Notes under the pieces: model-generated | Told to the model about the DNA's origin: nothing | The model's input: the letters and a program-made list of their open reading frames with translations, nothing else | Databases searched by the model: none | Part shown: positions 1 through 64,000 of the stretch, piece after piece | How the letters are laid out: each line of letters starts with the position of its first letter | Position numbering within the stretch: position 1 is the stretch's first letter | Assembly: GCA_016748015.1 (NCBI GenBank) | Contig: JAAOMT010000659.1 | Location: forward strand, 313,222 to 377,221 | Origin: Geosiphon pyriformis uo1 | Taxonomy: Eukaryota > Fungi > Glomeromycota | DNA length: 64,000 bases | Direction: 5' to 3' | Made by a program: the position numbers and the translations under genes

Positions 1-71
<71 letters not shown>
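1..71. repeat. Poly(A) run, truncated by the window edge
   Basis: 71 consecutive A at the window start. Confidence 0.95.
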
Positions 72-74
<3 letters not shown>

Positions 75-960
75 CAGATACTTTTATTCCCTTTGAATTT
101 TGATTAACCATTTTCAGTTTTCTTTCATTATATCTATGAATATCAAAATTTGTTGAGTCACCCATCGCTGATAAATTCCTAAAAGTCTTCGGAAATAAAA
201 AAATTATTTTAGGTTAAAGAATAAAAAGATAAGTCATGCCTAACAATGATAATTATCTAATGAAAGCAAAATGGTTAAAACTTTTAAAACTTTAGAATTT
301 CCTAAACTTCTAGTATGAAAAAATTGTCTAAAGGTTTATTAAAAAAAATCTTTTTCTTTTTTTTCAAGAAACACAAAACTCTTCTAATTTGAAAAAAAAA
401 ATCTTTATTTTTTGATGAGATCCGCTTTGGTAATAAATAAATAAATAAAATTTTACACTATCAAAATATAAAAAAATAATTAGAAGAAGAGTCTTTTTGG
501 AATTTAATAAAACCTCAAAAAGTAAAAGGTTGAATTATTATTTTTTTTCAATCGTTAATAATAAGATGAAAATGTATTTTTCAAGAATAAAACTTTTTCA
601 TCAACTGTTAATCCACTATTATTTATCAAGATTATCATTTCTAAAATTTCTTCTCTATATACCTTTGCTGAATAATTAATCCTAACCCAATTTAAAATTA
701 CTATGGGAAAAAAAAGTCCGGGATCGATGGAAATTCTTGAAAGAAAATTGCAGGTGAAACAAATTTTATATTCTGAGCTTGGATCATTGAAATTTAAAAA
801 TTTATTTAAGAAAGTCTACAAAAAAAAATCTCTTTCATAATTAACAATCATCATAATATTGATGACTTACAAAACCTCAAATGATTAGGAAAGGGATTTA
901 TCTCAATTTATGAAAGGATTGATTTTCTTACTACTACGATGCTTGGACTGACAATTTACA

Positions 961-1047
961 ATCAATCACTCACTCACTCACTCACTCACTCATTCAATCA
1001 TTCAATCATTCAATCACTCACTCACTCATTCAATCATTCAATCACTC
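961..1047. repeat. Compound (TCAC)n/(TCAA/TCAT)n tetranucleotide microsatellite
   Basis: Directly visible. Confidence 0.9.
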
Positions 1048-1907
1048 ATGATACACGATGAGTTGTAGTTGTTCCGTGATCATCCATGTAAATTAATTCC
1101 GTTACTTCTCAAGATCATAATTTAAAAAATATTTCAATCTCTGAAATATTTTGATAACAGATTTACGTTGTCACAATATCCGTTCTCTTTTGAAATTTGT
1201 ATCATTAATATAAAAAAAAGAAATTAATCGGACCTTGAGAAGTCCAAATTAAATTTGTGCCCAATAAAAGATAGGAATTTTTCTTCTATCTAATAAAGAT
1301 AAACACTTTTAGTGTTGTGCTTCGAGATTATCTTTGCTTTATATATTCTTATCAAAAGTTAAATTTTCTTTTTTTTTGTTCCGAGTGCCGAACAAAAAGA
1401 AATGATCGATCATAAATTAATTTTAAAAGTTCTTGTTAAGAAATTTATCAATAGCAGAATACAGTATATCCTTAGGTCAGTATATCCTCATTTCAAGCTA
1501 GGCCATGTCAGATCAGGTCAGGTCAGACTATTCCAAGATTTCTTGATATTTATTATTCGATTTTATTCGATTTGGCATTAGCGTTTTACGTTAAAAAAAG
1601 TTTTATTATCTCTTTTTTTTTACCTATATTTTTTATTTTATCTGTCACTCCCTTTTAATAATAATAATAAAATCATGATAATCATGAGATTATCATTTCG
1701 TATGTTGCGGAATACAAAAATGTCAATTTTTTCTCAAACAAGAAACGCCCGATCATTTTTACTAATCACTGTTATGTCAAAATATTATTCCAATTTTGTA
1801 TAATATTAAAATAAAAATAAAAATAATTGGTATTCTGATACAATGTATTTCAAAATATTTTATTTATTTTCCATAGATTAAATTATAGATTATTGAAATT
1901 TTAATAC

Positions 1908-1961
<54 letters not shown>
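1908..1961. repeat. (AAT)n microsatellite
   Basis: Directly visible; similar arrays at about 2680-2712, 4220-4275, 5398-5480 and 12362-12408. Confidence 0.9.
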
Positions 1962-2677
1962 TAATTTTAAACATAAAAGAAATCTCGGTTGTTTGGAAAT
2001 CTAGCACATTTAAAGGATTTATTTTCATCGAAATAAAATTTCCAGTTCTATTACCGGTTGAAATTCAAAATATTAGTCGATTAATGAGGATTCTAATTCT
2101 CATACATACATATCGACACACTTTTGCTTAGATTTTCTGATTCATTATTATATATGATCGTGGAAAAAAAATAAAAAGGAAAACAAAGAAAGGAATCTTA
2201 ATCACAATCGTACTTTTTTTTTTCTTTTTTGTACATGAACAAAAAATATTTGTCAAATCTATCATCATCATCATCACCATCACCATCACCATCACCATCA
2301 TCATCTTTCAAAAAAAAATTGACTTGTGCCCTATAGAAAAAAGAACAAAATTTCTTTTTTGACAAATAAAAAAAAAATTTTTTAATTTGTGAAACATCAA
2401 TTTCATTCTTTCATTCTTTCATTAAATCGTTTATTACTCTTTAATTCAAGGGAAAAAAGTAGATCATCAAAATATCAAAGTCCCTTTTGATTTGAAGTGA
2501 ACACCCTAAACTCAAATTTGACCGAGCGAGCCGGAGATGATAAACGATCCAGGTTTGAAACTTGAAAATGGGGCCATTACACCAAATATTTTTATACCAT
2601 CATCGGATCATTGATCATCATTCGAATTAGTAATGCACTCAAAAAGATTTTGGTAAAAAATACCGCGTTCAGAAATG

Positions 2678-2712
<35 letters not shown>

Positions 2713-3404
2713 TCATTGGCACATCTATTCTTTCAATCGTTCATTATTGAAATTTTTTTTCTCGATCATGATGTCATTCTTCAAAGTATTAGAATTTATT
2801 TCAAAATAATGTCAAATGATCCTCGATGGTGATGGTAAAAAAAAAAAAAAATGCCAGTTGGCATTAAGACTCTCTCCTATCTCTTTCAGCTTCCTAAAAA
2901 AGAATTCAGAGCCTTTTTTTTTTCTGATAATCTTGCTTATTTCTAAATGGGATGATAATTATTATATATATGTATTATGCAAAAAAAGGTAAACATTACG
3001 AAATTCACTTGCCACAAGGGAGAATGGCCCTTAAGAAAGAGCGCGTGATCCACATGATGTGACCGGAATGGGAATAGTGGTTGGGCGGTGTGTGCGGTTC
3101 GTTTCTTAATTTGGGTCCGATGATGATAAATCATGGTGTATCATTCGACTCAGACTCTTTGAATTACGAATGGAAATTTTCATTTTCTCTATAATGCAAG
3201 TTAGCATCTGGATTTCGACTTGCTACATTATTTTAAAGAATAATTAATGGAATATCCATCACTAAAAATCATTCTTGATAAGCGAAATTTTTTAGAGTTT
3301 TCACCTTGAAAAACATGACTCAACTGTCAATTAAAACCTTAATTTATTCATTCTAAATTTTAGAATGTAATATGAAATGTTTAATAAGACAATTAATTTG
3401 ATTC

Positions 3405-3443
<39 letters not shown>

Positions 3444-3739
3444 ATTTATGGCTTCTTTAATTTATTCAAATTAAATTGAAAAAATGTGTATTAGAAAGAT
3501 TTTGGAAAACTTTAATGTACTCGAGAAATACATATACTTGAAAAAATATATTTGAAATTTTTTGAGAAATCTTGAAATAATGAAAAACTAAATCATTTTA
3601 AAAGGTCATTCTTGTCTTGAAAAAAAACAAATTAACAGGAAAAAAATATATTTTTGTTTCTCCGAGAGAATATTCTCTTTTGTGCCGTTCTCCTAATTCC
3701 TAATCACTTTGAATCAAGAATTTGACTTGATTGATTCAC

Positions 3740-4218
3740 TTAATAGTATATATATATATATATATATATTTAATAAATAATTAGTCATTAGATTAATCAT
3801 TACTTAAAATGTAAAATTACATATTTTTGAATCATTTTTTTTTATATAAGTATTCAGAAATTGATTAAATTTTGTATAGTTTGATTTTTTAATTGTTACG
3901 ATAATGACTAAAAATGAAAAATATATTATTTTATTTATTTATTTATTTATTTATCTATCTATTTATCTATTTATTTATTTTTAATAAAAAAATTTTTTAA
4001 CTTTATGAAAAGATTTTTCATTTGAATAAAAAATATATATATATATTACAGTTATTTAAAAATTACAAATCTTAAATTTTTGTTTTTATAATTTTTATGT
4101 AAATATAATTTTTTATTTAAATTAAAAATATATTCATTTTATTAATTTAGTTTAAAATATTGTTTTTATATTTTTACGTAAATATAATTTTATTTAATTA
4201 CTTATTTAAGTAGTTTAA

Positions 4219-4275
<57 letters not shown>

Positions 4276-5397
4276 TTATTAAAATTATTTTTTTTTAACA
4301 TGAATTCTAATTTTATGCTGATATCATGTTATTATATTATCCAATAATCACAAATAAAAATTAATTTTTTTAAATAATTTATAATTTATATTGAAATTTT
4401 TTCAAATTTGAAAAAAAAATTATTAAAGTTTATTTATATATTTGAAATTAATATTAATCATATTTTGATAAATACAACATATTTATTTCTTTCTTTCTTT
4501 CTTTCTTTCTTTTAGATTTCTTAAATTTTCATTGTTAATAAAAAAAAAAATACTGAATAAATTAAAAATCTATATATTTTTTATCATAAAAATTTCAAAA
4601 CTTTAAATAGATATATTTTCAATTAACAAAAAATTTTATTTGAGAATTTTTATGTTTGTTTTAATGTAAATATTTTATTTATTATAAAAAATATTTTTAA
4701 AAAAATGAGAGGGAGGGTTTTTTATTATTAATTTTTAAAATGTATATAAAAAAAATAGTATTTTTATTTTTTTCTGTTTTAAAATTTAAACTTTATTTAA
4801 TTAATTAATTAATTAATTATTTAATTATTTAATTATTATTAATCAAGATAATTAATTTAATATAATATAATATAATTTAATTTAATTTAAATCATATTAA
4901 TATTTATATTATTTATTCAAGTTTTAATTATTATAAAGTTTGAAAAATGAAATAATTCGATTTTAGTTTTTAGATTAAATTCATAATGAATGAATAATTG
5001 AATTAAATCACTTTATTTGAATTAAATTACTTATTTGAATTAAATTACTTATTTACTTATTTGAATTAAATTACTTATTAAAATTAAATCAATTATTAAA
5101 ATTAAAGTTAAAATTAACACCTATACATAAAAATTAAATTTTTGTTTTAAATATGTAACAAAATCTTTTACTTTGTTTTTTATTTATTTATAATGTAAAA
5201 AGAAAGATTTTTTAATTTATTTATAATGTAAAAGAAAAATTTTTTATAAAATTTTAATTTATTCAATTCTTTTTTCATATTTTTAACAATTTAAAACAAT
5301 TAGAAATCAAAAAAAAGTAATAAATGTAATAATAATAATATTATTATTATTTAGTTTCAAAAAATATAAAAAATATTTTTGATTAATTAATATAAAC

Positions 5398-5452
<55 letters not shown>

Positions 5453-6019
5453 TATTATTATTATTATTTATTATTATTAATCGTATTTTGTTTTTTCACT
5501 TTTTAACGTTTTCTAATATTTTAAAAAGAGATTTCTTTTTTTCTTGATTAATATTGTTTTGTTAAAAATTTTAATTGATTATATTTATATTTTTTTTTTT
5601 TAAACAAAATTGCACATTTATATTGAAAAGTATTTTTTTTTTCGATTTTTTATGAAATTAAATTTAAAAAAAAAATCAATTATTAAAACTACAAATATTT
5701 TTCAATTAATTTGTTTTTCAATCTTATATATATATTAAAAAATAATTTTTCTCTAAAGATTAATATTGTGAATTACCTTTTAATTTCAGATTTCATTTTA
5801 TTCTCTTGTGATTATAAATAAACCTTTCAGCTATTCTTTTATATTAATAAAATTATTCTCAAAAATTAATAAACTATTTTGATGATTTGATAAAAAAAAA
5901 ATTAAAGTATTATTCAAGAAATTTTTTTTTTTACTATTATTAAAATTTTATTCCTTTCTAAATTATATTATCTTATTTTAAATCTAATGTTTAATACCTT
6001 AGCCAAAGAAATACATAAT

Positions 6020-6065
<46 letters not shown>
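3740..6065. other. Extremely AT-rich low-complexity tract with short local duplications and a poly(A) at 6024-6065
   Basis: Almost no G/C; tandem TTATTTGAATTAAATTAC units at about 5010-5080; no credible ORF. Confidence 0.8.
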
Positions 6066-6069
<4 letters not shown>

Positions 6070-7178
6070 CTTGCTCTAAATGAAACATATGAATACACTT
6101 AAAATGATAACTTATTTTACAATTTAAGATAATCTTTAAAAAGCGAGAAAATGCAAGATCATTGAGGTTGTTTTGCTGAACCTTAAAAAAATTTTCCCAA
6201 ACAGAAAATGATCAGACACAACAATTTCTTTGAACGGTTAAACACTTGAAAGCATCTAAACTTAAGAATTAATTAAAAGTTAAATAAACTGAATCGCACG
6301 ATACAAGTAAACTTAAAAAGCTTTTCAACTTTTTTTGTTAAAAGGTTTTAATAGACAATCGATTAAGATTTTTATTCGTCATATTATGATACAAAAAATG
6401 TAACTTGTCTTTCAGATTACTACTAAATTACTAAAACGGTTTTAGTTTAAAGAATAAATTTAAAAATTTTTTGGGTTAAAACGGTTTTTGAAAGTTAGGC
6501 TCTAAATTCATGAACTCTTATTTTGAAGATCAATAATCCAAGAAATTAGGGTTTTAAGTTTAATCATTTTTCTATAATTTTCGGTATTTCCCATTGGTAT
6601 AAGACTGTTAATTATCATTAGGATTTATTATTATTATTATTTCTTGATGTTTTCAATTGTCAAGTCTTTTTAACTTTTAAAAAATGAACATTGAAAATCT
6701 CTTTTAAGAGTGCTATTTGAACTATCAGAATTTCCGCGCTGTTTAGCTCAGATCGCGTGCCAAATCTCGGATGAGGAAACAATGAACAAATGGTACTCAT
6801 GAAAGCGGTTAGTTTAACTAACTCGATTAGTAATTTTTTGTGCTGAATGATAAGATGTTCTGGGTTCATCGATGGGATTAAAATTAGCCGACCAGTGCAG
6901 AAATTTACATTTGATGCACAAATAAATCAAGCAGCTCGGTGAACAATGGGTATCCGACAAAAGAAACCAATTATTAAAATGCCTCAAATGAATTGAGCTA
7001 TTGAAAAAGACGATTTTAATAGAATTTCTCAAAGACATAATAATGAGTATTAAGAAATGGTCAAATTTTTTTAGAATAATAATTTATTAATGCCCATTTA
7101 CAAAAGTTTTTAGGATTCATGAATAAAGTTTTCAATGATTCATTTTAAGAATTCTGTAAAAAAACAAATTGGAGTACA

Positions 7179-7507
<329 letters not shown>

Positions 7508-7802
7508 ATCATAAAACATTTCTCAAATGTATTTGTTACAGGATATCCATTTTGAAGAATTTTCGATTTACCATTTTAATGATTTGAACCAAACGACAAA
7601 AGAACGAGAGAAAGTTTTTTGTTTTGATCTACTTTTCACAAAATTCTTTTTTTTAGACCATTTGTCATCTCAACACCCTATTTGAATTTATTTAAAGCTA
7701 TAAAGTCTCCAAAATGATATATAATTGCTTGGCAAATCTTTATGTAAAAGAGTCTAGGCAATAATAAAACTTTTAAAATTAGCCTTTTGAACTTTAAATT
7801 TT

Positions 7803-7811
7803 CATCATCAC

Positions 7812-7886
<75 letters not shown>
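7803..7886. repeat. (CAT)n microsatellite
   Basis: Directly visible; a similar CAT/CAC array is at about 2260-2305. Confidence 0.95.
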
Positions 7887-9699
7887 GAAAAATGAATATC
7901 ATGGGTTATTGAGTCTCATCCTTCTATCTTCGGAACCGGGCTTAGTTCTTGAAATAGTTACATTGAACGTAAAAAAAAAATTTGTTCATTCTCAGGCCTT
8001 TGACTTCGGAAAAAAGAGCCAGATTTCTCTTCGGATCAACATCATCATCAATATAATCAATAACATCATCATATATTTAACATGGAAATTTCCATTTTCC
8101 AAACTTTATCCCGAATAGATCAATGGTCATTTGTCATTGGTTTTTTAAAATAGGTTTTCATTAATTACATTTAAATGTTTCAAGTACAGTATTTTCTTTG
8201 AATGTTGTACACACCTTTTAGCATAATTCAATGTAAAATTTAATATAGCAGCAATGTCAAATGAAAAAAAGATTTAAAGTTTGATTCTATTTATTTCATT
8301 TTTGAAACTAATTATTTGAAATTTTTAATGATAATACTTTTTTTAAGGAACTAATTATAGTATTATTTATAATACATGAAATTTTAGATAAATAATCAAA
8401 TGAAAAAAATAGATAAAATAAAATTCTTTCTATAATAATTATATCTGCCTTACTAATATTATAAATTCTTAAATAAATTAAAATATTAAAATATAAACTT
8501 GGCTGTAATCTATCAAAAACCGAACAGTGTTAAAAAAAAAAAACTTTTTTTGAAACATAAATAACCAAATAACCAAATAATCAAATAAATAAAAATAAAT
8601 AAATAAATAATAAATAATAAATAATAAACATAAAAAAATAAAAAAATATTACAATCTTAAAGAAAAATAAAAACTTTAATGAAACCAAACTTTGCCCAAT
8701 ACATTGGCAAAATTTTCTCATTCACTATTAACTAAACTATTTCAAGTATTTTGTCTTTAAATTATCACACCCATGAGTTAAATAAATTATTACCATACTT
8801 ATTTATTGTTTACTAATTAAGTTATAACCGTTAACCGCATTTTTCCATTTAAAAACAATGCGTAAATCTGTATTTATTCAAGAATTTTGGCGGATCAAAT
8901 TTAAAGTTTATGACGTAGCACGAACTTTAATCCATCCTTTTTTCTTTTTCTTTTTTCTTTCTTTTTTTTTTTTTTTTCCAAGCCTGATGAAATGATTAGA
9001 GCAACCAAATTAACAAAACTAATCAAATAAACATCATCAAAATATTATGATACATTGGTGGTTCGAGATCTAATATTGATGATACTCATTTTTTTCATAA
9101 AGAACATGATTTTTTGATTGATCAAAATAATTTAAATTTAATTGTGTAAATAAAATTTTTAAGTTTTCAATTTTCTCTTTGTTGTCTTTGATTCACTCTG
9201 GTTGATTGATTGATTGGTTGGTTGGTTGGTTGGTTGGTTGGTTGGTTGGCTGGCTGGCTCGTTGGCTAATTCTTTATTGTATATTCAGAAATCTAGCCTT
9301 TTTTTCAAATTCCAACTTCCATTCCCGACTAAGTGAAAAATTTAACAGTGAGAACTTCCAACAAGATTTTTTCAATTGGGCCTAGAATCATTGATTATGA
9401 CCTGTCAATCAAGATAATATAATTTTATATTTTGATCCATCTTTTACTTAAAAGGAACTCAGAATGATCTTTATTTTTTTCAACCTTCCAAATTAAAAAT
9501 AAAGTTTTGGATTTTTTCGCTATTTAAACAATACTTCTAAATACTGATATTGTTATTTGATGTCATGTAAAAATCTATAATGATTACCATCCATCCCGAA
9601 GAATTCCGCATTTAAATAATGGTAAAATTTTGTTTGAAATGAATTATTTAGATTTTTAATGAATAGGTTTTAGTATAATATATATGGATAGATGGGAAA

Positions 9700-9865
9700 A
9701 TAGGTAAGTAGGTAGGTAGGTAAGTAGGTAAGTAGGTAAGTAGGTAGGTAAGTAGGTAGGTAGGTAGGTAGGTAGGTAGGTAGGTAGGTAGGTAGGTAGG
9801 TAGGTAGGTAGGTAAATAGGTAAGTAAGTAGGTAGGTTAGATAGGTTAGATAGATTAGATAGGTT
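9700..9865. repeat. (TAGG/TAAG)n tetranucleotide microsatellite
   Basis: Directly visible; a (TGAT/TGGT/TGGC)n array is at about 9200-9260. Confidence 0.9.
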
Positions 9866-11568
9866 CTAATAGTTTCTTTAGAAAAAAAATATTTTGTCAG
9901 GTCGTATCCTTGCTATTTAATATTAGGTGAAATATCAAAAATAAAAATTTGGATAAAATCATAATCCCGATTTAAGCTAAAAATATTTTATTGCCCTATT
10001 ATGCATACAAATTAACGATTCTCTGATTAATTAATTGAATGATTGATTGATTGATTGAATATAAAATCAAAATTACGTTATTCATCAAAAAAAAATATCA
10101 CAAAAACATTTTACAAATTCTCTTACAAATATTCGGGAAATATTTATTGAAAAATTTTAAATTCTTCTTATTAAGGCTACACCCCCACTGTAACTCAATA
10201 ATTGAATGATTTCAAATTTTCGACACTCAATTTCTTATTCCAATATAAAAAAGACTAATTTTACCAAAATTGGTTACCTTTTTATCATTCAAGATCCCAT
10301 TTAAGTATGAAAAATTCTTAACTATCATCAGAAATTTCCATTGTGTTAACATGCTGTATGATTATCACGACAGAAATGACGTAACGCGTTTAAGCTTCAT
10401 CAAAATTTCCCAAAGTTCCCCTCAACAGGTATTTTTGTCTTCTATTCAAATGATCATGAGATTAATCGTATGATTAAAAAATGTCCTTTATCTCTTTGGC
10501 AATGAAATTTAAAATGAACCTGAGACTATTGCTGCACTGCACTACTCCATCAGTGTCATAGATTTTTTGTCCGGGAAAGTATAGGATCAATTTTTAATTT
10601 CCTTTATAAATTTTTTTTAATTCTCGAAAATTGAAATATTATCCCATATCACAAATGGATCATGCTTTCATGCAATTAATCATCATTCTTAATCTTAATT
10701 ACATAAAAAATATAAAATATCATAATTTATCTACGTCTTATAAAGTTCACCAGACCAAAAAAAAAAAATTTAAAATTTTTTGAAACAAGTTTGATGATCT
10801 TATTGAAATGATTGGAGATTTATTCAAATCTTGTTATTGTTATCTTTTTGTGCATTTTCAAAATAAAAAATATTTCCAAAAATGTTTAGCTTTTCAATGG
10901 AGCTTATGCACATACCTGATATGTATTCATTCAAACATTACTTACCATCATGAGACTCTCATGAAATCAAAGGCTATGGTAGGATCTTGAAAAAAAAAAA
11001 AAAAAAGGGATTATAGAAATTCTAAAAATGTTTTTAAAACCATTCCAATTCCAGAAGTATACCGCCTTAACCCCTAAATTTAAAGGAGACATCGGATTGA
11101 AATGACCATTTTTTAAATTTTTTAAATTTATAATTCAATGAATCCCTAAAGTTTTTAAGTTGTTTTAACGCACAGACCTTTGAAAATCTCATGATTATTA
11201 ATCAGAAATACGACATTTGATCAAAATTAATCTAAAAAAATACTTTAAAATTTTCTCATCTGGAAAATTAATGTGGGAAATTTTTATAATTATATTATAA
11301 GCCCACCGGTGGTGATACCCGAATTCATCATATTATTGTCACAACGGAGCACTGAAGTCAAAAGTTACAGACAGACATGACTTCAGATTACCCCGGATTT
11401 TCATAATTAAAATTAACTTGAGGAATTTTTTTTTTTATAAGTACAATACAAGTTTTATCAATACAAGTTTTTTATCAATTTTCTAAACCTAAAATTTACA
11501 GTATAGTGATCTTCTTTTTGAATTGATTAAAATAAAAAAAAATTCAAAAATCTTTAATGAATAGATAA

Positions 11569-11608
<40 letters not shown>

Positions 11609-11899
11609 ATACTCAAACTTTTTTCATTCCCACATTTCTTATTTTTATGTATAATTATTTTTTTAAAATTTCAAAACTTTACTCTAAAATAATCACGATT
11701 TAGAGTTCAATCTTGTAAATTATATACATACTGTATCGATATATATATATTTTGTTCATATTAATTTTTAAGATTCAAAACAATAAAAATTTTTTTTAAT
11801 AAAGTATTTTCTTTTTTCTATTTATTTTTAAAAGATTTTAATTATTATATATATATATATATATCAATTTGAAATTTTTTTTATTAAATATTGAAATAT

Positions 11900-11931
<32 letters not shown>

Positions 11932-12361
11932 GAATATTTTAAAAATTGTTCATAATAATAAGTATTATTTTTAACAAAATGTTTTTTATTTATAGCTTTG
12001 TTTATAATTCACATTAAAAATAAATTTTTTAATCAAAATTAAAAGTATTATAATTTTAAAAGAAGAGTAAAAATTATGTTTTAAAATTAAATAAATTTAT
12101 TAAACTACTCATTTAAATTTGTAAAATACAATATTAAAATAGTAATAATTATTACAAAATAATTATAAAACAATGTATCAAAAAAAAAGATAGGTAATTG
12201 TTGAACTTTACTCTTTAAAAAAAAAATTATTTAATTTATTTGCAATTATATATATAAAAAATTTGAAAAAAAATGATGCTTTTAACAAAATATTAATTTC
12301 AAATATACAAGTTAACTAATTAAACCATTTTTTTTGTAAAAATATATTTTAAGTTATTAAC

Positions 12362-12408
<47 letters not shown>

Positions 12409-13748
12409 TAATATAATATAACAAAATATATATTATAAATTAAATATAATTTATTCAATTTTAATACATAATTAATTATTTTATTAATTAAAACAATATT
12501 ATATATTATCAAAAAATATTTGAACATAAAATTACTTTTATAATTTTTATTATTAATTAATATATATTAATATTTATAATTTATAATTAACTGTTTTTTA
12601 ATTAAATTTTTTATTATTTATAGTTATTTTATACTTAATTTTTTTTGTAATATTTTAAATAATAATTAAGTAATTATGTAAATATTATCAGTAATTTTTA
12701 TTTTATTATAATTAACTATTAGTTTTTTTATAAAATATAGCCTAATTTACCAAGTTTATTAATACAATTATTTAAATTTTAACTATTAAAATAAAATTAC
12801 TCAAAAAACAAACTAGTTTTTTTAATACTATTTTTAATATTAAGATTATTATTTTTATATAATAGACAAAAATTCAATTATATTAGTAAAAAACACTTGA
12901 TATTTAATTTTTTTAACATAGTAACTAATTTATTTTAATGTTTTTTATTCTTTTGGTAAACAATCTAATAAATTAATTTTATGTTTTTTTTTTGTATTTT
13001 TTATCAAATAATTTTTAATATTATAATTTTAATATATTTTTTAATTAATTAGTAAACAAATAAACACAACAAAAAAAAAAATATATATATAAATTAATCT
13101 TATTAATAATTATAATTAATAATTATTATTTTAATATTATAAATAACTTTATATTAATCTTATTGTATTATTTACAAGTAAATAAATTTTAATAAAAGAT
13201 AATTTACTTTAAGTATTAAATTTTTAACTGCTAAAATTATTTAATAAAACTTAATTAAACTTGTTTGTTTTTTTTGATATAATTACTATATATATATAAA
13301 TGTTTATAATATAAAATTTTTAATATTTATTTTACAAATAATATTAATTAAAAGTAAATAAACTTTAATATAATAAATAACAATTTATATAATTTAAATA
13401 ATAAATAATTTAAATAATAATTTTATTAAATAATTATTTATTTTAAGTACTAAATTTTTAATTGTTAAAATTATTTATAAAAATTAAGCTAAACTTAATT
13501 GTTTTTTTGCTTTTATTATTATTAATATATATATATAAATTTTTATAATATAAAACAATAATAACAAAAAAGAAAACCATTTTAATATTAATTAAAAAAC
13601 TTCTTTCTCTTCTTTGTTTCAAATTTACAAAAAAGAGTCATAAGTTTTTTGAAAGAAGTTTCTAATAGTTTTTGCTGATAAAATAGCTCTTCTTTTTCCC
13701 TTTTTTTTTACTTCAGTTATTTTTCTCAATACACCCTTCTTTGTTGCC

Positions 13749-14179
13749 ATGAAACCAGCGAATTTGTCTGCTAATGATTCTGGTTCTAGATCGACTGGAT
13801 TGGAGACCCGGTCTGGCACCAAAAAAAAGATGTGAGTTGAAAGTGTCTACTCTCGTGGTCTATTGTATAAGAAACCTAGAAAACCTGAGGTTGCTGGTGG
13901 AGTTGTAAATTCGTCTGCTGGCTCTCTGCCTGCTGCTTTGTTACATTTGGGTGATGAAAAATGTAAGGTATCTTGGAGAAGTAAAGTTGAAAATGATGAG
14001 TCAAGTATGAGTGAAGTGTCAAATGTAGAGAATATGACGAACACTATTGCCGAAGAAACAAGCTACGCAGAATTTGGTAAAGACAACGAGATGAACGAGG
14101 CTACACCAAAAAAAACCCAGACCCATACTTATGTACTAGGCAAGTCTCTGAAAGCTCCAATGTTTGACTCCATAAGCGA
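13749..14179 (+). pseudogene. 5' fragment of a repeat-derived ORF (probably a non-LTR retrotransposon ORF1 N-terminus), cut by LTR A
   Basis: ATG 13749 MKPANLSANDSGS..., one in-frame TGA, frame continuous with the 13863 ORF and ending exactly at the LTR TGTTA. The ORF1 assignment is inference. Confidence 0.4.
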
Positions 14180-15049
14180 TGTTACAGTTGAATTATTCAG
14201 AGGCTCCAGTCAAATAACAAACCCATAACTTGGTACTCAAAAGCTATTTCCGTCAATGATATTCTGAAAGTATTGTATTTAAAGGTTTTGATAGAGTTTT
14301 TTGTATAATGAACAGAGATTTGATAGTGCGGCGATTCGTTGTTTGTTGTCAGTTGTTTCCTAATTTTTTTCTCAGCTTGGTGGCTGGATTTATTCTGGCA
14401 GTTGTGTCTTTTTGGTAAGCTAATTGATAATATATATAAATCTACTCTTATTTCTGGGTCTTTTACCAGACTATTCATGACGTCAATAATTCAGCATTTT
14501 TAATCTCCAATCAATTAGTAGGTATAACAGAATCAAAGAAAGAAAGAAATGAAATAAAGAAAATAATGATAATGAAGATAAGCCAAGGCAATTTGGTAAG
14601 TTAGTATCTCATCAATAACTATAATCAAGAGCTATTGTTCCAGTGTGGTTAAGTATCAATTACTATCAACACTTCATGTTGATAGTGGAGAGTAGATTGA
14701 GATATAAAATAATTATTTATTTGATAATTGGAAATTGGAAGGTTGCTTAGATTAATCTACACTGAGCAATCTGTCTTTTTAGCTTTTAATCCTGTTGCTA
14801 TATATACATAATTGAGATTCTTCAATTCCTCGATTCTTCACAACAGAAATCCTGGAATTCCTGGAATCCTGCGATTCTTTTGAGAGAAATCCTGGAATTC
14901 TGGAATCCTGCAATTCCTTGTCGGGGAATCCTGAAATTTCTGAAATTCTGCAATTCCTAAGAGGAATCCTGAAATTCCACATTTACTATGTCTACTTCTA
15001 ATTGGCTACTACTCATGGTAATATATTTCTTATATTTCTATGAGTAACA
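14180..15049 (-). repeat. 3' LTR of element A
   Basis: TGTTAC...GTAACA; colinear with 33674-34543; GGAATTCC/GGAATCCTG tandem array at about 14845-14979. Confidence 0.95.
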
Positions 15050-15064
15050 TTATTCCTTTCTTTT
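15050..15064 (-). promoter_or_regulatory. Polypurine tract of element A
   Basis: AAAAGAAAGGAATAA on the minus strand immediately before the 3' LTR. Confidence 0.9.
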
Positions 15065-15665
15065 AATATTGAGCTTTGTCAAAATCCAATTCGTTTAATT
15101 CCCCCTCTTGAAGTATTTCCTGGATTTTGTTTTCAAGAATTACTTGTGTTATTTGGGTCTGTAATTCTTCAAATTGAGCATTGGTGATTTTTCCCAATTG
15201 ATTATTAGTAACTATATCCATTGCTTTGTTGAGCAATATTTCTGGTTTATCCTGAAATGCTGTGTGTATTCGGTATATGGCTCGGGCTTGTGTAGATAAG
15301 TTGTTCTTTCCCACAAAATGTTCTAATTGTTGTAGTATTCTTTTGTCGAATAATTGCTTTGTTTTATCTGTATATAGATTCTGGATATTTATGTGTTGTT
15401 CCAAGTAAAAATAACAATAGTTTCTTGGAAATTGTTGTATCCACCAATTCCAAGTTTCTTTAGTCAACTCTCTTATTGCTAATTTTACATTCACAATGAT
15501 TTTGTCCATCATATTTTCAGTTTTCTTTTGTGTTCTGGGTTGCAATGTCTTTTTAGTATCTTGATATCAAATGATTTGTTGATTGATTGTAATCTTTATT
15601 TTCTGGTGTTGGATCAATTGAAAAAGTTGTTGTGCTAGTGAGTGAATATTGTCTGTAATTTCCAT
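15063..15665 (-). pseudogene. Element A accessory ORF3 (200 codons, one TGA at 15567-15569), unknown function
   Basis: MEITDNIHSLAQQLFQ...FDKAQY*; homologous to ORF3 of B and C. Confidence 0.85.
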
Positions 15666-15716
15666 TTTCTGATATTTCCTGTCGCATCTACTATGTCTTT
15701 ATATATTCTTTTGCTG

Positions 15717-18700
15717 AATCAATTTAATGTGTTGTTGTCAATATTAACAATTGGTTCCAGATCTTGTGGAATCTCATCTGGTTGGACTAGTATTTTCTGT
15801 ACTTCTAATTGTAGAATATTACTGGTAGATAGTAGTGTAATGTTGTGGTATGGTTTCAGTCAATCTCCATGTGCTGCTTTGGTTAAAATTTTGTTATCCA
15901 ATCTTAATTTGTAAGCTCTATTTCCTAGAATTTTTTCTATGTGAAATGGTCCATCTCATTTGGGGTCAAATTTTCCACTCCATTGTTTTTCTGCTTTGGT
16001 ACAATATAAGAGTACCTTGTCTCCAATCTTGAATTCAACTGGTTTGTCTAATAGTTGACTATCATGTCTTTCTTTCTGTTTCTTTTGTGACTTTTGAATA
16101 TTATCAGCTGCTCTTCTTTGTTTGTTTTCCAATGTTTCTATTAAGTCATATGTTCTTCTCAGCAATGTTTCTTGAAAATTCTCTTCTGTTATTGGTTCAG
16201 CTGGATATGTATTAATTTTTCTCTTTACTGGTAATGTTGCTGTTCTACCATATACTAATTTGAATGGTGTTGTTTGTGTAGTATTTTGCTTCATTGTCCA
16301 ATAAGCAAATAATACTGATGGTATAAATAAATCTTATTCATCCTGGTTTTTTTGGCTGAGTTTGGCAATTGCTTCATACAATGTTTTGTTGAATCTTTCG
16401 ACTAATCCGTTGGTTTGTGGATGGTATGGTGATAATAATGGTCTCTTAATTCCGAATTTTTGGCTCAATTCTGTTAATGTTCTGTTCACAAAATGAGTTT
16501 CTTGGTCTGATAATAATTTCTTTGGACAACTGTGTTAACAAATTAAATCTTAATGAATGAATTCAGCAACGAATTCTGCATTCGCTCTTTGAATTGCTTT
16601 CGCCTCTGGCCATTTAGTGAGATAGTTTATGGCTATTGCTATATATCTGTTCCCTCTGCTGGTAATTGTTAATGGTCCAACTAAATCAATTCCAATCCAG
16701 TCGAATGGTTGTCCTACTTTAATTGGTCTTAATGGTTTATTGGGTCTTGTTTCTTCTCTTTGCTGACAAGTGTCACAATTTTGAACATATTGGATGATGT
16801 CTGAATATATTGATGGCCAATAGTATCTTTTTCTGGTTCTTTCTATGGTTGTTTCTTTGTGAAAGTGTCTGGCTGTTGGATTTGAGTGCATGTTGAATAA
16901 TATTGTCTCTTTTTTTGGCTCTGTAATCACTCTGGTTGGCTGATCTGGATCCCTCCTATTTTTCTGATAAAGTATATTTTGGTGAGTGATAAAATATTTT
17001 GATTGTTGTTTGATCCTCTTTCATTCTATTTGAGATAAATTTTTCTTGAACTGTTGAGTGTTTATATAATGTTGGAGTTGTTGATATTTTTGTATGTTCA
17101 TCTTTTGTTATTTTTCGTTGATATTGTTCTGGTTTTGTTATATTTTTGGGTTGAAATGTTCTTAGATTTGTCTTATTTGCAACAAACCATTGGCATTTCC
17201 ATTGTTTTTTTCTTTCTTATAGTGTATAGTATAAGTATATTGTGATAGTGCTATTTTCTATCTGGATTGGCAACTGTCATCAAATTCTTGCTTTTGAAGT
17301 GATGTTAACCCTTTATAATCCGTGTATATATCAAACTTTTGGCTCAAGTATTTGTTCCACTTCATGACTGTCCAATAGATTGCTAAATGTTCTAGTTCTG
17401 GTGTTCCATAGTTCTTTTTGGCTGGTGTTAGACCTCGGCTGACATATGCTACTGGATGTTCTCTACCGTCTGGTCTCTTCTGAGATAGTACTGCTCCCAA
17501 TGCTTGGCCTGATGCATTGGTAGTAATGATAAATGGTTTGTTGTGATTTGAGTAGATCAGTACTGAAGCTTTAATGAGCTTTCTTTTGAGAATATCAAAA
17601 GCTTCTTGTTGACTTTCTGTCTATTCATATTTGGTATTCTTGGTTTGCAGATTATTGAGCAGTTGAGCTATTTTTGAAAAGTTTTTTATAAAGCATTGAT
17701 AATAGCTCACAAATCCCAAGAATGATTTCAATTCAGTCACATTGGTTGGTACTGGAAAGTTCTTTACTATCTCTATTTTCTCTGGATCCATTTTGATGCC
17801 GTCTTTATTGACTATGTGTCTTAAAAATTTTAGTTCTGTTTTGCCAAAGAAGCACTTTGTTGTATTTAACTTTAGTCCTGCTCTTCTTAACCTTTCGAAC
17901 ACTTGAGAAGATGATGAAGATAATCATCAAATGTTTTTGAGAATACATTGGTGTTATCCAAGTATACAACTACTAATTTCTACAATAAGCCAGTATAAAT
18001 AATTTCTATTAGTCATTGGAAAGTGGCTGGAGCATTGGTTAAGCCAAATGGCATCATCTCAAATTTGAAATTCTTTTCTCTAGTGGTGAATGCTGTCTTC
18101 TTTTTGTCAGCTGGATACATGGCTACTTGCCAATAACTACTGTCCAAGTCTAATGTTAAGAACCATTTGTTTCTACTGAAAGTGTCAAATAATTCCTGTA
18201 TTTGTGGAGTTGGATAGCTGTCTCCACGAGTTACACTGTTGAGTTTTCTGTAGTTCACACAAAATCAGATTTTCTCATTCTTTTTACGAACAAGTACTAC
18301 TGGTAATAACTATGGGCTCATTGATGGTTGAATTAGCCCATTGTCAAGCATTCGGTTTATCTCTTGACGGATGATTTCGTGGCTGGCTGGCAGCACTCTG
18401 TATGCTCTTTGTTTGATTGGCATTGCATCTCCAGTCTTGATCTGATGCTGGATGATGTCAGTTCGGCCAAACTCATTTTCACTGGCAAAAATGTCTTTGA
18501 AATTGTTGAGCAATATCTTGAGCTGCATATGTTAGAGTGGATCTAAGTTTCCCATGTTCATTTGTTCCAATTGTTTTGGTTGAAGTAAATAACATTTGTC
18601 TCGTCCATAGATTGTTTGTGATGTGATGTTGACATATCCACAAAGTTGTGGAAAGTCTAGAATGGGGTTTGGTGGTTGGTCTTCTATTTCTGTGGTTAAA

Positions 18701-20354
18701 TATCCTATGGTAGTTCTTTCTGGTATGTTGATGACATTGCCAGTGTTGTTGTAGATGGAAATTTTTATGCAACTATAGCTTTTGGCTAGTATGTGGAGAT
18801 TGATCAGTCCAATCTTTCCTGATTCACAAAGGCTTGCTTCAGCTTCAAAAATCTGTTCTTGCTTCTTTTCCTTCCTTTTTATTGCTAGCATGTACTGGCT
18901 ATATGGTGGAATGGAAATAGCTTGGCTGGTTGAGATAATTTTTCCTTGGCCAACAATTTCTTTCTCTGCCATATTAACTGGTACATCTATTCTACCTATT
19001 GACCCAAATTCCTGTATCCCTCTTGCTGTTATTCCTAACTCTTCCCTGTTTCCCACCAGTACTAACTGAGCTATCTTAACCAAAGATAAGAATATTGCCT
19101 GTGCTATCTTTTTGTTCGGCTTTATTATATAGGCCTTGTTTGAGTCATTTTGTAGCATAGTGATGATATTTCCCACATATTCTGCATCAATTATTCCTCC
19201 TCTTATATTAATTCTTCTTTTTGCTAAACTACTCCTAGATGCTAATTGAACCATTGTTGTTGCTGGAATTTCCAGTACTATTTTCAAATTGATGCAGGTG
19301 CGCATATGTGGTTCCAATTTAATGGTTTCTGTTCCTGGATATCTTTGATTAAATCCTGTATCAGTATCGTGTGCACATTCTGACATAATACCTTCATTAT
19401 TATTGCTGAACCATTTCAGTTTTTGTTTCTTGGTGAGGTCAGGAAGTGCAATATATTGTTCATAGTTTGAGTCAGAGTTTGAATTTGAGTTGATATTGTT
19501 GTCCTTGTCATTGCCATTTTGAACAGAGCTGGAACCATTATTCTCATCATCATTGTTGTCGGAGTTTGAATTGGGATTGAGCAGTGATTCCGACTCTAAT
19601 ACACAACTGCTGATTGGTTCTTTTTCTTCAGGGATCATGTAGATCATGCATGGTAGTGGATTGTAAATGAGGTCACAATTGTCACAATATTCAAAGTCAC
19701 TGAGAATTAAACAATGGTGACACAGTCTTGTATTCAACTGTGCTAGCCATTGTTCTTGCTCTTCTCTAGTGGGTGCCAAGTTCTGGTAGTGTTTATGGAA
19801 CTCTTCTGGTTCCAGAAAATTTATAACTGGCTCTGTGTCCCAGTCAAGCTCGATGGGTTCTGGTGGGTTGTTTTTGATTTCTCTGATCTCTTCGGGTGTC
19901 ACTCCTTCTATTTTGCCAATTGCCATTCTCCAAATTTTGTTATTGTCATGTGAACAACTGTCCAGTTGCTGCACGGCTCTTCTCCAGGCTGTTTCTATTG
20001 GTGTTTCTTTCTTTACCCAGTCGCTTATTAGAATTGTGTATTGACATGACGTGTCACACATTCCTTCATGTCTTGGGATGTTGTTCCACATCTCTTCATC
20101 TAGCAGGGTCTTCCCACAAGCGAGACAAGGTTGATTATCCCATTTTTCTTGCCTCTTTGGTCATCCAAAGCATTCGAATAAGCATGGATGACAGTAGAAC
20201 TTTGTTGTGGTGTGGTATTCCTCATTGTTGCCACAGCATGTGCCCATTGATAACAGTTTCTTGCTGCAATCAATGCATACAAGCCTTGGCCATCAATAAT
20301 TAGATTGTTGTGGAGTGTGGTAAGTGTAGGAATTATAAATGGCAGCAGTTGGTG
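15717..20354 (-). pseudogene. Element A pol, 3' part: Cys-rich domain, dUTPase, RT, RNase H, integrase
   Basis: RSSLAK / GGIIDAEYVG / KIAQAIF / RGIQEFGS (dUTPase); MPFGLTNAPATFQ and YLDN (RT); HPVAY..NYGTPELE (RH); HHCC, IGIDLVGP, NGLVERFN, GPF (IN). Confidence 0.93.
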
Positions 20355-20358
20355 GCAT

Positions 20359-21442
20359 TGTTATGAGTAAACTTGGTGGGTATGGGAAATGGTAACATTT
20401 GGTGCTCTCAATTATTAATGATGCGTCTTCCGTGTAATTCTGTCGGCTTAGTCTTGATTATCAGTCTCTAAAGGTCTATTCCTGGATGTAAATTTTACCC
20501 GTTGAGTTTTTTGGTTATAAGGCACAGAGTTTGTCTTTCATCAATTGCAATGTTTTTCATAAATGTGAGCTTTCTTCTCCAAGCTAATGAGCGCAGTTGT
20601 TAGGGTCTGGCGTTGTCTTTTCGCCCTTCTAGTAAGTTAACAAGATAATGTTAATATTCAAAACTTAGGGGGAGCTTCCTTCTTTTACCAGGCTATCATG
20701 AAGTTTATTCCCAAACAGTTGATTTTACTATGTTGCTGCTCCACAAAAAATTAAGACAGAAAAAGAAAGAAAAAGAAAAAGAAAAGAAAAGAAAAAAGAG
20801 AAAAGATAAATTAGTATCATCAATTGCCGTGATCAAAAGTGATTGGTCCAAATCATTAATAGGTTCGAGGCAGTTATACTAAGAGCATCTATTCTAGAAT
20901 GGAAGTATGAGACAAGGGTTAATTTACGTAAATTTCACGAAGTTCGAGAACATGAATTTGCGATTCTGATTTCTTTTAATAATTGATTTATTTCAGGAGA
21001 TAAAATAGGGAAGATAATAAAGGATGAAGGGATATGGATATTTTAATTTCTGGTCTAAAGGTTCATATTTGTTTTTTCTTCTCTGTCTTTTCTCACTTCT
21101 ACAACTACTTGCTTTTATACATTCTTTTGGTTTTACAGGATTGCTTTCAATTGTCTCACTATTGCTAGCTATTGCTTTGTTGTTTTTGTTATTGCTTCGT
21201 TTTTCTATGTTATCATTAGTTATCCTATGTTATAACATGTTATCTGACATTATTCTGTGTTATTCTGCATTATAACACGTTATCCTATGTTATTGCGCAC
21301 TATTCTGTGTTATTCTGCATTATAACACGTTATCCAACGTTATAACACATTATCCAATGTTATTGTGTATTATTCTGTGTTATGTCATGTTTTTGGTCAC
21401 GTTTCTTCATAACTTTGGATCGGTTTTTCTACTCAGGTAACA
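20359..21442 (-). repeat. 3' LTR of element B
   Basis: TGTTA...TAACA; PPT AAAAAGAGAGAGATAA at 21443-21458; ~11-bp tandem array at about 21220-21385. Confidence 0.95.
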
Positions 21443-21456
21443 TTATCTCTCTCTTT

Positions 21457-22191
21457 TTAAAATTGAGCTCCTGCGAAACTGTATGTATCTGTTATTGTGG
21501 CTTCATTCGTGTAATGTTCGATTGTTGCCTCGAGTATTGTCTTTTGTAGGTCTTCGAACTGTTGATTGGTTATTTGTCTTATGCTGTTAACTGTTATGGT
21601 TTTCATAGATCCATTCAGTAGTACATTTGGACAATGTTGGAAGGCGGCGTATAGTCAGTATGCTGCTTTGTAATGTAGGGTCAAGTTGTTTTTCCCTATG
21701 AATTTTTCTACTTGTTGTATTGCTTCTTTGTTGAACGTTTTCTGGCTGAGGTCTTCGTATAGTGTTTTCAAGTCAAGCTGTTCTCCAATTTTGTAGAACC
21801 AATAAGCTGGAGGAAGTCTTTCTTTCCATTCCTGGGCATTGTTAGATGTTCACTCCCCTGTTTTGAAGAGTTTGGTCCCATGAGCTAAAGCTTGTTTTAT
21901 TTCTTTGAACTCAGAGACCAAATATCTTCTTTTGTAACTTTTTTCTTGTTCTTTGTCTCCTTCTTTTCCATTCCCCACCCGAAGGCAATTTTTCCTCCCA
22001 CATTGCCTTTCGGGTGGTGGGTAGAGGAAAGAATGTTTAGTTCTAATTGAACTCTTATCCTCCCCTCTCCTGCTCTTATCTTTGTATCATATCTCTTTTT
22101 TATTAATTGTTATTTCTATTTAAGATGTCAATTTTTGAATTGTTTCAAATAATTGTTTAGATAATTTTAAAATTTGATCTGAAAAGTCTAT
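21457..22191 (-). pseudogene. Element B accessory ORF3 (~245 codons, start ATG>ATA, several stops)
   Basis: (M)DFSDQILKLSKQLFE...PPAYWFYKIGEQL...KAAY*LYAAFQHCPNVLL..ITVNSIRQITNQQFEDL...FAGAQF*. Confidence 0.8.
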
Positions 22192-22269
22192 GTTGAAATT
22201 TCTATTGTTTCTTGCTGCTTTTCGGATGCTATATATATTTGAATTCCCCAATTTAATTTGCTGCCTGTT

Positions 22270-25200
22270 GTCTACATTTCGATGACAATGATTGGTTTCA
22301 GATTTCATGGTATATCTTCTGGTCTGATTAATGAAATTTGTGTTCCTAGTTGAGGTATTGATGATGATGATTCCTGTTTTACATGATAAATTTTTAACCA
22401 ATTTCTATGCGCTACTTTCTTTAAAATCCTGTCTTCTAATCATAATTTGTAAGTTCCATTTCCTAATGCTTCGTGTATGTGGAATGAACTGTCCCACTTT
22501 GGATCAAACTTTCCACTCCACTGTTTCTCAGTTTTTGTATGATATAACAGTACTTGGTCTCCAATCTTGAATTCCATTGGTTGTTCTGGCAGGTGTTTAT
22601 CATGTCTTTCTTTTTGTCGTTCTTGAGCATGACTAATATTGTCAGCTGCTGTTCTTCGATTGTTTTCCAATGTTTTCATTAGCTGGTACATTTTTTGGTG
22701 TAAGATAGCCTCAAAATTCTCTTCATTGATTGTTTCTGTTGGGTATAACAGTATCACTCATTCAATCGGTAACGTAGCTTTTTTTTCATAGACTAGTTTG
22801 AACAGTGTGAACTGAGTCATATTTTGTTTCAATGTTCGGTATGCAAAGAGTACAGAAGGTATAAATAAGTCCCATTTTTGTCTGTTTTCATGACTTATTT
22901 TTGCTAATGCTTTGCATAGTGTTCTGTTAAACTGTTCTACCAGTCCGTTCGTTTGTGAGTGGTATGGTGACGATAAGGGTCTTTTTATTCCAAACTATTG
23001 GCTTAGTTTAGTCAACGTATTATTAATGAAGTGTGTTCCCTGATCAGATAATAATTCTTTCGGACATCCATGTCGGCAAATTAGGTCTTGATGCACAAAT
23101 TCGGCAACTGTTTTAGCATCGGCCACTTGGATTGCTCTGGTTTCTGGCCATTTTGTAAGATAGTCTATGGCTATAGCAATATAGCAATTTTCTTGGGATG
23201 TAATTGAAAGAGGTTCAACCAAATCGATCCTGATTCTATCAAATGGATTTCCAACTGGAATGGGTCAAAGTGGTTCTGTTGATCTTGCTCCTTCTTTTCG
23301 CTGGCATGTGTTACAATTGAGCACGTATTCGAAAATGTCTTTGTGCATCATTGGCCAATAGTATAAGTTTAGTGTTCTTTCGAGGGTAGCGTCTTTGTTA
23401 AAGTGTCCTGCAGTCAGATCTGAGTGCACGCTATATAGTATAGTTTCTTTTTCACTGTCTGTGATTAGTCGTTGTGGGTTGAGATGGTTTTGGCATTCTT
23501 GTCGATATAGTTGGTTGTCTTGAATAAAATAATTTTGGGCTTGTTTTCATATGGTACTCTGTTCCTGTTGAAATAATATCTCCTTGAAACATAGTGTCGA
23601 TAGATACTGATGTAGTCATTAATAAGTGAGTGTGTCCATGAGTCTGGGATTAGGTTTGTGGCATCTTCAACAAACTGTCGGCATTGGTGTTCTTGGATCC
23701 TTCTTTGTAATGGACTTTGAGTGGGAATTGTTGCAGATAAGTACTCCATCTCGCATATTTTTCTTCTAGTTGTGGATTGTTGAGTAACCAAATAAGTCCT
23801 TTGTGGTCAGTATATAGGTCAAATAGTTGACTGAAGTAATGTTTCCAAGTTTGTATGGCCCAATAAATGGTGAGACATTCCAGATCTGTTGTGCTGTAAT
23901 TCTTTTCTGCTGGACTAGTGCTGCGACTAGTGTAGGCAACTGGGTGTTCTCTATTGTCTGGTCCTATCTGTGATAAAACTGCTCCTAGAGCATTTTTCGA
24001 GGCATCCGTAGCGACAATGAACTATTTAATGAAATCTGGGTAAATCAGAATTGGGGATGTGATTAATCACTGCTTGAGATAGTCGAATGCTTTCTGTTGA
24101 TCTTCCTTCTACAAGTACAGTATGTATTTGGACAACAATTGATGGAATGGTTTTGTGATGTTCAAGAAACCTTTGACAAATTGACGATAATATCCTGCTA
24201 ATCCTAGAAATCCTCATAATTCTCTGAAGTTGATTGGGGCTAGAAAATCCTTGACTTTTTGTACTTTATCTGAATCGGATTTAACTCCGTCCTTGCCGAT
24301 TACATGTCTTAAGAATTTTAACTTGGTTTTTCCAAAGAAGCATTTCTCAGAATTGAGTTTCAATCTGGCACTACAAAAGCATTCGAAGATTTGTTGCAGG
24401 TAGAGCAGATGGTCTTCAAATGTTTCGGAAAACACGTTTGTGTTGTCTAAATAGACTACTATTGATTTCCAAAGAATTCCTTTGTATACTACATCCATCA
24501 GGCATTGAAACGTGGCAGGAGTATTACAAAGTCTAAAAGGCATTATGTTAAATTTGAAGTTTTTGTCTCGAGTAGTAAACGCTGTTTTTCCTTTGTCTTT
24601 GGGATCCATTTCAACTTGCCAGTAACCACTTACTAAATCTAATAATGAGAACCATTTCTTTTTCCCTAGATTGTTCAGAATTTCCTGGATGAGGGGAGTG
24701 GGATAACTATCTCTTCGCGTGATGCTATTTAGTTTTTGATAATCTACGCAGAATTGCACTTTTCCATTTTTCTTGGTGACCAAGACTACTGGCGAGAACC
24801 AAGAGCTTAACGATTCTTTGATTAAGCTGTTATCAAGCATTTGTTGCACTTCTTGCTTAATTAGGTTATCACCAGATGGGGGTATGTGGTAAGCTCATTG
24901 CTTAATTGGTCGAGCATCTCCTGTATCAATCTAATGCTTCACAATGTCGGTGCATCCGAACTCATTTTTGCTGGCAAAGACATCGGCATACTGATTCAGA
25001 AGGACTTTGAGTTGCATTTGTTGCAGGGTACTTAAATTTTTTAAATTCAATTTATTGATTTCTTCTAGTGTGAACAAGTAACTTTCCTTTTGGCAAATTC
25101 CATACTTGTGAAGTAATGTCACAGAATAAGAATAATTGTGCGAAATCTGGAATGGACTGGGGTTTTTCAGGATTCTGACTATCTGCAGATATGGAACTGA

Positions 25201-27290
25201 CGAGGGTCCCTTCAGAGATTTCAATAACATCTTCTGTCGGGTTGTGAATGGGGATTTTGAAGTGTTTATGAGCTTTGGCCGATAGGTATAGATTAGCAAC
25301 ATTGGCTAGGGAACAGATTTCAGAACTGGCTTCGAATAATAGGGCTTGATCTTGGATCTTTCAATTCACCTTAAGGATGTATTGTCAGTATGGGGGAATG
25401 GAGATGACGGTGTCGGTGTGAATAAATTCTACCTGGTCACTGTCTTTCTCCGTAAAATTAACTGGTATGTTTCCTTTTCCACTTGATCCAAACCCATTGA
25501 TTCCTTGGGCAGTGAGGCCTAACTCTTCTTAGATTGTTACCAGGGTTAATTGGGGTATTTTGACTAGGGGTAGAAAGATAGCTTGGGCAATCTTTTCTTG
25601 TGATTCTATTTTGTAGAGTTTGTCCAAATTGTTCTGTAGCATCATGATGATGTTTCCCGTGTAACCAGCATTGATAATTCCTCCTTTTATGTCAATTCTT
25701 TTCTTGGCTAGACTAGATCGAAAGGCAACTTGTACCATTGTACTAATAGGAATTTCTAACGCTATCTTAAGATCTATTTTTACGAGAGAATGTGGGGCTA
25801 TAATGATGGGTGATTGTCTGGGGTATTGTAGGTCGAAACTGGCATCAGTGTCATGTGCTCTTTCAGAGCAAATTCCTTCCTTGTTGTCACTGTACCATTT
25901 TAGCTTTAGTTCTTTGGATAGGTTGGGATACACGAGATACTGTTCTGTTTCGGTATCCTCAGTTGGATCTTGAAACAACATGTCCTCGGTGATCAATACC
26001 TCTTCTTCAAGTTCAGGTAGTTTGGTGATTGGAAACAGTATTCTTGAAGGCAGATTGAACATAAGATCACATTCATTACAGTACTGGAAGTGACAGGGGA
26101 TCAAACAGTGATCACATAGTTTGGTATTCAAATTGGCCAACCTTTGTTCCTGTTCTTTGTGAGTTGAGGCCAATTCCTGATATCAGTTCTGAAATGTGTC
26201 TGGGTCATCTGTGAAGAAATCATCCTCAGGGTAGTTGGGTCCAGTATATTTGGGCGTCCAAGGGTTGTTCTTAATTTTTCGTATTTCTTCGGATGTGGCG
26301 TCTTCGGCCTTGGCGCTTGCCATTCTCCAGATTTTGTGGTTATTGTGTAGATAACCGTCTAGCCTGTTGAGTGCTTATTTCCAAGCGTTCTCAATGGGGA
26401 TTCTCTTTCATACCCAATCGTTGATTAATATGGTGTATTGACAAGCCTTGTCATATGTTCCTCCTCTGCCAGGCACATCATTCCAGAGTCTTTCATCTGG
26501 CAGGATTTTGCCACATGCGAGGCACAGTATGTGGTCTCACTTGCTTTGTCGTTTTGGTTGTCCAAATCTTTCCAGTAAACAAAGCCTGTAATAGTATTTG
26601 GTGGTGGTGGGCCATTCTTCATTGTCCCTGATACATGCGCCCATAGTGGATAGTTTTTTTCCACAATCAACACATATTAGTCTTGGGGTTGGTAAAATAA
26701 GTTTCTTTGGTCTGAGGTTATGTATCCTAGTGATGACAATTGGGGTTCTTCTTCGGCTCTGTCTTTTCTTTTTTCTTCCCAGGTTGGTGGTGGGGGTAGT
26801 TCAGTTCGATAATCATCCGCCCATGAAACCTGATAGGTCTCGATGATTGATGGCATTGATGTGTCTTCAAATTCAATAAGAGGTTCCTCGGTACATTGGT
26901 TTTTAAAGTGTCCACACATAGCTGGGACTTGGGCATGCTGTCCATTAAACGTGAGTTGAAGTTCTTGGGTGTTCCAGTTGAGAGTAACATTGGCTTTTGA
27001 CAACCAGTTGTTTCCTACTAGAGCTTAATATTGAGTAGCTTCCATGATGAGTACTTTGGTAGGGATTTGGATTCCATTAATCTCGAAAAGGAAGTTGTCA
27101 ATTTTTCCTATCAGGGTTTTTGTGTTTCTATCAGCTGTAATGATCTGGGTGGTAGCAGCACAGTCTACTCAGTGACCTAGTTGGTCCATGAGCTGCTTCA
27201 TGATTATGCTACTGGCTGATCCACTATCCAAGATTAATTTAATGTCTATTCCTCCAACTCTGGCATTGGTGTATAGGGCTGTTATTGGTT
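22270..27290 (-). pseudogene. Element B pol: protease, Cys-rich domain, dUTPase, RT, RNase H, integrase
   Basis: LILDSGSA (PR); DASFDLQYP / RSSLAKK / GGIINAGYTG / KIAQAIF / GINGFGSSG (dUTPase); YLDN (RT); LLSDQGTHF (IN). Confidence 0.93.
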
Positions 27291-27299
27291 TATTCTGAT

Positions 27300-29439
27300 T
27301 GATGGCTGCTCTACTAAAAAGGCTATGTGTGTTCAAATTATTGATGTTAAAAGGAAATATGGTGGCTAGGGTAATGTCTTTGGTAATAGTGGCTGGTGGG
27401 ATATTGCTTTTTGTTTGCTTGGAAGGTTGGGAGATTTGTTTTATATCCCCCCCTTTTACAGGTGTAGATTTATCAAAACCCTAGTCTTCTATAAGACCGA
27501 GATAGGAAGCTTGATTTGGGTATCCAGTTGGTGTTGGTTGAGATTGGGCAGAACCACGAGGGATTAGTCGAGACAGTTTATTGTTAGTTTGCACCTGATT
27601 GTTGTTGGGATTCCTCCATCCCTGATTATAGTCTATAACTCAAGATCTGGACGGGCTGTAAGGGAAAGTTTGATAGTGAAAGATTGCTTGTGTCATTGGT
27701 GGTGGTGGATAATAATTCTGGGGCAGTAGTTGAGTGTACGAGACTTGTTGTGTGTATAGAGACAGTTAATTCTGAGGTATAGAATATTGGGGTACTATGT
27801 TTTGCTGATATCTGAGTTGCTGGTATGGGTTTCCTTGATTTTAGTCCATGATCTTTCTTCTGCAGTCATGGGCAATGTGTTCAGATTTCTGGCAGTAGTA
27901 GCAGTTATGGAGATCAGATCTCCAAGGTTGTTGCTGTTGCTGATGGTTCTGTTGCTGTGGGTATCTGCTGTTGTTGTTATTTTCTCTCCGTTGGGGTGAT
28001 TGGTAAGTTCCTGTAGTTCCAGCTAAGAATCTCTCAATTTTCTGAGTTAGTTTCTCACTCAATTGGGTTATCTTTGCGTCGATGTCAGAGGTTCCGTTAA
28101 TGGCTAAATTAATGGCTTGGATATGGTTCACTTCTTGTTTTGCAGACTCAAAATCACGAGTGAGAGTGATGGCATCTTGTAAACTGATCGGATGGCGGGG
28201 TCTTACAGATCTTAGAATACTACTCCACAATTCTTTAATGAATTGATTAAGAACTTGTGCTGTGGTGTAATAGTTCTTTTCAATAGCTAATATTTGATGT
28301 AGGATTTGATTGAATCATCCAAGATAAGTAGTTACTACTTCATAATCTTTTTGTTTAATTATGCTGAATTGATTCTGCAATCAGATTAATGTATTGGGAT
28401 CACAGAAGTATTGCAGAAATGCAAGTTTAAACTCAATAAAGGAGGTAGGCTTCTCTGCCAGGCTCTGGTACCACGAATTGGCGGTTTCAGTCAGAAAGAA
28501 TGGCAGTGTCTGAACTGTGCAGTCATTGTTCCAACCATTAGCGGTAATTGCTTTCTTGGCATCCGCGATCCAAGAATATGCGTTATCTTCTTCACCAGAG
28601 AATTTTTCCAATTTAGTGATATCCTAGTAAGCCATGATCCAGTTAATGGGTGGGGTGTTACTGGTTATGTTTAAAGGGATTGGTGTCCGTGTATTCGAGT
28701 GTTCTCTGGGTGCTAATGCTGATTGCTTTCCTTTGTCACTTAAACCAATAGGTTGTAAGATAGCTGTTTCTTCTATCAGAGGAGATGCTGATTCTGCTAG
28801 GTTTTGTGCTGGTGGCTGTTCCCAAGTTGATGGGTTTCCTTTTGTTTGACTGGCTGCTGGGTTAAGATTTCCAAACAGCGATCCGTATTTTCCTAGTGAT
28901 TTGGTCCAACTGTGTTGATTCCAAGGGTGTGGATTTCCAGAAGTTTGTGGTGTTTCTGACTGGGTTTCTGGAAGTGGGTTGAACACAATTCTACTTTGGG
29001 GTGTCTGATAGTATAATGGAGTTGTTGGGGAGAAGACCCTTGGTTTCTTGTTGACCATAGACTTGGCTTGGGCAGTTATAAGGTTGTTGGATTTGTTTTT
29101 GTATTCCTCAGGGTTAGATTCCACTGGTTGTTGTACTTAAGGGAATCATTGTGCCACATAATATTTAATGTCTGTATCAATTATACACAGAGTTTCAGCA
29201 ATTGCTCAGGTAGTCGTGGCTGTTGAGTACCCTAGTAAGCTTTGATGGATTTGTTTTCCAAGTCTTTCTGTATTAGTTGCGCGGCCTAACAAGCAGTTAA
29301 TTTTTGCGTTGATATAGTTACAAAAATCACTTTCTGCGTAAGCAGTTCCTGCTGGTATTCCTAGGTCTTTTTGGAAGTATTGAAATAGTGCTTTTCCGTA
29401 TGAGGAGTGGTCTTTTCTTATTGTTCCAATAGTCACCAT
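27300..29439 (-). pseudogene. Element B gag with CCHC zinc knuckle
   Basis: KFSGEEDNAYSWI..NGW..ANSWYQSL capsid-like block; CYYCQKSEHIAHDC knuckle. Confidence 0.88.
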
Positions 29440-29480
29440 TTTTATGTATTTTTGGGGGTGCTCTGTCTCTGTGGATTTAT

Positions 29481-29499
29481 AACCTCACAGGGAGCACCA
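29481..29499 (-). promoter_or_regulatory. Primer-binding site of B (TGGTGCTCCCTGTGAGGTT), elongator tRNA-Met-like
   Basis: 2 nt from the 5' LTR end; complement AACCTCACAGGGAGCACCA ends in CCA. Confidence 0.85.
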
Positions 29500-29501
29500 A
29501 A

Positions 29502-29902
29502 TGTTACAGGTAAACTTGGTGGATATGAGAAATGGTAACGTTTGGTGCTCTCAATTATTGATAATGCATCTTTCACATAATTCTGTTGGCTTAGTCTTGA
29601 TTATCAGTCTCTGAAAGTCTATTCCTGGATGTAAATTTTACCCGTTAAGTTCTTTGGTTATAAGGCACAGAGTTTGTCTTTCATCAATTGCAATGTTTTT
29701 TGTAAATGTGAGCTTTCTTTTCCAAGCTAATGAGCACAGTCATTAGGGTCTGGCATTGTTTTTTCGCCCTTCTAGTAAGCTAACAAGATAATGTTAATAT
29801 CCAAAACTTAGGGGGAGCTTCCCTCTTTTACCAGGCTATCACGAAGTTTATTTGCAAACAGTCAATTTTACTATGTTGCCGCTTCACAAAAAATTAAGAC
29901 AG

Positions 29903-29939
<37 letters not shown>

Positions 29940-30609
29940 AAAAAAAAGAAAAGAGAGAAAAGATAAATTAGTATCGTCAATCGCCATGATCAAGAGCGAT
30001 TGGTCCAAATCATTAATAGATTCAAGGCAGTTATACTAAGAACATTTGTTCTAGAATGAAGGTATGAGACAAGGGTTAATTCACGTAAATTTCACGAAGT
30101 TTGAGAACATGAATTTGCGATTCTGATTTCTTTTAATAATTGATTTATTTCAGGAAATGAAATAGGGAAGATAATAAAGGATGAAAAGGTATGGATATTT
30201 TAATTTCTGGTTTAGAGATTTATATCTGTTTTTTCTTCTCTGTCTTTTCTCACTTCTACAACTACTTGCTTTTATACATTCTTTTGGTTTTACAGGATTG
30301 CTTTCAATTGTTTCACTATTGCTAGCTATTGCTTTGTTGTTTCTGTTATTGCTTCATTTTTCTATGTTATCACTAGTTATCCTATGTTATAACACGTTAT
30401 CTGATGTTATTACATGTTATTCTGTGTTATTCTGCATTATAACACATTATCCTACGTTATTGTGCACTATTCTGTGTTATCCTGCATTATAACACGTTAT
30501 CCAACGTTATAACACATTATCCAACATTATTGTGTATTATTCTGTGTTATGTCACGTTTTTGGTCACGTTTTTTCATAACTTTGGATTGGTTTTTTTACT
30601 TGGATAACA
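29502..30609 (-). repeat. 5' LTR of element B
   Basis: Colinear with 20359-21442; expanded A-run at about 29903-29937. Confidence 0.95.
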
Positions 30610-30613
30610 GCAT

Positions 30614-33611
30614 TCCTTCTTTCTTTTCTTTTCCTTTTCCCTTATCTTCGTTCCATTCCCAACTGGAGGCTTCTTTTTGTTTATTGTCGGTCCAAGTCAA
30701 ATTGTCGGTTTTCCAGGTAAGTTTGTTTGTTTGTTTTTCTTTCCCGTTGTTGTCCCAAGAGAGTATTGGTGGCAGCTCATTGTGCTCTTCATCAGCCCAT
30801 GACACTTGGTAGGCTTCCCAGGTAGGTTTTGGTTTTTTTTCCTCAAAGTTGATTAGTGGTACTGTGGTGTTGGTAGCCTTGAAGTGGCCACACATTGCTG
30901 GTACTCGTGTGTGTTGCCCGTTCTGGCTGAGTTGAAGCTCTTGTATATTCCAGTCCAGAGTGGCGTTTATCTTGGACAGCCAGTCATTACCAACTAGAGC
31001 TTGGTATTGGGTGGCTTCCATAATGAGTACTTTAATTGGTACTATGATGCTGTTAATTTCGATTGGTAAGTCATTGATTTCACCAATTGGAGTCTTGGTC
31101 GCTTCATCAGCCGTGATGATTCTGGTGCTAACAGCTTAATCAACTTGGCAACCTAATTGATCCATGAGTTGTTGTGTAATTATGCTGCTTGCTGAACCAC
31201 TGTCAAATGAGATGGCCATCAATTTTCACATCAGTGTACATAGCGGTAATTGGCTTTTCTTTTAGTGTGGCTCTCCTAAATAATAGCATGATTGATGATT
31301 TCTCGAGTTCAAATAGAAAAATGACATCCAGTAATTCATCGTTAGTGACTGTTGCTGGCGGAATATTGCTGGTATGTGTTTGTTGTTTTTGGGTGAGTTC
31401 CTGGTTGCTGGGTGAGGCATCTTTTGGGGTAACCAGAAGACTTAAATAGTTCTGGGAATTCGGGTTTTGGGGATTTCTGGTGCCCGAATTCCATTGACAA
31501 GATTCTGTTTAACTGAAGGAGCTGGGGATCAGCTGATGTACTACCATTAACAATCTCCAGTTTTGCTGCGTGATTCTTGGTCTTTGGACTCCACTGGCCA
31601 ATAAGTTTTGTGGTGGGGTCTAAATTGTTTGGGGTTGATAGATTGTTGGCAGTTGTGGTTAATATATTATTTATGGCTGTGGCTGATAAATTGGGGTTGT
31701 TGGTTAATAAATTGGAGCTTGATATACTGGTGGTTGATAAATTGATTGTTGCATCATTGGCAAATAAGTAGTTTGATATTGTGTTGAATTTGATTGATAA
31801 TTTGGAGTTGAGAACCGGCGATTGGGGTTTCAATATTGATTTCCCGATTATTGGTTATTTAAACACTGGCAGCAGTCGATTTGAATATGTTCTTGTTTAT
31901 CACAATAGTGGCAGATACGCGTTTTCTGTTGCCACTGTTAATTGGTTGATGAAGATAGATGTGGTTGATTTTGGCCATGAGTAGAGTTTTCTTGATTATT
32001 GCATCATTGTGGAGGCTAATAAATGGCATGATTGTCAGCTAAGTATTCTTCTAATCTCTTATTAATTGATTTACTGAACTTTTCCAATTTGGAATCCAAT
32101 TCAGATGATCCATTTATTACTAGATTAATGGCTTGGGCATGGTTGGCCTCTAACTTAGCAGATTCAAAATCTTTGATGCATGTGACTGTGTCTTAAAGTG
32201 TGCCTGGATGCAACAGATGTACATGTTGCAGGATGCTGCTGTGTAGGCCACGGATAAACTGGTTGAGGATCTGTGGTGCTGTGAAGTAGTTGGCATTAAT
32301 TACTTGAATTTGGTGCAGATTTTGATGGAAGCATCCCAGGTAAGTGGTAACTGCTTCAGTTTTTCTTTGTTTTATGGTGGTGAATGTGTTAACTAGGCGA
32401 TTAATGCTGTTATTATTGCTGAAGTATTTTAGGAATTCCACTTTGAAGGCCTCAAAATCTTGTGGTTTATTAATCAAGCTCTGGTACCATGAATTGGTGG
32501 TATCTTTGAGAAAGTAGGGAATGGCTTGCATTGCCCAGGTGTCATTCCATCCATTGGCTGTGATGGTCTTTTCTATATCATTCAGCCATACTTGAGCATC
32601 ATCTTTTTCACCAATAAAGTTGTCAAGTTTTGTGATTGGTGCGTAGGCCATTGGATCTAAGTTGGGTGGTTGTGATGGCTGTTAAAGTGGTTGTTGAAGA
32701 GGTAATGGTTGTTGGGGTGGTACTTGAGGTGGTTGAATTGGCTTACCAATCGGCTCAATTGGTGGTTGATTGATGACAATAACTGGAGGTAGATTTTGCT
32801 GATGAATTAACTTGGGGTTTTGATTTCTTTGATTTGGTGGAATTTGAATATTTGGAGTTTCAATTTCCAAATTTTCTAAATGTTGCTGAGTTTGAATGTT
32901 TGGGTTTTCTAAAATTGGGTTTTGGTAATTAAATTCCTGATTCTTGTCTTCTTCTTCTTCTGATTTAGTAAATTCCCAAGAACTGATGGTTTTGAAATCT
33001 GGCTGATGAGATGGTGATCAAAATCCTAATGGTGTTGGCGATCTCAATTTAAATTCTTCAAAATAATTGCCATATGCTCCTAATAGTTTGTTTTTCTTTT
33101 GTTTACTCTGAAATGCGATTCTTGCTAGCGGTATCTTTGTACTGGTGGACGCGTCTGCTGATGCAATGTTGATGGTACTTCTGGGTGTGTGATGGTATGA
33201 TGGGTATATCAAAGATTCAATTCTTTATTTCTTCCGGTTAGGAATTTGTATTTCTTTGGGTGTTACTGCTGGTGTCTGTAGTTTTCCTTTGCCTTTGTCC
33301 TGGTAAGTAATAGGGAATGTCTTTTGTGTATATTTTTTAATTTCTTGGTTGATTTCTCTGATGATGAGTGCAAAGCTGTGATTTCTGGGTAAGTTGGTGT
33401 GTTGGATTAGTTTCAAATAGAAATTTTCTCTTGCTGATTCAATGTTAACTAATCTTTCTAGAAAATCTGTGATTTTTTTGTTGATGTAGAAGTTGAAAGC
33501 TGATTCTGCTGGGTAATGGTTGTTGTTTAGGCCTAGCTGCTGGCTGTATTGTTGAAATAAGAATTTTGCGAATTCTAGATGATTTGTTCCTATTATTTCT
33601 GATTCTGTCAC
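30614..33611 (-). pseudogene. Element A gag and protease
   Basis: APITKLDNFIGEKDDAQVWL..NGW..NSWYQSL; CHYCDKQEHIQIDC knuckle near 31860-31915; DSG motif near 31200 with a small frameshifting deletion; QALVGNDWL. Confidence 0.9.
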
Positions 33612-33653
33612 TTTTGGTTTAGTGTTGTCAGTGCTGGTTTTCTGTAGGATTAT

Positions 33654-33671
33654 ACCTTACAAGAAGCACCA
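33654..33671 (-). promoter_or_regulatory. Primer-binding site of A (TGGTGCTTCTTGTAAGGT)
   Basis: Same as the B PBS except three C>T/G>A transitions; 2 nt from the LTR end. Confidence 0.85.
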
Positions 33672-33673
33672 AA

Positions 33674-34543
33674 TGTTATAGTTGAATTATTTGAAGTCTC
33701 CAGTCAAATAACAAACTTGTAACTTGGTGTTCAAAAGCTATTTCCATCAATGATATTCTGAAAGTATTGTATCTGAAGGTTTTGATAGAATTCTTTGTAT
33801 AATGAACAGAGATTTGATAGTGTGGCGATTTGTTGTTTGTTGTTAGTTGTTTCCTAATTTTTTTTTCAGCTTGGTAGCCGGATTTATTCTGGCAGTCATG
33901 CCTTTCTGGTAAGCTAACTGATAATATATATAAATCTACTTTTATTTCTGGGTTTTTTACCAGGCTATCTGTGACGTCAATAACTCAGCGCTTTTAATCT
34001 CCAATTAATTAGTAGGCACAACAAAATCAAAAAAAGAAAGAAATAAAATAAAGAAAATAATGATGATGAAGATAAGCCAAGGCAATTTGATAAGTTAGTA
34101 TCTTGTCAATAGCCATGATCAAAAGCTATTGTTCCAGTATGGTTAAGTATCAATTATTATCAACATGAAGTGTTGATAGTGGAGAGTGGATTAAAATATA
34201 AAATAATTATATATTTGATAATTGGAAATTGAAAGGTTGCTTAAATTAATCTATACTAAGAGATCTGTTTTTTCAGCTTCTAATCCTGCTGCTATATATA
34301 CATAATTGAGATTTCTCAATTCCTTGATTCTTCATGACAGGAATTCTGGAATTCCTGGAATCTTGCAATTCCTTTAAGAGGAATCTTGGAATTCTGAAAT
34401 CTTGCAATTCCTTGTCAGGAAATCCTGAAATTCCTGGAATCCTGCAATTCTTGGAAGGAATCCTGGAATTCCACATTTACTACACCTACTTCTAATTGGC
34501 TACTACTTATGCTAATATATTTCCTATATTTCTATGAGTAACA
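33674..34543 (-). repeat. 5' LTR of element A
   Basis: 870 bp, TGTTA...TAACA, colinear with 14180-15049. Confidence 0.95.
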
Positions 34544-37500
34544 ATGACCACCCCATCAAACTAATCTTAGACAGTGAATCAGCTGGCAGCATTATCACAA
34601 GACAACTTATAGATCAATTAGGTTGTCAAGTTGATTGAACTGCCAGTACTAGAATCATAACAGCTAATGGAGTGACAAAAACTTTGATTGGTAAAATAGA
34701 CAACTTACCTATTGAAATTAATGACATCATTGTGTCAATCAAAGTATTAGTCATGAAAGCCACTTAATATTAAGCCCTCGTTGGCAATAATTGGCTGTTC
34801 AAAACCAATGTGACATTTGATTAGAACACACAAGAGCTTTAACTCAACCAGAACGGTTGACATACATGGGTACCAGCCATGTATGGCCACTTCAAAACTC
34901 TCAACATGCCAGCACCTCTTATTAAGTTCAAGGAAGAAGAGAAAAAACCTACTTGGGAGGCCTATCAAGTATCATGGGCCAACAAAGACCACAATGAGTT
35001 ATCTCCAATACTCTTGTAGAGTAGTAACGAGAAAGAAAAGAAAAAAGAAGAACCTACCTGGAATTCCGACCAAGTCTGAAGAACCAATGACAACCAAGAA
35101 GAGCTAATAGATTGGGAATGGGAAGAAAAGACAAAAAAAAAAGAAAAGGGGAAAGAAGAAGGATCAATATCCACCAGCATCATCACTTATAATTCTTACA
35201 CTATACTACAGCAATTTGCTTATCACCACCCAAAACTGGTATGCATTAATTGTGGCAAAAAATTGTTGTCAATAAGCACTTGTTGTGGCAATGATGAGGA
35301 ATACCAGACAGCAACCAAGTTCTACTATCACTTATGCATCATAGAACATTTTGAAAGACCAAAATGAGTGAGAAAATGGGATAATAAGCCATGCTTGGCT
35401 TGTGGAAAAACTCTCCTTGATAAAAGAATGTGAAATGACATTTTTGGGAGAGGAAGAACATGCGACAAATCATGTCAATATATAATTCTCATAAGTAACT
35501 GAGTGAGAAAAGAAACATCCATAAATGCCATCTGGAGACATACAGTCAAATGATTGGACAAATGTCCACACGATGATGACAAAATCTAGCAAATGACACT
35601 TACCAAAATCGAAGAAGCATCACCAGAAAAAATAAAAACAATTAAAGATAACTTACCTGAACCCATAGAACTTAATTGGGACCCAGAACCAGTCATAAAT
35701 CTACTAGATCCAGAACAATTCCACAAACACTATCAGGAATTAGCACCCACTAGAGAGAAACAAGAGCAACAGTTGGAAAAAATTAACATTCGACTATGTG
35801 ACCATTGTTTGATTTCCTGTGACTTTCAATATTGTAATGAGTGTGACCTCATTTACAATCCACCAATCTGCATGATTTACATGATCTCAGAGGAAAAAAA
35901 ACCAATCAGCAGCTATGTATCAGAATCAGAATCAAATTTCAACTCTAATTCAAACTCTAACAATGATGATGATAAAAACAATGATTCCAGCTCCATTCCA
36001 AATAGCAACAAAAATTACGATGATTCAAACTCTGATTCAAACCCCAAAACATTTATTGTATTTTCTGACCTCACCAAGGAACAGGAACTTAAATGGTTTA
36101 GCAATAATGGTGAAGATATCATGTTAGAACGCACACATAATACTGATGCAGGGTTTGATCTGAGATATCCAGAAAAGGATGCCATCAAATTGGAACCCCA
36201 TTTATGCAGTAGTATTGATCTCAAAATAGTACTAGAAATTTCAGCAACAACCATGGTTCAATTAGCATCTAGGAGTAGCCTAGCAAAAAAAAAGATTAAC
36301 ATCAGAGGAGGAATAATTAACACAGGATACATAGGAAATATCATTGCTATACTACAAAATGATTCAGAAAAAGCATATATTATAGATCCAAACAAAAAGA
36401 TAGCACAAGCAATATTTCTACCTCTGGTTAAAGTAGCTAAATTAGTATCAGTGAGAAACAAGAAAAAATTAGGAATAACAACAAGAAGGATACAGGAATT
36501 TGGATCCACAGGTAGAATAGATGTACCAGTTAATATAACAAAGGAAGAAATTGTTGACAAAGAAAAAATTATCTCAACCCATCAACCAATTTCCATTCTA
36601 CCATATGACCAGTATATGTTAGCCATAAAAAGAGAAGTAAAGAATCAAGCTCAGTTGTTTGAAGCAGAAGTCATCATTTGTGAATCAGGAAAGATTGGGC
36701 TTACTAATCTTTACATATCAGCCAAAAGCCCCAAAAACATCAAAATTCCCATTTACAACACAACCAAAAATATTATTGAGATACCAAAAGGAACTATCAT
36801 TGGATATTTAACCATTAAAGTTGAGGATCAACCACCAAACTACATTTCAGATTTTCCACAGCTTTGTAAATACATGGACATTACATCACAAACTATTTAT
36901 GGACAAAGTGAATGTTATCTGCTTCAACCAAAACAATTGGAACAGATAAACATGGGAAATTTAGATCCACTCCAACAGATGCAACTAATGATATTACTCA
37001 GAAATTTTAATGACATCTTTGTTAGCAAAAATGAATTTGGCTGCACCAACATCATCTAGCATTAAATCAAGACTGGAGATGTAATGCCAATTAAACAAAG
37101 AGCATACAGAATACCACCAGCCAGCCATAAGATTATTCATCAAAAAATTAACTGAATGCTTAACAATGGGCTAATTTAGCCATCAATGAGCCCATAGTCA
37201 TTATCAGTAGTACTGGTCCAGAAAAAGTATGGAAAGATTTATTTCTGTGTGGATTATTGAAAACTAAATGGAGTAACCAAAGGTGATAGCTATTCAACTC
37301 CAAAGATCCAAAAACTATTCAATGTTTTTGGAGAAAATAAATAGTTCTCAACACTAGACTTAAACAGTGGTTACTGGCAAATAGCCATGAACTCAGAAAA
37401 CAAAAAGAAAACAGCTTTTACAACTCGAGAAGGAAACTTTGAATTTGAAGTAATGCCATTTGGCTTGATGAATGTACCAGCAACATTCCAATGGCTCATG

Positions 37501-39758
37501 GAAATTGTATATACTGGGCTACTATGGAAATCAGTAATTGTATACTTGGATAACACCAATGTGTTCTCAAAAACATTTGATGATCATCTGTATCATCTCT
37601 AACAAGTGTTTAAAAGACTAAGAAGAGCCAGATTAAAACTAAATACAACTAAATGTTTCTTTGAGAAAACTGAACTCAAGTTTTTGGAACATGTGATAAG
37701 CAAAGATAGAATTAAAACAGATCCAGACAAAATTGAGATTGTCAAAAACTTTTCAGTACCAAATAATCTTATGAAATTGAGAGCATTTTTGGGATTTGCT
37801 GGATACTACCATTGCTTTATCAAAGATTTCTTCAAAATAGCTCAATCACTACACCAACTTCAAACAAAGAACACCAAATATGAATGGACTGAAACTCAAC
37901 AAGAAGCTTTTGATACATTGAGAAGAAAGCTCATTCAAGTTTCAGTACTGATCTATTCAAATCATAGCAAGCCATTTATAATCACAACTGATGTATCTGG
38001 TTAAGTGTTGGGAGCAATACTATTGCAGAAAAGACTGGATGGAAGAGAACATCCAATAGCATACACTAATAGAAGCTTAAGTCCAGCTAAAAAAAACTAT
38101 GGAACTCCAGCACTAGAACACTTAATTATCTATTGGGCTGTCATCAAGTGGAAGAAATACTTGAGTCAAAAGTTTGATGTATACACTGATTACAAGGGAT
38201 TGACTTCAATCCAGAAACAAGAATTCAGAAACAATTGCCATGCCAGATAGAAAATAAAACTTTCACCATTCAATTATATGATACATTATAAAAAAAGAAA
38301 AGACAATGAAAATGCTGACGGATTGTCATGAATAAGACAAATCTAAAAATATTTCAACCCAAAAATATAACAAAAGATGAATATTCAAAAATACCAACAA
38401 CTACAACATTATATAAATATCCAATTGTTCAAGGAGAAATTATCTCAAAAGGAACAAAAAAACATAAAACAACAATCAAAATATTTTATCAATCATCAAA
38501 ATATACTTTACCAGAAAAACAGAAAAAATCCAGACCAGTCAACAAGAGTAATTACAGAACCAGAAAAAGAGATAATATTGTTCAACATGCACTCAGATCC
38601 AACAGTAGAACATTTTCATAAAGAAGCAACCATAGAAAGAACTAAAAAAAAATACTATTGGCCATCAATGTATTTAAACATCATCCAGTATGTTCAAAAT
38701 TGTGATGCTTGTCAGAGAAGAGGAGAAACAAAACCCAGTAAACTATTGAGACCAATCAAAGTGGGACAACCATTTGATCGAATTGGGATTGACTTAGTTG
38801 GACCATTAACAATCACCAGCAAAGGCAACAGATATATTGCAGTAGCCATGGACTATCTCACTAAATGGCCAAAAGCAAAAGCCATTCAAAAAGCAGATGC
38901 AGAATCTGTTGCCAAATTCGTATATCAAGATTTGATCTGTCAACACAGATGTTCAAAAGAACTACTATCAGATCAAGGAACCCACTTTGTGAACAGAACA
39001 TTGACAGAATTAAGTCAAAGATTTAGAATTAAAAGACCATTATCATCACTATATCATCCACAAACAAATGGCTTAGTTGAAAGATTTAATAGAATACTGT
39101 GTGAAGCAATCGCAAAAATCAGCCAAGAAAATCAAGAGGAATAGGATTTATGTATACCATCAGTATTATTTGCTTATCGGACAATGAAGCAAGATACCAC
39201 ATAAGCAACACCATTTGAATTGGTATATGGTAGAACAGCAACATTACCAATTGAGATAGAGATCAATATGTATCTAACTGAACCAATAACAGAAAATAAT
39301 TTCTAAGAAACATTGTTGAAAAGAACATATAACTTATTGGAAACACTAGAAAACAAACAATAAAAAGCAATAATAACATCTAAAAGTCACAAGAAAAGCA
39401 AAAAAAACAACATGATAACCAATTACCAAATAAACCAGTTGAATTCAAAATTGGAGACAAAGTACTATTATATTGTACCAAAGTGGAAAAACAATAGAGT
39501 GGAAAATTTGACCCCAAATAAGACAGATCATTTCACATAGAAAAAATTCTTGGAAATGGAGCTTATAAATTAAGATGGGACAACAAAATTTTAGCCAAAG
39601 CAGCACATGATGATCGACTAAAACAATATTACCAGATAGTATTATCATTTACCAATAACATTCCACAATTGGAAGTATAAAGAATACTAGTTCAACTAGA
39701 TAAGATTCCACAAAATCTGGAACCAATCATAATTATTGAACCAAACACATCAAATTGA
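34544..39758 (+). pseudogene. Element C pol
   Basis: DAGFDLRYP / RSSLAKK / GGIINTGYIG / KIAQAIF / EFGSTG; MPFGLMNVPATFQ and YLDN; HHCC, IGIDLVGP, SDQGTHF, NGLVERFN. Confidence 0.93.
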
Positions 39759-39813
39759 ACAACCGAAAGAGTATATAAAAACACAGTATATGTGACAAAA
39801 GCAACCAAGAAAA

Positions 39814-40449
39814 ATGAAAATACCAGATTATATTCACACTTTAATTCAACAATTATTCCAAACCATAAGTCAACAACAGTTAAACATAGAAATTATTATT
39901 AACAACCAAATAATTTGCTATCGAAACACCAAAAGAAAGACAAAAAATACACCATATCAGCAATCACTAAAGAATGATAAAAACTGGACAGATAAAATAA
40001 TAGAAAAAGTAAAAACCACTTTTGAAAAAATACTTATTATAGCACCAACAAAAGAGCTTACAAAAGAAAATTGAAAACAATAAACAAAATGACTTCCAAT
40101 ATTATATTGCTACTACCAGTTAGGTCAAAAGTTGAATATTCAGAAGTTGTATATCAACAAATCTAAGAGAATATTCAACCAAAACATAATACAACAAATT
40201 GAAGAATTTATTAGAAAGAAAACAAATTCAACACTACATGTCAAAACAATATACCAACTACACAACATATTTCGGAACTATCTAGAAATACTGTTATATT
40301 CTGACATGGAAACCATAACCATCAACCAATGGGAAAGAATGAACAATACACAAGTAGAAGACATGAAAAACAGAGTCGAACAAACAATACTTGAAAAAGA
40401 AGTATTAGAATTAATTCAAAACAAAAATTTTGATAAAGCTCAATATTAA
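39814..40449 (+). pseudogene. Element C accessory ORF3 (212 codons, internal stops)
   Basis: MKIPDYIHTLIQQLFQ...FDKAQY*; ORFs 39814 and 40132 are in one frame. Confidence 0.85.
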
Positions 40450-40464
40450 AAAAGAAAGAGATAA

Positions 40465-41246
40465 TGTTATTCATAAAAAAAAAAAACAGATATAGAAAAA
40501 ATAGTAAACCAATAAGAGAGTAGTAGTTAGCATGTAAGCATATTACTCAGTAATGTAAGCATTGCTAGAAAAATTATAGCACATTGCTCAAGAGTATAAG
40601 CAATCTTGTAAAACTCAAATTATGTATATATAGTGATAGCATTAGAAATAGAAAAGGCAGACCTCTCAGTTTAGATTTTATCTAAGCAATCTTCCAATCC
40701 ACAAAATATCAAATAAATAATTATTCTCTATCTTAAATTTACTCTCCACTATTAACACTACATGTTGATAATAATTGATACTTAACCATGCTAGAACAAT
40801 AGCTCTTGATCACAACTATTGACGAGATACTAACTTGCAATTGCTTTTGTTCAATTCTTTATCTTTTGCTTTATTTTTTTTTATTTTCTTTATTGTTTTA
40901 ATCTTATTGTTGTTTACTAATTGATTGAGAATTAAAGCACTGAATTATTAATGTCACGAATAGCTTGATAAAAAACCCAGAGATAAGGATAAGAATATAT
41001 ATTAATAGATAGCTTACCAGAAGGACATGACTACCAGATTAAACCAGCCACCACACTGAAGACAGAAATTGGAAAAACCACTTACCAATCACATCGACAT
41101 TGAATCTCTGTTTATTATACAAAAAACTCAACTCTAAAACCTTTAAATATTCTCAACACACCAGTATTACCAGCATTAGTAAGACATTGAGCACCAAGTT
41201 ACAGATTTGTTATTTGATTTAAGACTCCAAATAATTATCTGTAACA
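40465..41246 (+). repeat. 3' LTR of element C (782 bp)
   Basis: TGTTA...TAACA; alignable with the reverse complement of LTR A from the GTATATATAG box (about 40624) onward. Confidence 0.92.
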
Positions 41247-42029
41247 ATGTTAACTCTTTCCCAGGAATTGCTTGTCTGGAAGTTCACTAAGAATGTGTAG
41301 TTATTTTGCTGGAAAAGTCAACTCTTTTACAGGAATCTTGTCTGTAGGCTACTTTAATAATTATAATAAGAAAAAAAAGAAAAATAAAAGAAATGTAAAA
41401 GAAATAGGATTTTATCAAGGGAAACATTTTCTATCCAGGCCTGGAGTCACTAACAAATTATTGAAATTGGTAACCAATCAATTTCAAAACGTTAGTTGTG
41501 TTGAGAAAATTTCAAGTACAATAATTTAAGGATTTGGTTTTCAAATATTTAATTTTTATTTGAATATGTAAAAAGTGATTTGTTTCAATTAAGATATCTA
41601 AAGTAAGATACTATATTAAGATGCTATAAGAAAATTAGAAGATACATTTTCTTGAAAAGAGAAGTTCTTCTTTTATACAACTTGTTATAGTACTATTCTT
41701 TGCACTTGTACTTTTCTCTTTGTTACAATTTGGGTGAACTAAAAATATATTTTGGCAAACTACAAGTTATTTCACTGAACTATTTGATTATTTTAGCCAA
41801 TTTCTATTAATTTCGGCGAATTTTGACTATATTAAATGGTTCAGAATATTGTGTAATTTGATCATCTTAATTTCTAGAGTACAAATTGAATTATTAATTG
41901 AATAATAATATTTGATAATTTAATTAAATAATAAGTGATAATTGAAATAATAATGATATATACTAATTAATAATAGGAATTATAAGAGTAATTTCATGCT
42001 AATTAATAGCTAAAATTCTACTGGTAACA
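41247..42029 (-). mobile_element. Probable truncated LTR of a fourth family (D)
   Basis: Ends in GGTAACA exactly where the ORF1 relic breaks; has a purine tract and terminal short repeats in the same order as LTRs A and B; no partner LTR in the window. Confidence 0.45.
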
Positions 42030-43370
42030 CTGAAAACAATAACCAGAATTTGGTAAATAAGAAATGAAACAAGTTTGGCCACCAACCTGGGAAATTATAT
42101 CACTAATCTTAAAGGCAGTATAACCAAAAAAAAGATTGACCAACTTGGCTTTAAACCAATTATAAGACAAAATTGTTTTATTTTGATTGACAAGAGGAAA
42201 AATTCAAACATTATCTTTGTCCACCAAAACCAATCAGTGAATAAGAGCAGATGTTGTAGCATTTAAACTTTTAAAGTAAACAATCACATATTGCCAAATA
42301 CCAACAGACTTTAACACAACATAAAAAACTTCACCAAAAATACCAAGAGCTGACTTAATATTGACAGCCAACATATCTAAAGACACATTATGCAGTACAA
42401 CAGCAGCAGAAAAAGAACCAGACTCAGAAACCACCAAAAACTTGACAATTTTAAGAGTGACAAGGCAAACAGAGCTTGTAAGCTCAACCAAAAATGCAGC
42501 ATTTAGAGAACTTTGAAAAGCAAACTCCATACAGAAGAGCTTCACATTGTCTTTAAAAACAGATTTCACATCCAAAAAACCATATATAGACTGAAAAACA
42601 GCCTTAACATAAGCCAATTTGATCTTGAAAGTAGCACCAAATACCAGAGTGAAGACCACCCATTCAGCAAACTTTTGACAATTAGCAATAGTTTTTTAAG
42701 TACTATTAGTGATATCAAAAACCAGAGGAGGAGATAATTCAGTTTCCATTTGGTCAGCCCAGTTTACAAAAACAGGTGATATTATAGAAGATAATTGTTT
42801 TGCTTCTAAAATTGGCAATAATCTGTTGGAAGATACCACATTTGACAACACAGTTAGTAGTTAATCTTGGCCCATTTTGGATGATGTGTCAGATAATGCT
42901 ATAAAGATCTTACCTAAGATCTTATTGGAAACCACAAAGGAGTTTGGTATAACAATAACAGAGACAAGCAATTGCTTCTACTTTTTTGAACTTTTGATCT
43001 TTTTGATCATTTTTTTTGAAAAAGTGGTGCTAACAGCACTAAGTATTAAAGCTGTAGAAGGGAAGACCAACTTATTTATTAGTTTATTATTAAAAACTTT
43101 TGGGCTCTTAGTTGGAGTAAAGACAACACTGAGATTAATCCAAGTGTGTCTTTTTGAAAGAACTTTAACTGATAAAAAACCAGTCAAAAAAGAGAAAATT
43201 GTTTTAGCAGTTACCAAAGATAGCTTTTTACGATTATTAAATAAAGAAAAAACTTCTATAATGTTCTGCCTAATTGCTTCTACAACAGAGAAAACTTTTC
43301 TGGTTGAAATTTTATTAGATATCTCAAGAAAGATATTAGATGTAGCTTTTTTACTCTTTGCTCTAATTAT
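42030..43370 (-). pseudogene. Degenerate non-LTR retrotransposon ORF1-like relic with RRM-like segments
   Basis: Start ATG>ATA ((M)IRAKSKKAT); VVLHNVSLDMLAVNIKSALGIFGEVFYVVLKSVGIWQYVIVYF has an RRM-like pattern; heavily AT-shifted. Confidence 0.6.
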
Positions 43371-44227
43371 GGTTATAAAATTAAGAAAACAAAAAGTTTG
43401 TTTTTTTTTCTTTGTATTTTTTTATTTTTATTTTATATTTATATATTAATTTTGTATTTAACATATTCAAAGAAATATATTTGTTAATTGTAAAAAATAC
43501 TTTGTAAATAAAAATAATTAAAACAATTTTTATTTAAAATAAACTAATATTATTTAATTTATATTACCAAAAGTATTTAATATTAAATAGAACATATTAA
43601 ATTATAAATATTCAACAATTTTAATTTTAATAACTTAGATTCTATATAAAGAGAAATTTATTGCTATTTAAATTAATAAAAATATGTATTTTGGTAATAT
43701 TAATTTATTATAATTAAAAAATTAATTTGTTTAATTAAAAAATTATTTCAAAGTTTTAACAAAAATTTATGAAATATTTAATTATAAATATTATATTTTT
43801 AAAAAAAAATCAAAAAAATCAAACACAACAAAATATTAAGTATATTTAAATTTATTATGATTATAACATCTTTTTTTTCAAAATATTATATAATAAGTTT
43901 TAATTTTTGGCTTAAAAACAATTTATAAACAGTATTTTCTTGCATAAAAACTATTAAATAATAATATAACATCTTGTTTTGGTGTTTTTTTAACAATACT
44001 AAATTTTTTATGTAAATATTAAATTCAAAATATGCTTATTATTAAAAAAATTTTCTTTATAAATTAGTTTTATTTTATTTAATATCTAGTAAATACAAAT
44101 TGTATTTTTACAATAATTAATTTTAAAGTTAATATTTTAACAGTTATTTCAAGTTTGAATTTATTTTTAAAAAAAGTAAATTAAATATATTAATTTTAAT
44201 TTTATATTAACAAAAAATACTACATAT

Positions 44228-45031
44228 TTAATTAATTCAAATTTTAATCATATTTTTTACAATTAAGAATTTTTTTAATTCACAAATTCAAAAACATTTT
44301 TTAGGTGCTTTAAATTGCTGTTAAAATATTGTTTATCAAAAATTATTTATTTAATAAAATTTATCTTAATTTAAAATTGTTAAAAATTTTTTTTTTAAAT
44401 TCAAATATATAAATGTAAAATTTGTAAAAACAAGACCATAATATTTGAATCTGTTTATAACAAAGTGTTTTTTAATTATAAAATACTATAAATTACTTAA
44501 AACATTTTAAAAAATTAATATATATAATTTATATTCAATTTTATATAAAAAAAAGTATTTTTTATTTTGGAAATTGTTAAATTAATTTATTTTTTTTGTT
44601 AAACGACTCATCTACAACATATAATATTAATATATATAGAATTTTAATATTTATTTATTAATAATTTTAATAAATATTAATTTAATTAAAATAAAAATAA
44701 CTTTTTTTTATATAAAATTAAATATAAATTATATATTTAATTTTTTATTATGTTTTAAGTAATTTATAGTATTTTATAATTAAAAAACACTTTGTTGTAA
44801 ACAAATCTGAATATTATAGTCTTGTTTTTTATAAATTTTATATTTATGTACTTAAATTTAAAAAAAACATTTTTAACAATTTCAAATTGAAATAAATTTC
44901 ATTAAATAGATAATTTTTAATAAGCAATATTTTGTTTAAAATGATTTAAAGTACTTAAAAAATGTTTTTAAGTTTATTGATTAAAAAAATTCTTAATTGT
45001 AAAAGATGTGATTAAAATCTATATTAATTAA
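44228..45031. mobile_element. Foldback / MITE-like inverted repeat (~340-bp arms, ~120-bp spacer)
   Basis: 44228-44568 is the reverse complement of about 44688-45031, with mostly transition mismatches. Confidence 0.8.
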
Positions 45032-48000
45032 GTCTATTTTTAAAAATATGTCTATTTATTATAAATAGTCTTTAAAATTACATGTTGTTTAAGATTTTTT
45101 TGTTATAATACTATTAAAATTGTTTTTGGTCTAATGTTTTTACTTAATATTTGTAAAATTAATATTTTTTGTTTGAATTTAAGTTATTAAGCAGCAAAAT
45201 ATTTATTAATATTATTAAATAATTCATAATTATATTTAGTATTATAAATTATTAAATATCAGTATTTATTAGTTTTGAGTAATTATTTATATATAATAAA
45301 AAAATAGTTTGTTAATTAAGTTGCTGTTTTTTGTTGTTAGTTTTTTAATATAAATTATTTAAAAGCATTATATTTATTTTTTAATTATATTTAAAAATAA
45401 TATAAGTATTATTAACAACAGAAGATTATTTTATAACTACATATTTTTGAGAATATATAAAAGTATTAAAACTTTATATTATCTTACAAAAACTATATAA
45501 TGTTTCTGAAGATAATAACATTATATGAATATAATTTGTAATTTTATAAAAAGATATAATTATTTGTAAAATCAAAAGAAAACTTATTAAGTTTATTCTA
45601 AAACTTTTTAATTATAAACTTATTAATATATTTCTATATATAATTAAATATAAAACTATAATATAAATAATATTACATAATGAGTAAATTAATTTAGCAA
45701 AAAGACTAGATTGATTTAGCAATTTCTTTTATTTTAAATTAATATTTATTAAAATTACTAATAAATAGATATTAAAATTCTATATATATTAATATCATGT
45801 GTTTTAGATAACTCAATTTAGCAATTTTCTAAATATATTGCTATTATTATTATTTAAAACAGAAAAAAATTATTATTTATAATTAAATTAAAATTGGATA
45901 TTATAATTAACATAGTTGTAATAAAATTAATAAAAATATTAAAAAACCAAAATAAGCTAATATTTATTTTTACAAAAAAATACAGATTTTAAATCAAAAG
46001 TATTGTTTTAAAAAATACCAAAAAAACATTTTTTTTAGATATATTAAAAAAATTGATTATATTAATTTAATCTTTTTGATTATTTAAACAACAGTAAAAA
46101 AAGTAGCTGTAAAAAAAATAACTTTGCTATTAATAAAAATTTTTGAATTTTTTATGACAATAGCAATTACATTAAAAAAGAAACTTTAAATAAAAAAACA
46201 GATGTTTAAAGCTTAAAAGAGTTTTTACAGAAGTTAGAAACTGTTTTGTATTTTTATTATTCAAAAGAAATGTTTTAAAGAAATACTGTTTAGTTGTTTT
46301 TATTTTAAAAGAATTTTTTATTTATAAAGTTATTTTAATCATGAAAATATTAAAATGATAATTAAATTGGTTAATTTTATTTATTATTTTAGAAATATTT
46401 TTCAGGAAATTACTATTTAATTTTTTCAAATTTTTTTTTAAAATATCAAATTCAAAAAGTCCAAAATAATTAACAGTATTTGCCAATATTAATATTATTA
46501 AACCAAACTTTGAATTTGTGCTTTCAATAACGCAAGTTTTTTTATCAGACTTTGCAAAATAATTATTAAAAGCACAGCATATTGACTAACAGTTTAAGGA
46601 TATAACACAAAACCAACTAGTTAATTTAAAACAAAGTTATTTGAACCATGTTTTATTAAACACTTTAATAAAACCAGAAAAATGACTTTACTAATTAAAA
46701 CTAAATAATTTATATCCTGAAATTTGTAACAATATCATCTTTTTTATTTATTTACTTTTAAAAATACACATTTAATTTAATTTATTTGAATATTTATTTA
46801 TTGTATAAAATCAAAAATATCTCATTTTTGCTCAAAATTATTAAAAATCATCTAAACAAAAGTTACATTTTATAAAACAATATTGTTAAAACCACTCGAA
46901 AAACTTTCCATCAATCTCGTGGTTGAAATATTTTGGGGATATTTTAAGGGTATTTTGACTTTTTTTGATTGCAACAAATTTGATTATCTGGTAAACTTTT
47001 TTCTCAGCTTGTTCAGGATTTTCTCGCTTTTCCACATTGTAAGAAAAAATTATTCCTTATTATTAGGGATAGTTGCTTTTTATATTATGTGGTACCAATG
47101 ATTTTGAGTTTTTGTAAATTTGCGACTAGTCAAGGTATTTTTAATGATCAAGCAATTCATTGAATCCAAATTATTTATTTAAAAAAATTATCTTGTGAAA
47201 AAATAATTTGTAAAATCGATAGAAAAAATTGGTTTTTTTTACTGTTCAAAAAAACTTATTAATCCAGGCAAGTCGAGACTATGGAGCTGAAAGTTTCTTC
47301 AATTCTTAGATCATATTTTAACGTAACATGGAAGATATAAAAGGGTTGCAACTAATGTTTACAGTATGTAAAGAGGCACCATACAACAAAGAAGCTTTCC
47401 AATCCCTTAATATAACAGGAATAAAATTCTCCAATTGATAACTTCGAAATTTTATTAGAAAAATCATCAATGTCTTAGATTTATTTTGTTCCCTTTGGAA
47501 AATTTCGATAATTGTCTGAAGCGGGTATGAACTGAGGAAGTGGATTTTCTTTTTGGAATCACGAACTTTTGAGCGGATTAATGATACCATTAAGCTGTCG
47601 CTGTCACTCTCAGATGAAATTGACTCATTTTCTTGGTTTCAATCATTTCTGGGATATTTGCCTAGAAAACCTTGAACAATCAACTTATTAAGATGGATAT
47701 CAAAACGTATACTTTAAATATCTACATGTTTCCAATCTCAAAAATTATGATTATAGAATAAGGCTGAGACACACATTTCAAGCTTCTTAATATCTTGTTT
47801 GGTCAATGGATTCTTTTTCTAGTCTTATCAATTGCATTTGGTTTGAAATATGTAAAATTGATTAAAAAATACCTTTTAAGACTTTGATCTAAAGGACAGA
47901 AGATTAAGATTACTTTATTTCCATAACTTAAAGCTCAAAATCCTTTTTATTTGAGTCCAGGAATTCTTCAAAAAACCTATGATTTCTGAAAAAGGCTAAA

Positions 48001-48229
48001 ATCATTTAGCAATTTACGTTCAACTTACCATTGATTCCCAGATCCAGATCTTACCATAATATGATAGTAATAATCAATGGAATTTTCGAAGTGAGTTGAG
48101 AAATAATGTTTTAGGGATGCTTTCAACTCCATCATTCTGAATGATCCCCGATGCATCTAATTCGTAGTTGGAAGAAAGCTTTGATTCAAGCTGATCGTTT
48201 TAATGTGATTAAAGCACATTCTTGCCAAG

Positions 48230-49396
<1,167 letters not shown>

Positions 49397-49947
49397 TTGA
49401 ATCAGAAAAGAGTGATATAAGATAGGAGGTATTAATCAGAAGGTGACCAGCCCGAGGAAAGCAACTTCGAAGAAACTCGAAGTTGTTTCTCTGTCTCGGT
49501 GGTGATCCTTAAAATTCATTGTGCTACCAACTGGCCTAAACCAACGCCCTTACTCTAAATTTTGGCACGGGTACTTAATATTTGACTCAATAAATCCCCC
49601 AATCATTTCGAGCTCGCTATACTGAAATTATACTATAGTACTAATGTAAATTCTTACAATTGTCTATGAATTCAATCAAGCCCTGTTTTTATGAATAGTT
49701 AAAAGTTTTTCACCAATATTTTACGCTCAACATTATAAATACACAATATTGTAAATGTTCATTAATAATTTTCTAAATTGTACTAGGTGGTTCTAATTTC
49801 AAAAAAAGTACAATAAACGATGATAGCTGGTTGGATAAAAAACTTCGTTTTACCCATTATCCCTTTGAATCCTATGACACAAGACATAATTTGCTGGTAC
49901 CATTATTTTCAACACGCTCATGTAATACTTTTCCAAAGACCAAGGAA

Positions 49948-52900
49948 TTATAACTTGCCCTAAAAATGAATAGGAGTATAAGTATATATCAAAAAAATTA
50001 ATTGAAGTTTTCCAAATTTACTTACTTGGAGACATAGTTCTTTAAGAAAGATATGAAAAAAAATAAAAATTCAGAGGTTAGTATTTCCGATAAGTTATTT
50101 CTGACGATCAGCTTATTACTACTGTGATGCTTCAAATGACTGGAAAACTTCATATAGGCAAAAAGAATATTCACACTCTAATTGTTTCTTTGAAATCATG
50201 AATCGTAATCCAAAAGTTCCTCCAAATCCATTATGACAGCAACCAATTTGTTCTGTGACAAATGAAAACGAATTCTTAAATAGTTTGGAAAAACTTACCT
50301 ATAACGTTGTTTATATAATCTTTTTTCGGACTCATATCAATATTAAAGTATTGTGATAAGTCATCACGAACTTGTTTTTTGGTGATGGACATTAGGTTGG
50401 CAGTGGACAAAATGTTTCTGACTTCTTGAAGAATTTCATCATCAGAGGGGAAAGAGCTATCCATCACTGAGCCAGTATTAAAGTAGGAATCTACAGCACT
50501 GATAGGTCGAGAGTTAGGCGAGCTGCTATTGTACGGATCGGTGGAATATGCCCGTGAATGTCTTGGATCACTGCCAACAAATGAGCGCCTGACTTGTTCT
50601 TCATATGGAGGAACTGGAGAACGATCTTGAGCTATATTAATTTAAGAGACGTATGGAAAAGATTGCGTTAATTCATAATGTACAAAATAGGTTCTAATAG
50701 ACCATGTATATTATTGATACTTCAGTCAAAATAAGAAACAGGTCACTTGGCTCAAAAAAAATATAACCAAACCTCGTTTACGTTCTTCGTAGATTTCATA
50801 TGTAGATGTTGCACGAGAGCCAGCGAGAGAACCACCTTTCTTTGTAGATCGATGGCTATGATAAGATCGATCAGATCCTCGTGAATGGGCTGATTCTTGA
50901 GAGCCAGTTGTACCAACTTCCCATAATTCCTGTTCGTAATCTGACCATTTCTTTTTCGGAATGCTTTTAGGATCAAATTTCCCTTCGTCCGTAATCAAAA
51001 TCTTTTTGCCCTTTTCGCCAACAACTACGCGAGTGTTACCCCATGAAAAATCATCAAAATGCCAGAAAGCATAGATCGGAAGAAAGAAAGAAAATACAGG
51101 GATGGCAAGGATATATACAATCATCCAACCAACGTGCTCCCATTTTCGGCGTAGAATAAATATGATTGCTTGCAGACCTAATGGATGAAATTTTCGAAAC
51201 GGAAAATATGATTAGAATTCGCAAATGATATAAAATACAATTTGGTTCGCTAATGCAAAGTTTGACTTATTTGAACTCAAATTCTTGAGCAAACTGATCA
51301 TTTAAAGGTGTTGTGAATTGTCAATTAAGACTCATCAGAAATTACCGTATACGGCAGCCAGCAATAATAGGGATGTGATCGGAATAGTAGAAGGATCATC
51401 GATGATGGTATAGATAAGATAGCCGAGGTATGCAACCGTTGCCGGCATGACCAAAGTAGCAAATAGATCGAGCATGACAACAAAACGCATAGAGAAGCAG
51501 CAAAAACCACAAAGTTGAGGCAAGAACATCAACTCCATTAAATTATGAACCGTAGAATTAATCCAACGACGGCGCTGAGAAAGAAGAACGGACCATTGAT
51601 CAGGTGCACTAGTTTTGCATTGAGCGTCTGGGACAAAAGTCATTTTGTTTCGCGGGAAATGTTTCATCATAAGAGTAGTCAAATAACGGTCTTCACCAAG
51701 GTGAAGCAAATTCTTTTTGTGAAGAGTATCGACAAGATTTTCAGAATAATCGCTAATCAAGTCATTTGCAATTAACAGAGGTTTATGGGTATCGGGAGTA
51801 CGGACTCTGTACATGCAGAAACAACCAGGTAAACAGGTAACACTTCCAAAGAGGGATTCGAAAGATTTGGCCAAATGATGAGAAATAAAGTATTCGTAAA
51901 CTTGAATCATAGTAACCCATGAATCTTTTTCGTTGGCAAGCGTTGTTTCACCGCAAAGTCCCATCACTCGTGTATCATGCATGAAAGCGGAAACAAGTCT
52001 ATTTAAAGAGTCCGGTAGAGCTTCCGTATCGGCATCCACCATCAATACATATTCGTAAAAGCTAGGGTTGACACCAATAACATTTTTTATTTGATGATAC
52101 ATCTCCAGTTCTATTGGCGTCATTTCTGAATTGAAATGAACCTTATTGAGGAAACGCATTAAGATCATCTGAGAGTCACGTTTTCCACGGTTGCCAGGCC
52201 TTGCTCGTTCGGTTGGCTTACCAACTTTAACGACAACCAAATATGGAACAACGTGTCCGCTACATTCATAAAGTCCAGAATAAACCTTGCCCATATTATG
52301 CTGTTTTCCACCGTCGCCAAGAGATAAGAAGCTAAGGGGCTCTGGATCAACATTTGGATCGACGCCCAAGATATCCAATACAATACGAGGGGTAGGACGA
52401 TCATTACCACTTCCAACAATCATACCATCACATATAATAAATAGTAGCTTCCGTTTGTCATCATATCGAAGTACAGCAAGGGAATCTAAAGTTTTCCGTA
52501 GAGAGTCTTCACCTTCCGTATAACATGGAATCTGACATATGACGAATTTGTCATGATCTTCGGGCTCACGCTTCGGCCCAAGTTGCAATGCTGCCAAAAA
52601 TTTGAAGGCGATAACAGCTACCAAAAGTCCGGAAGCGATTAAAAGAATATAACGTGAGAACAAACATTGAGGGGAATTTCGATGATCAACTTTGCCAATA
52701 TAAAACAAATTACGCAGGCATGTAAGTTGTGATCTACGCCCTTTAGAGGTCATTGGCAACTTATTAAACTTTTTGGTAATGTCTTTGCCGGATTCCTTGC
52801 TGAAGAGATCGACAATTAAATTATCCATAAAGTTTGTTTGACCTAGTGCTTCGTTAGTATTACCAGGACCAACATAACTACGTCCACCTAGGACATAGGT

Positions 52901-55900
52901 TGTGAGGTCGTAGACATTGTCATTGAGAATTGCAACTTGCTTTTGTTGAGATGTAGCCAAGTCTTTGACGCTTTGAGGGGAAATGCCTTTCTGACCAACT
53001 AGATATTGTGCCCTTAATTCTACCATTTTTTCAAAATACCAATCAGGGCGATAATCATCGGTAGAATATCGAAAATCATGATAACGAGCATTGGGATCTT
53101 TGGTATTGTTCAGATTAAAGTCGAAGGTAACAGCTCGATCCACGCCATCCCCATTAGGACCGTCACAAAGAGCGCTGACTTGAATTGGGAATAGTGTAGT
53201 GGCATCCAACCCGCCATAGTTCAAGATTTGCTTTTGATCAATCAGATTAGGAGGATAATGTCTAGGAGCGAATTGCGACAAGGAAAATACTTCGCCACGG
53301 ATTGCCACTAATACATCATTTTTATTGCCTTTGACACTGTGCTCTGACAATTCGGCATTATTATAAATATATACTCGTGGACAAATGAGTCTTCCCAACA
53401 CCGCGATGATAAAGATAACAATGAGCGAGATAAACAAAATGACAATACAAAGTGCAACTTTTTCACGCCACGCCATCTGAATATCCTTTCGCTTCATCCC
53501 TCCACACCAACTCAAGCAAAATGGAGGAATATACCAAGTAAGTAACCATGTAATGAAAACCCATTTCTTGCGAGCTACTGTTGTCTGATGTTCCTCCTCC
53601 ACTTCCTCTTCAGTCACCACTTTCTCTTCTTCAGGCAACATTTTCTTCATTTCCAACTCACGAAACATATTGTGTGATGGTGCATATACCTCTGAACCAT
53701 AAGCTGAAACAGTATCATACTGACTGTAGGCTTCATCTTGGTAAAGTTCATCTTCAGAGACGTAAGACCGCGCTTCATCACCAGATATATTGGATTGGGA
53801 TTCTAATTGACGTGGTGGTGAACGACGACGAGTATCTACTAGATCTTGATTCGAAGGATAGGAATGACGCGAAAGCCCATCATCACTTTGATTCCCATAA
53901 TCAGCTACCTTTTGACCTTTCTTTCGCCTTTTGTCTTCACTGTCCATATTTCGAAGATTATCTTCTAAAGTACGCCATGCATTTTCGCTAAGATAAGTCT
54001 AAAGGATGAAAAATTTTTGGTCAAATAAGAAATTTTCGTATTTCTTATTTTGTTAATAAGCAATAAAAGTCGACATACCTTCGTATATCCAACAGCTATA
54101 TCTGAAGAACCCCAACCGAAACTGGAGCCAGACGCCTCCACTTTTGCCCTTGAATCTCGCGCTGGTTCAATGACTGCCGGATCCAAGATAGCATTATATC
54201 GTTCCAAAAATTCATCATGTGGAAAACCAATAGTATATTGGACTTTTAATTTTTTAGCAATCTCAGCCAATCCTAAAAATCGCACTTGACTATTGATAAC
54301 CTTTTGATCGATTTGATTCGGGAGTTGGGCATCATTGGGCCTTATACAAAAAACGTACCAAGGTGTCGTCTCTTCAAGAGTTTCGCACAATTCGTTTAAC
54401 GCAGATTGAACTTGAGTAGCAACACAAGTAACTTTTGGTTTGCTTGTTTCCTCTGATGATGGTTCTTTTTTCTTTCGTCGCATAGACGGTGCACGCATTG
54501 GTTTTACTGATTGTTGGGCAGCAACGATAGTATTATCGTTACGTGGGTGAGTTTCAGTTGCGACAGCTGAATCGGTAAATAGACCGGCAATGAAATTATT
54601 GTAGGTCTGTGTAGCATCAGTGCCACCACGGAAGAGTGCAACAAAATCCCCACTAAGATTATCAATGTTCTTTTCTAAGAAGCCGATAGAATGATATGTT
54701 ACCTGTCCCGCATAATGTTGAATGCCGAATTGTGGTAAAGAATTTAAACTTTTTCCAGTAGGTGTGTAGGAGCTATGTTCGGAATACTTTTTATTAAAAG
54801 CGTCCAACATCGTCTGATCAGTTTTGCGGTTGGATTTGTTGGCTTGATCATCCATGATGGCAATTAAACCTGTGGTTGGTTTGGTCAACATCTCCAAACA
54901 AGCAGTATTATCGAACCATTCCACATATGGAATTGTGTTTATCCCTTCAGTCCTGAATTCATCATTCCGTGCCTCGAATACCTGGTTCAAAATAAAGTTG
55001 TGGATTTTCTCGTTGGCGAAATTAACACAGAATTGATCAAGTGAATTAGTGGCTAAATTCTGGAAACCAACTAGGTCAACAATTCCAATAAAACTGGCAA
55101 AATTGTCATGACAAAGTTTAGTGTTAATATATTCAACAATCCAGCTGAATAATAATGAATACAAAGCCTTTGCCAAATCATCCCGTTGAATTGATGCATT
55201 CTCAACGTCCAAAAATATGGTGCACATCTCTTTCTTTATTAGCTTCGTCTTGTAAGTGAGCACAGTTTCGAGAGAACGTGCTTCAACTCCCAAAAATTCT
55301 GCGACCAAGTCAAGAGTTTCGACGTTCTTGACAAACGCGGCGTCCTGTTGTTTATTGACGTCTTGGGAAAATTGAATATTACCCAAGTGCAAGATAGCAG
55401 CTAAAAGTTGGAACATTTGAGCGACATGTTTTTTGTGAAAACCTAATGACTTCAAAGCTTGCTTTAATTCAGCGAAATTGTTCGTATCATCGCTGTTTGA
55501 GCCTCTTATGCCTTTGTGAACATTAAGATATCTATAATGTGAAGGTTCAGCAAGATGAAGATGAGCCTTTTCGTCATGAGAAGCACCGGCAAGAAGATAG
55601 TAAAACACGTGAAAGTTGCGCTCATTCGAGAGCACACTGGCTAGGCGGTTTTTTTCTAATAAGTAATCCAAAGTTTTTGCGCCAATTAATCTCCCGCGTT
55701 CGTTGAATTGAAGTTCGGTGTATTTTCCAAATCGTGAAGCATTATTATTATGTAGTGTTTTTGCGTTGCCAAAAGTTTCAAGAATGAACTCTGAAAACGG
55801 AACTTGATTTTGAATTCGTGAGGTTTTCTTTTGATGCGCGCTCAAGGCTGCGAGTTGTTTGACGAGTAATTTTCGAGTTTCAGATTTTCCACTACCGGAT

Positions 55901-56352
55901 TCACCACTATCAATGATGATTGAAAAGAAGCGAATACGTTACGCTAATGTCCATCACGTAAATAAAAATAGATAATACAACGTATTCAAAGATAAAATTT
56001 GTATTTTTATGGTTGTTCCTTGCCTCAAGATGATGGACTGATCCTGCCCAGTTCGTCGCATATGCAGATAAGCTTGGGAGGCTATCTGAAATGCGTGCGG
56101 TGGTAAGGGAGTTCGTTGGCCAGAGGTGTCTTTATAGTCTGCAACGTATTCCTGCACTGTAGCTTCACTAAAGATAGGAAGTTCATTGTAAGGATTGATG
56201 GCGACAAGAACCGATTGGCTTATACGAGTATATATAGAATCTTTTTGATAACGGTCTTTAATAAAGGTTGTTATAGATTCTGGGGAGATTGATTGTAGTT
56301 TTGTGATGTCGGTTTTGTCCTCACTTGATAATTTTGTTTTTCCCTTGGCCAT
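49948..56352 (-). CDS. Class V chitin synthase with N-terminal myosin motor, cytochrome b5-like region and C-terminal DEK_C, 7 exons
   Basis: [10 protein letters not shown]-loop, [38 protein letters not shown]. Exons 56352-56024, 55906-54079, 53998-51346, 51177-50773, 50631-50299, 50039-50026, 49959-49948 (ends IELCLQGKL*). Confidence 0.95.
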
Positions 56353-56908
56353 TTTTTTATTAAGTTGGGTAGACCTCGGAGTGGAGTTGTTCAAATATTA
56401 AAGGGAATGAGGTCTATATTCTAGTGAATACTTTTTCAGTATATAGGGTTTCTTTTATAATTTTCTATTAAAAACGTTACTATTAATACAAGTTTCAAAA
56501 CGGGGAAGAAACAAAATGTAGTAGGGGTAGAGCGTCCTATTAAAAGCCAGCTTAAAATATATTGTGTAACCGGGCGCAATCAAAATTATTTTAACTTCAA
56601 AATTATATGAACAAATTTAGTATTCAACTTCGCTGAATTTGTCTAGCCTTCGTGAATCCTGCAAAATAAGTTAAGGGTTTTTTAACATTAGCTAGTGAAA
56701 TTATGAGGAGTCAAAAAGCGGATAAATGATATAACCTATTTTATCGACCTAATGCAATGCTGCACTCAATTAAAGCTTTCTTTCCTTTTTCAGTTAGTTG
56801 TATTATTTACCAGATTGAGCAAGATCCAACTTTTGTTAAGATATGTCTGTGGTTGTGTCTGATTTCGCTGAAGTTTCACAGTTTATCAATCCGCGTAGTA
56901 CCTAAACT
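56353..56908. promoter_or_regulatory. Putative bidirectional promoter between chitin synthase and the fluG-like gene
   Basis: 556 bp between divergent start codons. Confidence 0.55.
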
Positions 56909-59900
56909 ATGGAGAAAACTTTTATCGATGTTGTTTTTAATTTTCCAATAATTGACAACCATGCTCACCCTTTGCTTAAAAAAGAAGCTTGGCTCTCTTT
57001 TCCTCTCGAGTCAGCCTTTACAGAGGCACAAACAGGAACACAAGCCTCTCAAGATTCACTGCACTCCTTAGCACTCAAATCAGGCTTAAAAAAGCTTATA
57101 AAACTGAGTTCTAATGTCTACGGCTCTGAGCTTTCGCTTGAAGCTGTTCGGCGGCAACGTGACAATAGCTCGTTAGAGCAATGTAGCGAAGCGTGTTTTA
57201 AAAGTCCTAAAGTCAACATTCAATGTGCTTTGTTCGACGACGGCCTGTATGGTGACTTTCAACCTATAAAGGACCATATTGGATTGGTTCAGGAAGTACG
57301 TCGTGTGGTTAGAATTGAACGAATTGCCGAAGATATTGTGTTAAATCTAGGTCAAAACCCACCTCGCGAAAACCTACTCCAAAAATTTGAAGATACTTTA
57401 AAAGAACAACTTATTGTTTTAGCAAAATCTAACGAGGTGGTTGCATTCAAATCTGTTGCCGCTTATCGAACTGGTTTAAGCATCGAAATTCAAGTCGATA
57501 GGGATCAAGTTTCTCGTTCTTTGATGGAGCTTTCCAGCAAGTCCGAGAGCTTCCAGAATTCTCAACCACTCCGAATCAATGACAAGGCCCTAATCGATTT
57601 CATTGTTAATCTTGGTATTAAGATTGCCAAAGAGTATGGAAAACCGATCCAATTTCATACAGGTACATTTTAATATAGGTTCAGTCTTTTTGTAGTATCA
57701 AAAAATACAAATCAGGAAATTACATTTCTCCAACCTCAATTTCGAAACCTGTGCAACTATACCATAAATATTTAGAGAACAATTTTTGCGAAAGTTATAA
57801 TACTAGTTAACAATACTTGCAAAATTATAGGCTTTGGTGACAACGATCTTGACCTTTTCTACAGCGACCCAGTTCATCTCAAGAATTTAATTGAGCATAA
57901 TTTGGATGCCAAAATTGTCCTCTTACATTCCGCTTATCCTTATACACGCCAGGCCGGGTTTCTTGCCTCGGTATTTAGTTTGCCTAATTAATCTTATTAA
58001 GGCCTAAGATCTTTGTATGCTAATAATATATTTCTGTGCGATCAGGTTTATTCTAATGTATACTTGGATGTCAGGTCTGTGGGTCAACATTTGGCTTAGA
58101 GAATCCCAATTTTTCATAACCAAGTTTAGCAATTTTAGCTTGATTTTCTCTAAGCTCTCCCACTTTGCCCAATTGGAAATATTACGTGAAGCGATATCAC
58201 TATGCCCTACTAATAAGATATTATTTTCTACAGGTAAGTAATAGTAAAATACTAAAATTTTACAGTATAAAAGGCTAAATCGTTTTTGTGACAGATGGGC
58301 ATCATATACCCGAAACATTCTATTGTGCTGTTGTTGAGGTAGATATACATAATTAAAGCACAAATGTTGGTGCTTTGTTACTTTTGATTGAATTGACTCA
58401 GTGTTGCCACAGCCACGGGCTTAGTTAATTGGATTAATTTATATTAACCAATCAAATTTATTTGGAATTCCTGATAAAAACAGGCGAGGGAAGCTTTGGC
58501 AAAGGTTAAACCAAAATCTTTTGCGAAAAAAAAAAGTTTAAGCATCGAATATATTCAAGATTATAACCTATCTATAACAGGTTTTAAAACAATCTGTTGA
58601 AGCTGGCGAGCTCAATTTTCAAGAAGCTACTGACATTGCCAAAAAGGTTTTGTACGTATTGAAAGTTTGGAATCATTTTATTTTAATTGCAAAAATGCTA
58701 AAAACAAACAATTTTTTGATCAAGGTTTTATAACGCTAACTCCTTGTATAACCTCTCACTCGCCCCTATTTTGGCTGTCAAAGGATCTAATGATTTTTCT
58801 AATGAATCCGCTGAAACCATAGATAGATTACGCGCTGATGGTAAGAGAATAATTTTTTGATTGTTCCTTTCACCTATACTCACTTAAAAAATGGATAATT
58901 TCAGGTGTAAAGGTTGTCCGTCTCAGCTTCACTGATCTGAGCAATATTGAACGTGTTCGTATGGTTCCGATCGATCGATTTAAATCCCACACAATTACAG
59001 ACGGCATTTCAGCGGCCAAAGTAGTGGTTTGTCTCCCTTACTATGCAGATCACATTGCGCCAAATACTCTTGGGTCTGCTGAAGAAATGTTATTGAAGCC
59101 TGACCTTAGCACTCTCAGGAGAATTTTTCATCCAACACAATGTCAAGTCAGTGTGTTCATGGTAGATAAAGTTGATGGTGAACCATTCGAACTATGCCCA
59201 AGGAACTGTTTGAAGAGAATTCTAGATACAGCATACCAGGAATTCGGTCTTTCTTTCTTGATTGGATTTGAATCGGAGTTTCTTTTGCTAAAAAAAAGTT
59301 CAGCGAATGAGAATATATACATCCCAGTCAATAAAAGTGCTTATTGTTCAAGTGCGTCTTTCTTTGATGTTTCGGTAAACTCAACTCTGGAAGAAATTGT
59401 TGACATTCTTCATCAGCAAGATATTGTAGTGGAACAGGTAAATGTTCGTTTCCAAACCCCCCCCCCCCCCCCCCCCAAGATTCTTAATGCCATTTAAAAC
59501 TCTAATCTATAAAAGTTTTTGATTTTAGTATCATTCTGAATCGTGTGATGGTCAGGTAAGTGATATTGGTTCTTTGTTTCAACAATTATTTTTTGTACTA
59601 AAGCTTTATTGACTTCCATTTTTTCCCTTAGTTTGAGCTCGTCACAGGCCCATATCCAGCACTGGAATCTGTTGATAAACTTGTCTTGACACGTTCCACT
59701 ATTTCTGGAGTTGCAGCCAAACATGGAATGAAAGCCACCTTCATTCCCAAATTTCTTGCTGATCAAGGTGAGTTCTGATACCAAATATTTTGGGAGTCCG
59801 TCAGTTGTTAACTATTTTGCTAATGCCATCTTTTTCCTCATATTGTTTGATAGCTGGTACTGGAGCCCATCTACATCTTTCTTTAAATTCGGAGAAGCCA

Positions 59901-60816
59901 CTTCCCCCATCAGATAATTTAAATGGATTATCTAGCTTGGATGAATCTTTTATCGCAGGAGTACTTAAACATATTAGGGCATTGTCCGCTCTAACATTGC
60001 CTACATCTCACTCTTATACTCGCCAAGTTGATGGAGCCTGGTCGGGGTCAACTTATGTTGCTTATGGCTATGAAAATCGGTATTTTAGCACCCTATTCAA
60101 CATTTAAATTTATCAAAACAAGTTTACATTAATTCACTCCGTTTTCCATTTGATATTCTTCATCAGGGAGACTCCAATTCGTATTTGTTATCGTAAAAAC
60201 AAGAATTCAGAGGGTGGTTCATATAATCTTGAAAACCGCTTCATCGATTGCACTGCAAATCCCTATTTGGTAAATATTCATTGGTCCTATTAAATATTTT
60301 ACTTTATGATAATATTATGGCAAAAAAATCTACAGGCGACGGCCGGTATCATTGCTGCAGGTTTATCCGGTATCAGAGACGGTTTAAATTTGAGTTCGAT
60401 CAAGCCATTAAATGGTAAACTAGACCGCTATCAACTAAATTATCCTTTTCGCTATCAAATAATTCTTCGTGTTTACATAATTTGAAAATCCGTTTTATTC
60501 TAAAGCCGATCCCTCAGGTCTTTCGCAAGAAGAACTTGCTGCACACGGTGTCACTCAACGGATGCCTAGGAGTCTCAAAGAAGCCTTGGAAGAGTTTAAA
60601 AATGACGGGTTTTTGCAAAACACTTTGGGTGAACTCTTGGCAAAATGTTACCTTGGAGTGAAAGAGGTAATTTTACTTGAAATTTGATATATTCATTATT
60701 TTATTGAAAATTCTAACGCAGAATGATCCTATCAATATGTAATCAAGGATGAAATGGCCTATACTAGTGGCCTTTCCAGTGAAGAATTAATACAAGTGTT
60801 GTTAGCTCGGTATTAA
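56909..60816 (+). CDS. fluG: FluG/NodGS-like amidohydrolase-glutamine synthetase fusion, many short exons
   Basis: IIDNHAH, AFKSVAAYRTGL, IQFHTG|FGDNDL, LLHSAYPY, KILFST|DG; GS-like GFESEF, EQ|YHSESCDGQ|FEL, GTGAHLHLS, YGYENR|ETPIR, ENRFIDCTANPYL; stop TAA at 60814-60816. Confidence 0.9.
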
Positions 60817-61428
60817 TGTACCTAACGGTTTTCTGGGATTCAGACATGAAGCTTCTTTTACTAGTTTATTTTAAATATTTCGATCATTTGTATGCAGTTA
60901 AATTAGATCAAAAGCATCTATAATCGCGTGATTGATTCTTGTCGATTTCCATGAAATTCTAGAAAACTATAAATCATTACTGATTTGAAAAATGGAATTA
61001 GAACTTTCTGGTAGAATTTCAGCAGATCTATTCTATTGATTTGGCAAGTTGATAGGCCTCAACTTGTTTCAAATTTTTTGTGACCTAAAAACCCAATCTA
61101 GATAATCCTTCGATGTGCACAAAGCAAAGCTGCAAATTTTCCCAAATGAAAACAAATAACAAAATTTATCTTTTTTTCCATTAAATACTCGGCCTATCTC
61201 CCCAGTCATCGTCCTGGTTGTTTGTTGACTATTTATTAATTATTTGAGATGTGACCCTACAAGGAGGGTAGAAAGAAAAGTCCTTGGACCTTCCTTTGGG
61301 TGTTTCTTAGAGGGTTAAAACTCACCTTTTTCTTGTACAGCAATATTTTGAGCTATCTCTTATCAAGCTCCTTAAAATTGGGTTCTTTAACTCATAGTAT
61401 TCGGCCTTTTATTTTATAACGTAAAAAA

Positions 61429-62223
61429 ATGAAGAAAATCCTTCATTTGATTCTTGTGCTTTTCCAGATACTCAACGTCTTGGGAGCGCAGAATAAACTT
61501 GGTAAACTTTTATTTTGACGCCTCGATATATTGTAATGATAATATTCTTGGTTTCTTCACTTCTTTAAAAAAGGAAAGTGAAGCTTTTTCACTTACCTCC
61601 CTCCAATACTAGCTGCAGGCAGCAACGCCAAGTATAGTCCTTTAAGAAAAAACTTAATTACAAATGATACCGATACTGGTCAATCAGTATCGAGTACTAA
61701 GGCTCCAAATATTCCGTACATACCAATTTCCACACAACAAAATACTGGCTCTGGAGCCTTGGATTTTTATTATCTCAATTGGAAAACTTCATACACAGCA
61801 GGCGAAAATTTAGATCTTTTTGTCATCCTAAATCCAGGCGCTAATCCACCCACCCAAGTGCTCATTTCGCTCTTTGATGAATACAACAGGATCAAAATAG
61901 CTGATCTCGGTGATATACCCTTAGGACAATATCAAGTGGGGGAACCCTTTGCCTTGGCCACCTGGAAAGTAGAAAATAAATTGTCGGCCAATTTTGATTT
62001 CGATTCGGGCTATTTCACCTTAGTCATGTTGTGGCAAGAGGATGGAAATGACATGATCAAGGATCGGAGGATTAAGCTAAATAAAGTCACTGCGTCGCCT
62101 GGTGGTGGACCTAATCCAGCCTTGAGTAATGCCAATAAGTCTCCCGCATCTAGGATTTCTGTAAAGATTGTCAGTTTATTTTCTGCTCTCTTTATTTTCC
62201 ACTTTTTTGCTTCTTGGTTATAA
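61429..62223 (+). CDS. Secreted, probably GPI-anchored protein of unknown family (~227 aa, 2 exons)
   Basis: Exon 61429-61501 encodes signal peptide MKKILHLILVLFQILNVLG; GT-AG intron; exon 61613-62223 in frame; Ser/Asn-containing linker and hydrophobic C-terminus. Confidence 0.75.
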
Positions 62224-62582
62224 TTGCTCACTTTAAAAAAAAAATGGAGATATTTTGATATAATTCCTCAAGTTTAAAGTTAAAATATTCATATTATATT
62301 GATTGCCTGTATTTTATGTATCTTCTATGTCTCATAAGTAGCCGGCGAGTATAATAACAGAGCAGCAAACCGCAACTCATAATCATTTCACTACTCCCCA
62401 TTTATTCTTGAAATTTCAGCCATCGATTTTTTTGGAAATGATTACTAAACGAAAAAGTCCTCAGTCAACCAGCTGGCTGGAAAAGGGTTCAGAGAGAAAT
62501 AAAAGTCAAAAGTGAACTCTGGATCGATATAACTAAAATGGTAGCACTCCTAAAGGAGATAAGGGCCCACCACAGAACTTCT

Positions 62583-63093
62583 TTATTTTTTGGTACTGTT
62601 CTTGATCTTTTTCAATTCTTTTTTGAGAGATGCAGCTTCTTCTAAAAAATAGCCGGGAAACATGAATTCCTAAATAACATTCAATGGATGAAAAAAATTT
62701 CAGGTTGTCTTGATAAATACTCCTTTTCTGGGTAACCAGTTCAAGTTTGTTCTTGACAACAAGAAAAATGTTGCTGTTGTCTGTTACTTGACGGTATATT
62801 TTCTAGCAAAAAAAGAGAATTCAAGGTATCAAACTAAGTGATTAACAATTTAGCAAAAAAAATCAATAGAAAACTCACTGCTTTCGGATGCAGTGTTTCA
62901 AGTTCCCCATCAAGCACATCTAATTCATGAATCTATTTGAGGGGTGATAAAAAATATTTTCAGGTTTGAACTTTTAGTGCTTATAACTTTTGGGAAAAAA
63001 ATTCATGAATCGATGACGCAGTGAAAAGTTCAAAACCTCTTTCTCAAGTTGAGCTAGTGTTGATTTCTTGAATTGTGCTTCTAGGGACTCCAT
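62583..63093 (-). CDS. ASDURF-like (beta-prefoldin-like) microprotein, 83 aa, 4 exons
   Basis: Exons 63093-63037, 62932-62879, 62802-62721, 62641-62583 with GT-AG introns give MESLEAQFKKSTLAQLEKEIHELDVLDGELETLHPKAKIYRQVTDNSNIFLVVKNKLELVTQKRKEAASLKKELKKIKNSTKK*. Confidence 0.72.
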
Positions 63094-64000
63094 CTTTGAA
63101 GGAAGTAACGAAATTTAGAAATGGACAAATTAGGATATTGGAGAGCTTTAAATATCAAAACAAATAAAAAGTGTTGATTTGAAATCAATTAAAAATACAA
63201 ATTTCATAATCTGTGAACAATAAAAATTCACATGATTTCGAGTAATAAAGCTGTTGCGAACATAAGTATTTTTAATTCAGGCTCAAGTATTTAAATAAAA
63301 ATGTTTATAATAAAAGTTAAAAAGCATATTCATCTTGTTATAATTAACATTCGGCTTAAATCTAAAATTGATTAAAAAATCTGTTAATATAATCAAAATT
63401 ATCAGCAAGTCTTAAAAATTAATGTTTAATAATTAAAATGCAATGTAAATAGTTTTGATTATATACTTGATTTGTGAAATTTTAAATGTATACAATTAAA
63501 TTGTTTAATTTTAATATAATATTTATTATTGTGTTTATTTGTGTTAAAATTCAGTAATCTAAATTTTTAAAAATAAATTTACACAAATCAAAAAATTTAA
63601 GTTTGTATTTATTAAACACAAATGAATAAAAATTTTGCAAATTTATAAATTATTTTATTTATTATATAAAATATATTATACTCTTTTATTTTATAATTAA
63701 AACTAAAATAAAAAGCAAAAAAAAAATAATCACTATTTTTTTTAGTTTTTAACAGTATAACTACTGAAAAAATTGTTTTAACTGTAAAAACAACTAAATA
63801 ATGCTTTATAAAAATGTTTTTTTTTAAATCATACAGACATAAAGTAATTTTTAATGCTAAAAAAATATTTTTTTTAGTTTTAAATAAAAGTTTTTTTATT
63901 CAAAAAATTTTTAAATTAACATATTAAAAATAGTCTTAATATTGTTATTATTGTTTAAATAATAATAAAAACCAAAGTATTTAAAAAATAATTATCTTTT

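What the first reader, a model, noticed from the sequence alone, without database searches (positions are those of the whole stretch)
15063..15665. Conserved third ORF in the env position of all three Gypsy elements
Seen: A (15063-15665), B (21457-22191) and C (39814-40449) each have a separate sense ORF after integrase whose stop abuts the PPT. Shared pattern: M..[D].I..L..QLF...I.IN...I(R)Y...P..Y.[FY]Y.[LI]G..L....LY......F....[IL]QQ.E.F.......L...A.Y.[IL]...F...P..LL...M...T.N........Q[FV]E.[LM]...F..AQ[YF]*. It is conserved at the amino-acid level between families whose LTRs barely align, which implies past selection. No signal peptide or TM helix is evident, so it is not env-like. I do not recognise the family. 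Inference: a soluble helical accessory protein, e.g. anti-silencing factor, transactivator, or RNA export/movement factor in coenocytic hyphae.
Basis: partly seen in the sequence, partly recalled or inferred. Interest (0 to 1): 0.8.

Follow-up and report, generated by a model that had tools for sequence, protein, structure and literature searches.

The report
Unnamed regulator gene in fungal retrotransposons
Three decayed jumping genes in a fungus (by its protein matches, Geosiphon pyriformis) each carry a broken copy of a separate, selectively conserved gene of about 200-245 codons just before their terminal repeat; it belongs to no named protein family, lacks the marks of a viral envelope, and likely encodes a nuclear regulator that boosts the element's own expression.

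Summary
All three Ty3/Gypsy elements carry a homologous sense frame between integrase and the polypurine tract, at the stated coordinates, but every copy here is dead (1, 4 and 3 internal stops). It was a selected gene: omega 0.28, against 1.0 and 1.6 in shifted frames. It is not an integrase tail: the integrase stop persists across copies and the phase differs between families. Integrase also sits behind a stop, so the element has three cistrons. The family has at least eight subfamilies (15-43% identity), mostly in Geosiphon pyriformis, plus two metagenome proteins. It has no Pfam match and no transmembrane helix. The AlphaFold model (pLDDT 76) has no clear structural match. Six of eight subfamilies, but not the flagged A, keep a basic PY-type nuclear signal; most have an acidic tail. 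Best reading (0.38): a nuclear, foamy-virus-Tas-like transactivator of its own element; DNA binding is untested. Rivals are an integration cofactor, a reinitiation or silencing factor, and an RNA exporter. Extra ORFs after pol are a known kind. This scan noted similar genes in other fungal genomes (homology untested). New variant; interest 0.5.

The parts
15063..15665 (-). ORF3 of element A, 200 codons, one internal stop (codon 33); 84% identical to a 209-aa uninterrupted relative P0004
15050..15062 (-). polypurine tract of A, directly behind the ORF3 stop
14180..15049 (-). 3' LTR of A (TG...CA); 88.7% identical to the LTR at 33674-34543
15719..17101 (-). integrase cistron of A (decayed): own ATG 60 nt behind the RNase H stop; ends at TGA 15719-15721, 53 nt before the ORF3 ATG
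18532..20160 (-). open stretch of A's first cistron with a Cys/His-rich segment and dUTPase, between protease and RT
   Evidence: PF00692 E 1.5e-15
33674..34543 (-). 5' LTR of the A family, followed by TT and a TGG primer-binding site
21457..22191 (-). ORF3 of element B, 244 codons, four internal stops, first codon ATA; 80% identical to uninterrupted relative P0124
21443..21456 (-). polypurine tract of B
20359..21442 (-). 3' LTR of B; B is nested inside A with a 4-bp target duplication
22272..23639 (-). integrase cistron of B (decayed): ATG 10 nt behind the RNase H stop; its stop lies 80 nt before ORF3, in another frame
29502..30609 (-). 5' LTR of B, 92.3% identical to its 3' LTR
38377..39758 (+). 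integrase cistron of C (decayed; zinc-binding and rve domains): ATG 30 nt behind the RNase H stop; stop 55 nt before the ORF3 ATG
39814..40449 (+). ORF3 of element C, 211 codons, three internal stops; uninterrupted relative P0251
39934..39957 (+). basic R/K-x(2-5)-PY motif (candidate PY nuclear localisation signal) in the linker of C's ORF3
   Evidence: motif rule from PMC2408616
40450..40464 (+). polypurine tract of C
40465..41246 (+). 3' LTR of C

Best explanation
The frame is a decayed copy of a stand-alone third gene of dUTPase-bearing Ty3/Gypsy retrotransposons, and its product is likely a small nuclear transactivator that would bind the element's own LTR and raise its transcription against host silencing, in the way foamy-virus Tas does. 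Shown: separate gene, purifying selection, position against the polypurine tract, no membrane anchor, no named family. Predicted: four parts, namely an N-terminal helix plus beta-hairpin, a disordered basic linker that carries a PY-type import signal in six of eight subfamilies, a compact helical core (residues about 78-195) with a conserved Y-x-[IL]-G..G-K-x-N..A-x-R-L-Y pattern, and a low-confidence acidic and hydrophobic tail. Inferred only: import by the Kap104/transportin route, DNA binding by the core, activation by the tail, and translation from a subgenomic RNA or by restart 24-80 nt after the integrase stop.
Confidence: 0.38

Rival explanations
1. ORF3 is an integration cofactor: it would bind the integrase or the cDNA, carry the complex through the nuclear pore and tether it to chromatin, replacing a chromodomain.
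For: It lies directly behind a stand-alone integrase that ends in an SH3-type tail (PF24626 on several hits); the one integrase stretch scanned, which lacks the C-terminus, showed no chromodomain. The PY-NLS motif would serve import. In most A-family depth ORF3 is in frame with integrase, so occasional readthrough is possible. The pre-integration complex must enter the nucleus, and retroviruses use accessory proteins for this (PMC7264820).
Against: B and C are out of frame with integrase. An acidic hydrophobic tail is not needed for this role. No reader-domain fold was found.
Confidence: 0.2
2. ORF3 works like caulimovirus P6/TAV: it would let ribosomes restart on the three-cistron RNA and suppress RNA silencing.
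For: Both internal junctions are stop-then-ATG in all three elements (10-60 nt before integrase, 53-80 nt before ORF3). P6 is a last-position gene that drives reinitiation and suppresses silencing, and needs nuclear import for the latter (PMC3759858, passages).
Against: No sequence or fold match to P6 among the BFVD rows shown. ORF3 is far shorter than P6 (size recalled). Restart after a nearby stop, or spliced RNAs, could work without a viral factor.
Confidence: 0.13
3. ORF3 is a Rev- or CERV-like factor that would export unspliced genomic RNA.
For: If integrase and ORF3 come from spliced RNAs, the full-length RNA needs an export route. CERV of Cer1 is such a nuclear protein, made from a spliced RNA (PMC10309623, abstract). 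The basic linker could bind RNA.
Against: No conserved branch point or YAG acceptor upstream of ORF3 in A, B and C. No export signal was tested.
Confidence: 0.12
4. ORF3 is a particle-associated or movement protein, possibly with a filamentous-virus coat fold.
For: The ESM Atlas put closterovirus coat protein first for P0247 (0.94, 166 shared features). It occupies the env position, and the host is coenocytic (established knowledge).
Against: Recognition 2221 is under the tool's mark of 2300. P0002 gave a different top family (CATCHR subunits). No coat protein appears among the 50 BFVD rows shown or in Pfam scans. A nuclear signal is not expected.
Confidence: 0.08
5. ORF3 is only the C-terminal part of integrase, cut off by decay.
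For: 94% of the depth at A's junction has one more base, which puts ORF3 in the integrase frame. 20 of 256 stored proteins join an integrase tail to ORF3.
Against: No sense codon is listed at the stop at the 12% threshold. A and C have TGA at the same site. B and C are in other phases. The 20 joins fall at many different points, as expected of gene-predictor introns. Uninterrupted relatives start at their own Met.
Confidence: 0.04

Closest known systems
Sense additional ORFs between pol and the 3' LTR of LTR retrotransposons (aORF-3S; Vicient and Casacuberta 2020, PMC7264820, parts 1-2 of 3 read)
   Same: Position, sense orientation, presence across copies, unknown function.
   Different: Plant examples are called env-like, some with transmembrane helices; this one has none, is fungal, and follows a stand-alone integrase.
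dUTPase-bearing fungal Gypsy elements and the 'add. ORF' of unknown function (Novikova et al. 2010, PMC2864245, passages; figure and supplements not seen)
   Same: dUTPase between protease and RT as in PosPlaTy3-5; the figure legend lists an additional ORF of unknown function for some fungal elements.
   Different: Which element carries the add. ORF, and where, could not be seen; homology to this family was not tested.
ORF3s of bdelloid rotifer LTR retrotransposons (Rodriguez et al. 2017, PMC5408684, passages)
   Same: Non-env ORF3s of similar size in dUTPase-bearing lineages.
   Different: Those are GDSL esterases, DEDDy exonucleases or membrane proteins; none of these domains is found here.
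Foamy-virus Tas/Bel1 transactivator (PMC3798896, passages)
   Same: Size 209-308 aa, rapid divergence, position near the 3' LTR, acidic activation domain; proposed here as the functional analogue.
   Different: No sequence or fold link found; DNA binding, internal promoter and activation are untested here.
Caulimovirus P6/TAV (PMC3759858, passages) and Cer1 CERV (PMC10309623, abstract)
   Same: Accessory regulators of reverse-transcribing elements with multi-cistron or spliced RNAs and a nuclear phase.
   Different: No homology found; functions untested here.

Membership tests
Ty3/Gypsy (Metaviridae) host element | LTRs with TG...CA ends, primer-binding site, polypurine tract; order gag-PR-RT-RH-IN | tested here: met
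   (Ty3_capsid, Retrotrans_gag, RVT_1, rve, Integrase_H2C2)
Ty3/Gypsy (Metaviridae) host element | integrase translated as part of one Pol polyprotein | tested here: not met
   stop after RNase H and a new ATG 10-60 nt later in 3 of 3 elements; decayed copies only
Sense additional ORF (aORF-3S) | separate sense ORF between pol and 3' LTR | tested here: met
Sense additional ORF (aORF-3S) | present across copies and conserved like the element's other genes | tested here: met
   132 and 37 relatives; omega 0.28 against 0.25 for the dUTPase ORF
env / env-like ORF | transmembrane anchor or hydrophobic fusion segment | tested here: not met
   best 19-residue hydropathy 0.27-1.29 in 13 of 13 sequences
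env / env-like ORF | signal peptide | tested here: inconclusive
   no hydrophobic N-terminus by hydropathy; no predictor was run
Basic PY-NLS cargo | R/K/H-x(2-5)-PY motif | tested here: met
   present in 6 of 8 subfamilies; absent in A (0 of 99) and P0247, so not met for the flagged copy
Basic PY-NLS cargo | basic, disordered context | tested here: met
   linker net +4 to +8 in 12 of 13; pLDDT under 50 at 40-49 in the A model
Basic PY-NLS cargo | Ran-sensitive binding to Kap104/transportin | not testable with these tools
   needs a binding assay; only 11 of 20 predicted yeast motifs bound (PMC2408616)
Foamy-virus Tas | homology to Tas | tested here: inconclusive
   not among the 50 BFVD rows shown or Pfam hits; no direct comparison was made
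Foamy-virus Tas | acidic activation domain | tested here: inconclusive
   acidic hydrophobic tail in 16 of 25 sequences; activity untested
Foamy-virus Tas | sequence-specific binding of LTR and internal promoter | not testable with these tools
   needs bench work
ParB-type HTH domain / DUF1016_N | shared fold | tested here: inconclusive
ParB-type HTH domain / DUF1016_N | profile similarity above chance | tested here: inconclusive
   0.75% and 0.25% probability with small alignments; Pfam E 0.037 for 1 of 39 members
Closterovirus coat protein (PF01785) | coat-protein fold or Pfam match | tested here: inconclusive
   Atlas 0.94 below the recognition mark; not listed
Caulimovirus P6/TAV | transactivation of reinitiation | not testable with these tools
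   only the stop-restart layout was seen

The most novel reading that the evidence does not exclude
These are 'complex' fungal retrotransposons: three cistrons whose last gene encodes a regulator of a new fold that switches the element on against host methylation and small RNAs, and perhaps also drives ribosome restart for the stand-alone integrase. It would be a fungal counterpart of Tas or P6 and a cause of the LTR burst that fills two fifths of the Geosiphon genome.
Probability: 0.2. Interest if true: 0.85.

Novelty: new variant of a known kind. Interest (0 to 1): 0.5.

Why it matters
Fungal Gypsy elements are usually drawn with gag and pol only. A third gene kept under selection across at least eight subfamilies, behind a stand-alone integrase, means this lineage needs a function the standard model lacks. 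If it is a self-activator or anti-silencing protein, it gives a testable cause for the LTR expansion in Archaeosporales and a new helical domain. At the least, more than 150 'hypothetical' G. pyriformis gene models (119 + 37 named hits) can be reassigned to transposon debris.

Full report
Setting. The window is AT-rich fungal DNA with a nest of LTR retrotransposons from 14.2 to 41.2 kb. Of 120 listed relatives of the A frame, 119 are named Geosiphon pyriformis hypothetical proteins and one is the window's own (132 hits among 184 candidates). All 37 relatives of the B frame are also G. pyriformis (of 140 candidates). The host is therefore very likely this Glomeromycota fungus, in which LTR elements cover 41.2% of the genome (PMC11952901, passages). 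Pfam finds Ty3 capsid, zinc knuckle, RT, integrase and a dUTPase between protease and RT. B is nested in A with a 4-bp duplication; the A-family 5' LTR abuts the protease region of C. Decay is almost all transitions: 92 of 98 and 82 of 83 differences between LTR pairs.

Observation. The three frames are at the stated coordinates and sense to pol. Each ends in TAA directly before a 13-15 nt purine tract and the 3' LTR. They are homologous (27-38% identity, E 1e-22 or better). They are dead here (1, 4 and 3 internal stops, against 10-21 in the other sense frames), but uninterrupted relatives exist: P0004 (209 aa, 84% to A), P0124 (244 aa, 80% to B) and P0251 (211 aa, C type). The A and C LTRs do align (74% over 654 nt); only B's is nearly unalignable.

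Was it a gene? NG86 gave omega 0.25-0.40, but transition-biased decay alone can mimic this: a transitions-only neutral model gives pN/pS 0.50, against 0.47 seen for A-C. Better tests agree on selection. With the observed transversion share, the neutral minimum was 0.58 in 300 runs. The second-position share of mismatches (0.23) is below all 600 runs. A codon model with kappa gives omega 0.28, against 1.0 and 1.6 for the same alignment shifted by one or two bases and 0.25 for the dUTPase ORF. A-C transversions fall 37/19/55 on codon positions 1/2/3. The fourfold-site test was significant in only 1 of 3 pairs, with 8-15 sites each.

Is it an integrase tail? Contigs of one DNA run (X1, possibly the window's own source, so not independent) were laid on A's junction: 639 records. 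The only listed change in the integrase stop is TGA to TAA (33% of depth); no sense codon reached the 12% threshold. 94% of depth has one more base before the ORF3 start, so most A-family sequence has ORF3 in frame, 54 nt behind the stop, and 73% has an earlier ATG. C has TGA at the same site but ORF3 in phase +1 (55 nt); B is in phase -1 (80 nt), and two B-type gene models show the same upstream frame (P0140, P0144). A conserved stop with differing phases argues for a separate gene. 20 of 256 stored proteins join an integrase tail to ORF3 (A, B and D types) at many different points; I read these as gene-predictor joins that show linkage, not fusion. Following two earlier notes on this genome, I checked the RNase H junction: 3 of 3 elements have a stop and a new ATG 60, 10 and 30 nt later. 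In B, gag runs in frame into protease. The layout is thus Gag-PR-dUTPase-RT-RH / integrase / ORF3. How the second and third cistrons are translated is unknown; no shared splice signal was seen upstream of ORF3.

The family. A profile search of 1.84 billion representatives gave 122 hits. They fall into at least eight subfamilies at 15-43% identity. P0202 and P0247 come from JGI contigs of 3.7 and 2.1 kb; P0247 was found at only E 5.7e-4, though over nearly its full length; the source of P0200 is unknown. Subfamilies D, F and G end in an acidic E-E-[EK]-I-M-L-type stretch (11 proteins), which is what a purine tract plus the LTR's TG would encode, so these frames likely run across the tract and the metagenome relative P0202 likely sits in the same place (inference). 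No named hit came from Rhizophagus, Gigaspora or Ambispora. Seventeen columns are shared by at least 6 of 8 subfamily representatives, among them Y94, G98, K129, N131, R141, F146 and L153 (P0004 numbering); none suggests a catalytic set.

Function. There is no membrane segment, so it is not env-like. The linker is basic in 12 of 13 sequences and carries R/K/H-x2-5-PY in six of eight subfamilies, matching the basic PY-NLS read by yeast Kap104 (PMC2408616, passages). Keeping a short motif in a disordered linker at 20-30% identity suggests function, but the subfamilies are kin, and A itself lacks it (0 of 99). Prompted by earlier notes on other genomes, I checked the tail: net charge is -3 or lower in 16 of 25 sequences, weak in B. 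An import signal, a helical core and an acidic tail in a 200-245 aa gene beside the 3' LTR is the plan of foamy-virus Tas (PMC3798896, passages). I commit to a self-transactivator at 0.38; every step after 'separate selected gene' is inference. An integration cofactor (0.20), a P6/TAV-like restart or silencing factor (0.13; PMC3759858, passages), a CERV-like exporter (0.12; PMC10309623, abstract), a particle or movement protein (0.08) and an integrase tail (0.04) are the rivals.

Known or new. Extra sense ORFs after pol are a known kind (PMC7264820, parts 1-2 of 3; PMC5408684, passages), and an 'add. ORF' and dUTPase are noted for some fungal Gypsy elements (PMC2864245, passages; its figure and supplements were not seen and may bear on this). 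A survey of fungal LTR elements mentions no third ORF in the passages seen (PMC3248453). Ten searches listed no paper on this family. This scan has nine notes on similar genes in other fungal genomes; look-ups by sequence with P0004 and P0202 found none, so homology is untested and those notes are not support. Verdict: a real, unnamed accessory gene family in a three-cistron Gypsy lineage; new variant of a known kind; interest 0.5.

Noticed in passing
window 17101-17164 (-), 23639-23652 (-), 38344-38377 (+): RNase H ends in TAA and integrase starts at its own ATG 60, 10 and 30 nt later in all three elements; also noted earlier on this genome.
   Followed up: yes
window 18532-20160 (-), 25529-26182 (-), 35590-37059 (+): Between protease and dUTPase lies a conserved Cys/His-rich segment with CxxC pairs and an Asn/Ser/Asp-rich spacer, with no Pfam match; possibly an unnamed zinc-binding domain.
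   Followed up: no
window 14176-14180 and 34543-34547: The outer flanks of A's two LTRs do not join: the left is an unrelated ORF (13836-14228), the right runs into C's protease. A may be a product of inter-LTR recombination or of assembly.
   Followed up: partly
   Followed up: partly
LTR pairs of A and B: Decay is almost purely by transitions (92 of 98; 82 of 83), like methylation-driven or RIP-like mutation; this biases simple dN/dS and protein pI.
   Followed up: partly
proteins P0171, P0179, P0200, P0202: In subfamilies D, F and G the ORF3 frame appears to run through the polypurine tract into the LTR, whereas A, B and C stop just before it.
   Followed up: partly
window 51335-55938 (-): Host gene for a myosin-motor chitin synthase (Myosin_head, Cyt-b5, Chitin_synth_2); a glutamine synthetase-like piece lies at 58853-59497 (+).
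   Followed up: no
window 7103-7540: Long tandem array with a 9-bp period, open in several frames.
   Followed up: no
window 44228-45031: Nested AT-rich inverted repeats (arms 88-108 nt, 86-88% complementary), possibly a foldback or MITE-like element.
   Followed up: no
window 14846-14975: Short imperfect 9-10 bp repeats in the U3 end of the A LTR; candidate binding sites if ORF3 is a transactivator.
   Followed up: no
L001:7694-8545: The only metagenome match is a phage gene between portal and capsid-like genes; treated as a false match.
   Followed up: yes

Follow-up and report, generated by a model that had tools for sequence, protein, structure and literature searches.

A hairpin that joins U5 and primer binding site (PBS) is known from HIV-1. 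In other retroviruses, the U5-PBS segment of MLV is opened by the nucleocapsid protein NC (PMC11181671), and a U5 stem adjoins the PBS of RSV (PMC5445492). The 5' PBS of the yeast element Ty3 tends to pair intramolecularly (PMC11381356). Tf1 is described as having an 11-nt primer that is the 5' end of the RNA itself, a PBS that is not tRNA-like, a fold of three duplexes and a chromodomain-bearing integrase (PMC7175516; bioRxiv 2022.12.06.519325). The order of conversion between tRNA priming and self-priming is treated as a matter of speculation (PMC3601003).

Here, we describe a PBS flanked by complementary arms in Ty3/gypsy elements of the fungus Geosiphon pyriformis. The window, by which we mean the whole stretch of 64,000 nucleotides analysed (contig JAAOMT010000659.1, positions 313,222 to 377,221), carries a fungal gene for a myosin-motor chitin synthase (50726-55938) and three decayed Ty3/gypsy elements, A, B and C, each with a dUTPase between protease and reverse transcriptase (RT) as judged by Pfam. 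Element A lies on the minus strand between a 5' LTR at 33674-34543, whose end is at 33674, and a 3' LTR at 14180-15049, the two being 88% identical; no clear target-site duplication was seen at 14170-14180 and 34543-34570. Element B, also on the minus strand, is nested in A, and its LTRs (5', 29502-30609; 3', 20359-21442) are 90% identical and flanked by the target-site duplication GCAT. Element C is on the plus strand and 5'-truncated, with a 3' LTR at 40465-41246 and neither 5' LTR nor PBS within the window; it starts in the middle of the protease, directly at the 5' LTR of A. This abrupt start and the missing clean duplication of A together suggest a rearrangement.

The LTR ends (TG...CA), a Ty3-type capsid and the position of RT-RH ahead of the integrase place the elements in the Ty3/gypsy group (Metaviridae). 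The RT fragment of B (24214-24894, minus strand; Pfam RVT_1) is of Ty3/gypsy type, and its best solved relative is a Ty3-type RT (4ol8, 7q5b). The dUTPase of B (25529-26182, minus strand) matches the Pfam dUTPase model, the dUTPase regions of the three elements being 18532-20160, 25529-26182 and 35590-37059; a literature search combining Geosiphon, gypsy and dUTPase found no paper. A capsid fragment of A (32193-32681, minus strand) matches Retrotrans_gag and Ty3_capsid, and its relatives were Geosiphon pyriformis gene models in 120 of 120 cases among the matches listed. Downstream of the integrase, each of the three elements has an extra reading frame (~15050-15600, 21445-22000 and 39900-40460); the three frames resemble each other and have no Pfam match. 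Decayed frames on both sides of the gypsy cluster (13700-14179 and 42000-43450) are unrelated to gypsy proteins and presumably resemble another mobile element, and an AT-rich inverted repeat of ~800 nt (82%) occupies 44228-45031.

A and C share 75% identity over ~650 nt of LTR and 76% of RT amino acids, and the RT identity of this lineage to B is 63%. A and C therefore count as a single LTR lineage, of which C lacks a PBS in the window; the hairpin discussed below is accordingly represented here by two lineages, not three. Transitions account for nearly every difference between paired LTRs (82 of 83 in B, 94 of 101 in A), and the elements are poor in CpG (0.32 vs 1.03 in genes).

The PBS of B is an 18-nt site of elongator tRNA-Met type at 29482-29499 (minus strand), separated from the LTR end by a TT spacer (29500-29501); A has the same 2-nt spacer at 33672-33673. 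It matches the CCA-bearing 3' ends of tRNA-Met(CAT) at 17 of 18 positions, 17 contiguous and including CCA, the tRNA genes compared being those of other organisms in viral contigs and not the host's own. Genes ending in the PBS complement were matched 17 times in viral contigs; ARAGORN identified tRNA-Met(CAT) in all 17, with a G1-C72 pair that we take to be an elongator-type mark. Because the scan pattern forced the T-loop, what this result tells lies in the anticodon and in the fact that exact matches exist. Both its distance from the LTR end and the length of its match bring the PBS within the definition used for a tRNA-primed element, namely a start 0-5 nt from the LTR end and no fewer than 12 nt complementary to a CCA-bearing tRNA 3' end. 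The PBS of A (33654-33671, minus strand) is the 18-mer of B with three transition decays, and its undecayed form is found in the A-type gene model P0267. The two sites differ only by such decay-type transitions, whereas their leader partners differ. Ten of the 18 bases (9-18) fall outside the U5 arm, and they still match the tRNA in A as well as in B, two elements with 63% RT identity. A sequence-only reading of this DNA had proposed a tRNA-like PBS of 18 nt reaching beyond the hairpin in A and B, and this is borne out.

In U5 of B, an arm at 29535-29550 (minus strand) repeats the PBS/LTR junction (29492-29507) in inverted form. It consists of 8 nt complementary to the PBS, the complement of the spacer, one mismatch at the last A of the LTR and 5 nt complementary to the LTR end. 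The 16-nt copy announced by the sequence-only reading is real and exceeds chance expectation, and all the coordinates given there were confirmed on re-checking: the arm of the 5' LTR matches the junction at 15 of 16 positions and that of the 3' LTR (20392-20407) at 16 of 16. Among 1000 dinucleotide shuffles of the complete B LTR, the best had 14 matches and none had 15, and the fold z-scores are -2.9 for B, -2.6 for A and -3.1 for the inner stem of C. The perfect 16-mer of the 3' LTR is present as described but is likely a product of CpG decay and not the original form. At 29539-29540, where the window has CG, related contigs show T at 29539 in 51% and A at 29540 in 31% of the depth; the divergent contig X2 keeps CG, and the gene model P0150 reads STKRY there. 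As T and A are the two products of CpG decay and P0150 reads CG, the active B arm, judged from these letters, likely had a C-A mismatch opposite the last A of the LTR. The bulge of A and C involves the same LTR-last A, so that the discontinuity is common to both lineages and the perfect 16-mer is not.

The family-wide letter counts refer to B only and to 40 of 71 variant rows listed; among these, none falls in 29541-29550, an outcome with a chance expectation of ~1 in 4, and decay of dead copies is no measure of selection. A second, weak copy complementary to the PBS, absent from the sequence-only reading, lies in the loop of B (29510-29522, minus strand); it is worth -7.1 kcal/mol alone and has a predicted pairing probability of about 0 in context. 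Positions 29509-29521 are without substitution in X2.

The arm recurs in the other lineage. In the 5' LTR of A it occupies 33719-33732 (minus strand) and runs on into an inner U5 stem (33674-33723); in the 3' LTR of A it lies at 14225-14238 (minus strand), and in C it is intact at 41189-41202 (plus strand), with the inner stem extending to 41245. The 9-mer of C is perfect, a result equalled by a single one of 2000 shuffles of the final 100 nt. Both LTRs of A keep 8 of 9 positions, a score reached by 20 of 2000 shuffles for the 5' LTR (A5) and 12 of 2000 for the 3' LTR (A3). An arm intact in C and eroded in A, as had been claimed, is thus what we see. The broader claim of conservation in all three elements is not confirmed in that form, since C has no PBS in the window and the lineages are two. 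The distance from arm to LTR end is 49-60 nt.

The contig X2 carries a divergent LTR end without PBS, in which the arm is kept with 0 substitutions next to 5 gap positions in the loop; directly upstream of the arm lie just 28 letters, unrelated to the 97 of B. In B, in A/C and in X2, conservation of the arm starts at the same G, each time after TT. The translation of the A-type arm is found in 27 of 249 Gag-like proteins (picked by motif and representing related copies), with at least three loop types. One of them, P0267, combines in a single frame the A-type arm, a new loop and the undecayed PBS (FGAPCE), introns in the model being possible; a protein search with its arm-PBS stretch matched nothing but P0267 itself. 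Both-sided change was seen in 0 of 15 pairs of the A/C inner stem (three sequences), and the duplex between arm and PBS cannot covary since the PBS is constant. The hairpin structure is, in sum, real and recurring.

A conserved CTCTGTnnnTTATA block is present in 5 of 5 LTRs (B, 29659-29672, minus strand; A, 33798-33811; C, 41106-41119). It lies upstream of the arm by 113 nt in B, 70 nt in A, 74 nt in C and ~44 nt in X2, and from its sequence it may be a putative TATA-like or poly(A) element. Several contigs (X1) share the last 20-30 LTR bases of B and the upstream block while skipping the 66-125 nt between them (29516-29648); these are other LTR families.

Searches further afield returned little. 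The LTR-PBS junction pattern was not matched in any of the viral, metagenome or genome contigs scanned, nor the hairpin pattern in the viral contigs; capsid-alignment scans of viral, metagenome and genome contigs and a single RT query against viral contigs found no relative. An RT alignment search recovered 13 distant elements (40-54%), in which a scan of too little refinement to yield a background rate detected two incidental matches but no convincing case of a tRNA-type PBS preceded upstream by a complement of at least 9 nt. A gypsy element with a baculovirus F-type envelope domain was seen among the viral contigs (L019, 948-8108).

The PBS also has complements downstream, not reported by the sequence-only reading. 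In B, leader arms at 29457-29463 and 29469-29476 (minus strand) pair with it in a predicted fold of -18.5 kcal/mol, and 2 of 2000 shuffles were as low. The corresponding arms of A (33630-33648, minus strand) give -12.0 kcal/mol, a value that 151 of 2000 shuffles equalled or undercut, so that in this decayed element the hairpin alone does not reach significance. The consensus of the A and B leaders has 14 pairs with none broken; both-sided change affects 2 of the 14, in a comparison of two sequences where decay or register effects may account for it. The blocks common to the two leaders are those pairing with the PBS. In the A-type models, the matching leader peptide TS[TI] is found in 31 of 45, and the next five residues take ten forms, these models being related copies and not independent.

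Since the PBS is complementary both to the LTR upstream and to the leader downstream, the RNA is predicted to fold over the site. All structures are predictions on decayed copies. In B, the two states, with the arm or with the leader on the PBS, lie within ~1 kcal/mol of each other (-31.2 vs -31.9 kcal/mol with the window letters and -32.3 with majority letters). The predicted winner depends on where the RNA begins and on individual letters (arm pairing 0.03 to 1.0): the leader state is ahead (0.69-0.88) when the 5' end lies between 29550 and 29660, and the arm state when it lies at 29680 or higher. If the RNA begins with the arm itself, the PBS is predicted to pair with the leader at 0.79 vs 0.11 with the arm, or 0.62 vs 0.32 with majority letters. 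In A, the arm state is predicted to dominate (0.84-0.97). The PBS is predicted to be closed in either state, and the earlier idea of a switch at this site is supported.

Within the PBS there is a stop after which the gag frame is open, and a GTG in an A-rich context follows ~45 nt later (29437-29439 in B and ~33612-33614 in A, minus strand). The apparent ATG of B at 29437-29439 is GTG in 99% of related-contig depth; A-type models have V at the GTG position in 44 of 45, and conservation rises downstream. From these sequences, a non-AUG start of gag is possible. An HIV-like U5:AUG helix considered for B (29530-29539 with 29432-29441; 14 of 5000 shuffles) was dropped because 99% of the depth reads GTG and pairing with majority letters falls to 0.04-0.28. 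Splicing across the PBS, as drawn in some gene models, was rejected as evidence: frames and acceptors differ between the models. The ATG of these PBS-spliced models is a CpG-type variant, and A3 has ACG.

We consider it probable that these are tRNA-primed elements whose PBS is gated by competing arms in cis, in the manner of retroviral U5-PBS structures. Priming would likely rely on the host elongator tRNA-Met. In the closed RNA, PBS bases 1-8 and the LTR end would be held by the U5 arm, and bases 10-18 by a short hairpin with the leader; in an alternative fold of nearly equal predicted energy, the entire PBS would be paired with the leader. The 18-nt tRNA end would then anneal, presumably helped by Gag, and displace both arms, and the U5 stem would remain just upstream of the primer, comparable to the retroviral U5-PBS and U5-IR. 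Cofolding with the tRNA-Met of L002 was favoured by 6.6 kcal/mol in B and by 1.3 kcal/mol in the decayed A, the U5 stem being left standing. A gate of retroviral type, defined by a PBS paired in cis that tRNA annealing is energetically able to open, is thus found in prediction only. Such a site is likely opened by tRNA binding only, and self-priming becomes less probable on this view.

Under the Tf1 mode of self-priming, the RNA would have to begin with the arm and the poly(A) site to fall within the final 40-50 nt of the LTR. The sequence-only reading had raised a self-priming or dual system; its hairpin and tRNA-type PBS stand, and for self-priming the tests run (clade, chromodomain, pretzel fold, energies) lean against it. 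Transcription would have to start at or just before the arm, with an RNase H cut near the conserved discontinuity releasing 8-10 nt of arm to prime as in Tf1, either together with tRNA-Met or in its place, which we regard as unlikely. The common G after TT at which arm conservation begins, the spacing between arm and LTR end, and a duplex that extends into the U5 stem and breaks at the last A of the LTR in both lineages all agree with such a primer, and the 10-nt match of B comes up to the 10-bp self-primer rule of PMC6317226, applied here to an LTR segment whose complement starts 0-5 nt after the LTR end; by the same rule (PMC6317226), the arm of A and C, just 9 nt, is too short. The full tRNA PBS is retained, the arm covers only 8 of its bases (-14 kcal/mol vs -37.9 for 18 nt), and the duplex break would leave a spacer of 0 nt in B and 1 nt in A/C. 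The TATA-like block stands at no fixed distance from the arm (44-113 nt), and for an RNA beginning at the arm the leader fold is predicted to win in B. The RTs of the window fall outside a chromovirus branch (98%) that holds the chromodomain-bearing L024 and L026, in a quick, midpoint-rooted tree that has no Tf1 row; no Chromo match at E 0.1 appeared in nine of nine frames of A, B and C, where X at stops and decay lower the power. The third pretzel duplex, in which LTR sequence pairs with sequence that follows the PBS (definition from bioRxiv 2022.12.06.519325), did not stand out from shuffled sequence in any of 5 LTRs, 268 to 854 of 1000 shuffles having paired as well (C was tested with the downstream sequence of B). 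Three defining features of the Tf1/sushi group were tested and none was found; the elements are not members of it. A dual variant, in which a non-chromovirus gypsy element bears a full tRNA-Met PBS and an LTR mimic of the CCA end and a two-state fold set by the start site picks the priming mode, seems to us equally unlikely. If true, it would be a living intermediate between the two priming modes that arose outside the Tf1 clade.

The remaining readings concern the purpose or origin of the arms. It is quite improbable, in our estimate, that selection kept them for concealing the PBS from host Argonautes and 3' tRNA fragments and not for timing priming: the U5 arm does cover exactly the bases read from the CCA end, the two arms combined span the site in full, mammalian LTR elements are reported to be silenced by 3'-tRFs by way of the PBS (PMC7472051, PMC12853362) and 30 AGO genes are given for a related fungus (bioRxiv 2021.03.30.436303), but gating alone explains the same structure. 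We see only a slight chance that the arm is a neutral relic, a single fold-back or template switch having copied the tRNA/LTR junction into an ancestral U5 from which it was inherited. That it reproduces the primer/strong-stop junction letter for letter, that B has two such copies and that the A/C inner stem shows no covariation would suit this origin; yet the arm is still present in copies whose loops and flanks cannot be aligned or differ in length, and it stops where the complementarity stops. Least probable of all is a role at the DNA level, by which the arm copy in minus strong-stop DNA would fold onto the tRNA end and the first DNA bases and free the primer for the first strand transfer. 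The arm spans exactly the tRNA 3' end plus the first copied bases, from which the role would follow, but this leaves the leader arms unexplained and would probably expose the tRNA end to early removal by RNase H.

Gating of a tRNA-primed PBS, even as the conservative reading, extends a retrovirus-style control to a strongly expanded fungal gypsy family; LTRs represent 41.2% of the G. pyriformis genome (PMC11952901). A full tRNA PBS next to a Tf1-shaped arm also outlines a short conversion route, by a longer arm, a move of the start site onto the arm and loss of the tRNA match. A warning follows for annotation: an LTR match of at least 10 nt, commonly taken as a sign of self-priming, can also occur in an element of tRNA type. 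The arrangement itself, a tRNA PBS with arms on both sides, was not described in the literature searched, which included few subscription papers.

Several known systems resemble it in part. Like the GalEa copia elements with their Conserved Hairpin Site, the elements described here have a conserved hairpin at the PBS position, a downstream arm and a variable loop, whereas GalEa elements are described as having neither a tRNA PBS nor a U5 complement (PMC5445492). Like Ty3 of S. cerevisiae, they are Ty3/gypsy elements of tRNA-Met type, and the 5' PBS of Ty3 pairs with itself when the tRNA is absent (PMC11381356); Ty3, however, uses the initiator tRNA, a bipartite PBS and distant partners, in contrast to the single 18-nt elongator-type PBS and the local U5 and leader partners found here. 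With Tf1, Tf2 and Tj1 of the Tf1/sushi group they share an LTR segment complementary to the PBS and continued by a duplex with the U5 end. They differ from Tf1 by the full tRNA PBS, of which the arm covers 8 bases, by a third duplex and a chromodomain that were not found, and by an RT of another clade. In MLV, a tRNA-primed 18-nt PBS also sits in a structure formed in cis and is opened by nucleocapsid (PMC11181671). Unlike retroviruses, these are fungal Ty3/gypsy elements in which the U5 arm exactly copies the tRNA CCA end and the LTR end, and in which a second arm, of nearly equal predicted energy, lies downstream of the PBS.
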